IMG/VR virus record: IMGVR_UViG_3300029953_000001
Source of the DNA: a virus
Length of the DNA stretch: 64,000 bases
Strand: one strand, 5' to 3'
The position numbers were made by a program, and so were the translations under genes. Below the pieces are notes generated by a model, which was given only the letters and a program-made list of their open reading frames with translations, did no database searches and had not been told where the DNA came from. Positions 1-64,000 of this stretch are shown piece by piece. Position 1 is the first letter of the stretch. Every line of letters starts with the position of its first letter.

Positions 1-1958
1 TTCTCCGACTTCTCCGTGGGCTGTTGTTTGTCCTTGTTCCGTTTAACCGTATTCTCACGGATAATGTTCTGAATGTTGTGCTGCACAGAGGGTAGGATAC
101 GTTCCAGCACAGCCTTTTCGTGCTTGCAATTGTGTACGACCACACCATTAGCTATAAATGATTCATCTTCATCCACGGTCAAATCGTGAAAATATTCCGG
201 GGCATCAACATCATTCGCTGAGTGAAGCACTCTAGTAAACCCATCTTGCCATACATCGGTTTCTTGGTTAGGAAGACCTGTATTCAACTGGTCGATAACA
301 TGAGTACGCAACCTACCCCTCATCAAATCAAGAAGCTGGGGGTACTGTTTGTAATTCCAGTAAAGGCGGAAATACCTGTTTTTCTTTCTAACCCCCTCCT
401 TTTTACCCCGCCAATCTTGGTGGAGACGCCCATGCCAAATACCCATGCTATACAGCATGGTAGATATTTGGGATACAACATGAGGAGAGATTGAATACAC
501 ATATTGTTGCCCCGAAGCATCAAAATGCCCATCCCCCAAAGCGTAAGATGACACAAGGGCTTGAATGGCCTCTGTGTTCCACTTAAACACATCAGGAGCG
601 AGGCGCTTCGTAAGGGAGCCGCACCCCGCCAATTGAATCATCTTAGCCGCAAACTTACCGTCATTGACAATGACATTGAGCCACTTTTTCCCCCCATAGT
701 TGCGAAACTTAATTTGAATATCAGCTTCAGCCCCGAGAACCCCAAACAATTTGGACTGGATATCCTGCCCAAGAGTTTCGGCCTCGTCCTGATTAATCGT
801 AAAGTTTACCCCCCATACACGAGAGGTTACCCCGTTTATATCGCATACCACTCCTTTTGTGGTGGGTCTGCCTGACTTGACCTTATTCGGGATTCCCTTT
901 CTATATATTGGGCTACCTTCTGCCAAATAATACCCCAGCAAAGAAGCAAAGTTGGAATCAACTTCAGTGCCTCCATCCCATTGTATTTTTGGGAAAAACA
1001 GGTACTCGTGAAACTCCAATTTATCCGATTCAACCCACCCCAACTTGCCTTGTGAGCAGTCTTCAATTTCAGGATCGCCCACATGGGCGACCCGGTTTTG
1101 CACTCGGGATATAGTGCCCTGACTAACCCCATACCTCTCAGCCAGAGTGTACTGATTTTCTATACTTGAATGTATCTCAGCTATTGCTTCCTCAGAGAGT
1201 TTTCGAGAAGGACGATTACGGTGGTGACCCGGCAAGAACTTACGCCCCCACTTTACCCCCCTATAACCGAGGGGCAGTGAACCTTTACAGCCACAGAAGC
1301 AGGTTTCATTTCCTCGCACAACAGCTAGTGGGTGCTCTTTAGATACAATCAGGGGTTCGGATGCCCCTTTAGCTCTAACCTCCCGAGCTATCTCTCCAAC
1401 ATGTGCAGGTCGTCCAGAAACATGAGTAACTTTACGAGCACGCCCTTTATGAGTGACAACCCAATCCCCCACCTGTACATTTTCAATCAGTTTTTCAGTA
1501 CCATCCCCCATCAGGACGCGGGTTCCGGGGGCTACGCATAAAACAAAATTCTTACGTAGGTCAAGCCGCTTCGTAGGAGCAGTAAGTTCCGGGCGTGGCT
1601 CACCCAGCAGGGCATCTCGCTGGTGAAGGTTCCACTGAGCCCCCCAGTAGAGATGGGCAGGGCAGCTACAATTAAGCTTCACATCAAGGTCGTTGGCGTT
1701 CTGAGTATCCTCCACCTTGTCCACGTCAAACTTCACCGTCACGTCGTGACCGGCAGGGTCTGAGTAGGACTCACGGCACTTAACGTTGTAGCGAAGAAAC
1801 AACTGCTTCGGGTTCGAGTCGAGCAGGGAGGGAGTACAGCCGGGACGACGCTTGATACTAAAAGAATTCGTCTGGCTCACAAGTTCGGGTACGCTAATCG
1901 CCACTTTAGTTTGCGGGTAGCTGATGTTGCCGAGTGAGATGGTGATAAAGGAAGCCAT
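1..1958 (-). CDS. Intein-containing protein, partial (C-terminus beyond window start). N-extein is about 140 aa (MASFITISLG...RKNFVL). The 470-aa intein lies at complement(129..1538). The C-extein starts at Cys codon 126..128 (CKHEKAVLERIL...).
   Basis: ATG at 1956-1958 on the minus strand; frame open to position 1, so the ORF tracker missed it (no stop in window). Intein block A CVAPGTRVLMGDG and block B VVTHKGRARKVTH. An HTH insert (LSEEAIAEIHSSIENQYTLAERYGVSQGTISRV). Two LAGLIDADG motifs (FASLLGYYLAEGS and LVSSYALGDGHF). Blocks F/G DLTVDEDESFIANGVVVHN followed by Cys+1. The host protein carries CSCPAHLY...(intein)...CKH, a SWIM-like CxC..CxH Zn motif. Confidence 0.7.
   Translation of the reverse strand, partial: MASFITISLGNISYPQTKVAISVPELVSQTNSFSIKRRPGCTPSLLDSNPKQLFLRYNVKCRESYSDPAGHDVTVKFDVDKVEDTQNANDLDVKLNCSCPAHLYWGAQWNLHQRDALLGEPRPELTAPTKRLDLRKNFVLCVAPGTRVLMGDGTEKLIENVQVGDWVVTHKGRARKVTHVSGRPAHVGEIAREVRAKGASEPLIVSKEHPLAVVRGNETCFCGCKGSLPLGYRGVKWGRKFLPGHHRNRPSRKLSEEAIAEIHSSIENQYTLAERYGVSQGTISRVQNRVAHVGDPEIEDCSQGKLGWVESDKLEFHEYLFFPKIQWDGGTEVDSNFASLLGYYLAEGSPIYRKGIPNKVKSGRPTTKGVVCDINGVTSRVWGVNFTINQDEAETLGQDIQSKLFGVLGAEADIQIKFRNYGGKKWLNVIVNDGKFAAKMIQLAGCGSLTKRLAPDVFKWNTEAIQALVSSYALGDGHFDASGQQYVYSISPHVVSQISTMLYSMGIWHGRLHQDWRGKKEGVRKKNRYFRLYWNYKQYPQLLDLMRGRLRTHVIDQLNTGLPNQETDVWQDGFTRVLHSANDVDAPEYFHDLTVDEDESFIANGVVVHNCKHEKAVLERILPSVQHNIQNIIRENTVKRNKDKQQPTEKSE
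129..1538 (-). mobile_element. Intein (Hint domain + HTH + LAGLIDADG homing endonuclease), 1410 nt / 470 aa
   Basis: Cys1 codon at 1536-1538, terminal Asn codon at 129-131, downstream Cys+1. Canonical splicing blocks and two LAGLIDADG motifs read directly from the translation. Confidence 0.65.
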
Positions 1959-1993
1959 TGACCTAGTAAGCCCTCATGATAGATTCATGTAGT

Positions 1994-2338
1994 TCAATTG
2001 TCAGAGAGACTGCGGAAGTCGAATGGGCTACTGTTGTTCTCACCGTAGAAAACAACTTGAATCCTACTGTGTAGGTTAGGTACCCCAGCGTACCCCATAG
2101 AAAGGAGGCGACGAACGACGAGGGCTCTCAGGTATTTTCGAAACCCCCTTATATTTTGGTCAGCCTTTGTGTTATTACACCACTCACAGGCGGGGAGGAG
2201 GTTGTCGATGGTGTTCTGTCCACCCATGCAGCGGGGAGTGGCATGGTCTATGGTCTTAGCTTCCCGACCACAGAACCAGCATCTCCCCTCACACTTTCTA
2301 ATAGCTTCAATCCAAAGGGTTCTAGAAATGCGGGACAA
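1994..2338 (-). CDS. HNH homing endonuclease
   Basis: CWFCG...DHATPRCMGGQNTIDNLLPACEWCNNTKAD, an HNH/Zn motif. Confidence 0.75.
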   Translation of the reverse strand: MSRISRTLWIEAIRKCEGRCWFCGREAKTIDHATPRCMGGQNTIDNLLPACEWCNNTKADQNIRGFRKYLRALVVRRLLSMGYAGVPNLHSRIQVVFYGENNSSPFDFRSLSDN

Positions 2339-2343
2339 GAAAA

Positions 2344-2781
2344 TTACTTCTCAGTTTCTACCGGCTCTTCAACCGGTTTTGGTTTGAGTTCGAGGAGGAC
2401 TTGCTTCAAGCGGTAGGGAACCTCATCAGCGGAAAGCTCGATGGGATGAGCCTTACGACGCTTCAGTTCGCGATCCTTGTCCTCTTTGCTGGGCTCAGAC
2501 GCGGCTACAGGTGTCTCTGCGACGACAGGGGTAGACTGGGGGGCTGGGGGAGGGACAAGAGCCACAGCGGGGGTATCGAGTACAGGTTCGATGAACTTGT
2601 TCTTAAGAAAGACCCCGATGCCTAGCGGCTCCTGTTTGACCACCTTCACAATCTGACCATTCCGGTATACGGTGAGTCGATTGTGATTACCCGTGTCATG
2701 CACCAGCACATCTCCCGGACGGACGTAGAAGTGGAAGTCCATGAAATCAATGGTGGTAGTTGCGACGTAACTACGCTGCAT
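2344..2781 (-). CDS. Hypothetical protein (145 aa), Pro/Glu-rich C-terminus
   Basis: Complete ORF in a tight minus-strand array. No recognisable motif. Confidence 0.45.
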   Translation of the reverse strand: MQRSYVATTTIDFMDFHFYVRPGDVLVHDTGNHNRLTVYRNGQIVKVVKQEPLGIGVFLKNKFIEPVLDTPAVALVPPPAPQSTPVVAETPVAASEPSKEDKDRELKRRKAHPIELSADEVPYRLKQVLLELKPKPVEEPVETEK

Positions 2782-2881
2782 CTTGTATCCCCTTATACCT
2801 TACTCAAGTAGGCAATTATGATTCAACACCTACAAAAGGGGGGAATATTGGTAAAAGTAGGTTATAACCCCCTACCCCCTA

Positions 2882-3541
2882 TCAGGAGGGGGTAACATCC
2901 ACGGCTCCGTTCACTATGCTTAGGACGAAGGGTGCTCCTGTTATGCTGTCTAGCACTGTAATCCCGGTTACTCCTAGTTGATAGAACCCATCTAGAGAGC
3001 ACCCCCATAGGTTATTGCCGTTTCCATTACCGTTACTTCCAGTACAGATGAGCCCCGTTTGAAATGTTGGAGCTATGTAGTAACCCACCCTGAAGTAGTT
3101 CTCCCCCGAGCCCAACGTGGTGAAGGGGGAATCTATACCAAGGTTGCCATAACCGTTGGATACCACTGCGATGCATAACTCACTGATGTAGCTGGTAGTG
3201 AGAGGAGGACTCTTCCATATGGCGTCGGGTCCGGCTCCCGATATTAGACTTCCAGTGTCGTAGGCATTGACACCGGAAAACTCCCCTACAGTCATGGCCT
3301 GTACCCCCTCCGAGCCGCTGATGGTTACAGTGGTGGGTCCGCCTACACATCTTGAGCAGTACCAGAGTCCTGTTCCGGTAGCAACCCATGTGTTACCCGC
3401 AGTGTCAGAGCAGGACGAGCCCCCTCCGCTCATCGAGGCTATTAAAAAGTTACCCAACGTGGTGTTGGTTAGATAGGTCAACGACCGAGAGCCTCTACCA
3501 GCAAACCCCACTGAATTTGATTGTACGTATGCTATGGACAT
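2882..3541 (-). CDS. Hypothetical Gly/Ser/Thr-rich protein (219 aa), possibly virion-associated
   Basis: Beta-rich composition with an SNGNGNGNN run. Sits in the structural module. Confidence 0.4.
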   Translation of the reverse strand: MSIAYVQSNSVGFAGRGSRSLTYLTNTTLGNFLIASMSGGGSSCSDTAGNTWVATGTGLWYCSRCVGGPTTVTISGSEGVQAMTVGEFSGVNAYDTGSLISGAGPDAIWKSPPLTTSYISELCIAVVSNGYGNLGIDSPFTTLGSGENYFRVGYYIAPTFQTGLICTGSNGNGNGNNLWGCSLDGFYQLGVTGITVLDSITGAPFVLSIVNGAVDVTPS

Positions 3542-4209
3542 CCGAAGCCGCCTAAACTTGAGTTCTGTATAAGACCTTGGTAGTCTATAAAAGGGACTTC
3601 ATTCCCTTTCTGCAAAATAGTTTGAAATAACTCTTGACAAGAGTGCGGGAATCCCTTAGAAACATAGAGGGGCAACAAACCTCAATCTAGAACGGCTTCG
3701 GAGGCCAGCATGAAATCCACCCCTATTAGCAGGCTTGGGCAGTCGCAAAGCTCTTGTGATTGTGACCGCAGTTGGCAAGCTCCTCATGGATGCCGGTCGA
3801 TGCGCTCCAAGAGTTAGGGTTGCGGACGATAACGCTGTAGGTATGACCGGCTTACCGCATGGCGCGACGGCGCTACTTCGGCCCGCTGGTACAACGCTCG
3901 AATCGAAGACAGCACGGGCCATGAAATCGCCCCTGATGGTTCCCAACTCCCCACCGATCAGGAATGCCGCTGAATTTGAGGGGATGTAACCCATGGGCAA
4001 ATCCACAATCAGCACCTTTCAGCTTTTCGCGATGTTCCCCCGAATACTTGTTCCAAAACACACAAGTGCCCAGTGGAGCTTAGTTTCCACTGGGCACCTA
4101 TGCAGGAGGTAACGATGATGCATAGACTAGGGGTCGTCCAAAACCACAGCCTACAGTAACATAATACTCACAAAAAATGAGTTGATGATTTGTTCTTTCG
4201 TCGTCATAC

Positions 4210-5655
4210 CTAATTAATATTCAGTGAGAAGCGTTTCTTCCCGCTATCCCAAATACGATACCATCCCTTGGCTTCCGCTTCGGATTTCTCATCCATGCCT
4301 GCCTTGACCCTTAGAGCGTACTTGCTTTTACGAACTGAACCGTTGGTGTACGAGTAATCCGGCTTTAACTCCTCTTCGAATGTGAACCCCAGCTTTCCAT
4401 AGAGCCCACCCGTGTGAAACCGATTATCACTAAAGGTGACCATTCGCTTGAATCCCATAGAGCGTAGCTCAGGAAGAGCTAGATGAAGAGCCTTTTCATG
4501 AGGATTCCATGCTTTATATTCATGATTCCAACTAGCCCGATGCCACAGGATGACACCCTCTTCACGTTTCATAAAAACCCATACACCCACAAGTTGGGTA
4601 CCATGGTGGGCAGTCACCGTCAGGCCACCGGATGCGGCTCCGAGGTAATGGTACGCATCTAGAAAGGTTCGAGCTTCAAATGGAGTTTCATGATGGATAG
4701 CAAAAACCGGCTTGATGCGCTTCCCACTCCGGGGTTGAATCATCGAACGTACGAGTGCCTTAACTACATCAGGTTTCTCATTCCACTCATCCTGATAAAT
4801 CTGGAGAAGGCGGGTTGCGCCCTGTTGTAACCACTGAAACTTATCGGCGTCTTTAGACCCTTGAAGGTATCTCTCCGAGTGCCATATCAGTCCATGGTAC
4901 TCAATAGCTAACGAGGCCGAAGGAACGTAGATATCCACTGTATGTCGTCTGGAAAACTGGGGAACCAAAGAGGACAAAGGGACTTCCATCTCTACCGGAA
5001 CGTGGTATTCGTTACGAATGAAATCGGCAATATGGGTGGCTGGAGAGTTCGCCATCATACCCATTCGGTGACATCCACAGGACTTAATCAGTCCTTGTAC
5101 GAGGGAGTCGCCGTAAACCACTGACGTGTTCCCGCAATCACAAGTCACATTCCACTGGTACTTCCCCCCCTGACCCACTCCATGTACAGTCGTTGTCGTA
5201 AGAGCGCCGAACCGCTGCCCTTCTATGTCCTTGAAGTTAGCGAGTGTGGCTTGTTCTCTCATGTAACAACCACATGAAGACGTGTGTCCACTATTCAAGT
5301 GAGCAGTGGATACCAGTGCCATGCCCCCACATTCACAAGAGCACTGCCAGAATGACTGACCGTTATACGACCCCTCGTTACGTTGGTGGTCTAATGTTAT
5401 AACTAGAAGCCGTCCGAATTTCCTGCCCACCATACTGGGGATACGATTCTGGCGACTCTCTTTTACCAGACAACCACATGACTTGGATAACCCTCGCAGC
5501 ACAGAAGCCCACGATATTTCTTTTGTTCCACCGCAGGAGCACACGAACCGATACTTCGTATGAGACACCCTAAGATTAAGAGGTAGGTTCTCCTGCTGAG
5601 GGTCAAGACGAAGTCGGTTCCACTGCATACCCAGCATATCCATACTAATACCCAA
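4210..5655 (-). CDS. Putative homing-type endonuclease: three tandem Zn-ribbon repeats, a Vsr-like PD-(D/E)XK nuclease domain and a C-terminal domain
   Basis: Repeats FVCSCGG..SKSCGC, WQCSCECGG..SSCGC and WNVTCDCGN..KSCGC. Nuclease-like TVDIYVPSASLAIEYHGLIWH...RYLQG...D. Free-standing, immediately downstream of the capsid gene terminator. Paralogous architecture at 33462..34397. Confidence 0.45.
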   Translation of the reverse strand: MGISMDMLGMQWNRLRLDPQQENLPLNLRVSHTKYRFVCSCGGTKEISWASVLRGLSKSCGCLVKESRQNRIPSMVGRKFGRLLVITLDHQRNEGSYNGQSFWQCSCECGGMALVSTAHLNSGHTSSCGCYMREQATLANFKDIEGQRFGALTTTTVHGVGQGGKYQWNVTCDCGNTSVVYGDSLVQGLIKSCGCHRMGMMANSPATHIADFIRNEYHVPVEMEVPLSSLVPQFSRRHTVDIYVPSASLAIEYHGLIWHSERYLQGSKDADKFQWLQQGATRLLQIYQDEWNEKPDVVKALVRSMIQPRSGKRIKPVFAIHHETPFEARTFLDAYHYLGAASGGLTVTAHHGTQLVGVWVFMKREEGVILWHRASWNHEYKAWNPHEKALHLALPELRSMGFKRMVTFSDNRFHTGGLYGKLGFTFEEELKPDYSYTNGSVRKSKYALRVKAGMDEKSEAEAKGWYRIWDSGKKRFSLNIN

Positions 5656-5687
5656 AAAGCGAAGGGACTGAGATTTCTCTCAGTCCC
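5652..5687 (-). terminator. Rho-independent terminator downstream of the capsid gene
   Basis: Perfect hairpin GGGACTGAGA-TTTC-TCTCAGTCCC (5664-5687). On the minus strand it is followed by UUCGCUUUUUGGG. Confidence 0.6.
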
Positions 5688-5711
5688 TTTAACCTTATCT
5701 AGTCACCTAGA

Positions 5712-6668
5712 TTAGTTCTCGCCTACGTTCGGGGAAGCGAAGCGACCACTTACAGTCAGACGCTGTACGCCGGACGGGTTGAAGACCAAGAAGCCGAGGT
5801 TCTCGAAGATGGAGAAACCAATCTGGCGGAGGTCAGGACGGTCTGCACTCATGACGGTTAGCGGGATACGCTCTGGGATGACACCGAGGAACTCAGCGTC
5901 GGCCAGAATGTACACGCAGCCATAACCAACCTTACGGGACTGGAGCAGAGTTGCGCCCCACAGGTAACCCATAACACCGGTCTTCAAGAGCTTGCGCTGT
6001 GTCTCACGGTCGATGTTCTGCTGTGTCCACTTGAGCAAGTCAGTGTAGTCGCGGGGGTTGAAGAAGCAGAAAGCCACCGAGAGGTCGTGACGCTGAACCT
6101 GACCGAAACCATCAGCCATGCTGTTGATGTCGATAGGAGCCGAAATCGCGATGTCCACGTTGTACACGGGGTCGGTCTGCGCCTTGCCTGCTGCGGCAGT
6201 TGCAACCGCGTCAAACAGGGTGAAAACGTAGCCGTCTTCTGCTGCACCGACTTCAGCCTTCGCCAAGTTAAGCGAACGGGCCACGAGGTCGAAGCGGCGT
6301 TCCTTAATCTGGGTGATAGGAATCATCGGGTTGGATACGATTTCGAACGTCGGAACCGTAACACGCTTCGGCTTTGTCACGCGAACGATGTCACCACCTT
6401 CTTCACCGACGACGAAGGCTTCCACGAAGCTACCACCGGGGGCCGAGCCCACAGTCATAGCAGCAGTGTCAAATTCCTTATCGTAGATGGGCAGAGCACC
6501 ATCGGGCAAAGTCTCAACCATCAGCGCCTTACGGGCGATGGACATATAGTCACGACGACGACGAAGTGACGGGCCAAGCGAGGCAGCAAGCTTCTGACGA
6601 CCACCGGCAGTCTTAAGCAACTGTCCGAGCATCGCGGTCTGCTGCTGTGTGCGAGAAAGATTAGCCAT
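5712..6668 (-). CDS. Putative major capsid protein (318 aa)
   Basis: Strong RBS AAGGAAAAGGAAT-ATG; a strong terminator follows. Gene order acidic scaffold-like protein, small head protein, this gene matches a head module. No diagnostic motif, so the call is positional. Confidence 0.4.
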   Translation of the reverse strand: MANLSRTQQQTAMLGQLLKTAGGRQKLAASLGPSLRRRRDYMSIARKALMVETLPDGALPIYDKEFDTAAMTVGSAPGGSFVEAFVVGEEGGDIVRVTKPKRVTVPTFEIVSNPMIPITQIKERRFDLVARSLNLAKAEVGAAEDGYVFTLFDAVATAAAGKAQTDPVYNVDIAISAPIDINSMADGFGQVQRHDLSVAFCFFNPRDYTDLLKWTQQNIDRETQRKLLKTGVMGYLWGATLLQSRKVGYGCVYILADAEFLGVIPERIPLTVMSADRPDLRQIGFSIFENLGFLVFNPSGVQRLTVSGRFASPNVGEN

Positions 6669-6692
6669 AATATTCCTTTTCCTTTTCTCTCG

Positions 6693-7154
6693 TTAGAGCA
6701 GTGAAGCTACGCCAAGCCAAGGCTCAGCAGCGGAAGGAACATGGGTGCAGATACCGACCGCAGGATTGCCAGAAAGCGTTCCCTTGTTGGTGGTGTCGGT
6801 GTACAGACCAATGTTGCTGTGAGTGGTTCCACCACAGTAGATGTACTTACCGATAACAAACGTCGGCGAGTTCACTGTGTCGTAAGACTCAGAGTTGACG
6901 TTGCCCTGAAACAGGGCGCGGACAATAGGAGCCTTCTTGGAACCGGAGGGACCAATCGCACCAGCGAATTCGCCGGGACCATTGAGCAGGACGCCAAAGG
7001 GCACAAGTGCCGCAGCGGTGTCAGTGTCGGCGGGAACGATGACAGCTTCCAGCGAGGTGTTGACAGCAGGAACCTTGAGGGCAACAATCTTGCCACCGAG
7101 GTACCCAGCCGCAGTCAACGTCTGCTGGTCAGTGCCGGGGTCACCCGTGAGCAC
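6693..7154 (-). CDS. Hypothetical head-module protein (153 aa; decoration- or scaffold-like by position)
   Basis: Immediately upstream of the capsid candidate on the same strand and frame, separated by TAA and an RBS. Confidence 0.35.
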   Translation of the reverse strand: MLTGDPGTDQQTLTAAGYLGGKIVALKVPAVNTSLEAVIVPADTDTAAALVPFGVLLNGPGEFAGAIGPSGSKKAPIVRALFQGNVNSESYDTVNSPTFVIGKYIYCGGTTHSNIGLYTDTTNKGTLSGNPAVGICTHVPSAAEPWLGVASLL

Positions 7155-7607
7155 AACGTCAGGCGACCACTGAGAGTCGTTCTGTCCGTAATACCTATGT
7201 GTTATCCACTTTCGTGGAGGTAGGGCATTTCTGCCTACCTCTTATAGTTCACTATTTCCTATAAGAGCGGACTATCGCATCACCGTTTAGGTGCCCTCTC
7301 GCTTAGTCTCTCAGGCTGCACAGTAACTGTTTGTTACTTGCTTGCCCCCTGTTGGCATCTCAGCTTCCAAGTCGATCAGAGTGGGTTTATACTGGCCTAG
7401 CTATTAAGTCAGTTTAAGAGCCATTTTGACTTTTTCTCCATGTAGAAGTTTTGAATTAGCCCTCACTCCAATTCTTAGTCGAGGAGACCGACCGTTGAAC
7501 TATAGAGCAGTGACTTACTTCACATACCTATGGGGTGGGTATTGGGAGAAAGCTAGACTTACATTAAATTTTAATTTTATGCCCGTTTTTCTGTCCATAA
7601 TAAATAA

Positions 7608-8306
7608 GTGAACTACCTATACCTTAGTATGTTCATATACCTAGTTACCAACACGATAAACGGCAAAGCCTACATTGGAAAAACCTCGAAAACCGTCAAG
7701 GGACGGTGGGAAACCCACCTTCAGAACGCAAAGATGGGGTTGCCCTACCATCTATACCGAGCTATTCGAAAGTATGGGGTTGACGCTTTTCATGTACAGA
7801 CTATCGCAGAATGTAATAACTCAGAACAGTTGAGCGAGTTGGAGAAGATGTGGATTTTGTTACTAGGTACTCACAGCACCAAATATGGGTACAATATGAC
7901 CTATGGAGGTGAGGGGGTTACCGGAACTGAGGAGGTGCGTGAAAAAATTAGACAAAAGGCCATGGGTCGGATTCCGTCTAAAAAACAGAGAGCAGTTGCG
8001 TCAGCCCTCTTCAAGGGTAAGCCAAAGCCTATAATTCAGCGGAAGAAAATGGCTGCTTGGTGGGATGAGACCACACCTATAGGCCAAGCTAGACGTAGTA
8101 AACAGGCGTTGGTAGCCCGTCGCGTCAATGACATTGAAAACAAGAAACTGAAGGACTACCTATGCCCTGACTGCGGGAATGAGTTTGAGCAAGTTACCAA
8201 AGGCGTATACGGTGGGCACCGTAAGGCGTGCCTACACTGGAAGAGAATGTCTGAGATTGTCGAAGAAGAAATTGGGCTGACCCTAGACGAGGTACTAGAC
8301 TCCTAG
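7608..8306 (+). CDS. GIY-YIG homing endonuclease (I-TevI/Seg-like)
   Basis: YIYLVTNTINGKAYIGKTS...R..H..YGYNMTYGGEG, then a basic C-terminal DNA-binding region ending in a CPDCG Zn finger. Plus-strand island in a minus-strand module. Confidence 0.8.
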   Translation: MNYLYLSMFIYLVTNTINGKAYIGKTSKTVKGRWETHLQNAKMGLPYHLYRAIRKYGVDAFHVQTIAECNNSEQLSELEKMWILLLGTHSTKYGYNMTYGGEGVTGTEEVREKIRQKAMGRIPSKKQRAVASALFKGKPKPIIQRKKMAAWWDETTPIGQARRSKQALVARRVNDIENKKLKDYLCPDCGNEFEQVTKGVYGGHRKACLHWKRMSEIVEEEIGLTLDEVLDS

Positions 8307-8403
8307 CGAAGTTTTTTCTTTATCGAGTTCCCGCAAAGCTTGGTATCTACTACTGTGAGGGCGAAAGCCCAGCTTTACGTCTAGTCTAGTCAAAAGGAAA
8401 TAT

Positions 8404-8673
8404 ATGAATCAGCCATCCGATGTGTTCTACACGGTCGTCTACGAGGACAACTCTATCAAGAAGCCACACCGCCGCCAGAAGTTCACTGGCTATGTAACCA
8501 CAAAAGACATGAGGGCACTTTTTGGTGCCCCTTCACCCCAGTTGTTCAGGAATTGGGATGAGGCCAAGGAGCTACTGGACATTGCCAACCGGGACTTGGG
8601 AGTAAAGGGAGTAAATCCGACGTTCTCCGTCTTCATCATGACCTTCCGGCTCACCGAGCTGGGTGGTCGGTGA
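8404..8673 (+). CDS. Hypothetical protein (89 aa)
   Basis: RBS AAAGGAAATAT-ATG. Travels with the plus-strand endonuclease cassette. Confidence 0.4.
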   Translation: MNQPSDVFYTVVYEDNSIKKPHRRQKFTGYVTTKDMRALFGAPSPQLFRNWDEAKELLDIANRDLGVKGVNPTFSVFIMTFRLTELGGR

Positions 8674-8852
8674 CGCGGGGGAGAACCGCATCCGGGATGC
8701 ACGCCGCGTAGGCTATCAAGGATTTGGTGAAGTCGAGTTTCCGTTCGCAGTTGAGCGACGTTCACCGTGATGCATATGAAGACCCTGACTGTGAGTCGGC
8801 TGAGGGCTCTTATGAGAAAGACATTCTGGACGACTAAGGAGAAACAAACATT

Positions 8853-9143
8853 ATGGGTTTTTGGAAAGACACGCTCAGGGACAGCCTTCGTCCCGTATCA
8901 CTTCTCTTCTCAGCACTTGGTATCCTCTTGCCGTACTACCTCCTCGTATTTATCGCACCCCAGCACTGTGTGAGGATTGCTGTCGGGGTTCTCATCGCTA
9001 ACCTTGTGGGCTATGCCGAAGGCCGGAGCAGAAACGATAGGAAGAAGTCGGAGAAGGCAGTATGTTCCCGGTTCCACAGGGAAGATGACGATGATACCTA
9101 TGACGATAACTGCCCTTGCTGTCACGACCGTCCCAGCGTATAA
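8853..9143 (+). CDS. Hypothetical membrane protein (96 aa) with a Cys/Asp-rich tail
   Basis: RBS AAGGAGAAACAAACATT-ATG. Two hydrophobic helices; C-terminal DDDDTYDDNCPCCHD. Confidence 0.45.
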   Translation: MGFWKDTLRDSLRPVSLLFSALGILLPYYLLVFIAPQHCVRIAVGVLIANLVGYAEGRSRNDRKKSEKAVCSRFHREDDDDTYDDNCPCCHDRPSV

Positions 9144-9200
9144 GGCAAAAGAAAACGCCCCGATACTCTCGGGGCGTTCCTGTTTCTGTTGTACAGAGGG

Positions 9201-11405
9201 TTAGTTGTCGTCGGAGCCGAAAAGTGCCTGACCGATGTCGAACTTAGGGGCACCAACGGTCGGGCCACCAGCGGTACGAATCTTCTTCAGGATGGGAGCG
9301 GAAGCAGCCTTGGGAAGTTTAAGCTCGTTGGTCGAGTCCTGCTTCACACGCTTGGCACCCTGCTCTTCGGGGGTGATGTCCTCGATGGTCTCTGCCCACA
9401 GGTCGCCCGAGTGGTCGTTCTCATTGTCGCGGCCTTCACCGGTGGCTTCGTCGGACTCAAAGTGGTTGGCAGCTTCCCCGGTTGAGGACGGAACAATGTC
9501 GAACCCGTCAACACCGGCAGCTTCCTTCAGACCAGCGATGAGAGAGGCAAGCGGATCACCGTCAGAGCCCTGCAAGGAGAACATGTCGTGCATGTCGCCC
9601 ATGCCGTCGTCGTCCATCGAGGCTCCAAGGTTGCCAGAGGGAGCGAAGAAATCGTCCTCACCAGCAGCAGACTTCTCTTCACCCTCGTTCGCCAAGGAAG
9701 CGGCCTTCTCTTCCATCGCGTCGGCGTCGAATACCTTGGAGAAGTCGAGTTCGTCACCCTCTGGGTCACCTTCCACTACTTCGCCGTCGAGACCTTCGAT
9801 TTCGCCTTCGCCTTCGCCTTCCATACCACCAAGTGCCTCTTCCTCACCCTCAAGTTTGGCGAGGTCAAGTTCCTCATCCCCCTCTTCAAGGATTTCACTT
9901 TCGATAGCCTTGATAGCAGCCTGAGCTTCGTCAATCTTCTCTTCGAGAACCTGCTTCTTCTCGTCGGTCAGAATTTCTGTTGCTTCACCCTCTGGGTCGC
10001 CGGGAACTTCTTCGGGAAACTCAGCCGGAGCTTCGATTTCACCTTCGACAGGTGCAGCAGCTTCCTCTACAGGAGCGGCCTCTGCGGGAGCAGCGGTCTC
10101 TTCAGCAGGAGGGAACTCGCCGTCAGCCTTCTTGGTGGAAGCCTTCTTGCCCTTGCAGTCGGCGTTGGTGCAGCCCTTGCAATCCTTGCCTTCGCAAGCG
10201 GTCTTCTTGGCAGCAGCCTTCTCGGTCTTGCCATCGGACAAATTCTGGGTCTGACCCGGCTTCTCGCCAGCGTCGGGACGCTCAGCAGCCTTGGATGCGT
10301 CAATCTCCTTCGGCTCAGAGCCGTCGCGACCGTCATCATAGGTGCCTTCCTGAGGTCCGTTTTCTTTACGGTCGTCAGCCTTCTTGACGTTGGCGTTCTT
10401 CGCATCACCACTGAGTTCCGAGGACACAGCCGACTTCTCGGACTTGAGAACGGACGGGTCTTCGAGCAAGTCGTTCAACTCGACCTTGTGGACTTCCTTG
10501 AAAGTCTCAGCAAGCTTCTGATAGTGCGCGTTGATAGCGGTCTGACGGAGCATAGCCTTGATGGCTTTTGTGCTGTTGCCCGAAAGAAGAGAAGCCGCGA
10601 GAGACTTCTGTACAGAAGTCGGTGCCGTGGGAAGCATAGTCTTGGCGATAGCCCAAGCTGAAGCTACACGGGTCTTTGCTTCCTTCGAAATTGCCTCCCG
10701 CTTGTTCTTAACCTCAGCCAGCTTTTCCTTCAGCGAGAGGTTGTTCGTATTTGCCATGTGAGTATCGCCTTTCTTCAAGTGAGAGGAGTCAGCAGCAGAC
10801 CCCTTCTTATCAGAAGTTTCATAGTTGTTTTTTTGTTTGGTTTGTGCATTTTTGTTGCTTGCCACAGGTGCTTCGAGTGGTTCAGCCGGTGGAGCATCCA
10901 TCGCCGCGTCGGGCATTGGCTCCAAAGCTGTATCACCTTCTGGCGTGGCAACAGATGCATCCGCTGCCGGAACTTCGGGGGTGGGGGGTACTTCCGGCAA
11001 GGCCGGTGCCTCGGGAGCCATCGGAGCAGCGGGAGCCGCGAGGGCATCAGGAGCCATAGGCATGTCGGGGGACATCATGTCCATACCCGCATCATCACCA
11101 TCGGCGATAGTTGCAAACTGTGAGTCGAGAGCGTTTAGCTCAGTCTGTACATCATCAGACCAACCCGAACCTTTGAACTTCTCCCACTCGGAGATAAGCT
11201 GTACCCGTTCACGCATAGCGCGAATCTCGGTTTCGAGTTCCTCACGTTTATCGGTGAGCAAGCTGAACTGCTCCATACCCTCGCCCTGAGGCATAGAGGC
11301 ATCAAGGTCAGCGAATTCGTTATCGAGCATGTCCAGTTCAGCGAACTTAGCCTTGACGTTCGCGATAACCTTGAGAATTGATTGTGTTGCTTCTTTGTTT
11401 GCCAT
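9201..11405 (-). CDS. Acidic low-complexity protein (734 aa), scaffold or internal virion protein candidate
   Basis: Extreme Glu/Ala/Asp/Pro content, coiled-coil-like N-terminus, Cys-rich segment CEGKDCKGCTNADCKG. Position between portal-side genes and the capsid. Confidence 0.45.
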   Translation of the reverse strand: MANKEATQSILKVIANVKAKFAELDMLDNEFADLDASMPQGEGMEQFSLLTDKREELETEIRAMRERVQLISEWEKFKGSGWSDDVQTELNALDSQFATIADGDDAGMDMMSPDMPMAPDALAAPAAPMAPEAPALPEVPPTPEVPAADASVATPEGDTALEPMPDAAMDAPPAEPLEAPVASNKNAQTKQKNNYETSDKKGSAADSSHLKKGDTHMANTNNLSLKEKLAEVKNKREAISKEAKTRVASAWAIAKTMLPTAPTSVQKSLAASLLSGNSTKAIKAMLRQTAINAHYQKLAETFKEVHKVELNDLLEDPSVLKSEKSAVSSELSGDAKNANVKKADDRKENGPQEGTYDDGRDGSEPKEIDASKAAERPDAGEKPGQTQNLSDGKTEKAAAKKTACEGKDCKGCTNADCKGKKASTKKADGEFPPAEETAAPAEAAPVEEAAAPVEGEIEAPAEFPEEVPGDPEGEATEILTDEKKQVLEEKIDEAQAAIKAIESEILEEGDEELDLAKLEGEEEALGGMEGEGEGEIEGLDGEVVEGDPEGDELDFSKVFDADAMEEKAASLANEGEEKSAAGEDDFFAPSGNLGASMDDDGMGDMHDMFSLQGSDGDPLASLIAGLKEAAGVDGFDIVPSSTGEAANHFESDEATGEGRDNENDHSGDLWAETIEDITPEEQGAKRVKQDSTNELKLPKAASAPILKKIRTAGGPTVGAPKFDIGQALFGSDDN

Positions 11406-12295
11406 TAGCGTATGCTTCTCCCACGAAGGTCATCTTCTTGCATTAAAACCTCGCCTAAATTAGGTGTCCGATATTCACTATCTTCTGACGCTGCTTTCGT
11501 AATCCCATCCAAACTGCTTGATTTGCGGGTGTAGGGAGTCTTAGGGCCGACCCATTCATCAGAAACGATTGACCGCTTAACTGCTCCGGGGAAGGCCGGG
11601 GTACCTACCCACGAGGCTTCCACGAACTTGACTCCACCGTTGGGCAAAGTGTGATGACCACAGAGTTCACCTACACGACGAGAGATGCCGTCATCATCTA
11701 ATAGAAATTGGCCCTTCTGGAAGTTTAAATGAACACAATAAGAACTCTGATCGGTTACATGGGCTCCGCAAAAGGAGCAGATAACAAGGTCAGTCACGCA
11801 GCCCATCGACAGGTAACGAACTTCACCATTGCGAATGTCATTGATGAGCTTCTCGTGAGCAAGGTCGGTAGCAACAAGAATGTCGCAGAAGTAAACCCAA
11901 TCTTCAGCTTCTGGGCCAAGATGAATCTTGCGGAGCACCGAGTCAAGAATATGGCCTTTCGCATACTTCGAATTTTGGAAGTGTTCAACGAAGTTGAAGG
12001 CACCAACGAAGGAGCGGTGCGACAGGCGCAAAACCGGGTTGGACCAACCGTCGTCGTTGTTGTTGAAAAGATGAGAGGAGGAGGGGCGCACCAAATAGTC
12101 GAAAGGTGGTGCCTCTGTGGCTAAACTGCTCATAATTGTGCAGTGAGACAAAAGGTATTTACTTTGATCCGCTGCGATTTTATTGAAGGCGGCGGTTTTC
12201 TGCCCAAACGTACGGGTGCCATACAGCTTGCTCCAATCCTGTGTACTCAGGATAGGTTCTTTAAGTTCCGCGTTGGCTATCTTCTCGAATGACAT
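11405..12295 (-). CDS. Hypothetical protein (296 aa); position fits a prohead protease or head-assembly protein
   Basis: Complete ORF. Start overlaps the stop of the downstream gene (ATGA-type coupling). No confident catalytic motif. Confidence 0.4.
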   Translation of the reverse strand: MSFEKIANAELKEPILSTQDWSKLYGTRTFGQKTAAFNKIAADQSKYLLSHCTIMSSLATEAPPFDYLVRPSSSHLFNNNDDGWSNPVLRLSHRSFVGAFNFVEHFQNSKYAKGHILDSVLRKIHLGPEAEDWVYFCDILVATDLAHEKLINDIRNGEVRYLSMGCVTDLVICSFCGAHVTDQSSYCVHLNFQKGQFLLDDDGISRRVGELCGHHTLPNGGVKFVEASWVGTPAFPGAVKRSIVSDEWVGPKTPYTRKSSSLDGITKAASEDSEYRTPNLGEVLMQEDDLRGRSIR

Positions 12296-12333
12296 ACTAC
12301 TTAGAGGATACGTAGTTCACTTTCTTTGGGTTC

Positions 12334-14340
12334 TCACATCGCAAAAAAGCATCCGCAATCGACACACTCAACCAAGCTGCCATCTTCTGCGTCCGAATTT
12401 TCAAACTTTTTTACGTTCTGGCTGGAGCACGCCGGACACACTTGGTTGACCCCATCCTCAGTAAGCGGGACAAAGCCCGTTGTGGAAGGAAACGAAGTAG
12501 CCGTGCTCCCTTTGATTTTCAAAGTATCCATGAACCACTTATCGAACTTGCTGCGGGGGGTGTACTTCTTGGGATTCGAAGGTGAGGGAGTTACCGGCTC
12601 ATCTTCCTCTTCTCCAAACTCGGGAACCCCTGCCGCTTCTAGCAGTTCGTCACCCGGCTCGATATGGTCGGCCAAGTCCTGTAGCTCCATGAGTTCACCT
12701 TGGCTGATAGATTCAGCTTGAAGCTGACTTCTCAGGTACTCCAGACGGTCTTGAATCGAGGGTGTGGTGGTTCCTCCCAGCGGCTTACCATAGAGAGTAC
12801 CCATAGACCCCCCTTCATCATCGTCCTCATCATCATCCTCATAGTCCCACTGGATAGCGGTCTTGTCAGTAGCAAGAACCGTGTTCAGAAGCTGTTGCTC
12901 AGCCGTGGGCGGAGCTTGTATCTGTTGCTGGGGTACTGGCGTGGGCGGGGCTTGTATCTGTTGCTGGGGTACTGGCGTAGGAACGTCAGCAATGCCTTCC
13001 TTGACTTCATCCTTCGCACCCTCGTCAAGGTGACGGCGCATGTCGTTACGGGGCGGGAGACTCTTCGGGCTGGTCTTTTGCTCGATGTCGGCGGTGCGTA
13101 CAAAGTAGTCTGGGTTGACTGCACCATTGACACGACGTGCGATGTCCTTAACATCTACCTGCGACCCCTTCTTGTGACCTACAATAAGTGTGATACCTTC
13201 GCTGGCTCCGAGAGATGAGAGCTTCTGTGTGGCTCTATGAATAGTGTATCCAGCCATCTCCAACGCTTCAGCCGATGCCTTCACAACGGTGCTTATGGAA
13301 GGAGCGAACTCCTTGTCCACTGCACAAGAGAGGCGGAGCTTGACGGATGAAGTTGTCATCTGACGCAACTGTTCGAGAGGGTCAGGTACCATACCCGGCT
13401 GCATCGGTTGTTGCACAGGCTGACCCGGAGGCGTAGGTTGACCCGGCTGCTGTTGCTGTTGACCCGTCTGTGTCTCCATACCGGTCTGCTGCTGACCCTG
13501 AGGTAGCTGGGGCAGCGTGCCGGGGGGTGGTTGTAGGTCTTTCTGTGCAGGAGCAATGGTAGTGGACTCAGCAGACTGCGAACGCTGCTCTGGGGTCATG
13601 TGTGCGACACCCGGAGTTGCGTTGGGATTGGTAACCGGGGGGGTTACACCATAGGGTGTGCTGGTGCCATAGGACTGGGTAACGGCTATCTTACCTCCCA
13701 CTCGGCTCACAGCGAAGTCCTCATCGCCTTCCTTGAAGAAGGTAGCGTCTTCTATCTCATTCTCTACGGGCTGCACCAACTCATGAACGGGAGACGCAGT
13801 GTGGATGCCACAGTCACCGGCCCGAGGGTCTTTCCTCTTCTTAGCATCGTAGGATGCATATACAAAATTATTGGGGATTCCAATCATGGATGAGGCTGGG
13901 ATTGTAGGAGAATCCAAAGCACCCTGCTCCTGCTCTGTACCCTTCCCCATCATCTTGCCGTTCTGCGTGGTAAAGTCTGGGTCGGAGTGGTGCTGATGAG
14001 TCGCGTAATCTTCATCTGCGATTTGCTCAAGTAGAGCGTCAAGGGCGGTCTTGCTTGAGGCAAGGCGAATACCCAGCTTACTAGCTGACTCAATAATCTG
14101 CTTGTACTTGTGGTCGCCAAGAAAGTCAGGCTCGTTCAGCTTCTTGCGTACTATCTCTTTGAATTGGGGACGTTCCTTCCACTCATTGAACACACCACCG
14201 TTAGAAGGCGTAACGATGCTGAAGCCTTCCCTATTCGGGTTGCCTTCAGGGTCGGTAACTTTGAACGCCTTCCCGTACAACAAGTCGAAGTCGAGGGGAG
14301 TACGTGCGTCTTTTTGGAGAAGGGGATTCTTGGGCTTCAC
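12334..14340 (-). CDS. Hypothetical Gln/Pro-rich protein (668 aa) with a C-terminal Zn-ribbon (CPACSS...CVDCGC) and an internal 12-aa tandem repeat
   Basis: PVPQQQIQAPPT repeated twice, from a 36-nt direct repeat at about 12905-12976. Long low-complexity Q/P tracts. Confidence 0.45.
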   Translation of the reverse strand: MKPKNPLLQKDARTPLDFDLLYGKAFKVTDPEGNPNREGFSIVTPSNGGVFNEWKERPQFKEIVRKKLNEPDFLGDHKYKQIIESASKLGIRLASSKTALDALLEQIADEDYATHQHHSDPDFTTQNGKMMGKGTEQEQGALDSPTIPASSMIGIPNNFVYASYDAKKRKDPRAGDCGIHTASPVHELVQPVENEIEDATFFKEGDEDFAVSRVGGKIAVTQSYGTSTPYGVTPPVTNPNATPGVAHMTPEQRSQSAESTTIAPAQKDLQPPPGTLPQLPQGQQQTGMETQTGQQQQQPGQPTPPGQPVQQPMQPGMVPDPLEQLRQMTTSSVKLRLSCAVDKEFAPSISTVVKASAEALEMAGYTIHRATQKLSSLGASEGITLIVGHKKGSQVDVKDIARRVNGAVNPDYFVRTADIEQKTSPKSLPPRNDMRRHLDEGAKDEVKEGIADVPTPVPQQQIQAPPTPVPQQQIQAPPTAEQQLLNTVLATDKTAIQWDYEDDDEDDDEGGSMGTLYGKPLGGTTTPSIQDRLEYLRSQLQAESISQGELMELQDLADHIEPGDELLEAAGVPEFGEEEDEPVTPSPSNPKKYTPRSKFDKWFMDTLKIKGSTATSFPSTTGFVPLTEDGVNQVCPACSSQNVKKFENSDAEDGSLVECVDCGCFFAM
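12905..12976. repeat. 36-nt direct tandem repeat x2 inside the CDS (encodes PVPQQQIQAPPT x2)
   Basis: gtgggcgg(a/g)gcttgtatctgttgctggggtactggc occurs twice, adjacent. Confidence 0.6.
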
Positions 14341-14341
14341 T

Positions 14342-15307
14342 TTATATGTCCTTCACTAGAGGAATAGGTAGTTGGTGTTTCCTCTTTGTTTCTTGCATCT
14401 TCGCCATTACATCAGGGCTAGAGGCCGGAGAGTTGCCGCCATAACGTAGCTGGTTAGTCTTGATACGTTTCTTCTCTATGTCGGGGCGACATGATGGGCT
14501 TAAGCCGCCAAATCGCTCTAGTATGGTCGCATTCTTCTTAGCTTGTAGTGTCAAATTGAGAATTGGGTTGGTTACCCCATACTTAGCCAGCATGGTGGTT
14601 TCTGCTTTTTGTTTTAACTCTGGGTCGGCGAAAGTACGTCTGTTTCTCCAGTGTGCCGAGCATTCGTAGAAGGTCTTTGAACAGCACGGCTTCTCATTAT
14701 TTCCCAACAAGAACAGAGCTTGAGCACCACAACCATAGCCACAAGCTGCTTCCTTTTCAATCATCTTTACCTTCATGCTCTTCTTATGCTTACTGTAGGC
14801 TGAGCATGAACCTTGATGGTGTGAACAACAAGGGGTTTCCTTCTTACCTACAAGGAATTTGGCGGGGTTGAAGCAGCCGTACTCACACAGCAGCCTATCA
14901 TCAGGAGAAATTGGGTGTACACGGGTCTTTGCCCCCTTGCGCCTACCCGTGTTACCTTTTTCTTTGGCTATACGTCCCGCACGACCGGGGTCAGAGAGTC
15001 CCTTATCATTGATGTATTTGAAACCTCCCTGACCCCCCTCATGGAGGTTGTAGCATAGTTGGTCTTGACAGGCCGATTGGAGGAGTTCTACCTCTTTAGC
15101 ATATGCCTCGGATGCAAGGGAGAATTGGGTTATAACTTCTTTGGTAAAGTTATGGCGACCGTACTTCTTAACAGCGCGTTTGATGACAATACCAGAGCCA
15201 AGATAATCATCGTTGGGATTATTAGTCTCGTGAACCCCAAGGTAATACCGAGAGTTGAGAAGGTTGGTAATTTTGTAGACCGTAAAAACACTCATGCGAC
15301 TCTCCAA
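14342..15307 (-). CDS. GIY-YIG homing endonuclease with Cys-rich C-terminal region
   Basis: FTVYKITNLLNSRYYLGVHETNN...YLGSG...R...YNLHEGGQGG, then multiple CxxC-like clusters. Confidence 0.7.
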   Translation of the reverse strand: MESRMSVFTVYKITNLLNSRYYLGVHETNNPNDDYLGSGIVIKRAVKKYGRHNFTKEVITQFSLASEAYAKEVELLQSACQDQLCYNLHEGGQGGFKYINDKGLSDPGRAGRIAKEKGNTGRRKGAKTRVHPISPDDRLLCEYGCFNPAKFLVGKKETPCCSHHQGSCSAYSKHKKSMKVKMIEKEAACGYGCGAQALFLLGNNEKPCCSKTFYECSAHWRNRRTFADPELKQKAETTMLAKYGVTNPILNLTLQAKKNATILERFGGLSPSCRPDIEKKRIKTNQLRYGGNSPASSPDVMAKMQETKRKHQLPIPLVKDI

Positions 15308-15396
15308 GTATCAGTTACTTCTAACTAATACCCAGAAAGTCGCAAAGTTGATTCCACTATCAATAAATGGCTGATACCAGAATCAAATAACAGTAA

Positions 15397-16062
15397 CTAG
15401 ATTGAATACAGCAGGCTACGCCCGGTTGTATCTGATGTATTTAGGCCCGAATCAATAAATTCTCCGTAAACCGAACCTGCCACGTCAAAGATGTCTGTGA
15501 CAAGGATGTTGCAGTTCTCCGTCACCGCCGCCGTCTCAATAGCGTAACCGGTTTGATAGCTCGACATCCAACATCCCTCAAATATCGTAGCTACGGCAAA
15601 CAGGCCGGGGTTGCCAGTATTGTTCAAGCCGCCCTCGTTAGGAATGTCAGCAGTAATAGCCTGACCTACGTTAGGGTCTTCAGAGGCAAGCTGCGAGAAG
15701 ACGATTTCCGTCTTGATGTCGAATGGCCACTTGTGATGACGGAGTGAGCGAACAGCACCAGATACCCCAGCCTTGTATCCGAGAACCTGCTGAAGGTTGG
15801 CGAGATACAGACAGGTACGGGTGATGGTCAAGCTCATAGGCTCGGTCACACCGGGCACGAGTTCGGCAACTTGGTCACCATACCCTAGACCACGGATAGT
15901 CTCGATATTCTTTGATTCCGAAATATCGAACGACGAAGTGACGCCAAGCTTCACGAACTTACCTACGTCTACAACGTCGGTGAAGATTTTAAATCGGGAT
16001 GAAATCACCGATTCCGTTTGCGCTGTCGTTCCTTGCTGGTACACATACCCACCCTGTGCCAT
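15397..16062 (-). CDS. Hypothetical virion structural protein (221 aa)
   Basis: RBS AAGGAGATAAAAAC-ATG; beta-rich composition; structural module. Ends in a TAG stop. Confidence 0.45.
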   Translation of the reverse strand: MAQGGYVYQQGTTAQTESVISSRFKIFTDVVDVGKFVKLGVTSSFDISESKNIETIRGLGYGDQVAELVPGVTEPMSLTITRTCLYLANLQQVLGYKAGVSGAVRSLRHHKWPFDIKTEIVFSQLASEDPNVGQAITADIPNEGGLNNTGNPGLFAVATIFEGCWMSSYQTGYAIETAAVTENCNILVTDIFDVAGSVYGEFIDSGLNTSDTTGRSLLYSI

Positions 16063-16212
16063 GTTTTTATCTCCTTAACCTTGTACTGCTTGCTCATATA
16101 AGGCAGCGGGTAGTTGCTTTTGTAAAAATAACCGTCTCCGCGCCCATCCATCTTTAATTGCTTGCCTATGTGTTCCGAATTATGTACACGCCGCAATCAA
16201 ACCAAACCATAC

Positions 16213-17793
16213 TTACTCTTCTTCATCTTCCCCTGCAACATTGAGCCCAAAGAGCAGGGAGGAACTCTTGGACGAATGAGGCTTGGTGCTGAAGAGAATA
16301 CGCCCACACTCGGAACATTCATCGTTGCCTTTAACTGACTTTGGAGTCACATCCTTCTTGCACTTGGTGCAATACAACTCCTTTGAACTCTTCTTACCCT
16401 TGTTCTTTTCCTTGACTTCCAGTGCCTGCGCTTCGGCTTCTTCCTGCATCTTTTGCTTGTTCAACACCTTGGCAGCTTCGCCAAACATGTCGTATGCACG
16501 GTAGACCGATTCAACGGCTTCACGCACGGGGCGGGAGTCAAGAGTCTTGGTTACCTTCTTGATTTCGAGGTACAGAGCCTTGAGGTCATCGCCAGCCTTC
16601 TCAACCTTCTTAAGTGCAGTACCTGTGCTCATGTCCTCAGCGAACTTGGTGACAAGTTCAGTCGCGGGAATCTTGATGCCGGTGTTGTCGTCAATCTCCG
16701 CGTGGGCCTTGGCTACTTCAGGAGTGCGACCCCCGTCTTCAACGATGCTCCCGGTCTCGCCGTCGTTTACGAAAGAACCACCCTGATTGGAAGCTTCCTT
16801 CTTCTTGCCGTCCTCATCCTCTTCCTTCTTCTTACGCTTCATGTCATCGGCGAAAGGATTCTTGCGACGGTCAGCAGCAACATGGCTGTCTGCTTCCTCC
16901 TCTTCTTCCTCAGCACTGGCCAAGTTCAAGCCAGCGAATGAAGCGGCCATCGGCATAGGAGCAGCAGCCGCTGGAGCAGCAGCCGGTTCAGGGGCTTCCT
17001 GTTCAACAGGACGGTCAGCGATAATCTTGGCGATAGCACCAATAAACCGATTCGCTGCCTTGTCGTTCATGAGGTCTTCCGCAGTGGACAGAGCCTTCAG
17101 CATCTTAGCGAGAACATCGCTGGACAACTGCTGGATGTCTGCATCTGGATTAGAGGCGGCTGGTGCAGGAGCCTTGGCAGGTACAGCAACTGGAGCAGCC
17201 TTCTTGCCGTAGAACAACTCAGCCGTAATCTTTGAAGCGAGACGAGGAACTTCAGCCAGTACAGGCTCTTCCGGCTTTCCGTCAACGCGGTCGGAGACCC
17301 AGTTGTCGCTACCAGAAGCTTCCTTTACTTCTTTCGGTTCGCCATCGTTCTCCCTGTCCGTAACCCAGTTGTCACTGCCAGAGGCTGCGCGAGGAGCGGG
17401 AGTGAAAGTTTGCTCATTCTTCATTTCAACATTCCTATCGGGCGAGTTGCCCATGGTTTCTGAAGGTGTCCCGTCGCCTTTGAGCTTGGCAATCAAGTTC
17501 ACATTCTCAGAAATTTTTGTCGCCATCTCTGGCATTACGGTGTCGTCCAAGTAATCTTCCAGAGAGGATGCACCTTCTTGCCGCATATCCAAGGGAGCCT
17601 TGTTCAGCACACTGGTTAGAAAACTGATGGCGTCATCAAGCTGTTCCAAACGCTCATCCTGTACATCGGCCTCCACAAGTTGCGAGACCAGCGATTCTGC
17701 TTCCTGCACCGCACTCTCCAAAGTCTGCTTGGATACAAGTACAGTTGCTTTCTTCGGCTGCTGCTTGCGACGAACTATCAATTTCGACGCCAT
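16213..17793 (-). CDS. Acidic Ala/Glu-rich protein (526 aa) with C-terminal Zn-ribbon (CTKCKK...CSECGR)
   Basis: Low-complexity acidic protein similar in style to 9201..11405; EEEEEE run. Confidence 0.45.
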   Translation of the reverse strand: MASKLIVRRKQQPKKATVLVSKQTLESAVQEAESLVSQLVEADVQDERLEQLDDAISFLTSVLNKAPLDMRQEGASSLEDYLDDTVMPEMATKISENVNLIAKLKGDGTPSETMGNSPDRNVEMKNEQTFTPAPRAASGSDNWVTDRENDGEPKEVKEASGSDNWVSDRVDGKPEEPVLAEVPRLASKITAELFYGKKAAPVAVPAKAPAPAASNPDADIQQLSSDVLAKMLKALSTAEDLMNDKAANRFIGAIAKIIADRPVEQEAPEPAAAPAAAAPMPMAASFAGLNLASAEEEEEEADSHVAADRRKNPFADDMKRKKKEEDEDGKKKEASNQGGSFVNDGETGSIVEDGGRTPEVAKAHAEIDDNTGIKIPATELVTKFAEDMSTGTALKKVEKAGDDLKALYLEIKKVTKTLDSRPVREAVESVYRAYDMFGEAAKVLNKQKMQEEAEAQALEVKEKNKGKKSSKELYCTKCKKDVTPKSVKGNDECSECGRILFSTKPHSSKSSSLLFGLNVAGEDEEE

Positions 17794-17795
17794 GC

Positions 17796-18257
17796 TTACA
17801 CCGTCACGTCTGGGATAGTGGGAACCAAGGTCTTACCACGGAGTGCAGAGAACGCCGCGATAATACGGCTGGTAACTACGTTCACCCAAGCTGCCGCTGC
17901 TTCACTTGGGTTAGTGGTGATACATGCCATCGGACCTTGAACTGGAGCGAGGTTGTACTGGTTCGGGTTCACTGCCGTTGGGAGTGCCAACATGAACTGA
18001 GCTTGCTGTGAAGAAAGCTGAGTTGTAACCCCTACATAGTTCTCCGTAGTGGGGAACTGAAAGGTAAAGATCGTGTTGTTGGGATCAGTGAAGGTACCTG
18101 CGATGTTGACCTCAGGGTCACCGAACGCAGCGATCAACGCCTTATCATTCGCGTCAGTCATGTCTCCCACGAAGGAGGCTTGAATGGTGACGCTAATAAT
18201 ACCGTTTGCTTGTGTGGTGACGGTATGCAGCTTCATCCTATATAACTCCAAGTGCAT
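17796..18257 (-). CDS. Hypothetical structural protein (153 aa)
   Basis: Complete ORF immediately downstream of the 1180-aa protein. Confidence 0.4.
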   Translation of the reverse strand: MHLELYRMKLHTVTTQANGIISVTIQASFVGDMTDANDKALIAAFGDPEVNIAGTFTDPNNTIFTFQFPTTENYVGVTTQLSSQQAQFMLALPTAVNPNQYNLAPVQGPMACITTNPSEAAAAWVNVVTSRIIAAFSALRGKTLVPTIPDVTV

Positions 18258-18287
18258 CGGGGGTGGATGAACTCCACCCCCATTTTG

Positions 18288-21200
18288 TTAGTTAGACGAC
18301 GTTGCTGAAGTCGTCGTAACCGTGAAGGTGACGCTGATGTAGAGCAACGAGAACACCGGCTGGATGGTCATGGTGATGTTCACCGTGGTCGGATCAGACG
18401 GGTCAGGTATGACACTCAGGTTCTGGTAGCTTGCGAGAATCTCGTTCGCAACCAAGGAGCGGAGACGTGCGTTGCAGACCGCCGTGATGTCATTCACAAG
18501 ACTGGTAACCAGCTTGCGACCAATGAACTGCTGAAGGTCAGAACGGAACAACTGACGGGTGTAGTCCACGATGGTAGTGCATGTCGGCTCCGAGTAGATG
18601 GGGTTCGACGGGTCGGTGGACTTGTAGTGGCGAATCTGGAGAGCCCCGCTCTGGTTGGTGAGAACCACGAGACCCTGTGACGCCATGTTGTTGAGCGTTG
18701 CATCGTCGTAGGTAACGAGGAGGCGAGTGAACCCAACCAAGTCCTGCAAGGTCAGAGTCGTCGCAACGTCGTTCGCCGGGTTGACTTCAAGACCAGCCAT
18801 AGCAGCCGCCATGAATTCGCCGGAGATGGCGTACTCAAGAGCAACACCGGTCAAACCGTTGGTCACCTGAATACCAGCAACCGGCATACCGACGGCAATC
18901 ATACGGGAGTTCTTCAAACCGGTCGCGTTCGCAATAGCCTGATAGGGCGAGGTGAACTGCGAGTAGCCGACGAAGCCGAGTGCCTCACCCTTGTAACGGG
19001 CAGTGGCCTGAGTGGTAAGCTGACGGCTCAAGAACTGATGAACAGTCGTGCTGGTGGACAGAGGAACAATGACGTTCGCCTTGCTGGTTTGACCCGGCAG
19101 GTTAGCAGTCAATGTACCAATGGCCGATATGAAGGAAGCGTCCGAAGCCACGGCGAGACCGGTCTGCTTAGGCACCTGAATAGCACCGAAGACCTGAGCA
19201 CCGTTCTGGTTCAGAAGCGAGATACCCAGCGACAGACGGTTGGTGACATTTGGCTGACCATACTGGGTGTAAGCGTCGGCCACATTAGTGAAGAGTTTGA
19301 TTGCCATATCTGTCACAGTCTTGTTGACCGTGAACGAAACATAGTAGAACTCTCCCACCGCAGGTTCATTACCCGAAGCATGATTGGTTGTGATGATAGC
19401 CGTGTCGCCAGTGTTCGCACCAAAGGTTGTGACAACCTCAGTCTGAAGCCCAGAGACGGCAATCAGGCTGTTAGGCTGTGCAGTACCAAACGGTACATAA
19501 GTGGAACCTGTATAGCGGACAGCAGCCTTGCTCACAACGTAGGTGAGAGTGTCGCCGGGGGCGAAGCTGTACTGAGGAGAAGGCAGCGACGTGTAACCAT
19601 AGCCGAGAGCATCAGCCGGGTTCACAACGGTGACCTTGAAACCAGTGGCGGCATCAATGTAGGTCTGGTCGAGGTAGCCAACGCCAGCAGAGCCAGCACT
19701 CGCCGAGGAAGTCACGGTGTAACTGTGAGTGTAAGGTTGAGTGATTGCGTTGGCACCGTGGGCGAGATTGGCAGCAGCCGAAGAAGTTCCGATGGCATCG
19801 GAACCCGTACCAGCGGTCAAAGTTGCGGTGATGACACCAACAGTGACGGTGAGCGGGAACATCGCGACAAGCGAGTTCACATTACCTGTGCTGTGCAGGG
19901 TAATCGCGTTGCCAGAGATAGTCGGAGCAGCGTTGGTCGTGTTGTCGATGGCAATGGTAACCGCATTGCCAACCGACCCCGGAGTCGAAGCCAAGAAGTG
20001 AACGGTCGAAGCCGAGAACGTTTTGTCCAAGTAAGCCTGAATGGCCGGGGTGATAACCGTAGAGCCATCGTTGTTGAAGGTCAAGGTAACCGTCTCGTCA
20101 ACCGCGTTTGGTTCGTCCCATGCATCTGAGAAAGAGTGCGGATAGACAATGCCCGTGGTTGCGAAAGCACCCGCAGCAACCGTGTTGGTTCCGTTGGAAA
20201 CAACTGGTAGAACCTGACCGAGTTCGTTCTTCAAGGTGTAGGTGCCCTGCCCTGACTGAGCCGGGTTGACAACTGTCACCGTGTAGACGTGGTCGTTGAT
20301 GGTGTTGCGGTAGTAGCTGGCATACACCTTCTGACCGGATGCTGGCGGATTGTACAAGGTGATAGTCGCCGAGTCGCCGGAGAGACGGGAAACTTGAACT
20401 GCGCCAGCCTGATAGGCGGTGAAGGGGTCAACCCCGACATACACGGTAACCTTTGTAGGGTCATCAGTAGGACGAGCCAAACCACTTCCGTCCGTGGGTA
20501 CATCCGGGAGGGTGAAGGTGGCAGTGTTACCGTTGCCGTGGCCGGCGAACTGGAGGTACACATGCTCGTCAACCAGCGTGGTGGTAATCTGGGTCGGGCC
20601 GAACGGGGTGTAACCCGTGGTCGAAGTTCCAACCGCAGTCGATGCTGCGGCACCCCATTGGATGACAGGGTTGCCAGCGGCATCCGTGCTAAGCACGTAG
20701 TCCACGTCTTCGATGAAGTCTGCACGGTTAGGACCGAACCCAACCTGAGTGATGGTGGATACAGTGGTGGCCGGAAGCAGGTCGTAGGTGTTCTGGTAGT
20801 TGTTGGTGTAGTAGGTCGCAGTCAGAGTCGAGCCAAACACAACGGGGTTGGCCAGAGTGATGAGGCTATTAGCACCATCAACCGCTGTCACCGTGGCAGC
20901 GGAACCGTTCACGAGGACAGTGACATTGGCCGGATTTGTGGTGACCACTCCGCCGTTGGTACCGTCAACGATGGGGTTGTTCTTTACCTTGAAGATGGTG
21001 TTAGTGTTCGGACCTTCCCCACCAGATAAAGAGGCAGCACCTGTGACCGATAGAGCACCGGTACCGACCGGAGTCGCACCCACCAAGTAACCCGCCGAGA
21101 GGGTGAGAATACCAGCCTCGATGAGATTGTGAAGGTCAACCACCGTACGGATGGTGTTGTCGGACTTGCGGATGTTGATGACAATTGCGTTGGTGCCGTA

Positions 21201-21830
21201 GCCAGAGACCGCCAGAGCATCCACCACGCCCGGAGTCGGGGGCGACAGCAAGGTTGAATCGATAAGCTGGATGCTCACTTCGTTACCAACCGCACCCGGA
21301 AGGGTTGTGGTAACAACCTCGTGAGCCCCCCCGGCACCGGCAACAGTCAGAGAAGCGAAGGCTGGAATTTGAGCCGACAGATTCTCGTTAGAAATGAGGG
21401 TGTCCATGCGCTTGAAGTAGTAACTGACGTCAAAATTGGTTCCCGGAAGCACAATATCCTGAGTCTGGAAAGCACCAGTGGAGCCAACCAGCGAAACAAC
21501 AGTGACAGGAACGCCATCAGCGGTGACCTGAATGAAGGAGGGGTCATTGGTAACCGTACCACTTCCATCACCCGTAACCACCGGGAAATAGGTGGTGTTA
21601 AAGTTGCTGGTCAAGCCAGTAACTTGGTCAGAAATGTTCTCATCCACAACTTGGTCATCGGCGACGGCTGAAGAGCCGCGATGAATCTCTTGGTTGTTCT
21701 GTGTGAAGTATTCGAGACCTTCACCAATGATTACCGGGATACGAGCGGAACCGAACAGCGGCTGACCACCGTTGTCTATCACCACACTTGTAAAAACGCC
21801 GGGAGCGGCGTAACTGCCAAAAAGTGCCAT
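18288..21830 (-). CDS. Large virion structural protein (1180 aa), beta-rich and Thr/Val/Gly/Asn-rich; fibre-, sheath- or large head/tail protein candidate
   Basis: RBS AAGGAGATTTACTTT-ATG. Very long and uninterrupted. Composition typical of a repetitive beta-structure virion protein. Confidence 0.5.
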   Translation of the reverse strand: MALFGSYAAPGVFTSVVIDNGGQPLFGSARIPVIIGEGLEYFTQNNQEIHRGSSAVADDQVVDENISDQVTGLTSNFNTTYFPVVTGDGSGTVTNDPSFIQVTADGVPVTVVSLVGSTGAFQTQDIVLPGTNFDVSYYFKRMDTLISNENLSAQIPAFASLTVAGAGGAHEVVTTTLPGAVGNEVSIQLIDSTLLSPPTPGVVDALAVSGYGTNAIVINIRKSDNTIRTVVDLHNLIEAGILTLSAGYLVGATPVGTGALSVTGAASLSGGEGPNTNTIFKVKNNPIVDGTNGGVVTTNPANVTVLVNGSAATVTAVDGANSLITLANPVVFGSTLTATYYTNNYQNTYDLLPATTVSTITQVGFGPNRADFIEDVDYVLSTDAAGNPVIQWGAAASTAVGTSTTGYTPFGPTQITTTLVDEHVYLQFAGHGNGNTATFTLPDVPTDGSGLARPTDDPTKVTVYVGVDPFTAYQAGAVQVSRLSGDSATITLYNPPASGQKVYASYYRNTINDHVYTVTVVNPAQSGQGTYTLKNELGQVLPVVSNGTNTVAAGAFATTGIVYPHSFSDAWDEPNAVDETVTLTFNNDGSTVITPAIQAYLDKTFSASTVHFLASTPGSVGNAVTIAIDNTTNAAPTISGNAITLHSTGNVNSLVAMFPLTVTVGVITATLTAGTGSDAIGTSSAAANLAHGANAITQPYTHSYTVTSSASAGSAGVGYLDQTYIDAATGFKVTVVNPADALGYGYTSLPSPQYSFAPGDTLTYVVSKAAVRYTGSTYVPFGTAQPNSLIAVSGLQTEVVTTFGANTGDTAIITTNHASGNEPAVGEFYYVSFTVNKTVTDMAIKLFTNVADAYTQYGQPNVTNRLSLGISLLNQNGAQVFGAIQVPKQTGLAVASDASFISAIGTLTANLPGQTSKANVIVPLSTSTTVHQFLSRQLTTQATARYKGEALGFVGYSQFTSPYQAIANATGLKNSRMIAVGMPVAGIQVTNGLTGVALEYAISGEFMAAAMAGLEVNPANDVATTLTLQDLVGFTRLLVTYDDATLNNMASQGLVVLTNQSGALQIRHYKSTDPSNPIYSEPTCTTIVDYTRQLFRSDLQQFIGRKLVTSLVNDITAVCNARLRSLVANEILASYQNLSVIPDPSDPTTVNITMTIQPVFSLLYISVTFTVTTTSATSSN

Positions 21831-21969
21831 AAAGTAAATCTCCTTAAGCTGCTGCTTGTTCCCTACCCAAGATGTCAGTAGTCAATTTTTGTGCTTGATG
21901 TTGAAAAATAGTAGCCATAGAATAAAACCGCCTCATGACTTTCCTTTTTTCAAGACACCGCAATAATCG

Positions 21970-22494
21970 CTACTCATCCCGATTTACGGTTCTTTCAGGG
22001 ACGGTTACTCCAACCAGCCGCCCTTCCTTAATTGGTCGGTATTCATCTCTTCCAGTGGCTGTCAAAGCCTGAGTGCCGGTTTTCCTGCGGACCCTATCCC
22101 GTGCTGTCTTCCGGTCGTGTATTTTGTTCCACCTTGTGTCCGCATCGCGCCCAATTACAATGTCGATACTTGCGCCCTTGCTCGTGTTTTTCCCATGAAC
22201 AATGGCAAAGCTCGACTTCAATTTCGCTGTTACTCCGCACATAGGACAGGCGAACGTATCTGGAGCCTTACCAGTCGGGTGCTCTACGCTGAAAACTTGT
22301 CCACATCCACCCTCACTTTGCCAGCACTGGTAGTTATAGTCTTCGGTACTAATCGGTTCGTCGTATGTCAGTGCTGACATACAGAGAGGACATGGAGGAA
22401 CTGGCTTTTGGAAACTAACCCCGAAGTCCAGATATTCGTACTCGAAATTACAAGGGACGCATTGATACATTTTCTTAGTGGGCACGGATGTCAT
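21970..22494 (-). CDS. Zn-finger protein (174 aa) with multiple CxxC pairs
   Basis: CVPC..., CPLC, ACPMCG, and a basic C-terminus. Confidence 0.45.
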   Translation of the reverse strand: MTSVPTKKMYQCVPCNFEYEYLDFGVSFQKPVPPCPLCMSALTYDEPISTEDYNYQCWQSEGGCGQVFSVEHPTGKAPDTFACPMCGVTAKLKSSFAIVHGKNTSKGASIDIVIGRDADTRWNKIHDRKTARDRVRRKTGTQALTATGRDEYRPIKEGRLVGVTVPERTVNRDE

Positions 22495-22611
22495 CCTTTT
22501 AATCGGTTATGCTTACGGACAAACCTCATTCCCGATTGTGTTCTGCTATAACAGCAAGTGAAAGTCCACTTGCATATAGACCTTTGACCTGTGCTATTTT
22601 TCAGCCATGGA

Positions 22612-24237
22612 TCAACTGTAGGACTGCACAAACTGGAACCTCGTGTTGCCAAGAGCCTGAACGCGAGGAGCCATCTGTAATTTCCCCTGAAAGTCAGGCA
22701 GACCCGCAGTGTCGGTGATTATGAAAGAAACAAGACGTGTGACTTTCGGTACGAACACCTTCCAGTCAGCCATGGCCGACACTGAAATGCTGTAAGTGTA
22801 GGTGGGGGCGGTCCCGGAACTATCGCGCTGTGCGCTGCGGAAAGAACGGGGAGCCTCGAAGATAGTAATGCCATCAGCTTCCATGTTCTCGCGGCGGTAG
22901 ATAAGAATCTGCTGCTTGATAAGTTCGCTGAGGTCAGAAGATGTTTGAAGGTCGTTGGTGCGAACGTCAATCGTGAAGTTTAGGTTCTCCTTGGAACCGT
23001 ACACATCATAAGTCTCAGTAGTCGTGGGGTTTACAATAATAGCCGCTTGGTCTCCTACCACAACAGAATCTCCGATTGCAATAGCCAGTCCGGGTATAGT
23101 ATCCGTCCGCAAATTAGTAGTTGGATCAGTGACGAATTGAACCACGTTGCTCTTATCCAAGTAAGTGTCGTAGAAACCATTCAGGGAGAATTTTTTACCG
23201 CGACACGTAGTCTGACCGGAGGCGATGCGGACCTCCCAACGCACCCAGTCTCCCGGCTTCAACAGAGTTGGAAGAGTTACAGTACCATCAGCGTTAACAA
23301 TGGCATTGTAATAGTCATTCTCGGTAGTGTGGATGAAGACCTGCCCCGGAGCCAGCGATTCAGTGGGGAGAACACCCACCTGAAGAATATTCTCGGGATT
23401 AGTGCCCACCGTTGTGCTGGGGTCAATCTTGCGGATGACGTTGGCCGTGATGGTGCTGCCCGGAGGAGCCGATGAACTAAGCTGAATGAAGTTGAGACCG
23501 AAGAAATTCCAGTCGATACCCTGACGAAGCTGGTAGCCCGTCTGGTCAACCAGAGTGAATGACACCCATGGCGGGAGTATGTTAGCGACCTCTGCACCGC
23601 CTACTGTGTTCTGAATGATGACCTCAGGTACCAGACGCTGGTACCAATAGTCGGTCATAGGTGTGAGGGGGTTGTTGTTCGAATCGTAGAGTTCAAGAGT
23701 CTGAGTGGGAACAAGCAGATACACATAATTGCTGGAGCCTTCGATGGCAACCGCGTTTCCTGTGGCTCCATCCTTGGCTGTGAGCGTAGTGCCGTCGATG
23801 CCGGGGCGGAGATAAACGAGGGAACCCACCGCGTTCGTGTAGTGCCCCTGCACCCAGCGATACTTTTCCACGGTAATGTCGATGTCGTTGGTTTCTTCGT
23901 TGACTGCATCAATGTTGAGATAGTAAACGCCAGCCTCTGGAGTCACGAGCGTTTTATCGGTCTCAGTAATCCACTCGATGAACGTGCCTTCCTTACCTTC
24001 TACTTTGGCGACCAAGGCTCTGCCGTACTGGTTGCACAGGAAGTAGTCGGGGCTCAAGCGGTTGCCTGATGCGGAGATGTCGCGAAGGGTAATCTGCGTG
24101 TCGCCGTACTTCAAAAAATTGTTGGATTGAAACGTAACTTGACCGAGTGTGTTATTGAAACGGGGGTTCCGAGAAACGGAATCCCTGATAATTCTGAGCA
24201 AATAGCCTATAAGGTTGGCACCAGTTAAGTCCAGCAT
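22612..24237 (-). CDS. Hypothetical structural protein (541 aa; baseplate or tail candidate)
   Basis: Complete ORF in the structural block. No motif. Confidence 0.45.
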   Translation of the reverse strand: MLDLTGANLIGYLLRIIRDSVSRNPRFNNTLGQVTFQSNNFLKYGDTQITLRDISASGNRLSPDYFLCNQYGRALVAKVEGKEGTFIEWITETDKTLVTPEAGVYYLNIDAVNEETNDIDITVEKYRWVQGHYTNAVGSLVYLRPGIDGTTLTAKDGATGNAVAIEGSSNYVYLLVPTQTLELYDSNNNPLTPMTDYWYQRLVPEVIIQNTVGGAEVANILPPWVSFTLVDQTGYQLRQGIDWNFFGLNFIQLSSSAPPGSTITANVIRKIDPSTTVGTNPENILQVGVLPTESLAPGQVFIHTTENDYYNAIVNADGTVTLPTLLKPGDWVRWEVRIASGQTTCRGKKFSLNGFYDTYLDKSNVVQFVTDPTTNLRTDTIPGLAIAIGDSVVVGDQAAIIVNPTTTETYDVYGSKENLNFTIDVRTNDLQTSSDLSELIKQQILIYRRENMEADGITIFEAPRSFRSAQRDSSGTAPTYTYSISVSAMADWKVFVPKVTRLVSFIITDTAGLPDFQGKLQMAPRVQALGNTRFQFVQSYS

Positions 24238-24327
24238 AATCAGTTACTTAGCCCTTTCAATGAGTCACCTTGCCGTTTATTTTGTTGGTTACCTTGTAGA
24301 TGAACACACACGCCTCTACAATAGGGT

Positions 24328-24696
24328 CTAAAAGTCCCAATCAGGAATCTCAACCGTCTGTCCGGCAAGTTTGTGCGTGGAGTCGTCAAGGAATTGAATC
24401 TTGCCATCGGTCACGAAGCTGTGGCACACACGGCAAAGGAAGGGATTTTTATCTTCCGGGTGCTCCTCGTTGTAAGTACACCAGCATGAGTCCGACTGAT
24501 GACCGGGAGCATAGTGACCTGAGCGAACGAGGATGCTGGGAGTGAAAGTAGGCCGGTCTACATTGCGGTTCCATCCCCACTTGGGGTGTGTGTCGTCACC
24601 GTCTACCTTGATACCATGGTACTCTTCGCAACCCGGACACCAAAAGGAAACAAGACCTCCTTCCAGTGACCGTAACTTGTTGCTAAGAGCACCCAT
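24328..24696 (-). CDS. Cys/His-rich hypothetical protein (122 aa)
   Basis: WCPGCEEYHG ... CWCTYNEEH ... CRVCHSF; Zn-binding likely. Confidence 0.4.
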   Translation of the reverse strand: MGALSNKLRSLEGGLVSFWCPGCEEYHGIKVDGDDTHPKWGWNRNVDRPTFTPSILVRSGHYAPGHQSDSCWCTYNEEHPEDKNPFLCRVCHSFVTDGKIQFLDDSTHKLAGQTVEIPDWDF

Positions 24697-25332
24697 TTAC
24701 CAACCACCTGTGCCGTCGTCTTTCTGGTAGTCGGTGATAGCGTCAGCCGAACCGACGCTATCCTTATCGACCATACGCACAAGCTGTGCAGAGTAGTCCA
24801 CACCCGGAGGCGGTGGTGGTACTGTCTGGGTGATAGGTTCAATCCACTGGTGAATCGAACGGCGGATGTCCCACAGGCTGACGTGAGGCGTAGAGCGGGG
24901 GTACCAGCGGTTCTCAATCTCGATGTCATCATTGCTGGAGTACGACAGGATGTTCCATTCAGAACCTGCGTGGTCTTGGAAGACCGCACCGGGAATCATG
25001 TACGCAAAGAAGATTTCATCGCCTTCAATCGGCGAGAGGGGACTTGGCGACTGCATCGTGCCGGGGTTCGGCTTGAACTGCACGAACGTGGAGGTACGAG
25101 CGTCATTTGGGTCGCCCACAATTCCCTGTAGGGCGGAGTCCGAGTTGACCTCTTCATCCTCGCAGAGGATACGGGCTTGCTTTACTAGGGCGTCAAACAT
25201 CGAAGCGTTCATATTTTTTCCTTCCAATTTTGAGAGTGTGGGTCTAAACCCACATTTTTCAGTTCCCCCCAAATACCGAGCAACGAAAGTAGCCTTCACG
25301 GTCGTTCCATTCCCGCCATTCGCATTCGCCAC
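24697..25332 (-). CDS. Hypothetical protein (211 aa)
   Basis: Start codon overlaps the downstream gene (TAAATG-type coupling). Confidence 0.4.
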   Translation of the reverse strand: MANANGGNGTTVKATFVARYLGGTEKCGFRPTLSKLEGKNMNASMFDALVKQARILCEDEEVNSDSALQGIVGDPNDARTSTFVQFKPNPGTMQSPSPLSPIEGDEIFFAYMIPGAVFQDHAGSEWNILSYSSNDDIEIENRWYPRSTPHVSLWDIRRSIHQWIEPITQTVPPPPPGVDYSAQLVRMVDKDSVGSADAITDYQKDDGTGGW

Positions 25333-25434
25333 ATTGCGTCGGACTGCTGGGGTTGATAATTATCTGGTGTACGAATGACATTGCTCTTCCCTCTAATTCT
25401 GTAATCAGGTAGTCGAAAAGTTATTTTCCTGTCA

Positions 25435-26769
25435 TCAAGTTTGGATTCTGCCGAACGTTACCGTCCGACCAATAGGAATCTCCGCCTTGTTCTCCCATGG
25501 AGCCTTACCCGGCTGGGTCAGAGCGTTGAACAGAGGCTCACCGTCACCCTTGAGATTGTTCGGGTCTTCACCCTGAAGGTAGTTCTTGCCGACGACTGGA
25601 TTGAATAGGGTGGGCATACCTGTGTTGATGGGAATGAGGTATCGAGTATCGCCCCAAGGCAGCAGGGACGTGTTGAAGTCCTGCTGTAATAGAATGCCAC
25701 GCGGGGACTTATAGGTCACACCACTGATAACCAGACGCTCACCGTTACGACGGACGATGAGGTCACCGTCCTGCACGATGGGCGTGTTGGTAAGGTAACT
25801 ACGACTCTCGCGGGTTGCCTTGATGCCACCACCCTCATCCAGTTCACGAGTGATAGCGGAGTCTGGCGGAACGTACGTGATGTCGTAGGGGCCAAAATAT
25901 CCTCCGACGATACCAATCTCGAAGCAAATCTTGCAGCCAGTCTTGGCTTGACCTAATCCACCTTCAGACCCTCTGCAACCGCACAACTTACCCCGCGTTT
26001 TGCGAAATAAGATGTAGGCAGGCTCCCCTATCTGTTCGAACAGCCACTCGTTGCGGCGAACCATCTCTGCATACTCCCACGTCATCTGGTCAACTTCCTG
26101 CGTGTTGACAATCTTGGTGCCGGGGTGACCGGGCTTATGCAGTTCCTCGCCCACCGGTCCCAAAGGAACGATGCAATAGAAGGTGCGGGTCATACCGGTG
26201 TAGATGTCCACATAGTTGATGAGCTTGTTGTAGACGACCTTGAACTCCTTCACGCCGGAGTAGTCAGCCTTCCACACGACACCATTATTCACCGCAGCCA
26301 AGTCAGTGACGTAACCGCCCTGCTTCAACTGATTGTCCATGGGGAGCCACACGGTGCGGTCGAGACCTTGAACCTCAGCCGGGGTGAGGGCAACATCGTC
26401 TACGTACACTGTCACGTCCTGAGGACGAATAGAGACGAAGGGGCGTCCGGTCACGACATCAGCGTATGGAGTGTCGGGGATTCGGAAGCCCCACCTTCCC
26501 ATGATTCCCTTGTCTACCCAGTCGGGCTCCTGAACAATGTACGTGACCTGCTGGAGAGCTACTTGATCCCGGTAGAAATGACCTGACCATGGATTAACAT
26601 TTAGTTTGTGCCAGTTCACCGGGGCATCAAAGGCCCGGTAGATATTGTAGCCATGAGCAGCGTCGGGGTCGTCCTGCCACCAGAGGTCGCGGGAGCCGAC
26701 GTAACTGGAGTTCATAACTATTAGGGTTTGAATCATACTATTTACCCTCGCTGAGGCGGATGACATCAA
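25435..26769 (-). CDS. Hypothetical structural protein (444 aa)
   Basis: Complete ORF. Internal CGCRGSEGG..GCKIC Cys cluster. Confidence 0.45.
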   Translation of the reverse strand: MMSSASARVNSMIQTLIVMNSSYVGSRDLWWQDDPDAAHGYNIYRAFDAPVNWHKLNVNPWSGHFYRDQVALQQVTYIVQEPDWVDKGIMGRWGFRIPDTPYADVVTGRPFVSIRPQDVTVYVDDVALTPAEVQGLDRTVWLPMDNQLKQGGYVTDLAAVNNGVVWKADYSGVKEFKVVYNKLINYVDIYTGMTRTFYCIVPLGPVGEELHKPGHPGTKIVNTQEVDQMTWEYAEMVRRNEWLFEQIGEPAYILFRKTRGKLCGCRGSEGGLGQAKTGCKICFEIGIVGGYFGPYDITYVPPDSAITRELDEGGGIKATRESRSYLTNTPIVQDGDLIVRRNGERLVISGVTYKSPRGILLQQDFNTSLLPWGDTRYLIPINTGMPTLFNPVVGKNYLQGEDPNNLKGDGEPLFNALTQPGKAPWENKAEIPIGRTVTFGRIQT

Positions 26770-27091
26770 TGGGAGTCACAGGAACTCTGTGCAAGTACCG
26801 CCATATTCGAACATCCTTAGCACTAGACAGGGAACCCGGTAGGAGTCGTTTGACCAAATCGAGGTCTTTCTTTATAAACTGGGTACCATGGATGCGGAGA
26901 ACTATGGGGGCTCCCCCTGTTTTCCCCGCCTTGTTTTTGGCGAACCACTCAGCAACAGGTAGTGTGAAGTAGCTTCTTTCAACCAACCCCTCTCGAATAA
27001 TCTCAGGCAGCACACTGTCGTCAGTTCCGTGATACAAGAACTCAGGAACTACGGACACCCCTTGTTTTAGAAACTTACTTTTCCAGTGCAT
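26738..27091 (-). CDS. Small protein with an H-G-T motif (FLYHGTDDSVLPEIIREGL); possible minimal ADP-ribosyltransferase/Tpt1-like fold
   Basis: The N-terminal H-G-T core followed by a hydrophobic ..GL.. segment resembles the first strand of H-Y-E ADP-ribosyltransferases. Weak evidence. Confidence 0.3.
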   Translation of the reverse strand: MHWKSKFLKQGVSVVPEFLYHGTDDSVLPEIIREGLVERSYFTLPVAEWFAKNKAGKTGGAPIVLRIHGTQFIKKDLDLVKRLLPGSLSSAKDVRIWRYLHRVPVTPIDVIRLSEGK

Positions 27092-27101
27092 ATCGCTCCT
27101 A

Positions 27102-27887
27102 CTAAGGTACTTGGGTAGTGCAAAAAGAGCAGTTCGGATTAATCAGACCACGATTGGTGTGCCAACGCACATGCTTGGCCTTTATAAGACTGCCGCTGGC
27201 AACACTAGCTGCGGCGGCTCTCTGCTTCGCTTCGCGAGAGCCTGACTTGCCTCCGAGGCTGTGAACTTCACGGGACATGCGGGTACGCATCTCCTCAGGG
27301 TGTTCGTCAGCCCACTTCCTACAAGCCTCGATACGAGTAGATTCATCTTGAAGGGCACGTTTGGTTTTTATTTTCTTCACTGAGTCTTCTGTGAGAAACG
27401 AGCCACCCTGCTCCTGTCTTGCTTGCTCAACAGCAGCTTTACGCTTCTCCTCTTGTTCAGCCGAACGCAGGAACACAGGGTTACCTACTTCCTTCAATTT
27501 GGCCTTGGTCTCTTCAGACATAGTGCCGGTGAACCCTTCTCCACCCCGGCAGATGTTGTAGCCGATTTCTGGATTGCGGGTGTCGTAAAGGGCGATGAGT
27601 AAACGTTCGAGTCGGTCTAGCTCTTCTTTGGTCTCGATACCCTCGAAAAGAGGCTCTATCGACCAAACCTCCTTGGGGTGCTTACGCATGGAGTTGAAGA
27701 GATGGGATGAACCTCTGTTTCGCTTTGCATGAGAAAATTTGTCTTGAAGGTACTTCTTCAAGTTATTGCCCTTATGCTGGCCGATGTAAATCTTCCCTGT
27801 GATTGAGTTAGTGATGGCATAGATGTACATGAAAATGGACTCCTCTTGTAGGAGTCCATAGTTGGGTTTCGATTTGTTATAAAACAC
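27102..27887 (-). CDS. GIY-YIG homing endonuclease
   Basis: MYIYAITNSITGKIYIGQHKG...R...GYNICRGGEG, then a basic C-terminal region. Confidence 0.75.
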   Translation of the reverse strand: MFYNKSKPNYGLLQEESIFMYIYAITNSITGKIYIGQHKGNNLKKYLQDKFSHAKRNRGSSHLFNSMRKHPKEVWSIEPLFEGIETKEELDRLERLLIALYDTRNPEIGYNICRGGEGFTGTMSEETKAKLKEVGNPVFLRSAEQEEKRKAAVEQARQEQGGSFLTEDSVKKIKTKRALQDESTRIEACRKWADEHPEEMRTRMSREVHSLGGKSGSREAKQRAAAASVASGSLIKAKHVRWHTNRGLINPNCSFCTTQVP

Positions 27888-27917
27888 AAATTATTGAAAC
27901 TAAACAACTTATCGTCG

Positions 27918-28844
27918 TCAACCCAAAAGCCAACGCTGCTGTCTTAATCCTGCACTGAACGGTCTGTTCGCCGTAATCAGTGGAGCCCACTCATTGAACT
28001 CTTGGGAGTAGGTTTGACCTAGCGACTGGTAGAGGTTGGCCTTGTTGATGTCGAGGGACACACCGTTCAAGCTGTAGCTAAACTCATCCGCAGCCCAGCG
28101 TGCCCCTTCCTTGGTGAGGCAGGAAGACGCAGCACCGATGGCTGCACAACGTCCCCAGTCAATCGGGATGTTGTCCAGCGTCCAGCCGTACAGGTTCTTC
28201 ACGTTCCATGTGTTGAGCTTGGAGATGGCAATATCCAGCATCCGAAGGATGGTGGAATCAAGCCAGATGTACCCCACGCGAGTGGTGTACCCGGCTACCA
28301 CCTTACCCGGAGTGGGTGGGCGGAAATGGTAATTACGGTCGGGGTTCTCATCGCTAATCAATTCCCTGACGTACATGATGGCCGGAGCATACTTGCTGGT
28401 GGTCGTCTTCGCCGGGGCAAGAATCTGAGAGGGAGCTTCAAAGGAGTTCGAAGTCGGGTCAATGGTCTGAACCACGAAGTCTTCGGTTACCTGCTGCTCA
28501 GCGTTACCGGGGTACTGTACCATGTACCAGACTAGACGATACACACCCTGCCACGTTGTAGGGATGGTAAGGTTGATCCAGTACATGCCCTGAGACGCAC
28601 GTATAGGTATCATGCGCGGCTGACCCACCAGCATAGCCCCTTCCGGGTTGTAGTCTACTGGGAGCGACTGAAGCTGTTGCTGGTCATAGTCATAGGCACC
28701 CCGAATCTTGATGGGCACCTGTGACGAAATCTGGAAGATGCTGAAGCTTATTTGTGCGGGGTCTACTAGCACACCAGTAGCGTCCCGAACGATAATGTTC
28801 AGGTTGCCTGTGCCTAAAGCCATCCCTTGCGTTAAAGTTACCAA
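27918..28844 (-). CDS. Hypothetical structural protein (308 aa)
   Basis: Complete ORF between two homing endonuclease genes. Confidence 0.45.
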   Translation of the reverse strand: MVTLTQGMALGTGNLNIIVRDATGVLVDPAQISFSIFQISSQVPIKIRGAYDYDQQQLQSLPVDYNPEGAMLVGQPRMIPIRASQGMYWINLTIPTTWQGVYRLVWYMVQYPGNAEQQVTEDFVVQTIDPTSNSFEAPSQILAPAKTTTSKYAPAIMYVRELISDENPDRNYHFRPPTPGKVVAGYTTRVGYIWLDSTILRMLDIAISKLNTWNVKNLYGWTLDNIPIDWGRCAAIGAASSCLTKEGARWAADEFSYSLNGVSLDINKANLYQSLGQTYSQEFNEWAPLITANRPFSAGLRQQRWLLG

Positions 28845-28846
28845 AA

Positions 28847-29443
28847 TTACACCTCCTGTAAGTGATGCCCAAACCGTTTTTTCTTGTGTATCTCAACCCA
28901 GTTTTTCTGAGGAAGAATGCGCCTAAGGGTTGGACTCAGTTCCATCATCTCTTCGTAGGAGAGGTAGTTGTTTTTCATTCGATTGCAAATAATACATGCA
29001 ACCACCAAGTTGTCCTCTACGTACCCCTCTTCATTGTTTTTTCGGTCGAGGTTAGTTCGAGCGTGACCTTTACCCAAATTGTGGGCTGTCCAAGTGACAG
29101 GTGAACCGCAGTAGTGACATACACTAACTGTAGTAAAAGTCAAGAATTGTTCGTAGGTAATAGTGAACGCGAGTCCGCGTGACGCCGCTTGCTGTTTAAG
29201 TCGGTGCCAAAGCCACTCATAGGGTCGCTTACGCAACCCTCGATTTCCGGGATAGTTTTTCTGGATTAGGTTTCGACCAGTGCAAGACCTACACTTACCC
29301 TGCCGTCTTGATAAACGGCTAGATTCCACCCACAGTTCGTTAGAACAGTTATCGGTCGCACACTTGAACAAGTACATCACCTTATTCTGGCGACCTTGGG
29401 GGCGTAGCTCTTTTCGTAGTGCGTCTGTGATATTCAAACTCAT
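28847..29443 (-). CDS. HNH homing endonuclease
   Basis: CHYCGSPV...H...NLDRKNNEEGYVEDNLVVACIICNRMKNN. Confidence 0.7.
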   Translation of the reverse strand: MSLNITDALRKELRPQGRQNKVMYLFKCATDNCSNELWVESSRLSRRQGKCRSCTGRNLIQKNYPGNRGLRKRPYEWLWHRLKQQAASRGLAFTITYEQFLTFTTVSVCHYCGSPVTWTAHNLGKGHARTNLDRKNNEEGYVEDNLVVACIICNRMKNNYLSYEEMMELSPTLRRILPQKNWVEIHKKKRFGHHLQEV

Positions 29444-29476
29444 GGGAAGTCTCTACCTATGAGTTTGAAAGTTCAC

Positions 29477-29884
29477 TTATTCTTCACCCAACTCATCCAA
29501 ATGGAGCTTATCCCACTGTTCGTAGACAATGCGGTTGTTCTCCTCAATGTCCTCACGAGTGGGGTACTTACCCCCCACCATAAGCAGAGAAGAACAGTTA
29601 ATGCAGCGAGGGGCATCAGGCCAGAAATGCTTCTCGAAGCCTTCAACTCCCATCCGGTCATGCCCGTAGATAGTGCAGTTGACCCGATTCCAGACACGGC
29701 ATATCAGGTGCTTGACCCATCCGGGAGCCCACAACAAGTAGCCGTGCTCACAGCCGTAGGCCATGGGGTAGCCTTGCTGACCGTCGCGTCGAGCGACCAG
29801 CCCCATGTTCCGTCCGAAGACCTTATTGAATCGTCGCTTCTGCTGAAACTTCTTCCACAATTTCTTCATCGAGTTCATGTATGA
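29477..29884 (-). CDS. Small hypothetical protein; the true start is probably internal to listed ORF 29477..30058
   Basis: The listed 193-aa ORF overlaps the upstream gene by 236 nt in another frame, so its N-terminus is probably not real. The start coordinate is approximate. Confidence 0.3.
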   Translation of the reverse strand, partial: SYMNSMKKLWKKFQQKRRFNKVFGRNMGLVARRDGQQGYPMAYGCEHGYLLWAPGWVKHLICRVWNRVNCTIYGHDRMGVEGFEKHFWPDAPRCINCSSLLMVGGKYPTREDIEENNRIVYEQWDKLHLDELGEE

Positions 29885-30596
29885 GGCTCCATGCAATGAT
29901 GCAGTAACCGAGTAGGTCTTTTGCTGAGTCAAGCTTTGGTTCGTATGTTGCCGTCCGTCCCAAAGCTGAAAGCTGTGCATAGCGTGCAATCTTATCCCAC
30001 AGCCGGGGTAGTGTACCTTGAATGCCATGGCGACGGTAGCTTTCACCATACTCTGCACCCTTAGAGTATAGTGTGCTGGTGAGTTCCTTCACTGCATCCC
30101 TGACATGGGATTCGGTATATAGGAAATTGTCGTTCACCACGAGTGCCTTGAACTTGTTCTGTTCGTACAGGTAGATGAGAGCCGCCACGTATGTCATCAC
30201 ATGCATGTGCTCTTCAACCAGAGTAACGAAGGAAGGGTTCCAATGGGGGAGCAGGACGTTGTGCAGATGGTTGGAGACGCCTTCAACGATTACGAAGTTG
30301 TAAACCCACTGAAGGAAAAGGTTCTCCACGTTGTAGTAGCCGCCGTCAAACAGCACACCGTACTGAATCAGCTTCTCCGGGTCGGGACGGACGGTGATGA
30401 TTTCGTTGCCTACAGTACCGAGGCCGGTCAGGCCGGAGCTAAGAATCTGAGTAGGGGACTGTAGTTTGGAGAGAACTTTTTCTGCGGAGATTAGGTCGGG
30501 TAGTCGTTCGATTACCTTATCCCAAGATTCATTGTGGACGAAGAGACCTTCTCGAACCTCTTGCCAGTATACTGTACCGTTCAGGGCTTCACTCAT
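29823..30596 (-). CDS. Hypothetical protein (257 aa), possibly an all-alpha NTP-pyrophosphohydrolase-like fold
   Basis: Helical composition, EEH..H..YE-type acidic/His segments (FVTLVEEHMHVMTYVAALIYLYEQ). Weak. Confidence 0.4.
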   Translation of the reverse strand: MSEALNGTVYWQEVREGLFVHNESWDKVIERLPDLISAEKVLSKLQSPTQILSSGLTGLGTVGNEIITVRPDPEKLIQYGVLFDGGYYNVENLFLQWVYNFVIVEGVSNHLHNVLLPHWNPSFVTLVEEHMHVMTYVAALIYLYEQNKFKALVVNDNFLYTESHVRDAVKELTSTLYSKGAEYGESYRRHGIQGTLPRLWDKIARYAQLSALGRTATYEPKLDSAKDLLGYCIIAWSLIHELDEEIVEEVSAEATIQ

Positions 30597-31242
30597 ATCC
30601 CATAATACTGGCTATAGATGAGTTTCCTATCAGGCGATATACCTTTGCTGGTGGCTTTTCTCCAGCGAACTTGGACACACGTGGGGCCTGTACGAGTCTC
30701 GCGTCCCTCAGAGCCTCCAAGGTGACGCGACCGAAGCCGCGTATCCTGTTTCCCCGTGTATCGAAGATGCCATAGGTGCGTACCCACTCTGGAACGTGGG
30801 AGATACCCTTTGCGACTATTGGTCTCTCATAGTCCACCACGAAGACGCAGCCCTTGCGAAGATAAGCGACCGCCGACTGAGAGAGCCAGCTAAGCCCCGG
30901 TATGCGATGCTTGATGATGAAATCTACGCGAAGCTTAAATGCTTTCTTCTGAAATCTGGTCATGCCTTTTCTCTCGAAGTAGTGCCGCACCCCTTCTGAC
31001 GGTGGTTCAGGCTCCGGCTTGTACGCCTTGGCAAAGTCAAGGATACGACGTCGCACTTCTGACTTGGTGGGACCGAGACCCACCTGTGTGAAGTCCCGCA
31101 CCATCATCCCAAGGACTTCATCCTGCGAGGGCTGGATGGGCTCGGGGTCGCTGGAGGGATGAGCACTGAACCGTGCCTTCATAGCGGACATATGGGCTTC
31201 CACTTGTTCCTTGGTCGCGCCTGCTGGTGGGTTAAATGACAT
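30589..31242 (-). CDS. Hypothetical protein (217 aa)
   Basis: Complete ORF. Confidence 0.4.
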   Translation of the reverse strand: MSFNPPAGATKEQVEAHMSAMKARFSAHPSSDPEPIQPSQDEVLGMMVRDFTQVGLGPTKSEVRRRILDFAKAYKPEPEPPSEGVRHYFERKGMTRFQKKAFKLRVDFIIKHRIPGLSWLSQSAVAYLRKGCVFVVDYERPIVAKGISHVPEWVRTYGIFDTRGNRIRGFGRVTLEALRDARLVQAPRVSKFAGEKPPAKVYRLIGNSSIASIMGYE

Positions 31243-31333
31243 GACTTCCTCCTATGTTATCCCTTGCCTCTCGCAGTAGCGAGGAGCGGTCAGTTCCAAC
31301 GTGGGGTACATCTGTCCGATGCCAGCCACGACT

Positions 31334-31813
31334 TCATTTCTTCACCTGTTTGAGTTCGGTCTGTACGTAGGCCGCAACCGAATCATCCTCGTGCTTGACC
31401 CAAAACAGGTCTCCGCCAGCACCCGGTACGGTGCCGTAGAAGGTGCCCTTCGTGCCGATGGGCTTACGATTGTCGATGTGCGACTGATGCACAAGGAACG
31501 CAGACGTGTTGCCGTCGTACTTCCGGTTCGCCACAATCAAATGAATCGGCACAATCAAATGAATCGGCTCAGTGGGGAGTTCATCCCAAGTTTGCTGCTC
31601 TTCCTTCTTCAAGCCGCGATTGAACATGAACATATCGAGAGCGCGTGACTGCTGCACCGCATCGTTCAGCACCAGTCGGTAGAGTTCACCGAAGGGTTGC
31701 GTGGCATCTACAACCTTCTGGTAAGCATCCATCAAGAGTTGCATCTCACTGTCAGTAAGATGCCCACCCTGTTCGTACTTGCGAAGAATATCTTTCATAG
31801 TTCCCCTGTCCAT
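31334..31813 (-). CDS. Hypothetical protein (159 aa) containing an 18-nt tandem repeat (PIHLIV x2)
   Basis: cacaatcaaatgaatcgg x2 at about 31531-31566. Confidence 0.4.
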   Translation of the reverse strand: MDRGTMKDILRKYEQGGHLTDSEMQLLMDAYQKVVDATQPFGELYRLVLNDAVQQSRALDMFMFNRGLKKEEQQTWDELPTEPIHLIVPIHLIVANRKYDGNTSAFLVHQSHIDNRKPIGTKGTFYGTVPGAGGDLFWVKHEDDSVAAYVQTELKQVKK

Positions 31814-32065
31814 GCGGTCACAATGGGTTCCGCTATGATTATCAAGACTATCACCTTGTCCATCGGGTACGAAAAGAAGTCAGCGAGGCGGTCGGCGAGA
31901 AGTTCGAGTTTCTTAACGTTCATTTCAGTTTCCTGTCACCTTGATAGGTTCATTGGTGAGACGGGTCTGGTCATCCGTGCGACCACACAGACTATCTTTT
32001 CCGTGGAATTGATAGAAGTGCAGCCGCCCGGTGACCTTCCTCGTCTTGTATGTGTTCCGCTCATG

Positions 32066-33481
32066 TTACTCCGCGTCCTGAAAGTAGTCGAAGCTGGCTG
32101 CGGTACTGCGAACCTCATCCAGCGTGAAATCCTTCTTCAGTTCGCCGTTGAGGAACACGGTCTTGAGGTAGTTGCCGTAGCTGTCCTCTTCCGTGGTGTC
32201 GATAGTACGCCAGCCGCCGTCGCTGTTGAACAGGTTGAAGCGGCCACCGATGGATGCCTTCGAAGAATCCGTCTTCGGGTTCTTGAAGACCGGACTCCAC
32301 TGCCCTGCCCGGTTGATGGCCGAGCACTTGATAGCAAAGCGCATCGTGTCGCGGTTCTGCTGCTGCAACAGGGCACCGCCCATGCCGTAGCCCCAGTTGT
32401 CCATCGACCAACCCGACCGGGTGAGGGAGGAGTTGATGCGAAGGATGTTCTGATAGTTCACGCCGTCGCCCTGAATCGCACGAATCTGTGCCGGGAGAAC
32501 CTTGTAGCCCTTGGCGTTGGTCTCGAAGCCGAACTTCTCCGCAACTGCGTTGAAGATGTCTTCGAGGACAACCACAGGGTCACCTGAGTCCGGGCGAAGC
32601 ACGACAGTACCGTCCCGACGCAGAACCTTCTCACGAAGCTGGTTGCCGAAGATTTCAGCGACCGCGTTGTGCGTGTCGTAGCTGTCAACCACGCACGCGA
32701 GAAGCGCAGTGGGCGACTTGTCGAGCATGTTCTCGTAGGCATCACGCTCGTTAGCCTGACCCCATGACGTGACCGTGCTGTGTTCCATAGCAGGGATAGA
32801 GAACCCCGGCATATCCTTGGCTCCGTAATAGTCACGTAGCAGTATGGCCGCTTCCATCGTGTCTGAGCCCATGAAGTTGACCAGATGTGCTGCTCCGCCG
32901 ATAGCCGCCGATTCTTGCGAGGAGACGCCACGGGCTCCAAAGTCATGCAGCTTGAACGGCAAGCCAGCAGGAGTTCCGGTGCGAACCAAGTCCTTGCCAA
33001 TTTCCTGCTTGATGTGCCATGACAGGGTGCCGACCGTGATGGGGTACCATGTTCCTCGGAGGATGATGGTCTCCGCCCAGTTTGTCAGCCAAGGAAACTC
33101 ATCATCCGTGTTCTCAATGGTCAGCAGGGCGTTCTTCACAGAAACAACTGTACCCTCCGGCACCGCACGAATCTTGAGGGGAAGGCGACCGTCGTGCTTC
33201 TCCAGCAACCTGAGCCAACCCGTCGTATTGAATACCTTATCGGAGCCAAAGTGAGCCGCCGCAAATGCTTGAGCCTCGTCTACGTCTTCCTTAGTGAAGA
33301 CCTTACCGACCAAGTAGGTCTTGAGGGTGTACTGAAGACCGAAGAACATCGTGTCCTTCCAAAAACCTCCGCGAGACATAAGGTGGGAGTAAATAGTTCG
33401 AGTATCTGGGGGGTACTGAAAATGGTGGGAAAGCTTGTAACTGTCCGTTGTCAGTAGGGGGTTAACTCTCAGTTTTTGCAC
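32066..33481 (-). CDS. nadV: Nicotinamide phosphoribosyltransferase (NadV/NAMPT)
   Basis: N-terminus LLTTDSYKLSHHFQYPPDT, typical of NAMPT. Length 471 aa. Internal GARG/DSYD segments. Confidence 0.8.
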   Translation of the reverse strand: MQKLRVNPLLTTDSYKLSHHFQYPPDTRTIYSHLMSRGGFWKDTMFFGLQYTLKTYLVGKVFTKEDVDEAQAFAAAHFGSDKVFNTTGWLRLLEKHDGRLPLKIRAVPEGTVVSVKNALLTIENTDDEFPWLTNWAETIILRGTWYPITVGTLSWHIKQEIGKDLVRTGTPAGLPFKLHDFGARGVSSQESAAIGGAAHLVNFMGSDTMEAAILLRDYYGAKDMPGFSIPAMEHSTVTSWGQANERDAYENMLDKSPTALLACVVDSYDTHNAVAEIFGNQLREKVLRRDGTVVLRPDSGDPVVVLEDIFNAVAEKFGFETNAKGYKVLPAQIRAIQGDGVNYQNILRINSSLTRSGWSMDNWGYGMGGALLQQQNRDTMRFAIKCSAINRAGQWSPVFKNPKTDSSKASIGGRFNLFNSDGGWRTIDTTEEDSYGNYLKTVFLNGELKKDFTLDEVRSTAASFDYFQDAE

Positions 33482-34397
33482 TTGTTTTCTCCTTCAAAAA
33501 AGCCTTTACATCATTTATGAAGAACGGGATTCTCACCATTTGGTATCCGTTATCTTCCGCCCACTGGTCTTTCAACTTGTCCAAACTTCGTATGCGTTCC
33601 AAGTCCTCGGGCTTCTTCCCTGTCAATACCTTGTAATGCTGTGCTCCATCAAATTCAATGAGTAGCTTCATCCCCTCAACACAGAAGTCATACCGTAGAT
33701 GGCGACCTGACTTTGGGTTTATGAGTCCGGGGAAACACTTCTGTGGTTTGTACTTCCAACTCCACGCTTCCAAACACTTTCTAACTTCCTCCTCGCCCCA
33801 CGAATAGTACCGTGAAAAGCATTTTGGACAACCTGCACCCCGAAGATGATTACTCGCCAGTTGTTTAAAGTCCCCATGCACCTTACATGTAATGGTAACC
33901 GATTTCAAAGAGTAGGTGTAACCTAGTCGGTCATAACCATAGCGGTCACCGTGGAGCCTTCGAGCTTCGATGATGAAATCTTCGGGGGACTTACGCTTTT
34001 TATCGCTCCTCTGTACTATCCCACATTTTGGACAGCCACACCCATTCAAATGGTTATTCGGGGTCATCTCAAACCCCCCGTGAACCGGACAAAGAATTGT
34101 TACTTTGTCCAAAGTTGTGGTTCGGTATACAACGTTGGAATAGTCGTATAGATCACCATGCTTCTTCCTTGCTTTCTCGATGAACTTCTCAGTCGTTGAT
34201 GTTGCTTCCTTCCGAGCACATTTAGGACAGTTCTGGCCCACTCTGTGACATGAGGGGAGTTGCCAAAACACACCATGTTCTCGACACACAATTTCTACCT
34301 TGCTACGTTTGTTTTTGTACACCAACCGGGAGTAATCATACCGCTCTCCGTGTACCTGTTGCACTGCTACCAAATACTCCTGTGTCGTCATACCCAC
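33462..34397 (-). CDS. Putative homing-type endonuclease: three YDYS/Zn-ribbon repeats plus a Vsr-like PD-(D/E)XK nuclease domain
   Basis: Repeats ..YDYS.V.Y...V.I.C..HG.F......H..G.GCPKC three times. C-terminal YDFCVEGMKLLIEFDGAQHYK...R.....D.....G. Same architecture class as 4210..5655. Confidence 0.45.
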   Translation of the reverse strand: MGMTTQEYLVAVQQVHGERYDYSRLVYKNKRSKVEIVCREHGVFWQLPSCHRVGQNCPKCARKEATSTTEKFIEKARKKHGDLYDYSNVVYRTTTLDKVTILCPVHGGFEMTPNNHLNGCGCPKCGIVQRSDKKRKSPEDFIIEARRLHGDRYGYDRLGYTYSLKSVTITCKVHGDFKQLASNHLRGAGCPKCFSRYYSWGEEEVRKCLEAWSWKYKPQKCFPGLINPKSGRHLRYDFCVEGMKLLIEFDGAQHYKVLTGKKPEDLERIRSLDKLKDQWAEDNGYQMVRIPFFINDVKAFLKEKTSAKTES

Positions 34398-34601
34398 CTC
34401 TAACTAAGGGGTGGGTATTGCAAACAGTAACTTAGTTTATTCTCAAATACCTATTCCTTGACACGTAACCCAGCCCTAGCAGCCCTGTGCCCAGCAGCAG
34501 CAAGGAGGAAGGCTCAGGAGTCGGGGCTGGGATGGGGACAGCGAAGGTGTCCAGTGGCGTGACTGACAGGCTTACGATCCCCCCTTCGGGTGTGTCCCCA
34601 C

Positions 34602-35009
34602 TCATGAATGAAATCCAGTCCAGCCCGTCCGCCTCAAAGCCCTCCGAAGTGCGTGTAAGTCCAGCGTATAGGGAATACTCCAGACCGCGTTGTAGCCCGT
34701 AAATGCAACCCCCGTCGCCGCCTCAAACCACGGGCTGGAAGCAGTCAACACGTTGTTGTTGAATGTCGTACCGGGGGCTGACAACACCATGGAGGCAGTA
34801 TGCTGGGCATCCGATATCACACCCGTGAGTCCTGTGATAATTCCGGCTGAATTGGTTGTGAAGGTTCCGCGTCCTGCGAGGGGTAGATAGGGGATACCGT
34901 CAGGCGTGTCGGCTGAATTGAAGAAAAAAGAATACTGACTGGCAGAGGCTGCTGGAGTTCCTAGTACAACCATCAAGGTCAAGGCAAAAGAAAGTAGGGC
35001 GGTTTTCAT
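34602..35009 (-). CDS. Secreted hypothetical protein with Sec signal peptide (MKTALLSFALTLMVVLGTPAASA)
   Basis: Classic n-h-c signal with an ASA cleavage site. Confidence 0.45.
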   Translation of the reverse strand: MKTALLSFALTLMVVLGTPAASASQYSFFFNSADTPDGIPYLPLAGRGTFTTNSAGIITGLTGVISDAQHTASMVLSAPGTTFNNNVLTASSPWFEAATGVAFTGYNAVWSIPYTLDLHALRRALRRTGWTGFHS

Positions 35010-35056
35010 TGTTTTATCCCTTTCATTATTTTATTTAGTTCCCAAGAAACCTCTGG

Positions 35057-36058
35057 TTATTTCAATCCTTCCGCTGCGAGTTCCTTGGGCGTCATGTGCG
35101 TGTAGGTGACGTTCATCCGGCCAACCTCGATGGTGTCCCACACGTACAGGCCGAAGTGCTTGTACACGACGGGGAAGACACTCTCCCGGTGCGTGTCGAT
35201 GAGCAGTTCTGCCTTCATCTGGTCGATGGGAAACCACTTAACCTCTTCAATGTCATCGCCAGCAATCGCATTGAGCGAGGGTGACTCCGCCGCGAAGACG
35301 AGCGACTTGATTTGGTCGGGCTCCCCTTTCCACCGCCAGTCAGGGATGAGAGCAGAGCCGATGAACTGAGGTTCATTCACCACGAGGCTGGTCTCCTCCA
35401 TGGCTTCACGGGCAGCGTCGTACTCGTAGCTGGGGGTGTAGGGCTCAGAGAAGCCACCGATGAACCGCCACTGCGTCTCACCCGGCTTGCGACCGAGCAG
35501 GAACAGCGTTTTGGTGTCGTCGTTCTCCGGCTTGTGGTAAATCACCACGTCCACCGTCGCCTTCACAGCAGGACGGATGTTGGTCATGGCGTAGATGACG
35601 CCAGCACGGAACTCCGGGGACTCCATGACCGTGTTGGTAATTTTCGCACGGATGGTGGTGCCGCTGATGCCGTCGAGCGTGTTGGGGAGAGTCAGTTCAA
35701 TCGGCTTGTACGCCCCATGGTAGTGCGGTACGAAAGAATCGCGAGAGCCGTACAGCGTCACGTCGCCGTAGTCCACTACGTCACGAATAGCCCTGTCCAA
35801 GTTCCGCGACCACGTTGCATCTTCCTTGGTGTCGGTGAGGGGGAAAATCATGAAGTCGGGATACGCAGCCTGAACCATCGCCTTGCGAGTCTCGAAGTCG
35901 AGGGGGTTGTTGTAGGTCGAGCCAATGGACTTCTGACCGAGGAACAGAATGACCTTGCTGTGCCGTGCCCTTACTTCATCGAACAGGGCTCTGTGTCCAG
36001 CGTGAAGAGCATCGACTTGGCAGCGTGCGACAAGAACGCCGTAGTTAGGCTTTTGCAT
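35057..36058 (-). CDS. natV: Bifunctional NMN adenylyltransferase / Nudix hydrolase (NatV-like)
   Basis: N-terminal nucleotidyltransferase HxGH (VLVARCQVDALHAGHRALF). C-terminal Nudix box GGFSEPYTPSYEYDAAREAMEETSL. Confidence 0.75.
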   Translation of the reverse strand: MQKPNYGVLVARCQVDALHAGHRALFDEVRARHSKVILFLGQKSIGSTYNNPLDFETRKAMVQAAYPDFMIFPLTDTKEDATWSRNLDRAIRDVVDYGDVTLYGSRDSFVPHYHGAYKPIELTLPNTLDGISGTTIRAKITNTVMESPEFRAGVIYAMTNIRPAVKATVDVVIYHKPENDDTKTLFLLGRKPGETQWRFIGGFSEPYTPSYEYDAAREAMEETSLVVNEPQFIGSALIPDWRWKGEPDQIKSLVFAAESPSLNAIAGDDIEEVKWFPIDQMKAELLIDTHRESVFPVVYKHFGLYVWDTIEVGRMNVTYTHMTPKELAAEGLK

Positions 36059-36683
36059 TACTTTCCTCCATGTTGAGTTCCAATATCCTTACGCCCCGGT
36101 TCAATCCGTTGAGCACTCTGCCGAGCCGATAATCAACACCACTTGAGGGCACGTTGAATAGCTTAGCCAGTTCGGTGGTTTTTGTTACCGCTGGTCGTCC
36201 ATCCAAACCAAATGCTCTGACTGCGAGGTCGGCAGCGATTGGCTTGTATCCCGCCTTCACAATGCCATACACCTTGGCGAAAATCGCCAGCTTCTCACTC
36301 CGAGTGGGGTTGTAATTTGGTTTGTGCCATGACCGCTCACCCGCCGCACGAAACATAGCATTGAGGCTGGCCGATGAGGGGTTCAAAGAAATAGCAACCT
36401 GCTCCGCCTCACGTAGCACCCGCTCATACTCCGCCTTCTCAATAGCCTCCGCCCTCTCAGCTTGTTTGCGTTTCTCCTGAACTACCTTTTTACGTTCATC
36501 CAGTTCATCGAGGATTGTACGTAGAGCTTCCCTTTCCTTTTTCAGAGAGACCACCGATTGGTAGAAGTCGAACAGAGCCGAACATCCCTCGCACAGTATC
36601 AACTCAGGAGGGGTCTCCGGGTTGAACTCTGGGTGCTTGGGACACGTCGAACTCCATATCGAGACACCAAAGGGTTTCATCAT
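36045..36683 (-). CDS. Hypothetical protein (212 aa), coiled-coil middle region
   Basis: Complete ORF. N-terminal CPKH...CEGC. Confidence 0.4.
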   Translation of the reverse strand: MMKPFGVSIWSSTCPKHPEFNPETPPELILCEGCSALFDFYQSVVSLKKEREALRTILDELDERKKVVQEKRKQAERAEAIEKAEYERVLREAEQVAISLNPSSASLNAMFRAAGERSWHKPNYNPTRSEKLAIFAKVYGIVKAGYKPIAADLAVRAFGLDGRPAVTKTTELAKLFNVPSSGVDYRLGRVLNGLNRGVRILELNMEESNAKA

Positions 36684-37300
36684 TTCTCCGGCACTTCAAC
36701 CGTCCGCAACCGGACGGGTTTGGGGCCGAACTCCTGTTCGACCTCTGCGTGACAAAAGTCACAAGTACCGACGTTGAAGATGGCGTCCGCCGTCTGAATC
36801 ATCGGGCCGGTAAATGTGACCTTCGGGTGTTGACACGTGTTGCTCAAGTTAGAACCACCGTTCGTAAGATAAAAACACCGGCTCGTAATCGCCGTTGACC
36901 AGCCTGTCCAGCATCATGCGACGGAACTTCCGGTGAAGGGCCTTGTTCAACTTGCGAACCTTCCGGGCACCGTTGCGGGTTGACTTGATATGACGCTTGT
37001 AGCCGTCGCAGATAGGGCAGCAGCCCTTGATGAATGTACGTTGCATTAGGTACGGCTCCTTAGGCCGCGCTAATGCATGGTTGACTCCTTCATGACTTCC
37101 TCCCTATGGGAGCTTGAACATCAGTATAACAAAACTTGAGAGTACGGCGATAGTAACACCGATGACACAGAAATCATAGGTGTCGTAGTTGAAGGTAATC
37201 CACCACGGAGCTTCTCCGCCAGCGGCTTCAACCCCCCGAACATAGCCTCGCATCCCACGGAACAACAGACAGTAGACGAGGAAAAAGAAAGCGAATCGCA

Positions 37301-37726
37301 TCATGCCCCCTTGTGAATCGCGTCATACCGAGCGCGCATTTCCTTGGTGACCGGGTAACCGTCCGGTGCCTGTGCTCCGGGCTTCTTCGCCGAAAAGGTG
37401 ACAACATCGTGGTGATGCTGCGAGACTTCCAGCCGCATCAAACGCCAGTCGAACTCCACATGCTCACGAGCCATGACCATAGCAGCATCAACGCCCTGAG
37501 CCTCATCAAAGGTGCCATGGATGCCGGTCTTCTGCCAGCACTCACCCGAAGCACTGAATCCCGGAGGGGTGCCGAAGCTGTCAAGGCTTGCCCTGAACCA
37601 CTTTTTGTCCTTACCAGTGGTGTACCGGGCTTCCAGTACGTAGATAGTGAACTCGCCGTCGCATCTCATACCCACAGTATACACACGCTGGGGACGTTTT
37701 GAACAAACTTTTACTGAGGCGTCCAC
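37301..37726 (-). CDS. Hypothetical protein (141 aa)
   Basis: Complete ORF in an operon-like array with small ORFs 36849..37046, 37104..37304 (membrane) and 37711..37920 (Zn-ribbon). Confidence 0.4.
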   Translation of the reverse strand: MDASVKVCSKRPQRVYTVGMRCDGEFTIYVLEARYTTGKDKKWFRASLDSFGTPPGFSASGECWQKTGIHGTFDEAQGVDAAMVMAREHVEFDWRLMRLEVSQHHHDVVTFSAKKPGAQAPDGYPVTKEMRARYDAIHKGA

Positions 37727-37961
37727 CTTTTTATAGCCGCTTGACGCGATATTTCAATGAGACAGCCTCTACCACAAGTCTTAGCCCCGCTAGATTTAGG
37801 CGTAAAGGGGGTATAACATACGAGACACGTAGGTTGTACAAACTGTAGACCATATTTGATACATGTTTTAAGTGAAAATAAGGCCCCTTTGGCTTGCTGA
37901 GCCATGAAGGTTTTTGCCATAGCATCTAGCGATTTTGGTTTGCCCCTGTGGGCTGATTTAA

Positions 37962-39896
37962 CTAATCATCATTAATTAATCCCAATTCCACAAGGAACCG
38001 GCTAGGAGCTACTCTACGTACATCAGCCCCCCGCTGTTCCATAGCATGAGCGCAAATAGTCAACTGGTCTTTAGCTCTAGTACAGGCGACGTACCATAGC
38101 CTGCGCTCTTCCTCAATTTCCTCGGGAGATTGACAGAAGAGATGAGGTAAACTCCCCTCCACTACATTAGTCACATACACCCTTTGAAACTCTAGACCTT
38201 TAGCACTATGTATTGTGCTCACTGTTACTTGCCCTTCCTTGTCATCCTCGCGTGCCCGTTCAAGTGTAATCTGGAAGACCACATCTTCGGTAGTCATCTT
38301 CTGGTCTTCAGAGAGACCGCGAACAAGTTCCTTGAAGCGTTCGATGTTCTCCAGCTTCGACTTTATCTTGTCCGGTTCCTTCTTGTACTTGTTGTCGATG
38401 TACTTGTTGTAGTCCATCGCCGAGATGATTTTGTCGAGAGCCTGAACCGGATACTCTCGGTACCTCTGGATGTTCTCCATGGCAGACACAAACAAGCTGA
38501 GCTTGTCGATGATGTTGCAGCCTTGAATCAGGTCGCCATCATATTTCTCATTCGCCGTCTTGCGGATGCGTTCAAGAGCCACATCACCAACACCACGTTT
38601 CGGTATGCTCACTGCACGAGCGAGAGCGGTGAAGTCTTTCGGGTTGGCGACAAGACGCAAGTAAGAGATAATATCGCGTACCTCTTCTGTCTGAAGTAAG
38701 CCGCGACCACCACGCACCACGTAAGGGATGCGGTAGCGAACGAGGGCGTTCTCAATGTCCATAATCTGACGAGCAGAGCGGACGAGAATCGCGTTGTCCT
38801 TGTATGCGATGTGACCCTTCTTCCGCATATTGTCCTTGTTGATTTCGGATGCGATGAGCAGGGCAATGTCGATGGGCAGAGAGGCTCGTGTTAGTTCAAC
38901 CGTTCCCTTGTTCTCCTCGTCTCCACGGAAGGTGGACATACGAAGGGGCACCGTGTCCACCATCTTCGCCTGTATGTGATTGGCGAGGTAAACAATGCGA
39001 GGAAGACTGCGGTGATTCTTAGCAATCCGGTAGAGAATGGGGGTGCGTCCTCTCCACCCCTCTGAGAACTCCTTGAGGAGATGGGGAGCCGAGCCGTTGA
39101 AGCCCATGATACTCTGAGAAATATCTCCTACCGTCATCAGGTTGGGGTTGTCGGGCGCGAGGAGCCCATTCACGACGCCCCACTGGGGAACAGATAAATC
39201 CTGAGCCTCGTCCACCAGCACAATGGTAAATGCCTTATGCAACTGAGCTAACCACACCGGGTCTTGCTCACATCGGCGATTGAAGAAACACAACATATCC
39301 GAGAAGTCGAGGTTGTTGGCCCGATGTTTTTCTTCCTCATACAGCTTCCAGATTTGTAAGTCGAAGGGCTCCATCGCATGATAACCTGCGTGGGCGACAA
39401 GAGCCTGTTCATGCACATCATCGGTGTAGTCTACACAAAAGCCGAGGCCACGAGCGCGATGGTAGTTCACCTTCTCTAAAAATTTGTATACAAATGAGCC
39501 AAGGCTAATACCCTTTTCTTTGACGTTGACCGTACGTTCCACAATCCGGCGAATCATCTGGCTCTGGTCGTAGTCATCCAGCGGCGTCACTCGCTCCTGT
39601 AAACCAAAACCAGCAGGGTTCTTACGAATCGCGGAGAGAGCAATGGAGTGGATGGTGGATACCTTAGGGGTGAAAAGTGAGTCAGGGGATATGTCCAACC
39701 GCTCTAAAAGCTCACCCGCCGCTTTATTGGTGAAGGTCACGCAACAAATTCGTCTAGGTTCCACCCCCTGAGCGATAAGCCACTTCACACGCTCTGTTAG
39801 TACACGGGTCTTCCCGGAACCCGCACCGGCGATGAGACAGGCAGGAGCACCTAGCGGGTGTTCAACCGCTGCCATCTGTTCTTCATTGAGTTGCAT
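37962..39896 (-). CDS. UvrD/PcrA/Rep-family SF1 DNA helicase
   Basis: Walker A AGAGSGKTRVLTERV, motif Ia CCVTFTNKAAGEL, DEAQD, and downstream helicase motifs. 644 aa. Confidence 0.8.
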   Translation of the reverse strand: MQLNEEQMAAVEHPLGAPACLIAGAGSGKTRVLTERVKWLIAQGVEPRRICCVTFTNKAAGELLERLDISPDSLFTPKVSTIHSIALSAIRKNPAGFGLQERVTPLDDYDQSQMIRRIVERTVNVKEKGISLGSFVYKFLEKVNYHRARGLGFCVDYTDDVHEQALVAHAGYHAMEPFDLQIWKLYEEEKHRANNLDFSDMLCFFNRRCEQDPVWLAQLHKAFTIVLVDEAQDLSVPQWGVVNGLLAPDNPNLMTVGDISQSIMGFNGSAPHLLKEFSEGWRGRTPILYRIAKNHRSLPRIVYLANHIQAKMVDTVPLRMSTFRGDEENKGTVELTRASLPIDIALLIASEINKDNMRKKGHIAYKDNAILVRSARQIMDIENALVRYRIPYVVRGGRGLLQTEEVRDIISYLRLVANPKDFTALARAVSIPKRGVGDVALERIRKTANEKYDGDLIQGCNIIDKLSLFVSAMENIQRYREYPVQALDKIISAMDYNKYIDNKYKKEPDKIKSKLENIERFKELVRGLSEDQKMTTEDVVFQITLERAREDDKEGQVTVSTIHSAKGLEFQRVYVTNVVEGSLPHLFCQSPEEIEEERRLWYVACTRAKDQLTICAHAMEQRGADVRRVAPSRFLVELGLINDD

Positions 39897-39899
39897 TAA

Positions 39900-40076
39900 A
39901 CTATGACCCCACCTTCGTGTCTAACAGTAACTTTGTAGATAGCTCCATCCGAGAGAATCACAGTTCTCTCGGTATAGTCTGCACCCATGCGATGGAGATG
40001 CTCCGCAAAAGCGTTGGCTGTTTGCTCACCGATAGTGAGTTCCTCGTTTAGTTCATCATCTTCACTTGCCATCGGT
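39900..40076 (-). CDS. Small ORF (58 aa), MASEDDELNEELTIGEQ...
   Basis: RBS GGAGTAAAACCG-ATG. Below the ORF tracker size threshold. Found by reading. Confidence 0.3.
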
Positions 40077-40077
40077 T

Positions 40078-40500
40078 TTACTCCTTGACTCTACTTATGG
40101 CTGGCTTGTTCTCGTAGGTTCCCCAAAAGGTCTTACCTTCTAGGTAATACTGCCAAGCCGAGTCAAACTGACAGTTATCTGGAGCAGCAACAAACATCGG
40201 AGCCATATCGGCTGCGGTGTACTTCGAGTGCCCGCATCCAATCTGCGTTATTTGGAAAGCCAGTTCAGGGTGGGCGATAGCGTAGGCGATGAACTCGTCC
40301 ACGAATCCCTTGATGCGGTCGATAGGCAGGATAGCCAGCTTGGCATCCTTGGTGGGGATAGCATAACTGTTGCCATGGTGACCATTACCGCGACCATACT
40401 TGGCCCCGTGTTGTCGAGCGGCGATAAGAGCCGCACCGAGTCCGTGGGCTCCTGCTAGGTTAGAGCCGAAGACAAATATCATTTGTGGTCTTCTCTCCAC
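40078..40500 (-). CDS. Hypothetical Rossmann-like protein (140 aa), SLOG/LOG-like glycine motif (FVFGSNLAGAHGLGAALIAARQHG)
   Basis: The glycine-rich N-terminal motif resembles the LOG/SLOG nucleotide-binding class. Weak. GTG start. Confidence 0.35.
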   Translation of the reverse strand: MERRPQMIFVFGSNLAGAHGLGAALIAARQHGAKYGRGNGHHGNSYAIPTKDAKLAILPIDRIKGFVDEFIAYAIAHPELAFQITQIGCGHSKYTAADMAPMFVAAPDNCQFDSAWQYYLEGKTFWGTYENKPAISRVKE

Positions 40501-40832
40501 TGATCTTCATAGAGCTTCTGCACATCAGGTGAAAGGATGGCCGGATGGCAGTCTGCTGGGGCACCAGTGGACGTGAGCCCTGCACAATAGTATGGGGGTG
40601 GCGGGGAGTCCTTCTGGCTCTCTTCAGCCCAGTGGGAGATGAGCAGGGGCATACCTACGAACGGGGCGAGGATGATAAACAGCAGCATACCACTGAGCCA
40701 CATCCCTTTCTTGACATCCTCATCAGGCACAGGCTTGTGGCAGTAACATGTACAGCCGCCAGCCTTGCACACCTGAGCGACCGATGGCTTCTTCTCTTCC
40801 TTGCGCTTGTTACGACGAGTCCAGCCGACCAT
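40479..40832 (-). CDS. Membrane protein (117 aa)
   Basis: Hydrophobic helix LSGMLLFIILAPFVGMPLLI. Confidence 0.4.
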   Translation of the reverse strand: MVGWTRRNKRKEEKKPSVAQVCKAGGCTCYCHKPVPDEDVKKGMWLSGMLLFIILAPFVGMPLLISHWAEESQKDSPPPPYYCAGLTSTGAPADCHPAILSPDVQKLYEDQWREDHK

Positions 40833-40835
40833 GGT

Positions 40836-41339
40836 TCACCTCTCTTTCGCTAACTCACATTCACGACAAATCATCTGTATCATTTCTTTGTCTGGTTGGA
40901 ACACGCAATTGCACATAGAGCACTGATACTCTGACACGTTGGAATTGTCTTCTCCATTGAGAGGGAACTTGCGAATCTTCAAATCGTTGTTGGCGAAATC
41001 GCAGAAACTACAGGTGCATTCACCATGCTTGGATGCCACTTCCCTACAATACTTCAGCTTGTCATGATATGACGTGAAGAATCTTGGTAACTCCCCGGCT
41101 CCCTCTGCGGCAAGCAGCCACATACGGATGTTAGGCAGCGAGGCCATCTCTTCGATACGGGCGTGGCAGTGGCAACCACAGTTGCTTAGTAAACTATCGT
41201 CCTGCCATGTCATGCAACAGGCACAGTCATATGCTTCAGCAAAGGGAGATGAGTCGTTGCCTGTCCAGCACCAGAGCCAACGTGCTTGGTTACTTGAGAG
41301 AAGCTTTTCGAGGATGAGACCGGCTTTTGTTCTATACAT
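40836..41339 (-). CDS. Cys-rich hypothetical protein (167 aa)
   Basis: Many Cys pairs (CACCMTW, CGCHCH, CTCSFCDF, CSMCNC). Confidence 0.4.
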   Translation of the reverse strand: MYRTKAGLILEKLLSSNQARWLWCWTGNDSSPFAEAYDCACCMTWQDDSLLSNCGCHCHARIEEMASLPNIRMWLLAAEGAGELPRFFTSYHDKLKYCREVASKHGECTCSFCDFANNDLKIRKFPLNGEDNSNVSEYQCSMCNCVFQPDKEMIQMICRECELAKER

Positions 41340-41351
41340 GATGGATAATAC

Positions 41352-41747
41352 TCAGTCCTTGGGTTTGTATACGGGGAAGTTCGGGCCGCAGGGGTAAATG
41401 TACCGAGTTGACGCCTCGAACAGAGCATCCCGGTTGATGACCCGACCATCGTTCCGGGTCTCGATGTTTCTCCAACACTGCTCCGGGTCGTTCTCCCACA
41501 CCAGCCACTGAATCTGGCACTCGTAGTTCACGCCCTTGAGATAGGCGACGGCATTGTGGCGAACGTCAGGAAAGATGAAACCATAGTCTGAGAGAACTAT
41601 AGTACCGCTGCTAAGCAATCTGGTTGGCACCACTCGATACAACTCTCCTGTCTGTGTCACGTCATCGAGGAACGGGTGTCCTGAGTTGTTTCCAAAATAG
41701 GACTTCCCGCTCCCCGGTAACCCGACAAGTAGAATGAACTTTGTCAT
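41352..41747 (-). CDS. P-loop nucleotide/polynucleotide kinase-like protein (131 aa)
   Basis: Walker A LLVGLPGSGKSYFG at the N-terminus. Small kinase fold. Confidence 0.55.
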   Translation of the reverse strand: MTKFILLVGLPGSGKSYFGNNSGHPFLDDVTQTGELYRVVPTRLLSSGTIVLSDYGFIFPDVRHNAVAYLKGVNYECQIQWLVWENDPEQCWRNIETRNDGRVINRDALFEASTRYIYPCGPNFPVYKPKD

Positions 41748-42247
41748 TTGGGCTCAGCCTCTCCGATGACCCCAACAGTCACCAACGCAAGGTAGAGGTT
41801 GTAGGGCGTGCATACCTTCCGCACGTAGTTGGATGAGTTCCCGTAGTAGTCGTTGGTACCTGACTCCTCGCTCGTGAGTTCTGCTTCCTTCACCAAACGC
41901 TTGTACTGAAGGAAGGTAATCTCCGGGCAGAACTTTGCCAAGATGTCGTCAAGGCATTCAATGGTGGGGTCGTCGTGAGCCTCAGTGTAAGCGTAGTGCG
42001 GGTCGCCACCTTCTCCAGTGTCCCAGCAGCTACCGCCAGAGATACCACCTACGTGAACTTCAGAACCTTCGAGACGGGTCTGACGATTGATGTCAGCAGC
42101 ATCCTTCACCGTCTCCCACGTAGTGTAGTAACCCCGGCCCCGGTCGTTGTTGGGGTTCTTCAAGGAGCCACGTGCGATGGCGAAGACGCGGATGGCAAAC
42201 TCTCCGAATCCAATGTCGTTTGTCTTTTCCAACTTAGTCTTGGCCAT
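41744..42247 (-). CDS. Hypothetical protein (167 aa)
   Basis: Complete ORF; start overlaps the upstream stop. Confidence 0.4.
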   Translation of the reverse strand: MAKTKLEKTNDIGFGEFAIRVFAIARGSLKNPNNDRGRGYYTTWETVKDAADINRQTRLEGSEVHVGGISGGSCWDTGEGGDPHYAYTEAHDDPTIECLDDILAKFCPEITFLQYKRLVKEAELTSEESGTNDYYGNSSNYVRKVCTPYNLYLALVTVGVIGEAEPK

Positions 42248-42485
42248 GGTGTACCTCCTGTGGCATTATACATGAAAACGCCGTGAGTCTCCTCACGGCG
42301 TTTCAACTTTTCTCGGCGGAGAGCAGTAGACCTTATTTTTGAGTTTAAGTCAATGGTTTAGAAGGAAGGGTTACAATAGCCGCCGATTCTTGATTGACGA
42401 GGGTGTTTCAGATACACGCCCAGCATATGCCACTGAGGTTGTTAGACCACGCATCTCGCGTAGCACCATGCCCTCGTCAAAGTTG

Positions 42486-44675
42486 TTAGGCCGACTTCGC
42501 CTTGGACTTTGCCTTCGGCTTCACGACTTCATCAGTCATGAACTCCGACGCAATCTTATCCAGTTCGAAGGGAGTTCCGGCCTTTACCGAGAACACCACG
42601 TCTGCCTTGGTTTCGTCAGTTACAAGCTTACCACGTCCTGCGGCGTGGAGAGCAAACAAATCGTACAGGTTCGGCTTCTTGATGTTCGTGAAAGCCCTAC
42701 CGAGAAGTTCGATGGTACCGCGAGTCGAGGCAACAGTGTTCCCGCCCCAACCGTAGTCACAACGCGAGTTCATCGCAGCGTCGGCCCAGATGACCTTGCG
42801 GTCAACGAGGTCGATAATCATGGGCACACCTGAGCGTGCAGCCATCGACAGGTCAGCCTTGTCCTCAATGGTACGAGGGTCAAAGACTTCTCCCGACTGT
42901 GCCTTCTCACGCAGCATGAAGCCAGCGAAGCACTCCGGCAGGTCGCAGAAGTTCTGCTCCGTGTATCCGTGAACCGTCATGACAACGTAACGTACACGCT
43001 GCTTGATAGCCTTTGGGATGTCCACGTCGATGAACTCCGCAGCACCGTTCGGTGCCGACGTGATGTCGCCGCTGTGAACCGCGTAGCCTTCACGCAGGTT
43101 GTAGAACGTGACCGCACCGAGAGCGTTCCAGTTCTCGTCATAGGATGACGCCGACAAGTCTAGGTCTACCCGGTTGCCCCAGTAGGTGTCCGCCTTGTCC
43201 TCCTTCATGTCATGCCACCAGATGAAGAAGCGGAGGGTGTCCTTGTCATTGCCGAAGGCCAGCTTCGAGCCACGCACGAGAGTACGCAGGGACTTGCTTG
43301 CCGAACGCTGTGAGAAGGGCACGAGGCACTCCCTCAGAGCCGGGTCAATGTAGACCTTGCCCAGCTTCGGCAGAGCGGAGAACCGCTCAGCGAGAACACG
43401 CTTGATGCCATCGACCACGAGCAAGCAGATGCTGGGACGCAGCGTCGGCAGGTCGTTCTCCAGAGCCGTGCAATGAGCCACGTTGCCCTTCGGGAATACC
43501 ACACGCAGAACATAACCCTCCGCACGATTCGAGAAGTGCGTCATGACCTGCAACAGTACCGGCGTAGAAACATCCGATGCTACATCCAAGAAAGACTCCG
43601 CGACACGAGTCTGAGTACGAGCCGCCGCATTGCGGAGCACGTGGTCGAGACGACGAGCGAACTCACCCGGACGCTGCTGAAGCAACGTGATGCTCTTGAT
43701 GGTCTCGCCAGCACGCACGGACGCTTCTACCTGCGAACGGTAGGTCTCAATGGTCTTGTTGTTACGCAAGTCCTTGAACGCATAGAACGAGGTAGGGAAC
43801 TTCTTCTGGAACTCGCCCGGATGCAGACGCTCACCGAGACGAATCCAGCGGGACGGCCAACGGGCCATGTCCTCTGCCTTGTTCTTGATGGGCTCCAGCA
43901 AGCCGAGAATGTAACGACGCTCCGAACGCTTGAACGCCTTGAACTTGGACTTGTCCGTAAGAGACACGTCACCGCCGCTCATCGCCGTAGCGAGACGAAG
44001 TACGTCCGTGGCCGTCTTGAAGTACGGAGTGAGGTCGATGACACCGTTGACCAGCAAGGAACCCACGAAAGCGAGGTTCTCCTTGTTGCTGATGAGAGCA
44101 AGGGACTCTTCCACGTTGCCGTAGCCAGCCGTGATGAGAGCCTTCAGGTCTTCCTTGTCGGATGCCGACAGAGACGTGTTCGACTTGGCGAGGTTGTTGG
44201 CAATCTCGTCTGCCTCATTTGCCGTGGCAACTTCAATGACACGCAGGTTCACACGCTCATCGAGCGGGGCACGCTTATCCTTCGCGTACTTCGGCAACCA
44301 AATCATGTCCGGGTCGCCGGTCGCGTCTACCAGTCGGAACGAGAAGTAGTGGATGATGGCGTTGAAGTACAACTCCGCCGCGTCGGCCTCGATGACCTGC
44401 TGAGGGAAATTCGGGTACATGGGCGTGTAGTTGCGGACGCCCTTCTGCTCCTTGAGAACAGCGAGGATGTCATCAAAAATCTTGAACGCGGTTACGCCGT
44501 TCAAGTTCGTCAACGCACGGAAGAGCGTGGGGGAGAGGGTGTAGCCCAATGACTGAAGGTTCAAGTTGAACGTCGATACTGCCGGGACATTCAAAGTGAA
44601 CTTGTGAGCAGTCTTCGTCCCTGCCGGGAGAAGAACCTTGTTCTTACGACGCAAAAGAATGGATTGGACGTTCAT
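42486..44675 (-). CDS. Large hypothetical protein (729 aa); possible MIDAS-like DxSxS segment (VDLDLSASS)
   Basis: Complete ORF flanked by the repeated 30-nt intergenic motif. No confident domain. Confidence 0.45.
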   Translation of the reverse strand: MNVQSILLRRKNKVLLPAGTKTAHKFTLNVPAVSTFNLNLQSLGYTLSPTLFRALTNLNGVTAFKIFDDILAVLKEQKGVRNYTPMYPNFPQQVIEADAAELYFNAIIHYFSFRLVDATGDPDMIWLPKYAKDKRAPLDERVNLRVIEVATANEADEIANNLAKSNTSLSASDKEDLKALITAGYGNVEESLALISNKENLAFVGSLLVNGVIDLTPYFKTATDVLRLATAMSGGDVSLTDKSKFKAFKRSERRYILGLLEPIKNKAEDMARWPSRWIRLGERLHPGEFQKKFPTSFYAFKDLRNNKTIETYRSQVEASVRAGETIKSITLLQQRPGEFARRLDHVLRNAAARTQTRVAESFLDVASDVSTPVLLQVMTHFSNRAEGYVLRVVFPKGNVAHCTALENDLPTLRPSICLLVVDGIKRVLAERFSALPKLGKVYIDPALRECLVPFSQRSASKSLRTLVRGSKLAFGNDKDTLRFFIWWHDMKEDKADTYWGNRVDLDLSASSYDENWNALGAVTFYNLREGYAVHSGDITSAPNGAAEFIDVDIPKAIKQRVRYVVMTVHGYTEQNFCDLPECFAGFMLREKAQSGEVFDPRTIEDKADLSMAARSGVPMIIDLVDRKVIWADAAMNSRCDYGWGGNTVASTRGTIELLGRAFTNIKKPNLYDLFALHAAGRGKLVTDETKADVVFSVKAGTPFELDKIASEFMTDEVVKPKAKSKAKSA

Positions 44676-45103
44676 TGGACGTTACCTCTTTCAAGCAAAA
44701 TAGTCGGGGAGCATCAGACCTAATCGTTGGCAAAGCCCGAAGGCTTTAAGTGAGAAGGAAGGGCTGAAATAGCCGACCAGTATGGGCTAGGGAGTAGTGT
44801 ACCTGAGTCTCATCCAATAGAAGTGTAGAAGGAAGGGACACAATAGCCAGCCCAGTTTCTATAATACGACAGAAATGGAAAAATGTGTGAAGTATTTTTC
44901 AGCACATATCCCATGCACGGATTTCGGAGTGTTCGAAGTCTACATCGGCGAGGTTCTCTTCGCCTACCATCTCAGCCGCGAACGCACGGTAAGTCTCTTC
45001 CGTGGAGTCGGAGGGGTGGTGGAACTCGAACTGGAACTTACGAGGGTCTCCGTCTTCGGTCTCGACACGATGGCCGCAGCAACCGGAGTCGCAACCGTAG
45101 TAG

Positions 45104-45421
45104 CTATGTAGGATTAGAAGTTTCATTCTGTAACCTCACTAATTCTGCGTACCCCGCAGGGTTCCACTCTTTATACACCCGAGGGTTGACGAACATGAAC
45201 GTAGGTGCAAGGTCATACCGTTGGACTTCTGCGAAGGCGTCAGCCATACCCTCAAGGGTAATTGCACCCGGAGTGGGCTGGGGGGTTGGTACGTTCCACA
45301 AATACCCCATCACGCCACGCTGCTTCAGCAACTCAAGGTCAACAGGAACAGGTGCTGGCGTCGGGAGTACCGCCGCGACCGCTACTGCAACCATGGTGCC
45401 TAAAAAGTTTCTACGGTTCAA
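45104..45421 (-). CDS. Tat-signal protein (105 aa), paralogue family
   Basis: MNRRNFLGTMVAVAVAAVLP twin-arginine motif. MFVNPRVYKEW motif shared with 45654..46265. Confidence 0.5.
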   Translation of the reverse strand: MNRRNFLGTMVAVAVAAVLPTPAPVPVDLELLKQRGVMGYLWNVPTPQPTPGAITLEGMADAFAEVQRYDLAPTFMFVNPRVYKEWNPAGYAELVRLQNETSNPT

Positions 45422-45653
45422 TCTCCTGCCTCCATGAAGTGCGTGATGGGACCATACTTCGGCTGGGCTGCAATCTTCCAGCAGTTTATGATTCGGAATG
45501 CTCGACCTGTGCCGGTGAGAATACGACCAGTCTGAGTCTTCACTGCGAAGAAGCGTTCCTTCGATTCATCGGTGGGGGCTCCGGGAGTCCATGCCTCTGG
45601 AGGCAGGGTACCGGCCCAGTCACCAATCGCTTGCAGATGTTTTTCTTTTTCTC

Positions 45654-46265
45654 TCATGCGAAGAACTGCTCCCCAACTTTCTCGTTCACGAACAGCACGA
45701 CGTTCCAATCAGTGGGCTTGCGAGTATAGGTCGCAGTGTGATGGAAGAACCCCTTAGTAGAAAGCTCAACCCAGTCCACAGGTGCGGACGCCCTGTAACT
45801 CTTCGGCCTGTCTCCGACGTACCGGCGTTCGGTACGAACACGAATCTCATCCATGGGGAGGTCGAGGTCACCCACCACGATGGCTCCCCACATGTACCCC
45901 ATGACCGGGCGACCCTCGGTGTAGTGATAACTCGCACAGACCATATCGCCGGGACTACCGTTGAAGTGACGACCCTTACTCCATGACTTCTTAGCCCCTC
46001 TGCTGTATCGAGACTCCCCCATAAAATCCTCCCAACCAATGGTGTCTTCAAGCCAGAGAAGATTGTCGGGGTTGATGTAAAGAACCTCCGCCCGATCCCC
46101 ATGAGCTTCCATCTTGTCGAAGGCGTCCTTGATACTTTCAGGAGATAGCCCCGGCGTCAGCTTGATAGGCTGGGGTGTGGGAACGTACTTCGCCAACGCT
46201 GTGAGCGGAGAGACGAGGGCGAGAGCCACCGATGTTTGGAGAAAATTTCGACGCGATACTAACAT
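45654..46265 (-). CDS. Tat-signal protein (203 aa), paralogue family
   Basis: MLVSRRNFLQTSVALALVSPLTALA, then LYINPDNLLWLED. Confidence 0.5.
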   Translation of the reverse strand: MLVSRRNFLQTSVALALVSPLTALAKYVPTPQPIKLTPGLSPESIKDAFDKMEAHGDRAEVLYINPDNLLWLEDTIGWEDFMGESRYSRGAKKSWSKGRHFNGSPGDMVCASYHYTEGRPVMGYMWGAIVVGDLDLPMDEIRVRTERRYVGDRPKSYRASAPVDWVELSTKGFFHHTATYTRKPTDWNVVLFVNEKVGEQFFA

Positions 46266-46280
46266 GATTCCTCATTTCTA

Positions 46281-46352
46281 GTTCCGGCGCAGGGAGTCGA
46301 ACCCCAGTTCAAGGCTTCAAAGACCCGTGTCCTACCCAAAATAGTACCTTCC
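46281..46352 (-). tRNA. tRNA-like element (T-arm + acceptor 3' strand clear; 5' acceptor partner not found); possible pseudo-tRNA, anticodon-loop-like CUUUGAA
   Basis: On the minus strand CTGGGGTTCGACTCCCTG-CGCCGGA. No complementary 5' strand within 80 nt. Confidence 0.25.
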
Positions 46353-46483
46353 GTTAAGGATGTTCTGTGTCCGGTACACTGTGTAAAACCGGGTTGTAGC
46401 TTTCTTATAGTTTCTCATGAACCTATCAACCTCTCAGATGCTGAGGAGCTAACCTCTACTAAAGAGGTTGATAGTCACGAAAG

Positions 46484-46564
46484 AGCTACGAGAGGGATTC
46501 GAACCCCCGGTGTTTGTATGCCGCATTACAAGTGCGGTGCATTCGACCACTCAGCCATCGTAGC
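46484..46564 (-). tRNA. tRNA, anticodon arm CCGCA-CUUGUAA-UGCGG (UGU, Thr-like); atypical 81 nt with extra ACAAACA insert before the T-arm
   Basis: Perfect acceptor GCTACGA/TCGTAGC. T-arm GGGGG-TTCGAAT-CCCTC. No encoded CCA. Confidence 0.45.
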
Positions 46565-46570
46565 ATACCT

Positions 46571-46840
46571 TTACATTTTTACAAAAGAGAGTACCGGTAC
46601 ATCTGGGTAGCTCTCCCTGACTTCTTTATTCCAAACCTCGTGCCTTGCATGACATTCTGAACAGTAGAACGCTCCCGCATCGAAGGAGTGGTCTTGATAA
46701 TCACTCGACCAACCCCCTGTGCCGGGAGGGCACCAGAACTCAGCCGAGTTTTCACATCTCCCCTTGTAGTTCTCAATGTCCGTGGATACAAACCCCACAG
46801 ACTCCGGTACGCCCATGCATTGAATCTTCAAATCGGTCAT
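46571..46840 (-). CDS. Hypothetical Cys-containing protein (89 aa)
   Basis: Complete ORF. Confidence 0.35.
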   Translation of the reverse strand: MTDLKIQCMGVPESVGFVSTDIENYKGRCENSAEFWCPPGTGGWSSDYQDHSFDAGAFYCSECHARHEVWNKEVRESYPDVPVLSFVKM

Positions 46841-46848
46841 GTATCCTC

Positions 46849-47156
46849 TTACTTATACTTCGGGAAGAATCCAAAGTTCTTGGGGTACTCTTCTCTCGGT
46901 ATGAAAACGATTGCAACTTCTTGTCCGTTCAACGTGGACTCGGTGATGACTTGATGCTTCGGCACTTCCTTCGCCTTCTCGAACTCCTCGTCGGTTACCT
47001 TGCACACAACCTTGGCGAAGGACGTTTGCAGCCACTTGACCATATCCGGGTCGGTGGGGAAGTTCAGGTAGAGCGACAGAGGCCCGTGTGCTGCGGCCAC
47101 GATGGCGTTACCTACCGGGATGGAGCCCTTCACCAAAACGTACATCTTCAATTTCA
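46849..47156 (-). CDS. PTH2-like peptidyl-tRNA hydrolase candidate (about 102 aa; true start at the internal Met, MKLKMYVLV...)
   Basis: The listed ORF 46849..47448 runs through two tRNA genes, so the start was re-assigned to ATG at 47154-47156 (GAGG 9 nt upstream). KMYVLVKGSIPVGNAIVAAAHG and KVVCKVTDEEFEKAKE...VAIVFIP follow the PTH2 pattern. Confidence 0.4.
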
Positions 47157-47246
47157 TGCTGGCCTCGTGTATGAGTCCGATAGGGCTCATTGGACTCATA
47201 TATGAAGCACTAAAGCCGTTAGTGCTCCATATATGGGACTTTATCT

Positions 47247-47319
47247 TGGTGGGCACTTCGGGAGTTGAACCCGAATCACCGTTTCCCTTGGCAGGGTGCC
47301 ACGGTGAACCAATGTGCCC
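47247..47319 (-). tRNA. tRNA-like gene with encoded CCA, good acceptor and T-arm but no canonical anticodon arm (pseudo-tRNA?)
   Basis: GGGCACA...TCGGG-TTCAACT-CCCGA-AGTGCCC-A-CCA. No 5-bp/7-nt anticodon stem-loop in the middle region. Confidence 0.3.
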
Positions 47320-47325
47320 GAATCT

Positions 47326-47412
47326 TGGTTGGGGAGGCAGGATTCGAACCTGCAATGAGCTTACGCTCGGGGGCTTCAAAGGCCCTTGACCTACCATTGG
47401 TACGACTCCCCA
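47326..47412 (-). tRNA. tRNA, 87 nt with encoded CCA and a long variable arm (GAGC-GTAA-GCTC); U1:A72 Gln-like acceptor; anticodon read as UUG (alternative parse UGA)
   Basis: TGGGGAG ... AGGGC-CUUUGAA-GCCCC ... GCAGG-TTCGAAT-CCTGC-CTCCCCA-A-CCA. Confidence 0.5.
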
Positions 47413-47417
47413 ATAAC

Positions 47418-47651
47418 TTATGCTGTGACCAAATCCTTCGGAGGCCACTCAAACTTCCAGTTGCTCCGCTCACGAATCTTGTTATCGCGAATGTTGTAGA
47501 ACCCGGCGTACGCTGCACACGTGATAGAGCAGAACACAGGATGACTCAGGTCGTCCGGCATCTCAACCATCTGAGGCCCACGTGGGGTGTCAGGGTCTTC
47601 GTGATGACGCCGATAATCTGCACAACCGGGTGCTGGACACGCAATCAACAT
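47418..47651 (-). CDS. Small Cys/His protein (77 aa), same frame as and 3 nt downstream of the RNA ligase TGA
   Basis: CPAPGC...H...C..TC. ATG at 47649-47651. Confidence 0.35.
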   Translation of the reverse strand: MLIACPAPGCADYRRHHEDPDTPRGPQMVEMPDDLSHPVFCSITCAAYAGFYNIRDNKIRERSNWKFEWPPKDLVTA

Positions 47652-47654
47652 AGC

Positions 47655-48254
47655 TCACTCCCAGTACAGCCTATAGTTCGTTCCGTATACTTCGTTCAAC
47701 TTCTTGAAGAAGGCATCGGTCTTTATCTTGACCATGAAATCGTCACCCTTGGCGACGACGCCTTCCCACACTGGATACTTTCCGCTGCGGACATCATCAA
47801 CGAACTGCTTGTTGAGGTTGCCCTCGTAAACCACTTCAGCCGCGTATGGCAGGTCTCCGTACTGCTTGAGAAACTGCCGGGGCGACATCATCCCCTTCTT
47901 GAACAGGTACACATCGAACAAGCGAAGCTGCTTAGGCTCCCCCGGCGTATGCACACCCGCGAAACTTGAGTCCCCGAAGAACTCTGTGAAGACCGTGGTC
48001 CTCTGGCAGTTCCGGTCGTAGTCCTTCACCCGGCGAGTCAACTCATCTGCCATGGTATCCATGAAGACCGGAATCGCTTCACCGAAGACCGGGTTGCTCT
48101 TGTCGAACAACTCATGTCGGGTACCAAACTTGAACCAACCCTTCTTGGGGTTCCACTCCCAACGAAGGTTCGAGCCATCGTACTTGTAGAAAGCGATGCA
48201 CTGCTTACCTAGAGGGGCTTTGGAACTTCCTTCGATACTTGGGTACTGCTCCAT
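47655..48254 (-). CDS. RNA ligase-like nucleotidyltransferase (Rnl family)
   Basis: Motif I KYDGSN (adenylylation Lys), FTEFFG, DVYLF, motif V EGVVAKGDD, then KIKTD. 199 aa (NTase domain only). Confidence 0.55.
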   Translation of the reverse strand: MEQYPSIEGSSKAPLGKQCIAFYKYDGSNLRWEWNPKKGWFKFGTRHELFDKSNPVFGEAIPVFMDTMADELTRRVKDYDRNCQRTTVFTEFFGDSSFAGVHTPGEPKQLRLFDVYLFKKGMMSPRQFLKQYGDLPYAAEVVYEGNLNKQFVDDVRSGKYPVWEGVVAKGDDFMVKIKTDAFFKKLNEVYGTNYRLYWE

Positions 48255-48522
48255 ACATCCCTTTCAATTTCTCCAATACCACTTCCATAATCAGGGAGTG
48301 GTTTATGAAATGCCTTCAATGTGATACCGACACGAGTAATCCAAAGTTCTGCTCCAACAAGTGACCATATTGATGGAAATTACATGAACAACCATCGTAA
48401 TAACTTGCGGTGCAACTGCCCAAACTGCGATATACAACTACCTACGTCAAAAGGGGAAGAACCGAGGCAACGGTAGGCATTGGCGTCGAGTTCGTTATGC
48501 GGAGGGTAAGTCCCGCTAAAAA

Positions 48523-48598
48523 TGGAGCCGGTTGAGGGACTCGAACCCTCTGCCTTTTGCTTACCAAGCAAATACACATCCATATATGCTTAACCGGC
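48523..48598 (-). tRNA. tRNA-Thr (anticodon GGU), CCA encoded
   Basis: GCCGGTT...TTTGC-UUGGUAA-GCAAA...GAGGG-TTCGAGT-CCCTC-AACCGGC-T-CCA. Confidence 0.6.
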
Positions 48599-48604
48599 CT
48601 TTCT

Positions 48605-48808
48605 TTACTTACAACAGCGACTAATCTGCTTATCAAGTTCCTGTGCAGTCTCGTGCGCTTTTTCAAAAAACTCATCAACATCTTCGGAGTAGGTGACTCC
48701 GTGAAGCAGAGCACGTCGCCGCTTGTCCTCTGCTACGTTGTGGCGAAGGTTCTCCAGCATCTGCTGAGCGATTGCTGCTGCGGCCTCATCCAAGTTTTCC
48801 ATACTCAC
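48605..48808 (-). CDS. Small hypothetical protein (67 aa) between tRNA genes
   Basis: Complete ORF. Confidence 0.3.
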   Translation of the reverse strand: MSMENLDEAAAAIAQQMLENLRHNVAEDKRRRALLHGVTYSEDVDEFFEKAHETAQELDKQISRCCK

Positions 48809-48823
48809 CTAATACTGCGAAAC

Positions 48824-48906
48824 TGGAGCTAGGTGAGGGACTCGAACCCTCGGTGTTTGTATACCGCTTTACGAAAGCGGTGCCGTCGCCACTGAGCCAA
48901 CCTAGC
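48824..48906 (-). tRNA. tRNA with CCA; anticodon arm CCGCU-UUCGUAA-AGCGG (CGU, Thr-like); atypical ACAAACA insert like the 46484 gene
   Basis: Acceptor GCTAGGT/ACCTAGC. T-arm GAGGG-TTCGAGT-CCCTC. Confidence 0.45.
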
Positions 48907-49423
48907 CTAATGTAAATTCTTCGTCATGGGTTTCAAGATGGCAGTTGGCACAGAGGAGGTCGCACTTATCCAACTCCTTCATCAACCGAGCCCAAGCCCA
49001 CGTCATCTTCCCTGCGATGCTAAACTCCTTTTGTTCTGGGTCTCTATGGTGGAAACTTAGAACCCGCATTGACTTACAATATCCGCACGATTGGCACTTA
49101 CCCCCTTTGTATTCAACACAACGTCTCTTTACCCGAGTCCGTTGCCTATTAGCAACACAAGAGTTGCATAAAGTCAGGGTGTGACCCTGCTTCTTGGCGA
49201 ACACATACACCCTAAAACAACGGGTACAGATTAGTGAAGCACCTTCACGCTTTACACTTACAACGACAAGACTTCCATCGTCATCCCGGCGTAAAGACCG
49301 AGTGTTGTGTGCCCCGAACGGGGAGCAGACTAAGCAATACTTTCGACGTTGGAGGTTCCGTTCAACCCCGTCGATAACCACCGTGAGTGGTATGTCTGAG
49401 CTACAAAGTGTACAAGTTCTCAT
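48902..49423 (-). CDS. HNH homing endonuclease (173 aa)
   Basis: C-terminal SFHHRDPEQK....DLLCANCH, plus Cys clusters. Confidence 0.65.
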   Translation of the reverse strand: MRTCTLCSSDIPLTVVIDGVERNLQRRKYCLVCSPFGAHNTRSLRRDDDGSLVVVSVKREGASLICTRCFRVYVFAKKQGHTLTLCNSCVANRQRTRVKRRCVEYKGGKCQSCGYCKSMRVLSFHHRDPEQKEFSIAGKMTWAWARLMKELDKCDLLCANCHLETHDEEFTLG

Positions 49424-49556
49424 GTATCAGAACTCTATAGCTCAATTTTTATACTTACTTTTACTCTAACCCACTAAGCTGGTTGGCGAGGGGAATTTTG
49501 AAATCCCAACCTCATTCTTATCAGGAATGCGCTCTTCCTTTGAGCTACTCGCCATT

Positions 49557-49633
49557 TGGTGTACCCGGAGGGACTCGAACCCCCGTAATGCTCAGTAATC
49601 GGCTGAGTGCCATAGCCACTAGGCGACGGGTAC
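49557..49633 (-). tRNA. tRNA with CCA; anticodon arm CTCAG-CCGAUUA-CTGAG (GAU, Ile-like; unusual C33)
   Basis: Acceptor GTACCCG/CGGGTAC. T-arm GGGGG-TTCGAGT-CCCTC. Confidence 0.5.
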
Positions 49634-49638
49634 AAACT

Positions 49639-49905
49639 TTACATCTTCTCTAACAAACTCTTTGCTGCTGCATCGTACTGCCATGGGTCCCAGTACCCGT
49701 TGAACCCGGCCCCGACCAACATTCCGAGGCTGTCAACTTTCTGCTCTTTCCAATCTCTGTCCTTCGGGACGAAGCCACAATCCTTGAGGATGTGAATCGC
49801 CGCCGTCGTGCGACCGAGAGGCCCGAACTTCTGCCCCGCTTCCTCTACCCCTCGCCAGTGGTGCCTAGCGAACCGGTGGAGCGCCGAACTTCTTGAACAG
49901 GTCAT
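49639..49905 (-). CDS. Hypothetical protein (88 aa)
   Basis: Complete ORF. Confidence 0.3.
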   Translation of the reverse strand: MTCSRSSALHRFARHHWRGVEEAGQKFGPLGRTTAAIHILKDCGFVPKDRDWKEQKVDSLGMLVGAGFNGYWDPWQYDAAAKSLLEKM

Positions 49906-49986
49906 CCATCCACCCGTTCACTGCCTCGCATCTGTTGCCCAAGAGGCGGTCACAATCCCTGCAATGCTCTTCCCATGCTGCCATGC

Positions 49987-50265
49987 TTATCTCCCGTAAC
50001 GAGCTTGTATCCCATCTATTACTCTGAGACAGCGGACTCTACGGCGGAGCCAGTTGCGTGCTGCGAATTTCTTTCCAGTGTTCTTGGGCAGGTTCAAGAG
50101 AAGAGAATACTCGGAGGGGTCATAGCGGTGATAGCTGACACCGTACCCTCTCCCGCGAAACTCTAAAATTGCCCGGTTGCACCGTTCTGCTAACGTCATC
50201 TTTGCTGTGACTTTCATACCCTCTCCAAAACACCAAAGCCGCCCTGTTGGGCGGCTCGTATACAT
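49987..50265 (-). CDS. Hypothetical basic protein (92 aa)
   Basis: Complete ORF. Confidence 0.3.
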   Translation of the reverse strand: MYTSRPTGRLWCFGEGMKVTAKMTLAERCNRAILEFRGRGYGVSYHRYDPSEYSLLLNLPKNTGKKFAARNWLRRRVRCLRVIDGIQARYGR

Positions 50266-50644
50266 CGAAGAATTTTTGACTGGTTAGTCTTCAATCCCTC
50301 CGCACACGAAGCCGCAGACGCTGGTTTGCGTTGTGGTAGTTGTAATTCGTGTTTGAGCGGAAAGACGCATTTTCAGAATCCGGTATTCCTATGGTATTTT
50401 GGTGCCGGAGGACAGGTTGCCCTATCACTCCGGCTTGGAGCCCTATCCAAGTTTGACCTCAGGTAGGGCATGGCCCGGAAGGTAAATTTTACTTTACCTC
50501 CCAGATGGTGGCTGAACTAAGGTCTCCCTCAGTCCAACCGTCTACATACATAATACACACAAAGTCAGAAAAGTGAACACTTATTTTTGAATTATTCGGA
50601 AATATTATTCTGGCAGTGCTCCCGGATGATTTTGATGGCATCTT

Positions 50645-51286
50645 TCACCCGTTGTTTCTCGGCCTCCGTGGTGCAGGTCGGCAGGACTTGCTGACCGGTC
50701 TTACGGATACCCGCCATGACGACTGCAAGGTGGTGCTCAGCGTAAGGATGCTGTCACGCACCGTGCTCATGACGTGGGTATCGTTGGCCGCATCCGTTGC
50801 ACGGCTGGAATCAGGGTAGATGAGTCCGGTACCAGTGCGGTCAGTGCGATGACCGACAAGCTTCACGCGACTCTTGTGGTAGTCGCTGCTAACCCACACA
50901 GTACCACGTTCCTTCAAACCGGGCAGAGTCCATACATGGGCACCCCACAGGAATCCCAAAAATTCCGAAGATTCCTCGCTGGCAGGAGCATAGTCCCTAT
51001 AAGTCGCTGCCATCACGTTATTATATGCCGGGGCATCGTCAGGGTGCAGCCACATGTTGGCGACGAGGAGGTTGTCCTTGTGGATTTCTCCGAAGGCGTT
51101 GGCAAGCATAGCAATAGAGAACACCTTAGGCTCCATAGCATCGAGGGGGAAGACATAGCTGTGGTAGCCCCTATCGGAGGCAAGGAGTTTAGGAGCGACA
51201 GCGAGAGTTACCCCTGCGGCACCGGCTGTGAGAAGGAACTTACGACGGTTCATAGATACCTCAATCCTTGATGCTGTATTGTACAC
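50645..51286 (-). CDS. Tat-signal protein (213 aa), third paralogue
   Basis: MNRRKFLLTAGAAGVTLAVAP, then MWLHPDDAPAYN. The C-terminal tail looks low-complexity, so a frameshift or alternative end is possible. Confidence 0.45.
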   Translation of the reverse strand: MYNTASRIEVSMNRRKFLLTAGAAGVTLAVAPKLLASDRGYHSYVFPLDAMEPKVFSIAMLANAFGEIHKDNLLVANMWLHPDDAPAYNNVMAATYRDYAPASEESSEFLGFLWGAHVWTLPGLKERGTVWVSSDYHKSRVKLVGHRTDRTGTGLIYPDSSRATDAANDTHVMSTVRDSILTLSTTLQSSWRVSVRPVSKSCRPAPRRPRNNG

Positions 51287-51686
51287 CAGACCATAGTCCA
51301 GTGCTCACTTCTTCAAGCTCTACTCCACGTACCCGGAGGAGTTCCACCGCTGCCTGTCTGGCAACACGTTCAAACTCACGGGACGCTTCACCCCGGCTAC
51401 ACACGTTGCAACTCTCGAAGTGTCCGCACAGGCACCCACCGGCATAGTAGTTGGCGACCTTGAGCACTTCCGCATTAGTCGGCCCGGACTTCGGCTTAGC
51501 GATGTGGACGCGGTAGTAAGCAATCGCATCTGCAACTTCATCGCCGTACTTGTCTTCCATCTCAGCGAACTCGGCGGCTGTTACCGTGTGACCTCGCATG
51601 TGCGACTGGATGATGTCAAGACATCGCTTATGGTTCACGCGGTCTCCTGCTCCAACTTCTTTGCGAGGATGTCCATCCACAGCCAA
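51261..51686 (-). CDS. Hypothetical protein (141 aa)
   Basis: Complete ORF. Small overlapping ORFs 51635..51934 and 51892..52164 follow on the same strand. Confidence 0.35.
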   Translation of the reverse strand: MAVDGHPRKEVGAGDRVNHKRCLDIIQSHMRGHTVTAAEFAEMEDKYGDEVADAIAYYRVHIAKPKSGPTNAEVLKVANYYAGGCLCGHFESCNVCSRGEASREFERVARQAAVELLRVRGVELEEVSTGLWSGVQYSIKD

Positions 51687-52228
51687 TCCATGGTTGACCG
51701 CAACTCAGTATCACCCTCATGGTCAGGGTCGTCGTCCATCATGAACTCATTGTAGACAGGGGCTAGTTCCGCTTGTTCCTCAGGCGTGAACTTGGCGATG
51801 ACTTCGCGGGGCATGTCATTGCAGCCATGGTTGCTGTACGTGTCTGCCGCCATGCGAAGCAGCATCGCCGCGAGTTTCTTCTCTGCTGGTTTCATGCGAG
51901 TCTCCAATCTTCTCCACGTAGGTGTAGAAGCCACTGAGCTTCCGACAGTTCAGCTTGAATGAGACGGTGGACTTGGGTGGCAGGGCACGCCTGAGAGTAA
52001 CCAGAACCAAGGCAGTGGCTCCCGCTGAAACGGGCACCCTCTCTACACTCAGGGCACACGGCCTTCGCCGCTTCCTTCAGGATTTCAATCCGGGTCTCGT
52101 TCCTCTTTTTGAATCTCATGACCGCCCCAATCTCTGTTGAAACCACTCCATGAAGTTCCGCCATACGATGACCGGAAGCGGGAGTTGGTCTTTCTGCATG
52201 TGGTTCAGTAAGGCGAAGGGCATAATTT

Positions 52229-52302
52229 TGGTGCTCCCGGCAGGGTTCGAACCCGCGTCTCTTAGGTTAGAGCTAAGGGCACAGCCGCTATACCACGGGA
52301 GC
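52229..52302 (-). tRNA. tRNA with anticodon CUA (reads UAG amber), compact 74 nt with encoded CCA
   Basis: GCTCCCG-TG-GTAT-AGCGGCT-GTGC-C-CTTAG-CUCUAAC-CTAAG-AGAC-GCGGG-TTCGAAC-CCTGC-CGGGAGC-A-CCA. Perfect 7-bp acceptor, perfect 5-bp anticodon stem, U33 and A37 in place. Confidence 0.5.
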
Positions 52303-52554
52303 TATACAAACAGTATATCTTACACTTCTTTGCGTACGTACTCAACTACACGAAAATCAGCACTCTTTGATACCGAGTTGAGCTTAGCTACTTCTACAGC
52401 ACGAAGCCGTGCGTCTTCAGACATGCTCGTGAATGGAAGTAGCCGCTGGGGAACCCAATGCGTCCAGTACGGTTCCTTCTCTTCCATGACCAGAATCACT
52501 TCTTCCTCTTTGCTGTTCCTGCTCGGTCGCAAGCCGGTGAGACGCAGTGGCGGT

Positions 52555-52776
52555 TCATCGGCGGCTTCTCTGAGCCCTAGCACCCTGAACCAGAGGCCAC
52601 AGGATGATGCAGAGGATGAGCATCCCGACACCTTGAAAGAAGTGGTCGGGCAGGTTATCTTCCTTCTCATTGAAGAGTTCGGTGAAGAAGTACATCGCAC
52701 CGGCAAACGCCCAGCAGGTTAAGAAGCCGAAGAAGAAAGGACTGTCCATTGGTATCCTCGTAAACGTGACAATCAT
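52555..52776 (-). CDS. Small membrane protein (73 aa)
   Basis: Two hydrophobic helices. Conserved promoter 110 nt upstream. Confidence 0.4.
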   Translation of the reverse strand: MIVTFTRIPMDSPFFFGFLTCWAFAGAMYFFTELFNEKEDNLPDHFFQGVGMLILCIILWPLVQGARAQRSRR

Positions 52777-52891
52777 AGCGACCTACCGAGTGCCCCCGGT
52801 AAGGGTCGTCCCCCAGATGCACGTGCCCCCACGCTCGGATTTACGGGGCTGCTGTACACACATCAGGTCGCTATGACTGTGCTCTTCCCAC

Positions 52892-52922
52892 AGTATACAC
52901 AGTCGGAAGCGTTTCTGGACAA
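52892..52922 (-). promoter_or_regulatory. Sigma70-like promoter, family copy A: TTGTCC-N19-TATACT
   Basis: Minus strand TTGTCCAGAAACGCTTCCGACTGTGTATACT. Shares a 35-nt core with copies at 55883..55913 and 56020..56050. Confidence 0.5.
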
Positions 52923-52959
52923 CTTTTTTCTTTTATCCCATATAGCGGGTGTTTAGCCG

Positions 52960-53157
52960 CTAATCGTCCCCCATATGGGACATTGCCAGCGGAACCGGGC
53001 ACTCGCTGTCATGCTCCATCTTAGATACCGGCTCGTCCCAGTACACCGAGGCCCCGCAGTGGTTGCACTCGTTGTATGTGTTCATGCCGTGAGTAACGTC
53101 GTGAGAGTATGCGGTACGGAGTACCGCTTCTGCGAGTCGCTTAGTTGCTTCCATCAC
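52960..53157 (-). CDS. Small Cys/His protein (65 aa)
   Basis: CNHCG...ECP. Confidence 0.35.
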   Translation of the reverse strand: MMEATKRLAEAVLRTAYSHDVTHGMNTYNECNHCGASVYWDEPVSKMEHDSECPVPLAMSHMGDD

Positions 53158-53162
53158 CTATG

Positions 53163-53429
53163 TCATAACTGCCTCCATTCAACTACCGGGATACGGTCGA
53201 TGTGTTGCGTGCCCATCGACTCGTCCCAGTAGAAGGTTCCATCTTCTTCGTCTGGATTCGTGGTAACCATCCAGTAGTTCGGCGGGTCGTACTCACTGTG
53301 AAAGCTGTACTCAGCCTTACAGATTCGTCCGTCCGCGAGTTTGACTTCCAATACTTCAAAGCCGTAGGTCTCTTGGTAGATGTAGCCGATGACCGGGGCT
53401 TCGCTGATAGAGTTCCATTCACTCTTCAT
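53163..53429 (-). CDS. Hypothetical protein (88 aa)
   Basis: Complete ORF. Confidence 0.35.
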   Translation of the reverse strand: MKSEWNSISEAPVIGYIYQETYGFEVLEVKLADGRICKAEYSFHSEYDPPNYWMVTTNPDEEDGTFYWDESMGTQHIDRIPVVEWRQL

Positions 53430-53877
53430 ACTTCGCCTTCAGACGCTCGTACTCGTTACGGTCATGCTCTTCCCTCGCCGCTACAGCACGGGCAGCTTCT
53501 GCTTCCTTCCTAAGCTTCTCAGCAGCAGCCGCAGCCGCCTTGGCTTCCGCTTCGGTGCGGTTGGCGATGGTCTTAGCCTCATCCAGAATTGCCTGAGCAT
53601 GTTCCTGAACTGACTCGTCCCAGTACCCGCCTTCCTTGCCGTCCTGTTCGACCCAAACCCCAGCGGGTTCCTTACCGTCAATGAGAAGGGTGATGTCGTA
53701 GTCGGCTTCACGGGACTCATGCTTCTCGTTGGCCTTGTGCTTGTCTACGATAAACTGGACAGCCTCGCCCCGGTCATCGGTGCAAAGCATGTCGAATTCG
53801 GATGAGTAGGAAGCCATAAAGCATCCACGGCAGTAGTCGGTGTTGCTCGGCTTGTAAGCGATAATCGTGTAGTTCAT
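53419..53877 (-). CDS. Hypothetical protein (152 aa) with Ala-rich coiled-coil tail ending EYERLKAKYEE
   Basis: C-terminal tail shared with the next gene. Confidence 0.4.
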   Translation of the reverse strand: MNYTIIAYKPSNTDYCRGCFMASYSSEFDMLCTDDRGEAVQFIVDKHKANEKHESREADYDITLLIDGKEPAGVWVEQDGKEGGYWDESVQEHAQAILDEAKTIANRTEAEAKAAAAAAEKLRKEAEAARAVAAREEHDRNEYERLKAKYEE

Positions 53878-54302
53878 TTTTGGTCTCCTTCAAACTTCGC
53901 CTTCAGTTCCTCGTACTTGTCGCGTTCCCACTGAGCCTGACGTTCGGTCTCAGCAGCTTCCTCAGCCATCCGTGCAGCACGACGCTGACGCTGGGCCTCA
54001 GCACGTTCCTCCTGCTTCTCGCGGATGAACTCGTCTAAGTTGTCGATACGGTCGAGCGGGATGTCGATGGAGACGTAGTAATACTCTCCACCACCGACGT
54101 ACTGAGAGCCACTGAGACGGATGCCCGTCTTGGTCATCTCAAACCCGGTGTACTCGTAATCCTTGGCCGGGTTGAAGCCCTCCCTGCGGGTGTTGTCATC
54201 GTGGATGACGTGTGCATCCTGAAGCTTCAAGAACATCGCCTTGGCTACGTGGTAGCACTGGTTGTCGATTGCCTCATGCTGTTGGAAAAGTGACTTGCTC
54301 AT
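53874..54302 (-). CDS. Hypothetical protein (142 aa) with coiled-coil tail ending YEELKAKFEGDQK
   Basis: Paralogous C-terminus to 53419..53877. Confidence 0.4.
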   Translation of the reverse strand: MSKSLFQQHEAIDNQCYHVAKAMFLKLQDAHVIHDDNTRREGFNPAKDYEYTGFEMTKTGIRLSGSQYVGGGEYYYVSIDIPLDRIDNLDEFIREKQEERAEAQRQRRAARMAEEAAETERQAQWERDKYEELKAKFEGDQK

Positions 54303-54637
54303 ATGCCCTCGCCTTCTGTGTTGGTCTGAAACGGGTAGGTTGCGTCCGTGCCCATGAGAGCACCATTAGCGTCTTCGCAGGAGACCCACTTCGCCCACGT
54401 GGATGGGAGACTGTAGTCCTCAGGATTAGCGTCGGGGTAGCGTTTGAGGAGCTTGGCAATTGCCTCGTTCCGCACAACCACCTTAGACGGGCGGTTGCCT
54501 TCGTGAGACCATACCTTGTAGCCCCACGAGTAGTAGATGGGCAGGTTGCAGTGCATACAAGCGAGGTTAGGCTGCGACATCGGAGACCTCCAGAGTTTCC
54601 TGAGGCGTCCAAAGGCGGTAGACTCCCATGGCTCCAC
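54299..54637 (-). CDS. Hypothetical protein (112 aa)
   Basis: Complete ORF overlapping the upstream gene end. Confidence 0.35.
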   Translation of the reverse strand: MEPWESTAFGRLRKLWRSPMSQPNLACMHCNLPIYYSWGYKVWSHEGNRPSKVVVRNEAIAKLLKRYPDANPEDYSLPSTWAKWVSCEDANGALMGTDATYPFQTNTEGEGI

Positions 54638-54920
54638 GAAGCTTCTTATTGGTAATGGGGTACGTCGCGACTGCGGTCAGGCCGAGGTCGAAGTCAGGCT
54701 CATAGAAAGCCTCACATTCAATGCCATAACGCTGGAGTCGTGCGATGACGGCTTCAAGAGCGTCCTTGTCAGGAACTCCGATGAGCACGAGCGAAGGGGT
54801 TTCGCTGCACCCGTCAAGCCGGGATGCCATCTCGTAGGTGGCGTGGTTAGACTGAACAATAGTTTGGGCAAGGCTGAGGTCCTGCCGGACGAAGAGGTAG
54901 TAGTGATTGACCTAGTGCAT
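54567..54920 (-). CDS. PTH2-like peptidyl-tRNA hydrolase; conserved N-terminus is reachable only by reading through an in-frame TAG at codon 3 (plus-strand cta at 54912..54914)
   Basis: RBS TAGGAGAATACAT then ATG(54918-54920)-CAC-TAG. Then VNHYYLFVRQDLSLAQTIVQSNHATYE (PTH2 VR.DL...AQ..HA motif), then MASRLDGC...SLVLIGVPDKDALEAVIARLQRYGIECEAFYEPDFDLGLTAVATYPI. No other start codon lies between the TAG and the conserved block. Confidence 0.5.
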
Positions 54921-55092
54921 ATGTATTCTCCTAATTGGTTATTGTAGCGTGAAACTTCTATTTATGCAACCAAATTCTTTGCATCTTCTATGACCTTGTA
55001 CCGTGATTCCGACCCAATGCTCACAGACCACGGGGCTGTCTCTGCCGGTGTGATGCTGCGGCTCGAAAAGGAGGTTCCCGAGCGATGTAATA

Positions 55093-63637: not shown

Positions 63638-64000
63638 TAAATGGGACGCCCTTAGTCGCCGCCCAACGCTTCCTCACACACCAAGAGTTAAATTCAGGGC
63701 TACGTTCCCTGTTACGTGCAGACCGCTTTTGCCTTGTTTCTTCAGAGACAGGTCTACCAATTGCCTTCTGTCGAATCTTTTCTATTGCAGAATCTGAGGG
63801 TCTGCCGGGGCGGAGGTGCCCCTGTAGTAGGGATGTATAGCCATTACGTTGCAATTGACTTAAACACTCAGGTCGTTTAGCACGCTGCTTAGCTGAAACC
63901 GACATCCGAGCCTTGGCTTGTTCTGATTTTGCTACACCTTTCAAAGCAGTCGATAGTTTGGGGAACTTTTTGCCTAACTTAGCTGCGGATATACGCCGAC
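63591..64000 (-). CDS. Partial gene (N-terminus beyond window end): basic NUMOD-like DNA-binding C-terminal region of a probable homing endonuclease
   Basis: Frame stays open upstream of the listed TTG start to position 64000. Repeated G...S.E...K basic modules (GRPVSEETRQKRSARN) resemble I-TevI/Seg-type C-terminal domains. Confidence 0.35.
   Translation of the reverse strand, partial: RRISAAKLGKKFPKLSTALKGVAKSEQAKARMSVSAKQRAKRPECLSQLQRNGYTSLLQGHLRPGRPSDSAIEKIRQKAIGRPVSEETRQKRSARNRERSPEFNSWCVRKRWAATKGVPFSEPKPQVYLEQSNAA

Follow-up and report, generated by a model that had tools for sequence, protein, structure and literature searches.

A LAGLIDADG-bearing class-1 intein in the CxC...CKH motif of a capsid-adjacent gene product of a Tunturi_5-related jumbo phage

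Introduction

The VMA1 intein of Saccharomyces, PI-SceI (PDB 1vde, 1ef0, 1lws), is a Hint domain within which a two-motif LAGLIDADG endonuclease is nested; it uses Cys1 and Cys+1, and is the protein around which the Pfam family Hom_end_hint was built. An extra DNA-binding region is found in its N-terminal Hint lobe after block B; this DNA recognition region (DRR) is an insertion into HINT (PMC8966425). TliVMA and PI-TkoII (PDB 7qss, 2cw7) possess helix-turn-helix (HTH)-like accessory domains, which vary between closely related endonuclease-bearing inteins (PMC8966425). Other inteins are inserted at or beside ligand cysteines of a host metal site, and zinc or disulfides can engage their cysteine nucleophiles. 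The intein of Pyrococcus MoaA is reportedly a redox trap. Radical-SAM inteins (NF038136) belong to the same group, as does the DnaB intein of Mycobacterium, which is inhibited by zinc (PMC7360933).

An intein at the start of a 64,000-nucleotide window of viral DNA (IMG/VR record IMGVR_UViG_3300029953_000001) can be compared with all of these systems. It shares with PI-SceI, its best structural match, the general architecture, the two cysteines and a putative DNA-binding region after block B. On the other hand, the two sequences are no more than about 14-15% identical, a Cys-rich segment plus a predicted three-helix HTH takes the place of the DRR fold, and the host protein, the insertion site and the setting (here a jumbo phage) are different. 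The accessory region comes after the N-terminal Hint lobe and ahead of the endonuclease, whereas that of TliVMA and PI-TkoII follows the endonuclease and precedes the C-terminal Hint part; moreover, a single lineage here shows no module, the Cys-rich module only, or the Cys-rich module plus HTH. In comparison with the radical-SAM, MoaA and DnaB inteins, the host motif is a CxC...CxH motif resembling the SWIM zinc finger (PF04434; ZSWIM8, PDB 9rwz), and neither an Fe-S CxxxCxxC motif nor a helicase is involved. The precursor matches the radical-SAM intein model locally at its N-terminal junction (E 8e-7).

We consider it highly probable (about 0.9) that the element is a complete class-1 intein, equipped with a LAGLIDADG homing endonuclease, and that it interrupts a conserved protein, encoded by a capsid-adjacent gene, in a jumbo phage related to Tunturiibacter phage Tunturi_5. 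The intein is an ordinary kind of element; this host protein has not previously been described as an intein host. A literature search gave nothing relevant on inteins combined with SWIM, nor on SWIM zinc fingers combined with phages and virions.

The interrupted gene and its intein

The feature lies on the minus strand; no long ORF was present in any plus-strand frame of positions 1-2100. The first-pass annotation had left the strand unstated; it was right that the ORF runs off the window start, and its lengths for the N-extein (140 aa), the intein (470 aa) and the C-extein within the window (42 aa, 128..3) were exact (Table 1). The gene extends 171 aa past the window, and since an identical full-length protein (P0067) has 823 aa, the true C-extein comprises 213 aa. 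The start of the N-extein, MASFITISLG, resembles the starts of its homologues, e.g., MAEFITIPLS. The gene is intact, the identical 823-aa protein being present on 12 contigs, the longest of 431,749 bp; this recurrence, together with the canonical splicing residues and the exact empty sites described below, led us to reject a pseudogene. Megablast of window positions 1-8000 against GenBank phages gave no match.

Table 1. Features of the intein-interrupted gene, in coordinates of the window
Feature	Coordinates	Strand	Evidence
Intein-interrupted ORF, from ATG at 1958 to window base 3, no stop, runs off window start	1958 to 3	minus	translation
N-extein, 140 aa, homologue of Tunturi_5 gp336	1539..1958	minus	translation and homologue alignments
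CSC (C97, C99), first half of the SWIM-like CxC...CxH	1662..1670	minus	invariant in homologues
Complete 470-aa class-1 intein with nested LAGLIDADG homing endonuclease, CVAPGT...GVVVHN	129..1538	minus	Pfam, NCBIfam, AlphaFold/Foldseek, empty sites
Block A CVAPGTRVLMGDG, Cys1 nucleophile at 1536..1538	1500..1538	minus	Hom_end_hint positions 1-77
Block B EPLIVSKEHPLAVV, SxxH, His69 nearly invariant	1317..1358	minus	intein alignment (15 relatives)
Cys-rich accessory module NETCFCGCKGSLPLGYRGVKWGRKFLPGHH (CxCGC...GH), optional among relatives	1221..1310	minus	intein alignment
Putative helix-turn-helix accessory module, intein aa 114-150, optional among relatives	1089..1199	minus	predicted helices, sub-threshold HTH matches
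LAGLIDADG motif 1 FASLLGYYLAEGS (LLGYYLAEGS), predicted catalytic Glu207	912..950	minus	alignment, predicted helix 195-207
LAGLIDADG motif 2 IQALVSSYALGDGH (YALGDGH), predicted catalytic Asp336	525..566	minus	alignment, predicted helix 322-336
Blocks F and G EYFHDLTVDEDESFIANGVVVHN, penultimate His469, terminal Asn470	129..197	minus	TIGR01443 and alignment
C-extein start CKHEKAVLERILPSVQHNI..., Cys+1 at 126..128, His at 120..122	1..128	minus	translation, full-length P0067

Profiles and structure prediction both identified the splicing domain. Hom_end_hint (PF05203) scored 38.3 bits against a cut-off of 32.1 and the NCBIfam model of the intein C-terminal region, TIGR01443, 29.4 bits against 15.6, while Pfam Intein_splicing, at 34.3 bits, stayed below its cut-off of 35.8. 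The AlphaFold model (pLDDT 82.4) matched PI-SceI in Foldseek at E 1.6e-15 and also TliVMA, PI-PfuI and PI-TkoII, the four inteins ranging from E 1e-15 to 1e-12, with PI-SceI, TliVMA and PI-PfuI near 1e-15 and TliVMA and PI-TkoII from 1e-13 to 1e-15. The earlier reading of a complete intein, with Cys1, two LAGLIDADG motifs, a terminal His-Asn and Cys+1, was thus borne out by profiles and alignment. In the block alignment, a check that had been named beforehand, all splicing residues were canonical (Cys1, block-B His, block-F Asp, His-Asn and Cys+1, ...SFIANGVVVHN/C). A correction concerns block B, which was expected to be TxxH: the His is present, but the actual residues are S-K-E-H, with Ser replacing Thr. 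An intein-family HMM run over the six frames of the window revealed no second intein.

BIL (bacterial intein-like) domains are Hint domains without a nested endonuclease; they occur in variable parts of proteins that are not conserved, and as a rule do not splice in the standard way. A BIL-type or otherwise non-splicing Hint domain was rejected for this locus, considering the nested LAGLIDADG endonuclease, the canonical His-Asn and Cys+1, and the position of the intein, which interrupts a conserved protein at a residue that does not vary; the exact empty sites and the recurrence of the intact ORF on 12 contigs speak against it as well.

Empty sites and related inteins

A homology search with the spliced extein, the second check named beforehand, restored a conserved protein. 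The orthologous gp336 of Tunturi_5 (XOB77779.1), which has no intein, aligned in one ungapped piece (65.8% identity over 88% of the spliced extein), and about 66 intein-free metagenomic homologues read NFV[IL]CKHxKAVxERILPSVQHNI across the junction. At the DNA level, the empty-site allele L005, whose site region includes TTTGTTTTATGCAAGCAC, aligned across the junction without a gap.

The host family, with 419 clusters at 50% identity, is widespread in phages. The label of gp336, 'tail protein', is an automated prediction. In Tunturi_5, as here, the major head protein gene is followed by a gene for about 220-260 aa and then by the host gene, and the same order was found in L006. Neither Pfam, PHROGs nor NCBIfam gave a usable match for the spliced extein, and PHROGs gave only scattered weak matches for 39 host homologues. 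When the host-family profile was compared with PDB sequences, the match was confined to a low-complexity tail, and no solved structure was found by sequence.

Intein presence is polymorphic. Roughly 9 of about 60 close clusters bear an intein, and in one homologue search none did, as compared with 66 intein-free. Related inteins occupy three sites of the host motif: before C99 (site a), before C141 (site b, as in the window) and after H143 (site c). They group by site, with identities of 63% within a and 58-72% within b, but 38-59% between sites. The N-exteins of P0071 (site a) and P0077 (site c) are identical at 108 of 109 residues. GC content is 0.474 in the intein of the window vs 0.531 in its N-extein. 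The three sites, the near-identical hosts and the GC difference were all taken to favour mobility of the element. The intein of P0080 may, tentatively, occupy the equivalent CxH cysteine of an unrelated SWIM-like protein; when the host profile and the spliced P0080 host were compared with hhalign, no significant match resulted (probability 0.1), and the P0080 host was therefore treated as a separate protein.

Endonuclease and accessory modules

Across 15 related inteins, G202, Y204, A206, E207 and G208 of the first LAGLIDADG motif are invariant, and G335 and D336 of the second are nearly so. Monomeric two-motif endonucleases of this type have an alpha-beta-beta-alpha-beta-beta-alpha core, and the endonuclease fold here also matched the free-standing I-DmoI, I-OnuI and I-SceI (E 1e-6 to 1e-4). 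Pfam LAGLIDADG_3 gave a weak match over precursor aa 466-515 (15.3 bits vs a cut-off of 22.5).

Two further modules lie ahead of the endonuclease, of which the first-pass annotation had seen only the HTH and overlooked the Cys-rich module before it. The latter (intein aa 77-106, NETCFCGCKG...KFLPGHH) is shared by most of the relatives, at each of the three sites, and missing from P0071 and P0079. It was modelled at low confidence (pLDDT about 50), and Pfam searches with the module alone, in three variants, found no family. It could possibly be a small metal-binding element. The HTH consists of three predicted helices (116-124, 129-136 and 140-147; pLDDT 72-87 as means of 10-residue blocks). 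Six Pfam matches fell on the same residues (best E 0.0096), among them HTH_29, Sigma70_r4, Trp_repressor, HTH_Tnp_4 and HTH_3, and the LacI headpiece matched at E 0.18; all are HTH families, but every match is sub-threshold. This module is missing from P0071, P0072, P0073, P0074, P0076, P0077 and P0079. Judged from the alignment, the Cys-rich and HTH regions are optional accessory modules of the intein lineage.

The sub-threshold LAGLIDADG_3 match, the loss of accessory modules in P0071 and P0079 and the low-confidence model of the Cys-rich module could also be taken to mean that the intein still splices while its endonuclease is dead or dying, with vertical inheritance only, at a late stage of the homing cycle, and with the modules as decaying remnants. 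We regard this as unlikely. Both acidic residues and the LAGLIDADG helices are kept across inteins only 40-60% identical, and pLDDT exceeds 90 in the endonuclease core of the model. Moreover, nearly identical hosts are occupied at different sites and close relatives are empty, which argues for recent movement.

The CxC...CKH motif of the host protein

In spliced numbering the motif reads C97-S-C99 ... C141-K-H143, with a spacer of 41 residues (37-50 throughout the host family). C97, C99, C141, K142 and H143 are invariant in 40 close homologues, and the CxC and CKH columns are the sole invariant columns in 79 distant homologues. The suggestion that the insertion divides a CxC...CxH motif of the host was therefore confirmed, with invariant columns on either side of the junction.

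The resemblance to SWIM, which had also been suggested, held in part. A SWIM zinc finger is a strand-strand-helix fold that binds one zinc ion. The CxCxnCxH signature is present, and Pfam SWIM was matched by 35 of the 39 close homologues and by 27 of the 79 distant ones (best distant E 2.5e-6). However, the spliced extein of the window itself had no SWIM match at E up to 10, and three close homologues scored 13.3-17.2 bits, below the gathering cut-off of 19.6, over profile positions 9-22 only, which fall on the CSC half of the motif. The link to SWIM is thus a transitive one, since only some of the distant homologues score well, and no other recognisable domain is attached to the protein.

It should be considered, then, whether the SWIM resemblance is superficial and CxC...CKH is a family-specific cysteine cluster, i.e., a disulfide, another metal site or a catalytic site. 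The canonical SWIM spacer is short (6-25 residues), and that of the host family is longer. The partial, sub-cut-off matches of close members and the lack of a solved structure matched by sequence point the same way, and C41, C61 and H71 of the N-extein, each invariant in the 40 close homologues, could form a second or alternative site. We think such a cluster improbable.

Discussion

Based on the results of this study, the intein would be expected to act as follows. The 823-aa precursor would be translated and undergo an N-S acyl shift at Cys1; the thioester would be attacked by Cys+1, Asn470 would cyclise with the help of His469, and an S-N shift would link Leu140 to Cys141, giving NFVLCKH and a contiguous metal site. 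Because the insertion immediately precedes the third ligand cysteine, the presumed ligand Cys141 would double as the +1 nucleophile. The first-pass suggestion that the host protein would regain metal binding only by splicing is a reasonable inference, although a partial metal site in the precursor is possible because the intein termini adjoin in the Hint fold. The free intein would be a site-specific endonuclease with Glu207 and Asp336 as catalytic residues. It may cut intein-free alleles in co-infecting related phages near the junction of TTTGTTTTA and TGCAAGCAC, and repair of the cut would introduce a copy of the intein (homing). Additional DNA contacts may come from the Cys-rich and HTH modules, as they do from the accessory domains of other endonuclease-bearing inteins.

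The insertion could also be regulatory and not merely selfish, with zinc or redox conditions gating splicing and making the maturation of a capsid-module protein conditional. This is proposed because the +1 nucleophile would be a zinc ligand and Cys1 takes the place of that ligand in the precursor. The insertion lies exactly at ligand Cys141, related inteins are found at ligand Cys99 or directly behind His143 (C-K-H-C1 in the precursor), and zinc-inhibited and redox-controlled splicing is on record for other inteins (PMC7360933). On the other hand, most family members are intein-free and the host does not need the intein, and inteins in general home selfishly to conserved functional sites. We therefore hold a regulatory role to be quite unlikely. 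The more far-reaching proposal, that one intein lineage repeatedly colonised the ligand cysteines of a single zinc-finger motif (three sites within 46 residues, and possibly the equivalent cysteine of P0080), coupling splicing to zinc-site assembly as a metal- or redox-gated switch by which a capsid-module protein of jumbo phages matures, follows from the idea that splicing nucleophile and metal ligand are the same residue, and is at present highly speculative.

Returning to the reading of a complete and presumably mobile class-1 intein, the catalogue of inteins gains one more host protein together with three insertion sites that are likewise new. The gene concerned belongs to the capsid module of soil-type jumbo phages, whereas the usual hosts of phage inteins are replication, repair and packaging enzymes. 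The lineage, whose sites are separated by 3 to 45 residues and whose accessory modules occur in three states, provides a natural series for target-site change and for the gain or loss of such modules. Because its +1 nucleophile is a presumed zinc ligand, the intein would also lend itself to experiments on conditional splicing that depends on metal. For annotation, its position singles out CxC...CKH as the functional core of a widespread phage protein family.

Intein and host gene

The element at the start of the window is best explained as a functional, mobile class-1 intein, for which we infer splicing and cleavage, and zinc binding by the interrupted motif, from conserved residues and population patterns. 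The open reading frame (ORF) carrying it runs stop-free on the minus strand from the ATG at 1958 to the window start, and no long ORF was found in any of the three plus-strand frames of window 1-2100. A GAGGG stands before this ATG, and the N-terminus, MASFITISLG, agrees with the starts of homologues. Translation gave exactly the N-extein, intein and C-extein of the first-pass annotation. An identical full-length protein in public metagenomes (P0067; P-numbers denote metagenomic proteins) has 823 aa, and the true C-extein is therefore 213 aa; it is present on 12 contigs, the longest of 431,749 bp, and the window therefore derives from a jumbo phage.

Features of the window and of the intein
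Feature	Position	Strand	Details
N-extein	1958..1539	-	140 aa; translation
Intein	1538..129	-	470 aa, CVAPGTRV...GVVVHN; translation
C-extein	128..3	-	42 aa in window, begins CKHEKAV; translation
Cys-rich segment, NETCFCGCKG...KFLPGHH	intein aa 77-106		pLDDT about 50 (model)
Three-helix segment	intein aa 114-150		six sub-threshold Pfam matches, all HTH families, best E 0.0096
C41, C61, H71 of N-extein	1746..1838	-
Codon 102 of N-extein	1653..1655	-	His, in CPAHLYWG
HNH gene, immediately upstream of host gene	1994..2338	-	Pfam HNH, 33 bits
Gene of 481-aa protein, repeated CxCGG...SCGC fingers	4210..5655	-	phrog_374, 559, 3339, E about 1e-31
Major head protein gene	5712..6668		phrog_2522, E 4.6e-42
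GIY-YIG gene in low-GC patch	7608..8306	+	phrog_314, E 3e-33
tRNA, anticodon CUA	52229..52302	-	ARAGORN label 'Pyl'
Predicted phage-encoded tmRNA	56280..56680	-	tag peptide ANSNVALPIAA; ARAGORN, asterisk-marked

An extein junction that rebuilt no conserved protein had been named beforehand as grounds for rejecting the intein; the spliced extein proved to be a conserved protein. It aligned in one ungapped piece with its intein-free orthologue gp336 of Tunturiibacter phage Tunturi_5, a 309-kb myovirus (65.8% identity, 88% of the query). A further 66 homologues from metagenomes, about 230-320 aa long, aligned through the junction as well, all with NFV[IL]CKHxKAVxERILPSVQHNI, and the spliced window DNA was gapless against an intein-free allele (VFSW01381276.1) where TTTGTTTTA meets TGCAAGCAC.

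Profile searches likewise identify the element as an intein. The N-terminal splicing region matched Pfam Hom_end_hint (38.3 bits, cut-off 32.1) and the C-terminal region NCBIfam TIGR01443 (29.4 bits, cut-off 15.6), and Pfam Intein_splicing was slightly below its cut-off (34.3 bits, cut-off 35.8). The top PDB match of an AlphaFold model computed from 15 related sequences (mean pLDDT 82.4) was PI-SceI (E 1.6e-15), with the TliVMA intein, PI-TkoII and PI-PfuI also matched, followed by free-standing LAGLIDADG enzymes such as I-DmoI (E about 1e-6). In the alignment of related inteins every expected splicing residue was found, i.e., Cys1, the block-B His, the block-F Asp, the His-Asn end and Cys+1. 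The annotated Cys1, paired LAGLIDADG motifs and terminal HN with Cys+1 were thus all present, and block B, described as TxxH, kept its His and reads SxxH (S-K-E-H). The LAGLIDADG motifs are LLGYYLAEGS, with the invariant acidic residue E207, and YALGDGH, with the nearly invariant D336. The GC content of the intein (0.474) is lower than that of the N-extein (0.531) and the whole window (0.523).

Related inteins and accessory modules

A search with the intein as query brought up a family of relatives, almost all of them in the same host family but at three sites: site a, before C141 of the spliced protein (window protein, P0071, P0117); site b, three residues later, ICKH/C...HN/C[HK]AV with slashes at the junctions (P0068, P0069, P0070, P0072, P0075, P0078); and site c, before C99, the second Cys of CxC (P0073, P0074, P0076, P0077, P0079, P0109, P0131). 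The +1 residue is Cys at all three sites, and at sites a and c this Cys is among the invariant residues of the motif. When compared over 355 core columns, the inteins grouped by insertion site, with identities of 63% within site a, 58-72% within site b, 39-81% within site c and 38-59% between sites, which suggests three lineages from a single ancestral intein. The N-exteins of P0071 (site a) and P0077 (site c) are identical at 108 of 109 positions, and such near-identical hosts with the element at different sites argue for recent mobility of the family. That the endonuclease of the window intein is already inactive is unlikely, since the conserved active-site residues and the site polymorphism both disfavour it. 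For an active mobile intein, excision would join Leu140 to Cys141 and restore a contiguous CxC...CKH site, and in co-infections the endonuclease would carry the element into empty alleles by homing.

Among GenBank phage genomes the sole match to the intein was in Eggerthella phage LE2-3 (25% identity). Far more remote is an intein (23% identity, E 1.9e-12) in a different protein, P0080 (779 aa), where it precedes the Cys of CxH in another CxC...CxH motif (...CECKWDQFAWQR...EGRV/C...VVVHN/CSHVLATYW). The spliced P0080 host matched both halves of the Pfam SWIM profile (15.4 bits). Because profile comparison of this host with the window host family was not significant, the parallel between the insertion sites is regarded as tentative.

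Between block B and the strands leading into the first LAGLIDADG helix, the intein carries two modules. The Cys-rich segment matched no Pfam family, and the three-helix segment showed some similarity to the LacI headpiece as well (E 0.18). The window protein has both, as do P0068-70, P0078 and P0117; P0072, P0073, P0074, P0076 and P0077 have the Cys-rich segment alone, and P0071 and P0079 have neither. With three module states among relatives, the additional, putative HTH noted earlier is therefore a genuine optional insert, present or absent among related inteins. It sits where PI-SceI has its DNA recognition region, and HTH-like accessory domains have been described for TliVMA and PI-TkoII (PMC8966425); the accessory insert varies a theme that is already known.

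The CxC...CKH motif of the host protein

Invariant residues in 40 close homologues include C97, C99, C141, K142 and H143, as well as C41, C61 and H71. When 1.84 billion representative proteins were searched with a profile of the N-terminal domain, 419 clusters matched (E <= 0.001); CxC and CKH were the sole invariant columns in 79 more distant members, and their spacer is 37-50 residues throughout the family. Pfam SWIM was the only specific family recurring among members, matched by 35 of 39 close members and 27 of the 79 distant ones (best E 2.5e-6). Three close members scanned singly scored 13-17 bits, below the 19.6 cut-off and over the first half of the profile only, and the spliced extein of the window had no Pfam SWIM match. 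Because of these results the motif is termed SWIM-like with a long spacer, and the protein is not filed as a Pfam SWIM member; the SWIM-like motif proposed from the sequence thus stands in its conservation and, in the window protein, lacks the family match. That the motif is something other than a SWIM zinc site seems unlikely. Codon 102 encodes Phe (CPAFLYWG) in at least 90% of the 40 close homologues, and the His of the window protein may account for its lack of a SWIM match.

A zinc- or redox-gated regulatory role of the insertion is attractive but improbable: the splicing nucleophile is a presumed metal ligand and zinc-inhibited splicing is known in other inteins (PMC7360933), but the majority of host-family members have no intein.

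C41, C61 and H71 are not invariant in the distant members and may make up a second site, for a metal or a disulfide, that is peculiar to the close subfamily. One distant member, P0144 (696 aa), has two tandem whole CxC-x40-CKH domains. The C-terminal half of the host protein is a low-complexity tail rich in lysine and glutamate. The window, Tunturi_5 and a relative with 44% identity share one gene order, with the major head protein first, a gene of about 220-260 aa second and the host gene third; the label 'tail protein' of gp336 is from automated annotation, not proteomics.

Other elements and significance

Within 8 kb of the intein there are three homing-endonuclease genes of the free-standing type, namely the HNH gene, that of the 481-aa finger protein and the GIY-YIG gene. 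They lie around the major head protein gene, and selfish elements are unusually dense in the capsid module. The CUA tRNA, within a phage tRNA cluster at 46.4-52.3 kb (Thr x3, Gln, Ile x2), is labelled 'Pyl' and so is a candidate amber suppressor; it could reflect stop-codon reassignment or suppression during part of the phage life cycle. A tmRNA was also predicted.

Based on these results, the intein described in the first-pass annotation is real and was correctly interpreted. It belongs to a well-known kind of element and adds no new principle. It extends the range of known inteins to a new host protein and, within one putative metal-binding motif, to three new insertion sites, and its relatives form a neat natural series of accessory-domain states.

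Follow-up and report, generated by a model that had tools for sequence, protein, structure and literature searches.

The window analysed here is a 64,000-nucleotide stretch of viral DNA (IMG/VR record IMGVR_UViG_3300029953_000001), in which an earlier sequence-only reading reported two open reading frames, hereafter ORF A and ORF B. Both are present on the minus strand, and both are intact, real ORFs that retain all of the residues invariant in their families. The two genes lie among the following neighbours and signals:

4210..5655, minus strand: ORF A, Hef-like homing endonuclease gene (mechanical ORF of 481 aa)
5654..5689, minus strand: intrinsic-terminator-like hairpin with T-run, belonging to the capsid gene and lying immediately upstream of ORF A
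5645..5651, minus strand: GTATTAG, a motif immediately preceding the ORF A start and a candidate for a phage promoter or leader element
33462..34397, minus strand: ORF B (311 aa), predicted free-standing homing endonuclease gene; its product has three repeats of the DUF723/DUF4379 type and a nuclease of the Vsr-like kind
34390..34418, minus strand: RNA hairpin in which the Shine-Dalgarno sequence (GAGGUGG) and the first two letters (AU) of the ORF B start codon are base-paired
33482..35056, minus strand: 1.57-kb insert comprising ORF B and a split PEP-CTERM gene, between natV and nadV
35057..36058: natV, neighbour of the 1.57-kb insert
32066..33481: nadV, which like natV belongs to NAD salvage, neighbour of the 1.57-kb insert (phrog_448, E 2e-153)

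ORF A adjoins the gene for the major head protein (phrog_2522, E 5e-42), and a GIY-YIG gene is found on the other flank of the capsid module. The capsid terminator (fold dG -28.7 kcal/mol, z -4.1) has the mechanical TTG start at 5655 within its T-run; the true start of ORF A is likely to be ATG 5643 or ATG 5628. The gene callers opted for 5628 (472 aa, protein P0001). A hairpin equivalent to this terminator follows the capsid stop codon in the relatives L002 and L009. For ORF B, ATG 34391 is the probable start.

Each protein begins with a tandem array of zinc-binding repeats:

5467..5643, minus strand: ORF A zinc repeat 1, aa 5-63 (C39, C41, C60, C62; HMM E 2e-16)
5263..5433, minus strand: ORF A zinc repeat 2, aa 75-131 (C107, C109, C128, C130; HMM E 5e-13)
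5056..5238, minus strand: ORF A zinc repeat 3, aa 140-200 (C172, C174, C193, C195; HMM E 4e-21)
34215..34391, minus strand: ORF B zinc repeat 1, aa 3-61 (C38, H41, C57, C60; HMM E 8e-23)
34023..34199, minus strand: ORF B zinc repeat 2, aa 67-125 (C103, H106, C122, C125; HMM E 1e-25)
33816..33995, minus strand: ORF B zinc repeat 3, aa 135-194 (C171, H174, C190, C193; HMM E 2e-27)

Searched with family HMMs, each ORF yields three tandem repeats and no more (E 1e-13 to 1e-27 for the single repeats), and the rest of the 64-kb window yields no copy of either type. The sequence-only reading had likewise counted three repeats per protein, describing them all as Cys4 units of about 30 aa; the repeat unit is in fact ~60-65 aa long, only its metal-binding core measuring ~25 aa, and the Cys4 description fits ORF A, whose sites read CxC-x18-CxC, but not ORF B, whose sites are C-x2-H-x15-C-x2-C (Cys3His) of the DUF723/DUF4379 treble-clef type. 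In the family alignments the Cys columns of the ORF A repeats are invariant or almost so, and the metal-ligand columns of the ORF B repeats are invariant. The Pfam scores of ORF B itself lie just under threshold (DUF723, 20.4 vs 20.9; DUF4379, 20.7 vs 24.5), PF05265 or PF14311 is precomputed in nearly all of its homologues, and its fingers are, as judged from sequence, of the tandem treble-clef DUF723/DUF4379/CapR type. Such zinc fingers have been described as modular DNA-binding domains of homing endonucleases (Barth et al., 2023; PMC10448857). For the CxC-x18-CxC repeat of ORF A, the Pfam copy searched contains no curated model. A common origin of the two zinc modules was rejected, the repeat profiles giving an hhalign probability of 0.3%.

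The repeats are followed in both proteins by a nuclease domain:

4723..5049, minus strand: Vsr-like/EDxHD-type nuclease domain of ORF A, aa 203-311, start approximate (D241, E252, H254, G255, H259, D269, K272)
33504..33803, minus strand: Vsr-like/EDxHD nuclease domain of ORF B, aa 199-298 (E202, D237, E248, D250, H254, D273, K276, and also G251)

Both contain the block D..E-x-[HD]-G-x-x-x-H..D-x-x-K, and modelling gives the Vsr-like domain the fold of a nuclease, not a non-nuclease one. A Vsr-like block had been proposed as the end of each protein; it is there in both, but in ORF A it forms the middle domain, with a Mom-like GNAT domain behind it. Within the ORF A family (n=154 sequences) D241, E252 and G255 never vary, and the catalytic D, E, G, H, D and K positions show little or no variation. 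ORF B holds all five positions of the EDxHD motif (E202, D237, D250, H254, D273); ORF A has four of them (D241, H254, H259, D269), His208 replacing the first Glu, at a position that is Glu in 47 of the 87 family sequences with a residue there (154 aligned). The ORF A family profile (A1) matches the structure of I-Bth0305I (PDB 3R3P) with E 2.3e-5, and the ORF A and ORF B nuclease profiles align to each other with an hhalign probability of 97.6% (E 2.7e-12). Structural identity rests here on family profiles and fold searches rather than on single-sequence phmmer: phmmer of either whole protein against the PDB returned no match, the A2 profile compared with the PDB by sequence gave a weak match to AbaSI alone (E 0.12), and NCBIfam has no match for either protein. 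The catalytic domain of both proteins is a Vsr-like restriction-endonuclease fold, probably of the EDxHD class, and its homology to I-Bth0305I and Vsr, with intact catalytic motifs, is established. The suggestion that ORF A and ORF B are paralogues applies to this domain only: BLASTP of one against the other found nothing significant, and since only the nuclease domains are homologous and the repeat profiles are unrelated, the two are not paralogues as wholes.

The likeness to the I-Bth0305I class with a different DNA-binding front end, noted from the letters of the DNA, agrees with these results. Equivalents of I-Bth0305I D196, N208, H213 and D222 are conserved. I-Bth0305I differs in being intron-encoded, in its N-terminal NUMOD/HTH region and in having no GNAT domain, whereas the window proteins are free-standing; the NUMOD/HTH region is absent from ORF A and ORF B, which have zinc-binding repeats in its place, and ORF A has His where the first Glu stands. 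An intron- or intein-associated origin was considered and set aside, as no Rfam intron family was found at gathering score and both ORFs lie between genes.

The sequence-only reading went on to propose a new homing endonuclease architecture, that is, an unrecognised one present as two paralogues in this genome. In its favour, the CxC-x18-CxC repeat is without a curated model in that Pfam copy, and sequence searches with the whole proteins found no solved structure. Both architectures, however, already exist as PHROG families and as hundreds to thousands of annotated phage genes. ORF A matches phrog_559, phrog_374 and phrog_3339 ('HNH/homing endonuclease', E 1e-31 to 1e-34), and the 'homing endonuclease' families matched by the two ORFs are phrog_559, phrog_3339 or phrog_9084. 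ORF B matches >1000 phage records; many of its homologues have a GIY-YIG nuclease in place of the Vsr-like one. With tblastn, ORF A aa 109-476 finds proteins that carry one of the labels 'Hef-like homing endonuclease' and 'homing endonuclease', among them AR9 g188, phiL7 p15, Campylobacter phage Hef168, Dickeya phage LIMEstone F-LimVII and PA5oct. Moreover, the two front ends are mutually unrelated, and HNH nucleases, too, are found with the A-type zinc module (phrog_374; relative L087). The link between Hef and Vsr has been in print since 2011, when phage Hef-type endonucleases were placed, on their nuclease domain, in a Vsr-like family with I-Bth0305I (Taylor et al., 2011; PMC3239194). Since the database matches already hold both architectures, the proposal of novelty is refuted, and we give it next to no credence.

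By sequence, ORF A is a member of the Hef-like homing endonuclease family, which comprises at least ~2000 clusters at 50% identity and of which Hef of the T-even phage U5, of Sandegren et al. 2005, is said to be the prototype. It shares with these proteins the nuclease and Mom-like core, at ~24-29% identity over aa 109-480, and like them it is free-standing and has conserved structural genes as neighbours; a Tequatrovirus homologue lies between gp24 and gp23. It differs at the front, having three CxC-x18-CxC repeats where AR9 g188 and phiL7 p15 join DUF723/DUF4379/CapR-type fingers, that is, fingers of the ORF B type, to an ORF A-type core. The invariant core of the family is the Vsr-like nuclease plus the C-terminal Mom-like GNAT domain, and its front end is interchangeable. 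ORF B, in which no Mom-like domain is found, is only a partial relative that matches Hef-like proteins through nuclease and fingers; it has the same nuclease class behind DUF723/DUF4379-type fingers. Its finger array is of the same kind as that of the T5orf172/GIY-YIG homing endonucleases with tandem CapR/DUF723/DUF4379 fingers (PMC10448857), although its nuclease is Vsr-like and not T5orf172/GIY-YIG.

The sequence-only reading made no mention of the last domain of ORF A, which spans about 170 aa:

4216..4719, minus strand: C-terminal GNAT, Mom-like domain of ORF A, aa 313-480 (H336, Y337, R373, D410, R412, Y419)

This region has a GNAT fold with Mom of phage Mu among its closest solved structures; one multi-domain artefact aside, Mom (PDB 8BV8) is the PDB match with the highest identity and the longest alignment. 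The A1 profile aligns with Mu Mom at E 3.8e-4 (hhalign probability 36%), phmmer of the C-terminal 167 aa against the PDB gave no match, and the same 167 aa alone find annotated Hef-like proteins by tblastn (a set including AR9 g188, PTm1, Campylobacter Hef168, F-LimVII and PA5oct). ORF A itself has no match to Pfam Mom (PF25680) at E<=1; its family member P0099 clears the Pfam threshold (37.2 bits vs 27.1), and three others fall under it. The homology to Mom is established. Mom is a tRNA-Gly-dependent DNA adenine aminoacyltransferase with the active-site residues H58, Y59, R111, S124, D149, R151 and Y159, of which S124 is essential, the S124A mutant being inactive (PMC13219725), and R111 is reported to be specific to Mom and not general to GNATs (PMC7261163). 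In a profile-based alignment, made without structural superposition, six of these seven residues are kept (H58, Y59, R111, D149, R151 and Y159 as H336, Y337, R373, D410, R412 and Y419), and, in a family of 73 members with an overall identity of only 26-58%, each of the six positions is conserved in 67-73 members. In the same profile-based alignment S124 falls on E387, a position occupied by Glu in 52/73 members and by Ser in 9/73. Mom further differs from the ORF A domain in being a stand-alone protein of ~231-241 aa, whereas the latter is the C-terminus of a nuclease. A Vsr-like domain is present in 137 of the 150 representatives that bear a Mom-like domain, their front ends being A-type, B-type, both or other, and in a variant of reversed order the Mom-like domain goes with Tox-REase-7.

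The most economical reading of this domain is that it helps to engage or position the double-stranded DNA target, through DNA binding, possible base flipping and/or dimerisation. Room for a catalytic role is left because the active-site residues are retained, and their near-invariance is unexplained by a purely structural or DNA-binding role. Hef-like proteins, ORF A included, might then be bifunctional, coupling the nuclease to an active Mom-type base modifier (aminoacyl-tRNA- or acyl-donor-dependent adenine modification) that would, for instance, mark and protect the target sites of the carrier genome, a restriction-modification logic within one selfish protein, or recognise or flip a specific adenine at the target. 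The conserved equivalents, among them that of the Mom-specific R111, the rank of 8BV8 among PDB matches, the score of P0099 and the near-constant pairing with a nuclease, together with the Tox-REase-7 variant, speak for such a function; the replacement of the essential serine, the failure of ORF A to match Pfam Mom, the hhalign probability of only 36% and a donor substrate that is not inferable speak against it, and on balance we regard it as unlikely. A literature search found no paper that connects Vsr, Hef-like or homing endonucleases with Mom, GNAT or acetyltransferase, although a Mom-nuclease fusion may have been mentioned before; Mom chemistry was worked out only in 2023-2026. A little-described feature of the Hef-like family is that its nuclease consistently comes with a Mom-like domain in which the Mom-type active-site residues are strongly conserved. 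The domain is an almost obligate partner of the Vsr-like nuclease; were it catalytically active, which has a low probability, cleavage and base modification would be combined in one polypeptide. Homing endonucleases would then follow a logic so far undescribed, Mom chemistry would have a second biological setting, and abundant phage elements would be natural fusions of a nuclease and a DNA modifier.

Megablast of both 12-kb neighbourhoods against INPHARED phages returned no match; since there is thus no close cultured relative, IMG/VR loci served as relatives. Of 80 relatives, only 7 have an ORF A homologue adjoining the capsid gene; five others show just short matches to the repeat region, several kb upstream of the capsid gene, and ~70/80 lack ORF A beside the capsid gene. 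Two relatives (L002 and L005) have an 86-bp empty site downstream of the capsid gene, at its junction with a gene of 145 aa, and in L009-L011 a homologue of exactly 1.41 kb is inserted at a site of this type. The comparison with insertion-free relatives that the earlier reading called for yields matching empty and filled sites for ORF A. The target sites of ORF A and ORF B are not definable computationally, for ORF A because DNA homology to the relatives ends at the capsid stop codon and everything from there to window position ~2755 is non-homologous to their DNA. The L009 homologue is 54% identical to ORF A while the capsids are 95% identical, so recent homing between these two genomes is not demonstrated. 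The ORF B insert is absent from 17/17 relatives spanning the natV-nadV junction, and one relative (L087) has at the same site a different nuclease, of the HNH type, with an ORF-A-type zinc module. Both genes are free-standing, sporadically distributed insertions beside conserved phage genes, as had been proposed, and they are missing from these loci in most or all relatives; this presence/absence polymorphism is established.

Most probably, both are free-standing homing endonuclease genes (HEGs) of a jumbo phage (giant soil phage). By analogy with the modular zinc-finger arrays of other phage HEGs, the three tandem repeats of each protein would read an extended DNA target, which the Vsr-like metal-dependent nuclease of the I-Bth0305I (EDxHD) class, probably dimeric like I-Bth0305I, would cut. 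In a mixed infection, the break in a HEG-less phage genome would be repaired from the HEG-carrying one, and the intergenic site would receive a copy of the HEG together with the markers on its flanks. In the case of ORF A this site separates the major head gene from the gene that follows it; in the case of ORF B it separates natV from nadV. We infer cleavage, target site and homing from sequence. PADLOC defence models gave just a weak 'HEase' match to ORF A, and a defence-system reading is unsupported.

Alternatively, the genes may no longer be selfish but may encode domesticated nucleases with which the phage, for example, keeps out co-infecting relatives or satellites, breaks down host DNA or defines the boundaries of recombination. 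In other phages nuclease genes mark the boundaries of genetic exchange (PMC10448857), and in this phage the capsid stop beside ORF A is the exact point where DNA conservation ends, the GIY-YIG gene flanks the capsid module on the opposite side, and both ORFs are intact with complete family-invariant residues. A conserved phage function is argued against by the sporadic presence of the genes (~70/80 and 17/17 relatives lack them at these loci), and we consider domestication improbable. It also overlaps with homing, since marker exclusion is a normal consequence of homing endonuclease activity.

As jumbo-phage HEGs of known phage families, the two genes are ordinary. They provide, at two intergenic hot spots, examples of alleles with and without the insertion, and they show how zinc-finger front ends are exchanged between nucleases of the Vsr-like, HNH and GIY-YIG types.

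The expression of both genes may be controlled by the signals around them. The hairpin over the ORF B start (dG -21.7 kcal/mol, z -4.2) could be regulatory. The spacer downstream of ORF A (3545..4160) has no Rfam match at E<=1, no credible ORF and a fold z-score of -1.6. A second copy of GTATTAG lies just past the ORF A end (4161..4167), and the motif also flanks the homologue in L009. All 14 occurrences of GTATTA[GT] are on the minus strand, where 6.9 are expected over both strands.

Two putative homing endonuclease genes, ORF A and ORF B, lie, as the sequence-only reading had recognized, beside conserved phage genes:

4210..5655, minus strand: ORF A, intact, 481 aa when called mechanically
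5654..5689: strong hairpin terminator after the major head gene stop (dG -28.7 kcal/mol, z -4.1)
5712..6668: major head protein, neighbour of ORF A (phrog_2522, E 5e-42)
7608..8306, plus strand: third nuclease gene, GIY-YIG/SegE-like (Pfam GIY-YIG, E 1.6e-10), antisense to its neighbours
32066..33481: nadV, nicotinamide phosphoribosyltransferase, neighbour of ORF B (phrog_448, E 2e-153)
33462..34397, minus strand: ORF B, intact, 311 aa
34432..35009, minus strand: secreted PEP-CTERM protein encoded by a split gene, within the insert carrying ORF B

The mechanical TTG start of ORF A sits within the T-run of the head gene's terminator, so the true start is probably the ATG at 5643 or at 5628; the latter is the start in public gene calls and yields a 472-aa protein that occurs in identical form on at least 23 metagenomic contigs, the largest of 432 kb. 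Since the GIY-YIG gene lies on the side opposite ORF A, the head module is bracketed by two homing-endonuclease-like genes.

The proposal that both genes are mobile insertions is upheld by comparison with related loci. Among 80 IMG/VR relatives with head proteins 88-97% identical, only seven have an ORF A homologue on the downstream side of the head gene, immediately next to it in L009-L012 and further away in L001, L040 and L045; five other loci contain only short repeat-region matches, which lie several kb upstream of it. DNA similarity between the window and all relatives stops at the head gene stop codon. The site is empty in L002 and L005, where ~86 bp separate the head gene from the homologue of a 145-aa gene, and precisely at this position L009-L011 contain a 1.41-kb ORF A homologue; the window has here the gene, a further spacer of ~0.6-0.67 kb and a 219-aa ORF. 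ORF A and its L009 homologue share no more than 54% identity, which points to old or independent occupation of the common site, not to recent transfer. As a side observation, the ORF A homologues P0006/P0008/P0015, P0013/P0023 and P0029/P0038 have longest contigs of equal size (105,205, 135,141 and 342,765 bp, respectively), so that the genomes of related jumbo phages may each hold more than one ORF A-family gene.

At the second site, natV, encoding a bifunctional NMN adenylyltransferase/Nudix protein, directly abuts nadV, with ORF B absent, in 17 of the 17 relatives spanning the junction, and the window carries a 1.57-kb insert there. One relative, L087, contains a different nuclease gene at this junction:

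L087 5376..6017, plus strand: HNH/EndoVII-type nuclease, 213 aa (phrog_1035, E 2e-21)

Different nucleases thus share the natV-nadV site as a hot spot, and since the L087 protein carries one zinc module of the ORF A type (CxCxCG...SCGC), this module has been shuffled between nuclease classes. The split gene in the window's insert consists of two ORFs that overlap by ATGA, one of 135 aa with a signal peptide and one of 57 aa with a PEP-CTERM sorting domain (TIGR02595, 25.1 bits against a cutoff of 16). It is absent from all relatives, and, as unusual phage cargo, hints at a host with exosortase.

ORF A divides into five units, as seen from 31 aligned homologues and from its AlphaFold2 model (mean pLDDT 88.4):

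aa 5-63: zinc repeat 1 (repeat HMM, E 2e-16)
aa 75-131: zinc repeat 2 (E 5e-13)
aa 140-200: zinc repeat 3 (E 4e-21)
aa 203-311: middle domain, Vsr-like, with D241, E252, H254, G255, H259, D269 and K272
aa 313-480: C-terminal domain, Mom-like (block-mean pLDDT 93-98)

Three tandem repeats had been described, with a unit of about 30 aa; their number holds, but the unit measures ~60-65 aa, each with one CxC-x18-CxC site, at which the Cys positions vary little or not at all in the alignment. Likewise the Vsr-like block is real, but it does not end the protein, as the C-terminal domain follows it. Six ORF A family members also match Pfam REase_MTES_1575.

The two proteins had been called paralogous, which applies to their nuclease domains (profile-profile probability 97.6%, E 2.7e-12) but not to their repeats, whose profiles do not align (0.3%); BLASTP of ORF A against ORF B gave nothing significant. 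Both match phrog_559, and phrog_559, phiL7 p15 and AR9 g188 combine fingers of the ORF B type with a nuclease/Mom-like core of the ORF A type.

The suggestion of a possible new architecture has to be abandoned. Phage proteins that carry the annotation "Hef-like homing endonuclease" or "homing endonuclease" are matched by ORF A residues 109-480, and also by its last 167 aa on their own, among them those of AR9, PBS1, PTm1, Campylobacter phages (including Hef168), Dickeya LIMEstone (F-LimVII), PA5oct and phiL7 (p15). In the T4-like phage (Tequatrovirus) vB_EcoM-RPN226 of Escherichia (L081), a 503-aa ORF A homologue at 2422..3933, with a REase_MTES_1575 match and a partial Mom match, is flanked by gp24 (capsid vertex) and gp23 (major capsid protein), a setting of the kind that ORF A has in the window. 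For Hef of phage U5, homing endonuclease function has been described from experiments (reviewed in PMC2988022), "bacteriophage Hef type homing endonucleases" were placed in the Vsr-like EDxHD family (Taylor et al., 2011, PMC3239194), and tandem DUF723/DUF4379/CapR fingers have been described as modular DNA-binding domains of homing endonucleases (PMC10448857). ORF A and ORF B therefore belong to already known kinds, and the earlier reading is confirmed in part as observation and supported in part as interpretation. In the best-supported reading, both proteins are probably site-specific endonucleases that spread by double-strand-break repair; the Vsr-like domain would carry out catalysis, and the zinc repeats would recognize an extended stretch of DNA. 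The EDxHD enzyme I-Bth0305I is a homodimer with a ~60 bp footprint that leaves 2-nt 5' overhangs (Taylor et al., 2011, PMC3239194).

Of wider interest here is only the Mom-like domain, which is conserved in this Hef-like family. The putative active site of Mom comprises seven residues, of which S124 is essential (PMC13219725). These were aligned to ORF A by hhalign, and their conservation was counted over 73 family members with an overall identity of only 26-58%:

H336 (Mom H58): 73/73
Y337 (Mom Y59): 67/73
R373 (Mom R111): 73/73
E387 (Mom S124): Glu 52/73, Ser 9/73
D410 (Mom D149): 71/73
R412 (Mom R151): 67/73
Y419 (Mom Y159): 72/73, gap in the remaining sequence

Conservation of this set supports a catalytic role of the domain in DNA modification, against which the Glu at the S124 position argues; we regard such a role as rather unlikely. 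Mom is a dimer acting on dsDNA (PMC7261163, PMC13219725), and the most economical reading is that the ORF A domain would serve target engagement or dimerisation. Out of 1.84 billion cluster representatives searched with this domain, 2071 clusters matched at E<=1e-3. Among the best 150 of these, 137 representatives also have the Vsr-like domain, those without it being mostly short fragments, and the Mom-like domain forms the extreme C-terminus behind varied front ends (A-type module 41, B-type fingers 10, both 2, other 83). The metagenomic protein P0362 (511 aa) has the reversed order, Mom-like at aa 54-228 and a Tox-REase-7/TnsA-like nuclease at aa 302-358, which again hints at a functional link between Mom-like domains and nucleases of the restriction-endonuclease fold. 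Among the results listed by a full-text literature search of incomplete coverage, no paper linked Mom/GNAT/acetyltransferase with Vsr/Hef-like/homing endonuclease.

As for expression, we infer the signals of both genes from the DNA. GTATTA[GT] occurs at 14 sites, all on the minus strand (e.g., 933, 4167, 5651, 15331, 44867 and 50556), where 6.9 would be expected for the two strands together; the upstream context AACTTTGC-N7-TTTnTGG is common to about half of them. This motif is a candidate phage-specific promoter. Copies directly precede and follow ORF A, and the L009 homologue is also flanked. In ORF B, a stable hairpin (dG -21.7 kcal/mol, z -4.2) would enclose the Shine-Dalgarno sequence and the start codon, which resembles the way in which homing endonuclease genes of T4 and Aeh1 are controlled by RBS sequestration. 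Downstream of ORF A lies the spacer:

3545..4160, minus strand: spacer, with a promoter-like motif at its start (4161..4167), then a very stable hairpin with T-run (~4055..4098)

The 131-nt segment 4040..4170 containing this hairpin folds with dG -51.4 kcal/mol (z -4.4). The spacer, in which neither a credible ORF nor an Rfam match (E<=1) was found and which shows no similarity to the relatives, may represent a decayed gene or a short transcript.

We also would like to point out the translation genes of the window:

46483..52302, minus strand: tRNA cluster (Thr-tgt, Gln-ttg, Thr-ggt, Thr-cgt, two Ile-gat, one with CTA anticodon)
52229..52302, minus strand: the CTA-anticodon tRNA, amber-reading
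56280..56680, minus strand: permuted tmRNA (Rfam RF04321, 85 bits), tag ANSNVALPIAA

That a phage of >400 kb encodes both a tmRNA and a suppressor tRNA may be relevant to stop-codon usage. Several tRNAs of the cluster are unusually long (82-87 nt).

Follow-up and report, generated by a model that had tools for sequence, protein, structure and literature searches.

The best-described counterpart of the locus analysed here is NARP2, the NAD+ salvage pathway of Vibrio phage KVP40 (Lee et al. 2017, as cited in Osterman et al., 10.1101/2024.02.11.579819). According to that account, KVP40 encodes members of the same two enzyme families with the same predicted chemistry, in which nicotinamide and phosphoribosyl pyrophosphate (PRPP) yield NMN and NMN and ATP yield NAD+, and its NatV has the NMNAT-Nudix domain order found in our protein. 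As characterised, NARP2 begins with PRPP and nicotinamide; the KVP40 Nampt and Nmnat raised NAD+ and abolished Thoeris and DSR2 defence, and an Nmnat is co-encoded in 94% of the phages that bear a KVP40-type Nampt (10.1101/2024.02.11.579819). Among jumbo phages, 33% have NadV, and all phages with NadM also carry NadV (PMC9503650).

Closer in sequence are the cultured Tunturiibacter phage Tunturi_5 (PP885688) and the huge-phage assemblies LR745206, LR756500, LR756502, and LR756504, whose NatV proteins belong to the same clade as ours (34-45% identity) and whose jumbo genomes share its gene order and strand. The two genes are directly adjacent in Tunturi_5 (NatV then NadV, gp218/gp217), LR756502, and LR756504, with gaps of 118 to ~230 bp. 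The paper on the Tunturi phages makes no mention of NAD genes.

Locus and gene content

The window, a 64,000-nucleotide stretch of IMG/VR record IMGVR_UViG_3300029953_000001, is part of the genome (at least 432 kb) of an uncultured jumbo phage, whose host is tentatively placed in the Acidobacteriaceae. The locus consists of five genes on the minus strand with neighbor gaps of -20 to 47 nt (Table 1), and the whole region is 100% identical among six contigs, each from a separate sample. A second Nudix gene (561 aa) lies just beyond the window edge.

The preliminary description had reported a NAMPT-type enzyme and an NMN adenylyltransferase-Nudix fusion about 1.5 kb apart on the same strand, with a homing-type endonuclease gene and a secreted protein gene between them. 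The limits of both enzyme genes agree with it exactly, and the gap is 1575 bp; HMM scores, PDB matches, and conserved residues bear out the first enzyme, predicted structure, profile, and motifs the second, and PHROG matches the endonuclease. The "secreted protein gene" does encode a Sec signal peptide, but it is the 5' half of a frameshifted PEP-CTERM gene.

Table 1. Features of the NatV-NadV locus and a nearby gene (window positions)
Feature	Position	Strand	Basis or remark
Tpt1/KptA-like mini ART-fold protein, 117 aa	26738..27091	-	Pfam, PHROG, AF2/Foldseek; not part of the pair
NadV, NAMPT-type nicotinamide phosphoribosyltransferase, 471 aa	32066..33481	-	HMMs, PDB matches, residues
Free-standing homing-type endonuclease, 309-311 aa	33462..34397	-	PHROG and weak Pfam matches
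RNA hairpin between PEP-CTERM remnant and endonuclease gene	34380..34427	-	Fold compared with shuffles
PEP-CTERM gene, 3' part, 57 aa, -1 frame, sorting signal TPEPSSLLLLGTGLLGLGYVSRNR	34432..34605	-	PF07589, TIGR02595
PEP-CTERM gene, 5' part, 135 aa, Sec signal peptide (MKTALLSFALTLMVVLGTPAASA, followed by S) and ~110-aa domain	34602..35009	-	Three-frame translation
NatV-like bifunctional NMN adenylyltransferase/Nudix hydrolase, 333 aa	35057..36058	-	AF2, Foldseek, profile, motifs
NMNAT domain of NatV, ~aa 1-160	35579-36058	-
Nudix domain of NatV, ~aa 164-303	35150-35569	-
C-terminal tail of NatV, aa 304-333			Modelled poorly

The NadV and NatV enzymes

By its sequence, the 471-aa protein is a NAMPT-type NadV. 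It matches Pfam NAMPT_N (1e-31) and NAPRTase (1.5e-52), NCBIfam NF006629 (574.8 bits; cutoff, 405), and phrog_448 (1.7e-153), and in the PDB it matches 7yqo at 1e-131 and rat NAMPT 2g95 at 2.8e-126. Human and rat NAMPT (2g95, 2gvg) and Xanthomonas NAMPT (7yqo) align with ~97% of its length (E, 1e-124 to 1e-131); unlike these enzymes it is phage-encoded, and it lacks the ~10-residue insertion that follows residue 40 in mammalian NAMPT. None of the catalytic and substrate residues checked against rat NAMPT is missing: rat/human Y18, F193, R196, D219, H247, R311, D313, G353, D354, G383, G384, R392, K400, K415, and K423 are kept as Y15, F181, R184, D207, H234, R296, D298, G338, D339, G368, G369, R377, K385, K400, and K408, respectively. 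We take H247 to be the autophosphorylated histidine and D219 the nicotinamide-selectivity aspartate. The gene starts at GTG, with GGAG upstream.

The 333-aa protein, whose ATG is preceded by a good Shine-Dalgarno sequence (GGAGG), scores 46 bits for Pfam NUDIX (cutoff, 21), but its cytidylyltransferase-like N terminus reaches 20.4 bits against a cutoff of 21; structure and profile evidence were needed for the two-domain identity. In Foldseek searches of the PDB with the AF2 model (pLDDT, 85.9), the best 6 matches were the NadM-Nudix structures 2qjt/2r5w (Francisella tularensis) and 2qjo (Synechocystis slr0787), aligned over the full length (E, 4e-15 to 2e-12). A profile of the family found 2qjt at 4.5e-16 (positions 6-299), 2qjo at 1.7e-11, and the archaeal NMNAT 1f9a at 2.4e-7. 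The motifs shared with the bacterial enzymes are HxGH (H19-A-G21-H22), ISxTxxR (I131-S-G-T-T-I-R137), and the Nudix glutamates of REx2EE (R217-E218-x2-E221-E222), all invariant or nearly so among 52 family members. JGI gives the name "bifunctional NMN adenylyltransferase/nudix hydrolase" to many of the 747 homologues.

On the basis of structure model, profile, motifs, and synteny, the protein is a NadM-Nudix (NatV) fusion of a divergent clade. Its identity to the solved NadM-Nudix enzymes is 16-19%, and it scores far below the NCBIfam equivalog cutoffs for NadM-Nudix (45 bits; cutoff, 397); the interdomain linker is shorter than in the bacterial proteins (~40-residue alignment gap), whereas the loop preceding HxGH is two residues longer. 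It is also too diverged from the NatV of KVP40-like vibriophages for tblastn to link them (E ≤ 1e-3), whereas the NadV of those phages was found.

The insertion between NatV and NadV

Of 80 related IMG/VR loci, 76 have a NadV homologue downstream of, and on one strand with, the NatV homologue; the pairing is therefore far from chance. The order NatV, then NadV, also holds in LR756502, LR756504, L011, and L014; in L011, one 122-aa gene separates the two. The gap in the related IMG/VR loci is usually below 200 bp (median, 118 bp), so the 1.5 kb present here is an insertion, and the ancestral order is NatV followed directly by NadV. In the KVP40-like phage Va3, by contrast, the annotation shows no NatV closer than 4 kb to NadV.

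Three open reading frames (135, 57, and 311 aa) occupy the inserted DNA. The first two are the halves of one PEP-CTERM surface-protein gene, which a fixed frameshift has divided: the 135-aa frame terminates at a premature stop after the frameshift, the 57-aa frame contains nothing but the sorting signal (PF07589, 31.2 bits, cutoff 20.7; TIGR02595, 25.1 bits, cutoff 16), and undisrupted homologues from bacteria (176-201 aa) align over both halves. No Shine-Dalgarno sequence precedes the 57-aa frame, and the overlap zone has no slippery heptamer of the X XXY YYZ type. The frameshifted sequence is identical across three independent assemblies, and the 135-aa product occurs on 22 contigs. The gene is of bacterial kind and is now a pseudogene.

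The third frame encodes three treble-clef zinc-finger (DUF723/DUF4379-like) repeats followed by a C-terminal DUF559/Vsr-like nuclease region, with matches to phrog_559 (6.3e-56), phrog_681 (4e-42), and phrog_9084, "homing endonuclease" (4.5e-20), weak Pfam matches to DUF4379, DUF723, and DUF559, and none among PDB sequences. The last 20 nt of the endonuclease gene overlap the beginning of NadV. None of the relatives examined carries this endonuclease at the same site; ~16% of the related loci have similar insertions alongside intact enzyme genes, and homing endonuclease genes recurrently land in the NatV/NadV junction.

The hairpin in front of the endonuclease gene folds at -21.7 kcal/mol (z = -4.2; 0/200 shuffles fold as well). 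In its core stem 34410-34418 pairs with 34390-34398, and the 3' arm takes in the endonuclease Shine-Dalgarno sequence (GAGG) as well as the beginning of the start codon (AUG at 34391). The hairpin may occlude the ribosome-binding site or insulate the transcript, and it might in part shield NadV from transcription through NatV. Promoter and terminator signals at the locus did not exceed chance, so that NatV and NadV can only be presumed to be co-transcribed.

Predicted pathway and alternative roles

The gene pair very probably represents phage NAD+ salvage of the NARP2, or NadV-NatV, type, a pathway that the preliminary description had rightly recognised as already reported in phages (10.1101/2024.02.11.579819; PMC9503650). 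NadV would convert nicotinamide and PRPP to NMN, and the N-terminal HIGH-type nucleotidyltransferase domain of NatV would join NMN and ATP to give NAD+. The Nudix domain would most likely cleave ADP-ribose (perhaps NAD(H)) to AMP and ribose-5-phosphate, removing a breakdown product and returning ribose-5-phosphate for possible recycling by a PRPP synthetase. The proposal that NAD+ is rebuilt from nicotinamide thus fits NARP2, but ADP-ribose would enter only indirectly, via the Nudix step and a PRPP synthetase. The Pfam matches recorded for the called genes of the matching contigs, which span most of the window, include no such synthetase, and recycling of ADP-ribose to PRPP would therefore depend on the host.

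The same enzymology could mainly serve to supply the phage's own NAD+ consumers (ADP-ribosyltransferase-fold proteins, Tpt1-like RNA repair, NAD+-dependent ligase) and the metabolism of a long infection, with immunity escape secondary; this is possible, and it is compatible with NARP2-type salvage. A candidate consumer is the 117-aa Tpt1/KptA-like protein encoded ~5 kb from NadV, which has the invariant LYHGT motif, matches phrog_5470, "RNA 2'-phosphotransferase" (7e-6), and gives an AF2 model (pLDDT, 81) whose best 18 Foldseek PDB matches are all Tpt1/KptA (E, 2e-3 to 0.15; TMq, 0.42-0.57). However, these fold matches are weak, Pfam PTS_2-RNA is under its cutoff (E, 0.01), and the protein is a fragment spanning the NAD+-binding lobe only, in which no invariant catalytic acid was found. 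In the relative L014, a DRAT-like ADP-ribosyltransferase of 684 aa is encoded 2 kb upstream of NatV (27.3 bits; cutoff, 25), and the Nudix gene directly outside the window also favors own supply, as do the increase in NAD+ caused by NARP2 when no defence system is present (10.1101/2024.02.11.579819) and reports of jumbo phages with genes for both NAD+ synthesis and NAD+ utilisation (PMC11662467). Against it, the window holds no demonstrated NAD+ consumer, and the experimentally shown phenotype of the KVP40 pair is counter-defence (10.1101/2024.02.11.579819).

An unlikely alternative concerns the divergent Nudix domain, which may spare free ADP-ribose and target gcADPR-type signals, NAD-capped RNA, or, as a regulator, NAD(H); in that case the NatV fusion would link the removal of signals or caps with the resynthesis of NAD+. 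The Nudix box reads Gx9Ex4RE versus Gx5Ex7RE in bacterial NadM-Nudix, with Pro209 at the canonical Glu position, S224 in place of G, and an invariant E212 five residues upstream of R217; this non-canonical spacing makes the substrate uncertain, and the low identity to the ADPR-hydrolysing NadM-Nudix enzymes points the same way. Iyer et al. suggest that the NadM Nudix domain cleaves NAD+ to regulate NAD+ and, for phages, that Nudix domains act against ADPr-derived signals (PMC9503650). However, in sequence the Nudix half comes closest to ADPR-type Nudix proteins (2fml, the ADPR pyrophosphatase 4kyx, and NadM-Nudix enzymes), its "PD(W/R)R" segment aligns with their PDR(D/S)xRG, and positive evidence for another substrate is absent.

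That one or both enzyme genes are decaying passengers of an insertion-disrupted operon is highly improbable: foreign DNA with a pseudogene and a stable hairpin does split the pair, but neither frame is truncated, their motifs are intact and their Shine-Dalgarno sequences good, the insertion respects both coding regions, the region is identical in 6/6 contigs, and related loci combine similar insertions with intact genes.

The endonuclease gene and the since-frameshifted PEP-CTERM gene have landed in the junction and left both enzyme genes undamaged; under NARP2-type salvage, NAD+ would stay available in the infected cell. A counter-defence role here would be an extrapolation from the KVP40 experiments to a different phage, habitat, and probable host phylum (here Acidobacteriota). 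Maintenance of NAD+ is the published basis for escape from Thoeris, DSR, Sir2-HerA, and SEFIR, and apart from the genes inserted between them, which set it off from the Tunturi_5 pair, the NatV-NadV pair is ordinary for large phages.

Layout of the NatV-NadV region

Within the window, the stretch from the stop of a 471-aa gene to the start of a 333-aa gene, exactly the limits of the region singled out in the preliminary description, holds five successive open reading frames (ORFs) on the minus strand, with intergenic gaps of 47, -4, 34, and -20 nt. The outermost two are the nicotinamide phosphoribosyltransferase (NAMPT)-type gene NadV and the NMN adenylyltransferase (NMNAT)-Nudix fusion NatV, and the ORF map bears out that the two share a strand and lie about 1.5 kb apart. 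Between 31.2 and 37.2 kb, neither repeat searches nor scans for promoter and terminator consensus sequences rose above chance, which leaves a single transcript neither supported nor opposed; NatV and NadV may be co-transcribed.

Features of the NatV-NadV region and of the surrounding window
Feature	Position	Strand	Size	Remark
NatV-type NMNAT-Nudix gene	35057-36058	-	333 aa	
Signal-peptide half of PEP-CTERM gene	34602-35009	-	135 aa	
PEP-CTERM sorting-signal half	34432-34605	-	57 aa	
Hairpin	34380-34427	-		-21.7 kcal/mol, z = -4.2
Homing-type endonuclease gene	33462-34397	-	311 aa	
NadV	32066-33481	-	471 aa	
Major head protein gene	5712-6668			phrog_2522
Tpt1-like gene	26738-27091	-	117 aa	
Endonuclease-like gene	4210-5655			phrog_559 type
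Endonuclease-like gene	7608-8306			
Endonuclease-like gene	14342-15307			
Endonuclease-like gene	27102-27887			
tRNA cluster	46483-52302	-	7 genes	Thr x3, Gln, Ile x2, CTA-anticodon
CTA-anticodon tRNA	52229-52302			amber-suppressor, or 'Pyl'
Permuted tmRNA	56371-56638	-		Rfam RF04321, 85 bits (gathering score 47); ARAGORN tag ANSNVALPIAA
Ferritin/Dps-like gene	61994-62470	-		PF00210

Identity of NadV

The 471-aa ORF is a bona fide NAMPT-type gene with predicted activity. Its two-domain architecture, an NAMPT_N domain (PF18127, 109.8 bits; cutoff, 25) followed by a type II phosphoribosyltransferase barrel (NAPRTase, PF04095, 179.2 bits; cutoff, 20.8), scores above the curated family thresholds, as does the full protein against NCBIfam NF006629 (574.8 bits; cutoff, 405), and it matches phrog_448, 'nicotinamide phosphoribosyl transferase', at 1.7e-153. 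Among PDB sequences, the Xanthomonas NAMPT 7yqo (1e-131) and the rat and human enzymes (~1e-125) were recovered, and 2017 phage records contain a homologue, the closest of them with ~50% identity. The gene starts with GTG, preceded by a GGAG Shine-Dalgarno sequence.

Missing active-site residues had been named in the preliminary description as grounds for rejecting the proposed module. In a phmmer alignment to the 491-aa rat NAMPT 2g95, in which chain numbering equals native numbering, none of the residues checked is missing: Y18, F193, R196, D219, H247, R311, D313, G353, D354, G383, G384, R392, K400, K415, and K423 of the rat and human enzymes, which we take to be the active site, correspond to Y15, F181, R184, D207, H234, R296, D298, G338, D339, G368, G369, R377, K385, K400, and K408 of NadV, respectively. 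The NAMPT-type identity originally read from the sequence is thus corroborated by family scores, PDB matches, and conserved residues alike. A Nampt is defined by the conversion of nicotinamide and PRPP to NMN with PRPP preferred to ADPR-PP, which separates it from Namat, the corresponding enzyme of phage NAD+ reconstitution pathway 1 (NARP1). For NadV, such a role is suggested indirectly by its pairing with an NMNAT gene and by the lack of a Prs/Adps-like gene among the Pfam records covering most of the window, Adps being the Prs-like ADPR-PP synthetase that is the NARP1 partner.

NatV is a divergent NMNAT-Nudix fusion

Judged by single-sequence HMM searches, NatV is recognizable mainly from its C-terminal half, where the NUDIX family PF00293 scores 46.2 bits (cutoff, 21.1); the N-terminal half reaches 20.4 bits against CTP_transf_like (cutoff, 21). 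Scores against the bifunctional NMNAT/Nudix models of NCBIfam (PRK05379 series), whose cutoffs range from 354 to 449, peak at 45.5 bits with NF003786 (cutoff, 397), so that NatV falls below the equivalog cutoffs and belongs to a divergent clade outside the curated equivalog. Likewise, a single-sequence phmmer search of the PDB returned only 2qjt (0.005) and 2qjo (0.15). A database search nevertheless yielded 747 homologues, many of which JGI annotates as 'bifunctional NMN adenylyltransferase/nudix hydrolase'.

The identity of the protein was established through its relatives and its predicted structure. In an alignment of 52 homologues, H19, G21, and H22 of the HxGH motif (H19-A-G21-H22) and G133 of the ISxTxxR motif (I131-S-G-T-T-I-R137) are kept in ≥90% of sequences, and R137 is invariant; in the Nudix half, G201, G202, E212, E218, and E222 are invariant, E221 is kept in ≥90%, and the catalytic REx2EE helix of NatV (R217-E218-A-M-E221-E222) is intact. 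An AlphaFold2 model built from this alignment (mean pLDDT, 85.9) places the two nucleotidyltransferase motifs at the N-termini of helices 20-32 and 133-140, the pattern expected for HIGH-type nucleotidyltransferases. With this model, the top 6 Foldseek matches in the PDB are the solved NadM-Nudix structures 2qjt/2r5w and 2qjo over their full length (E, 4e-15 to 2e-12), followed by many single-domain Nudix structures, the Nudix domain giving the best domain-level matches. The TM-score to the solved NadM-Nudix enzymes is ~0.45, which we attribute to a different relative domain orientation in the model. A profile made from the same alignment also finds 2qjt (4.5e-16, profile positions 6-299) and 2qjo (1.7e-11) among PDB sequences, as well as the archaeal NMNATs 1f9a, 1ej2, and 4yp5. 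Together, the motifs, the model, the Foldseek matches, and the profile identify the 333-aa protein as a divergent NadM-Nudix or NatV-type enzyme, as first proposed from the sequence. The preliminary description had suggested HMM or structure prediction as the check on both enzymes, and this was answered by HMM for NadV and by profile and AlphaFold2/Foldseek for NatV, for which the single-sequence HMM is weak at the N-terminus. Both enzyme identities are well supported.

NatV nonetheless differs from the solved NadM-Nudix enzymes, its best full-length matches, with which it shares 16-19% identity: (i) its inter-domain linker is shorter, (ii) the loop ahead of HxGH is two residues longer, and (iii) its Nudix box is spaced G202-x9-E212-x4-R217-E218 instead of Gx5Ex7RE. 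The box thus departs from the spacing of the canonical GX5EX7REUXEEXGU, with P209 at the canonical Glu position and S224 in place of box G22. This altered spacing is common to the whole NatV family in the 52-homologue alignment, and the clade that carries it has a wide distribution among jumbo phages of soil and peat type. Regarding substrate, we infer that the Nudix domain probably hydrolyses ADP-ribose. A second Nudix gene, encoding 561 aa with a C-terminal Nudix domain, lies in the same phage just past the right end of the window (~64560-66245; 5096-6781 of locus L037).

A conserved gene pair with a recurrently invaded junction

When IMG/VR was scanned with the NatV profile, 80 loci were obtained, and 76 of them have a NadV homologue on the downstream side of NatV, in the same orientation. 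A median of 118 bp separates the two matches: 49 of these loci have ≤200 bp between them, 15 have 201-600 bp, and 12 have >600 bp. The cultured jumbo phage Tunturi_5 of Tunturiibacter has the same order, with gp218 ('cytidyltransferase') and then the NAMPT gp217, 118 bp apart; in the huge-phage assemblies LR756502 and LR756504, the NadV homologue directly follows the NatV homologue, and in the related phage locus L014, the gap is 38 bp. In two close relatives, the junction is occupied by one unrelated gene: in L011, on a 435-kb contig (NatV 74% and NadV 79.5% identical to those of the window, with the upstream UvrD helicase in common), this is a 122-aa gene without a family match, and in L013, it is a YqeY gene. 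By tblastn, the window's own inserted genes have no match in any of the related loci. The DNA between NatV and NadV in the window is therefore an insertion, and the two genes form a unit.

Sizeable inserts occupy the junction in ~16% of related loci, the window among them. Other endonucleases are found in or near long-gap junctions, namely an HNH/EndoVII-like enzyme (L063), a GIY-YIG enzyme on the opposite strand (L108), and a phrog_4645 endonuclease (L107), which marks the NatV-NadV junction as a recurrent landing site. At a further locus (L118, UViG_3300009008_000023, 7044-9454), NadV itself is split into residues 1-142 and 147-459, with ~1 kb containing an HNH ORF in between; either an intron-like insertion or a split gene could account for this. 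Two junctions contain an extra small MutT-type Nudix gene (L112, 6917-7354; L089, 6927-7352).

Identity to the window is incongruent between the two genes of the unit. NadV is 44% identical to that of the window in L013 and L014 compared with 79.5% in L011, whereas NatV is 68-74% identical in all three. This incongruence suggests that NadV alleles have been exchanged between phages, and it seems that the NadV allele was replaced by recombination inside a conserved NatV-NadV frame.

The inserted genes

The gene next to NadV had been described as a homing-type endonuclease, and both its family matches and its sporadic presence at a conserved junction agree with this. Its 311-aa product matches phrog_559, 'HNH endonuclease' (6e-56), as well as phrog_681 and phrog_9084, 'homing endonuclease'; Pfam matches are weak and comprise DUF4379 and DUF723 treble-clef repeats and a DUF559/Vsr-like C-terminal region, and a search of PDB sequences gave no match. 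It is missing between NatV and NadV at all other loci. The gene is accordingly of the free-standing homing endonuclease type, with homing predicted from its sequence. A paralogous relation to the phrog_559-type endonuclease gene at 4210-5655 found no support, as the two show no significant similarity. Directly upstream of the endonuclease gene lies a hairpin whose 3' arm holds a GAGG Shine-Dalgarno sequence and the AUG at 34391, an arrangement that would occlude the ribosome-binding site; the hairpin may repress translation of the endonuclease or insulate the transcript. With at least five homing-endonuclease-like genes in 64 kb, of the HNH/phrog_559 and GIY-YIG types, the window is heavily burdened with selfish elements.

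The second insert was initially taken for a secreted protein gene. This stands insofar as the 135-aa ORF has a typical Sec signal peptide at its N-terminus, but the ORF is only the 5' half of a frameshifted PEP-CTERM gene, of the bacterial type that encodes exosortase-sorted surface proteins. The adjacent 57-aa ORF, which has no Shine-Dalgarno sequence, consists solely of a PEP-CTERM sorting signal (PF07589, 31 bits; TIGR02595, 25.1 bits; cutoff, 16), and three-frame translation shows that both ORFs belong to a single gene, interrupted by a shift into the -1 frame. A PEP-CTERM protein combines a signal peptide with the PEP motif, transmembrane helix, and basic cluster in one polypeptide; here, the halves lie in different frames. 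When the 192-aa fusion was reconstructed, BLASTP recovered intact PEP-CTERM proteins of 176-201 aa that align across both halves (24-32% identity over 76-88% of the length), and the one contig of an intact homologue that was examined (P0125) is bacterial, with chemotaxis genes.

Three sources of the frameshift were weighed. Sequencing or assembly error is ruled out by three independent assemblies that are 100% identical in this region, and programmed -1 frameshifting by the lack of any X XXY YYZ heptamer in the overlap zone, leaving a plain frameshift mutation as the preferred explanation. Since the assemblies are identical and 22 contigs carry a record of the 135-aa product, the mutation is fixed in the population. 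We favor reading the remnant either as a frameshift pseudogene or as a secreted protein in truncated form.

Phage and host

The window is phage DNA: besides the major head protein, it encodes a 1180-aa tail-sheath-like protein, a UvrD helicase, and several GIY-YIG and HNH endonucleases. Window proteins are found on a 431,749-bp contig, which makes this a jumbo phage (genome ≥432 kb). Among 50,697 phage records, none matched the region at near-identity on the DNA level, so the phage is not a known isolate. Several tRNAs of the cluster are unusually long (82-87 nt), and coding density is low at 44-56 kb. TAG serves as the stop in 9 of the 54 larger genes, so there is no genome-wide recoding. A permuted tmRNA and a ferritin/Dps-like gene are also present.

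Two observations give a tentative hint that the host belongs to the Acidobacteriaceae: (i) a scan for the PEP-CTERM variant [TVS]PEPSSLLLL, which is biased toward the sorting signal, gave at least 19 confirmed genomic loci, 15 of those listed reading as Acidobacteriaceae or close relatives, and (ii) only one of the close NatV matches comes from a cultured phage (40% identity), and the host of that phage is the acidobacterium Tunturiibacter. To our knowledge, very few phages of Acidobacteriaceae have been studied.

A probable NARP2-type salvage route

The best-supported reading of the NadV-NatV pair is a salvage route of the phage NAD+ reconstitution pathway 2 (NARP2) type. In this route, NadV would convert nicotinamide and PRPP to NMN, the NMNAT domain of NatV would join NMN and ATP to form NAD+, and the Nudix domain would probably hydrolyse ADP-ribose. 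Nampt and Nmnat genes are linked on one strand of the same phage, as they are at 76 of the 80 related loci. In phage KVP40, NadV and NatV raise NAD+ in infection and eliminate the protection given by type I Thoeris and DSR2, and the starting substrate of NARP2 is PRPP, not ADPR-PP (10.1101/2024.02.11.579819; PMC13464706). NAD+ restoration and rescue from NAD+-depleting defences have been shown for the KVP40 genes only, and by analogy, the window's pair may confer a counter-defence benefit. In the KVP40-like phage Va3, no NatV is annotated within 4 kb of NadV. More broadly, NadV occurs in 33% of jumbo phages, and all NadM-encoding phages have NadV (Iyer et al., PMC9503650).

The pair may instead, or in addition, feed phage-encoded consumers of NAD+, an explanation compatible with salvage. 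Two genes favor it. At locus L014, a 684-aa protein with a DRAT-like ADP-ribosyltransferase domain (2045-4099; 27.3 bits; cutoff, 25) is encoded 2 kb ahead of NatV-NadV, which brings the synthesis and the use of NAD+ together in one region. In the window itself, a 117-aa protein resembles the NAD+-binding ADP-ribosyltransferase lobe of the RNA 2'-phosphotransferase Tpt1/KptA, without the RNA-binding lobe: it has an invariant LYHGT motif, matches Pfam at E 0.01 and phrog_5470 at 7e-6, and its AlphaFold2 model (pLDDT, 81) has Tpt1/KptA structures as all of its top 18 Foldseek matches in the PDB (E, 2e-3 or weaker). Homologue searches returned 3 and 8 relatives only (~8 in 1.8 billion representative proteins), which keeps the Tpt1-like assignment weak; two of these relatives form part of larger proteins, of 834 and 1686 aa. 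Beyond these, Pfam records for the genes covering most of the window (64 kb of a genome of ≥432 kb) include no Prs/Adps, NadR, PnuC, NadD/E, Sir2, or macro domain; the survey drew on the called genes of matching contigs apart from the one for a 213-aa protein at 50645-51286.

We consider it improbable that the re-spaced Nudix domain is tuned to a target other than ADP-ribose (e.g., NAD+-derived immune signals or NAD-capped RNA), such that one polypeptide would both remove the signal and rebuild NAD+. The separate idea that the junction is a preferred homing site, through which endonucleases would carry genes of host origin like the PEP-CTERM gene from one jumbo phage to another, is in our view equally improbable.

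Returning to the salvage reading, the system is a known one, found here in a setting that is new and divergent, and it would not surprise a specialist. The new points are small: the re-spaced Nudix box, the homing-endonuclease hotspot at the junction, the capture and later breakage of a host-like PEP-CTERM gene, and the apparent exchange of NadV alleles. Practical value is modest and lies in a divergent NMNAT-Nudix and NAMPT for biochemical comparison and in the junction as a site where homing endonucleases and cargo genes concentrate. The window adds a well-supported, sequence-divergent NARP2-type pair from an uncultured jumbo phage, probably infecting Acidobacteriaceae, to a tight NatV-NadV unit kept across hundreds of environmental large phages, and it supports, without changing, the view of NAD+ supply as a general pressure point in phage infection.

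What the first reader, a model, noticed from the sequence alone, without database searches (positions are those of the whole stretch)
54567..54920. PTH2-like gene whose conserved N-terminus requires read-through of an in-frame TAG at codon 3
On the minus strand a textbook RBS (TAGGAGAATACAT) precedes ATG-CAC-TAG. After the TAG the frame reads VNHYYLFVRQDLSLAQTIVQSNHATYEMASRLDGC...LVLIGVPDKDALEAVIARLQRYGIECEAFYEPDFDLGLTAVATYPI. That is the conserved PTH2 (peptidyl-tRNA hydrolase 2) core, including VR.DL and AQ..HA. No ATG, GTG or TTG lies between the TAG and the conserved block, so the only way to make the complete domain is to start at that ATG and decode UAG. A tRNA with anticodon CUA lies 2.6 kb away at 52229..52302. 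Together this looks like programmed amber suppression or partial UAG reassignment that controls a translation-rescue enzyme. TAG still ends at least one ordinary gene here (15397..16062), so the recoding would be partial or temporal rather than global.
Basis: seen in the sequence. Interest (0 to 1): 0.85.

Follow-up and report, generated by a model that had tools for sequence, protein, structure and literature searches.

The report
Amber-gated PTH2-like gene in jumbo phages
A giant phage hides a stop codon (UAG) at the third codon of a tRNA-hydrolase-like gene and carries the matching suppressor tRNA next door, and because the same arrangement is conserved in dozens of distantly related jumbo phages (several cultured), it gives a concrete, previously unreported target for the puzzling suppressor tRNAs of phages that otherwise use the standard genetic code.

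Summary
On the minus strand, AGGAG, a 7-nt spacer and ATG-CAC-TAG precede a 114-codon ORF, and the first canonical start in that ORF is codon 28.

- **Conservation:** The layout recurs in 46 of 66 related loci, about 40 distinct sequences in 12 clusters at 60% identity. These include the cultured phages Arash, ME3, RsoM2USA, fHe-Yen9-04, BF, CBB and GAP32.
- **Signature:** The stop is always TAG. The leader ATG sits mostly 1–2 codons upstream, with a Shine-Dalgarno placed for that ATG. The base after TAG is a purine in 44 of 46 loci, against 49% at genuine TAG stops.
- **Suppressor tRNA:** A same-strand tRNA(CUA) lies within 10 kb in 36 of 40 gated loci against 5 of 16 ungated ones.
- **Other gated genes:** A neighbouring HD-domain gene carries its own conserved in-frame TAG in some lineages.
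- **Code:** The genomes are otherwise standard-code.

Best explanation: gene-specific, programmed amber suppression by the phage's own tRNA. I found no description of this in the literature, and three papers state or imply that the targets of such suppressor tRNAs are unidentified. Why these genes are gated remains inference.

The parts
54928..54932 (-). Shine-Dalgarno AGGAG, 7 nt upstream of the leader ATG
   Evidence: An SD-like core lies 5-11 nt (mode 7) upstream of the leader ATG in 36 of 40 distinct gated homologues.
54915..54920 (-). Two-codon leader ATG-CAC (Met-His)
   Evidence: The relative L050 has the same ATG CAC TAG. Across gated loci the leader is ATG plus 1 codon in 28, plus 2 codons in 9, and longer (3-11 codons after the ATG) in 9.
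54912..54914 (-). In-frame amber codon TAG (codon 3), followed by G (purine at +4)
   Evidence: The stop is TAG in all 46 gated loci, never TAA or TGA. The +4 base is A in 27, G in 17, C in 2 and T in 0. At 133 genuine TAG stops it is T 35, G 33, C 33, A 32 (Fisher p = 1.6e-9).
54567..54911 (-). PTH2-fold domain ORF (114 codons plus TAA) with no start codon of its own before codon 28
52229..52302 (-). tRNA with anticodon CUA (amber suppressor), CCA encoded, G1:C72, A73
   Evidence: ARAGORN and Rfam tRNA at 52.1 bits. In 22 family tRNA(CUA) genes, 20 of 21 cloverleaf pairs show compensatory changes and CUA is invariant.
56280..56680 (-). Phage-encoded permuted (two-piece) tmRNA, tag ANSNVALPIAA, 1.4 kb upstream on the same strand
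   Evidence: ARAGORN and Rfam RF04321 at 85.1 bits. A tmRNA lies within 10 kb in 13 of 40 gated loci, and in nearly all members of the clade closest to the window, in the order tmRNA, PTH2-like, tRNA-CUA.
54299..54580 (-). Downstream small ORF whose ATG (with GGAGG upstream) overlaps the last 14 nt of the PTH2-like gene, so it is possibly translationally coupled
   Evidence: Partly conserved at the DNA level in L005. Its function is unknown and the coupling is inferred.
46483..49633 (-). Cluster of seven further phage tRNA genes (Thr x3, Gln, Ile x2 and others), given as context for the translation island

Best explanation
The gene is a translational amber gate in a phage that otherwise uses the standard code.

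Proposed mechanism: ribosomes start at the SD-positioned ATG, add one residue (His), and meet UAG at codon 3. If RF1 wins, only a dipeptide is released. If the phage's own tRNA(CUA), encoded 2.3 kb downstream on the same strand, decodes the UAG, translation continues into a complete 117-residue PTH2-fold protein. Synthesis of the enzyme is therefore licensed by, and scales with, the amount of charged suppressor tRNA relative to RF1.

The gate is an ancient, selected feature of a phage-specific PTH2-like family. It sits in a translation island with the suppressor tRNA(s), often a phage tmRNA, and often an HD-domain gene that resembles the HD domain of tRNA nucleotidyltransferases and that is itself amber-gated, or fused to the PTH2-like domain, in some lineages.

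What is shown: the sequence layout, its conservation, the TAG exclusivity, the distinct +4 context, the co-occurrence with tRNA(CUA), the fold, and the standard-code background.

What is inferred: that read-through really occurs and depends on the phage tRNA; which amino acid is inserted; and the purpose. My preferred reading of the purpose is a timer or feed-forward link, or an autoregulatory link, between suppressor-tRNA activity and enzymes that act on tRNA 3' ends.
For: 1. **Layout in the window**.
2. **Conservation.** The same ATG-(1-2 codons)-TAG-domain layout occurs in Salmonella phage Arash, Yersinia fHe-Yen9-04, Ralstonia RsoM2USA and Acinetobacter ME3, and in about 40 of 50 IMG/VR loci. 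In total 46 gated loci form 12 clusters at 60% identity, with protein identity down to about 35-40%.
3. **TAG exclusivity.** The stop is TAG in all 46 loci. A mere uORF stop would drift to TAA or TGA.
4. **No alternative start.** In 29 of 40 distinct gated sequences there is no ATG/GTG/TTG between the TAG and the invariant Arg. In 3 there is none in the whole ORF.
5. **Structural need for the N-terminus.** β1 and α1, with the invariant R9, D11, Q20 and H23, lie between the TAG and Met28.
6. **Start site.** The SD is positioned for the leader ATG in 36 of 40.
7. **Context.** The +4 base is a purine in 44 of 46 gated TAGs against 65 of 133 genuine TAG stops (p = 1.6e-9). From memory, this matches the classical context rule that a 3' purine favours amber suppression.
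8. **Suppressor tRNA.** A tRNA(CUA) lies within 10 kb or less in 36 of 40 gated loci against 5 of 16 ungated (Fisher p = 2.6e-5). It is always on the same strand and mostly 0.4-4 kb downstream. CUA is the commonest anticodon in these loci, 53 of about 370 tRNAs. Two further copies missed by ARAGORN were found by hand. These tRNAs evolve under cloverleaf constraint.
9. **Independent second gated gene.** The adjacent HD-domain gene has a conserved mid-gene TAG at codon 47 in GAP32, CBB, BF, Yen9-04 and four IMG/VR relatives. It has a codon-3 TAG in L012 and L039, and the HD+PTH2 fusion of XacN1 and RAS14 is preceded by ATG AAG TAG.
10. **Gene callers.** Callers that allow code 15 already output these proteins as M-x-Q-....
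11. **Standard-code background.** Coding density is 0.90 under code 11, 11 of 62 long ORFs end in TAG, and no other split gene exists in the window.
Against: - There is no direct evidence of read-through: no proteomics or ribosome profiling.
- The suppressor would also read through the 18% of this phage's own long ORFs that end in TAG. No enrichment of back-up stops after those genes was seen. Suppression must therefore be partial, timed or context-dependent, and none of that is shown.
- At cluster level the co-occurrence with tRNA(CUA) is only 9 of 11 against 3 of 9 (p = 0.065). Much of the locus-level signal is shared ancestry.
- Some ungated members also sit next to a tRNA(CUA) (L038, L041, L044, L064, L066), so the association is not purely about gating.
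- Eleven of the 40 distinct gated sequences have a GTG or TTG inside β1 that could give a slightly truncated product without read-through.
- The Lys of the PTH2 'GK' motif is replaced (Q/T), so hydrolase activity is not assured.
Confidence: 0.8

Rival explanations
1. The ATG-CAC-TAG is an independent two-codon upstream mini-ORF. The domain is translated by termination-reinitiation, or by initiation at a non-canonical codon just after the TAG, with no suppressor involved.
For: The leader with a strong SD resembles a minigene. In 11 loci the codon after TAG is ATT, a known rare start codon, and in L018 it is ATG.
Against: The codons after TAG include AAT, AAC, ACC, AAG, CTA, CTG, GTC, GTT and GTA, most of which cannot initiate. 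This model puts no constraint on stop identity, yet all 46 are TAG. It does not explain the tRNA(CUA) co-location. It also cannot explain the mid-gene TAG at codon 47 of the neighbouring HD gene.
Confidence: 0.07
2. The real product is the 87-residue protein that starts at the internal Met (MASRLDG...), as public gene calls have it. The upstream in-frame similarity is a relic.
For: The database entry P0001 is exactly this 87-aa call, seen on 22 contigs. PHROG 34073 is a short family that matches residues 38-98.
Against: This start would delete β1 and α1 of a compact α/β fold, together with four of the five family-invariant residues. No SD precedes that Met. The 'relic' is under strong purifying selection across clusters at about 35-40% identity. 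Ungated homologues begin 9-17 residues upstream of the invariant Arg. The short families are explained by truncated gene calls.
Confidence: 0.03
3. The phage uses genetic code 15 globally (TAG = sense), and this gene is just one of many recoded genes.
For: Relatives carry up to three distinct tRNA(CUA) genes. Some gene callers chose code 15 for short contigs that carry this gene.
Against: Coding density under code 11 is 0.90 in the window and 0.77-0.96 in the related loci, with only the trivial gain expected under code 15. Eleven of 62 long ORFs end at TAG, including a helicase whose homology ends there. A scan for ORFs split by TAG found only this gene, and the other candidate is two genes with their own SD and ATG.
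Confidence: 0.03
4. It is a pseudogene or a sequencing or assembly error: a nonsense mutation in a decaying gene.
For: A stop at codon 3 would normally inactivate a gene, and annotators left it unannotated or truncated.
Against: The identical feature is present in more than 40 independent assemblies from different hosts and habitats. The downstream ORF is intact and strongly conserved, with no further stops or frameshifts.
Confidence: 0.02
5. UAG is itself the start codon, read by an initiator-like tRNA(CUA).
For: From memory, engineered initiator tRNA(CUA) can initiate at UAG in E. coli. One retrieved paper deals with such i-tRNA(CUA) mutants.
Against: The tRNA has a paired 1:72 end (G1:C72), and its anticodon stem lacks the three consecutive G:C pairs. 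The SD is spaced for the ATG (7 nt), not for the TAG (13 nt). An in-frame ATG is present upstream in all 46 gated loci.
Confidence: 0.02

Closest known systems
Stop-codon recoding in phages with suppressor tRNAs (genetic code 15: Lak megaphages, crAss-like phages)
   Same: A phage-encoded tRNA(CUA) is proposed to decode in-frame TAG in phage genes while the host uses TAG as a stop, and recoding is proposed as a means of regulating expression (papers retrieved).
   Different: In those phages tens to hundreds of genes, typically late, structural or lysis genes, carry many internal TAGs, and coding density collapses under code 11. Here the genome is standard-code and TAG is a common genuine stop. 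Only one gene carries the TAG in the window, and up to three in relatives. The TAG usually sits at codon 3-4, and the gated genes encode tRNA-related enzymes.
Archaeal/eukaryotic peptidyl-tRNA hydrolase 2 (Pth2, Pfam PF01981)
   Different: Only 18% identity, and the window copy fails the Pfam model outright. The Gly-Lys of the PTH2 motif is replaced by A/E-Q-Q/T. The family is confined to phages: 5 hits in 185,579 prokaryotic species genomes, all of them MAG contigs. Activity and substrate are untested.
prfB (RF2) autoregulation by an early in-frame stop codon
   Same: An in-frame stop close to the 5' end of a translation-factor gene makes synthesis depend on how efficiently that stop is read. 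(From memory.)
   Different: prfB uses a +1 frameshift at UGA, sensed by its own product. Here the frame is unchanged, and the proposed effector is a separately encoded suppressor tRNA. Feedback through the product is only a hypothesis.
Phage lambda bar minigenes (two-codon ORFs that cause peptidyl-tRNA drop-off and are toxic when Pth is limiting)
   Same: A strong SD, an ATG, one sense codon and a stop, with a thematic link to peptidyl-tRNA hydrolase. (From memory.)
   Different: bar minigenes are free-standing and are not followed in frame by a coding domain. Their stop is not restricted to UAG. No tRNA(CUA) is involved.
Suppressor tRNAs noted in genome papers on standard-code phages (XacN1, RsoM2USA, Summit)
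   Same: The same kind of tRNA(CUA) in the same kind of phage.
   Different: Those papers report that no target gene could be identified (PMC5852040; PMC9022506), or only speculate (PMC8504454). The present data point to specific targets, including in RsoM2USA and probably in XacN1 itself.

Membership tests
PTH2 superfamily (peptidyl-tRNA hydrolase 2 fold) | The compact α/β PTH2 fold | tested here: met
PTH2 superfamily (peptidyl-tRNA hydrolase 2 fold) | A match to Pfam PF01981 at the curated threshold | tested here: not met
   The window protein gives no hit even at E up to 10. Among 121 family members, 49 hit PF01981 at E of 0.01 or better, the best at 1.1e-5. The family profile hits solved Pth2 chains at E 7.9e-4, 0.15 and 0.56. 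It is therefore a divergent sister family, not a PF01981 member by the curated test.
PTH2 superfamily (peptidyl-tRNA hydrolase 2 fold) | Conservation of the catalytic residues of Pth2 (Lys of the G-K motif, and the conserved Asp; recalled from memory) | tested here: inconclusive
   In the HMM alignment R-x-D-L, Q-x-x-H-A and the acidic/G-x-T region align, but the G-K-K of Pth2 aligns with e-q-q. The family invariants are R9, D11, Q20, H23 and E71.
PTH2 superfamily (peptidyl-tRNA hydrolase 2 fold) | Hydrolysis of the peptidyl-tRNA ester bond | not testable with these tools
   This needs an enzyme assay.
Programmed amber read-through by a phage-encoded suppressor tRNA | An in-frame TAG inside conserved coding sequence that cannot be bypassed by an alternative start | tested here: met
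   A mid-gene TAG in the partner HD gene adds an independent case.
Programmed amber read-through by a phage-encoded suppressor tRNA | A cognate, structurally sound tRNA(CUA) encoded by the same genome | tested here: met
   Co-occurrence with gating is shown.
Programmed amber read-through by a phage-encoded suppressor tRNA | Demonstrated insertion of an amino acid at the UAG | not testable with these tools
   This needs proteomics or reporter assays. The amino acid could not be inferred from the tRNA sequence.
Genetic code 15 phage (global TAG reassignment) | Low coding density and fragmented genes under code 11, restored under code 15, with TAG rare or absent as a terminator | tested here: not met
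   Density is 0.90 under code 11 and 0.94 under code 15, a trivial gain. Eleven of 62 long ORFs end in TAG. There are no other split genes.
prfB-type programmed frameshift | The downstream coding sequence lies in the +1 frame relative to the start, with an internal SD and a slippery site | tested here: not met
   The domain is in the same frame as the ATG.

The most novel reading that the evidence does not exclude
In standard-code jumbo phages, the suppressor tRNA(CUA) would be a dedicated regulatory RNA. Its main job would be to license a tiny 'amber regulon' of enzymes that act on tRNA 3' ends: the PTH2-like hydrolase, an HD-domain phosphohydrolase related to the HD domain of tRNA nucleotidyltransferases, and one or two further small proteins. 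Together with a phage tmRNA these would form a self-adjusting translation-rescue or counter-defence module. In the strongest form, the PTH2-like enzyme acts on acylated or peptidyl suppressor tRNA, or on the products of read-through. The codon-3 UAG would then close a feedback loop that sets the level of suppression the infected cell experiences.
Probability: 0.3. Interest if true: 0.92.

Novelty: new variant of a known kind. Interest (0 to 1): 0.86.

Why it matters
Many cultured and uncultured jumbo phages that use the standard code carry amber-suppressor tRNAs whose purpose is unknown. The XacN1 and Summit genome papers state that no target could be found, and the RsoM2USA paper only speculates.

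This finding supplies a specific, conserved and experimentally tractable target. It also shows that current annotation pipelines systematically truncate, split or omit these genes. Examples are CBB_406 to CBB_408, the unannotated locus in fHe-Yen9-04, BF and RsoM2USA, and the 51-aa Arash gp84c.

It would be an example of gene-specific stop-codon read-through used as a switch in bacterial viruses, intermediate between ordinary decoding and the wholesale code-15 recoding of Lak and crAss-like phages. That could illuminate how such recoding begins.

It ties together four translation-quality-control elements in one island: suppressor tRNA, PTH2-fold hydrolase, HD phosphohydrolase and tmRNA. This points to an unexplored way in which phages manipulate or protect the tRNA pool.

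The compact leader-TAG plus tRNA pair could also serve as a natural orthogonal gate for synthetic biology.

Tried and rejected
- **Direct hits:** Pfam on the window protein found nothing. blastn of the locus against cultured phages found no match.
- **Second read-through candidate in the window (37304..36849):** rejected. The downstream ORF has its own AAGGAG and ATG.
- **Global code 15:** rejected.
- **Back-up stops after TAG-terminated genes:** no enrichment (Mann-Whitney p = 0.10).
- **Amino-acid identity of the suppressor tRNA:** sequence comparison with co-resident tRNAs gave mixed, weak nearest neighbours (Lys, Thr, Ile, Arg). There are at least two acceptor and discriminator classes (G1:C72/A73 and A1:U72/G73), so identity is unresolved.
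- **Promoter and terminator scan of 52-57 kb:** no more sites than in shuffled sequence.
- **The 1.3-kb ORF-poor stretch between the gene and the tmRNA:** no Rfam hit and no nucleotide conservation in relatives.
- **Cellular homologues:** only five loci, all MAG contigs that look like phage.
- **UAG as an initiation codon:** considered and rejected on tRNA features and SD spacing.
- **Literature:** eight searches found no description of an amber-gated PTH2-like gene. The library lacks most subscription journals, so prior description cannot be excluded.
Full report
**1. The observation**

AGGAG lies at 54932..54928, followed by a 7-nt spacer and ATG CAC TAG. Then come 114 sense codons (VNHYYLFVRQDLSLAQTIVQSNHATYEMASRLDG...) ending in TAA.

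The first ATG/GTG/TTG after the TAG is the Met at codon 28 of that ORF. ARAGORN finds eight RNA genes on the same strand. One is a tRNA with anticodon CUA at 52229..52302, and another is a tmRNA at 56280..56680. Rfam confirms both: tRNA at 52 bits, and permuted tmRNA RF04321 at 85 bits.

The window is phage DNA. It encodes a tail sheath and a Dda-like helicase. The truncated 87-aa version of this very protein is on record from 22 contigs, the longest 431,749 bp, so the source is probably a phage of about 0.4 Mb.

**2. Is the genome recoded?**

No. Under the standard code a greedy ORF set covers 90% of the window, and 11 of 62 ORFs of at least 100 aa end in TAG. One of these is the helicase, whose family alignment runs to residue 640 of 644.

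A scan for TAGs that join two in-frame coding stretches found only this gene on the coding strand. The one other candidate (37304..36849) is two genes, and the second has its own AAGGAG and ATG. Related loci behave the same way, with code-11 density of 0.77-0.96 and only a trivial gain under code 15.

**3. What the protein is**

The window protein has no Pfam hit, even at E up to 10. It does match three PHROGs, one of them annotated 'hydrolase' and one covering residues 5-104. A tblastn search of cultured phages found 40 records, nearly all jumbo phages of Proteobacteria, with alignments that start 2-5 residues after the TAG.

A profile built from 22 diverse members retrieves 1157 proteins. 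It hits solved Pth2 chains at E 7.9e-4, 0.15 and 0.56. Of 121 members, 49 hit Pfam PTH2 (PF01981) at E of 0.01 or better.

In the model, strand β1 is residues 3-9 (HYYLFVR), directly after the TAG, and helix α1 is residues 14-30. The family-invariant R9, D11, Q20 and H23 all precede Met28, so a Met28-initiated product would lack the core of the fold.

The G-K of the Pth2 motif is not conserved. I therefore call this a divergent, phage-specific PTH2-fold family, not a PF01981 member. Its activity is untested. Only five loci were found in 185,579 prokaryotic species genomes, all of them MAG contigs.

**4. The decisive comparative result**

The four GenBank phages examined first all show the same layout:

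| Phage | Leader and start of the domain |
|---|---|
| Arash | ATG CTG TAG AAC... |
| fHe-Yen9-04 | ATG TCT CAC TAG ATT... |
| RsoM2USA | ATG TTG TAG ATT... |
| ME3 | ATG ACT TAG ATT... |

In ME3 a tRNA annotated 'OTHER, anticodon CTA' lies 450 bp upstream. A scan of IMG/VR returned 50 loci. Walking back in frame from the conserved domain shows TAG immediately upstream in about 40 of them.

Over all loci fetched, 46 are gated and 20 are not. The gated ones form 30, 15 and 12 clusters at 90%, 70% and 60% identity. They share these properties:

- **Stop identity:** the stop is TAG in every case, never TAA or TGA.
- **Leader length:** ATG plus 1 codon in 28 loci, plus 2 in 9, and longer (3-11 codons after the ATG) in 9.
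- **Shine-Dalgarno:** an SD-like core lies 5-11 nt (mode 7) before the leader ATG in 36 of 40 distinct sequences.
- **Absence of starts:** 29 of 40 have no canonical start between the TAG and the invariant Arg, and 3 have none in the whole ORF.
- **Context:** the base after TAG is A in 27, G in 17, C in 2 and T in 0. At 133 genuine TAG stops in the same loci it is T 35, G 33, C 33 and A 32 (p = 1.6e-9).

Ungated family members start with an ordinary Met 9-17 residues before the invariant Arg. Database proteins that begin M-x-Q-[I/V] are the same TAG, translated as Gln by code-15-aware gene callers.

**5. The suppressor tRNA**

A tRNA(CUA) lies within the fetched flank (10 kb or less) in 36 of 40 gated loci against 5 of 16 ungated loci (Fisher p = 2.6e-5). 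At the level of 60%-identity clusters the figures are 9 of 11 against 3 of 9 (p = 0.065). It is always on the gene's strand, usually 0.4-4 kb downstream, and some relatives have two or three different copies.

ARAGORN missed two more, which I found by hand. RsoM2USA, whose locus lacks one nearby, has one elsewhere according to its genome paper.

Twenty-two of these tRNAs keep the cloverleaf, with compensatory changes in 20 of 21 pairs and an invariant CUA. The amino acid could not be inferred. The window tRNA has G1:C72 and A73 and encodes CCA.

**6. More gated genes**

The same signature marks neighbouring genes. An HD-domain protein (phrog_14850) sits immediately downstream of the PTH2-like gene in most lineages. 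Its H...HD...H...D motifs are invariant. Its profile hits the HD domain of the A. aeolicus A-adding enzyme at E 1.2e-3, and 3 of 8 members hit Pfam HD.

- In L012 and L039 this gene has ATG-x-TAG at codon 3.
- In GAP32, CBB, BF, fHe-Yen9-04 and four IMG/VR relatives it has a conserved TAG at codon 47, flanked by homology on both sides.
- GenBank splits it into two CDSs: CBB_407 and CBB_408, and g408 and g409.
- In XacN1 and RAS14 the HD and PTH2-like domains are fused, and the fusion is preceded by ATG AAG TAG. In RAS14 the conserved N-terminus lies upstream of the annotated start.
- A third small family is gated in L011 and L016.

A mid-gene TAG cannot be explained by reinitiation, so it independently supports decoding of UAG. 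The HD partner is absent from this window.

**7. Mechanism**

The best-supported model is that initiation occurs at the leader ATG. RF1 and the phage tRNA(CUA) then compete at codon 3. A full PTH2-fold protein is made only on suppression. This step is inferred from sequence and has not been observed.

Placing the gate at the extreme 5' end means that failed attempts cost only a di- or tripeptide and yield no truncated domain. The purine at +4 and the absence of T suggest selection for a leaky termination context.

Why these genes are gated is unknown. Several facts point to a functional link with tRNA 3'-end chemistry and ribosome rescue. They are the association with tRNA(CUA) even in some ungated members (L038, L041, L044, L064, L066), the HD partner and its fusion, and the nearby tmRNA (13 of 40 gated loci, and nearly all of the window's clade). 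I rank the purposes as follows:

- A timer or feed-forward link that makes these enzymes only once the phage tRNA set is expressed and charged.
- A feedback loop in which the hydrolase acts on the suppressor or on its read-through products.
- Support for rescue of ribosomes that read through TAG-terminated messages.

None of these is tested.

**8. Rivals**

The rivals considered were uORF plus reinitiation, a Met28 start, global code 15, a pseudogene or sequencing error, and UAG initiation. Each is contradicted by several of the results above. Details are in the rival section.

**9. Novelty**

Eight full-text searches found no description of this arrangement. What the relevant papers say:

- The XacN1 paper says that in-silico read-through of its 18 amber stops revealed no target.
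- The Summit announcement says the same.
- The RsoM2USA paper only speculates.
- The CBB paper does not mention a suppressor.
- Work on code-15 phages concerns global recoding.

The principle of phage suppressor tRNAs enabling in-frame stops is known. The gene-specific codon-3 gate on a PTH2-fold and HD enzyme pair in standard-code jumbo phages appears to be new. The library lacks most subscription journals, so an earlier report cannot be excluded.

**10. Verdict**

Confidence that this is programmed amber read-through by the co-encoded tRNA is about 0.8. Confidence in any particular physiological rationale is about 0.3. Interest is high, because the finding answers an explicitly open question and is directly testable in at least seven cultured phages.

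Noticed in passing
L021:10330-10863, L024, L027, L030, L031, L034, L035 (10345-10863), L037:6801-7319; L067:4506-5072: In the Rak2-like cultured jumbo phages (fHe-Yen9-04, Serratia BF, CBB, GAP32) and four IMG/VR relatives, the HD-domain gene just downstream of the PTH2-like gene has a conserved in-frame TAG at codon 47 (…ISELDTG*GDP…). GenBank annotates it as two separate hypothetical proteins.
   Followed up: partly
L058:155-1012 (Xanthomonas phage XacN1 ORF364) and L060:155-1003 (Stenotrophomonas phage RAS14): The HD-like and PTH2-like domains are fused into one ORF of about 283 codons, preceded by ATG AAG TAG. In RAS14 the conserved N-terminus lies upstream of the annotated start. This may be the target that the XacN1 authors reported they could not find.
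   Followed up: partly
L011:9569-10030 and L016:11960-12420: A third family of small proteins (70% identical between the two loci) begins ATG ACA TAG and lies between the PTH2-like gene and the tRNA(CUA) genes. Its C-terminal motif ERDK..Y..LK..F also ends two ungated small proteins in the window (53419..53877 and 53874..54302).
   Followed up: partly
window 56280-56680 (-): A phage-encoded permuted (two-piece) tmRNA with tag ANSNVALPIAA. tmRNAs sit 1-5 kb upstream of the gated gene in most close relatives (L006-L016, L050).
   Followed up: partly
L006, L009-L017 (for example L010:11609-11927 and L016:12464-12714): Relatives carry two or three clearly different tRNA(CUA) genes side by side (G1:C72/A73, A1:U72/G73 and other classes). 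This may mean that more than one amino acid is inserted at UAG. L017, L028 and L040 also carry a tRNA(UUA).
   Followed up: no
window 54940-56280: A 1.3-kb stretch between the gated gene and the tmRNA has no convincing ORF, no Rfam hit at gathering threshold and no nucleotide conservation in relatives.
   Followed up: partly
window 37070-37078 (-): A second ATG CAT TAG (Met-His-stop) mini-ORF lies in the spacer between two small genes. Only seven codons follow it in frame before TAA, so it is not a gate. It is probably coincidental.
   Followed up: yes
window 46483-46564, 47326-47412, 48824-48906 (-): Three of the clustered phage tRNAs (Thr-UGU, Gln-UUG, Thr-CGU) are unusually long at 82-87 nt, which suggests inserts or enlarged variable regions.
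   Followed up: no
L018:10851-10957: A tRNA(CUA)-like gene with an insert of about 30 nt after the anticodon arm (an intron or a long variable arm). ARAGORN missed it. It lies 450 bp downstream of a gated gene whose post-TAG codon is ATG.
   Followed up: partly
P0021, P0024, P0025 (C-termini); L019, L022: Several ungated or gated family ORFs run on into sequence that translates like a tRNA gene (…AQLVER…, …GSIPTT). This indicates that tRNA genes abut the 3' end of the gene.
   Followed up: no
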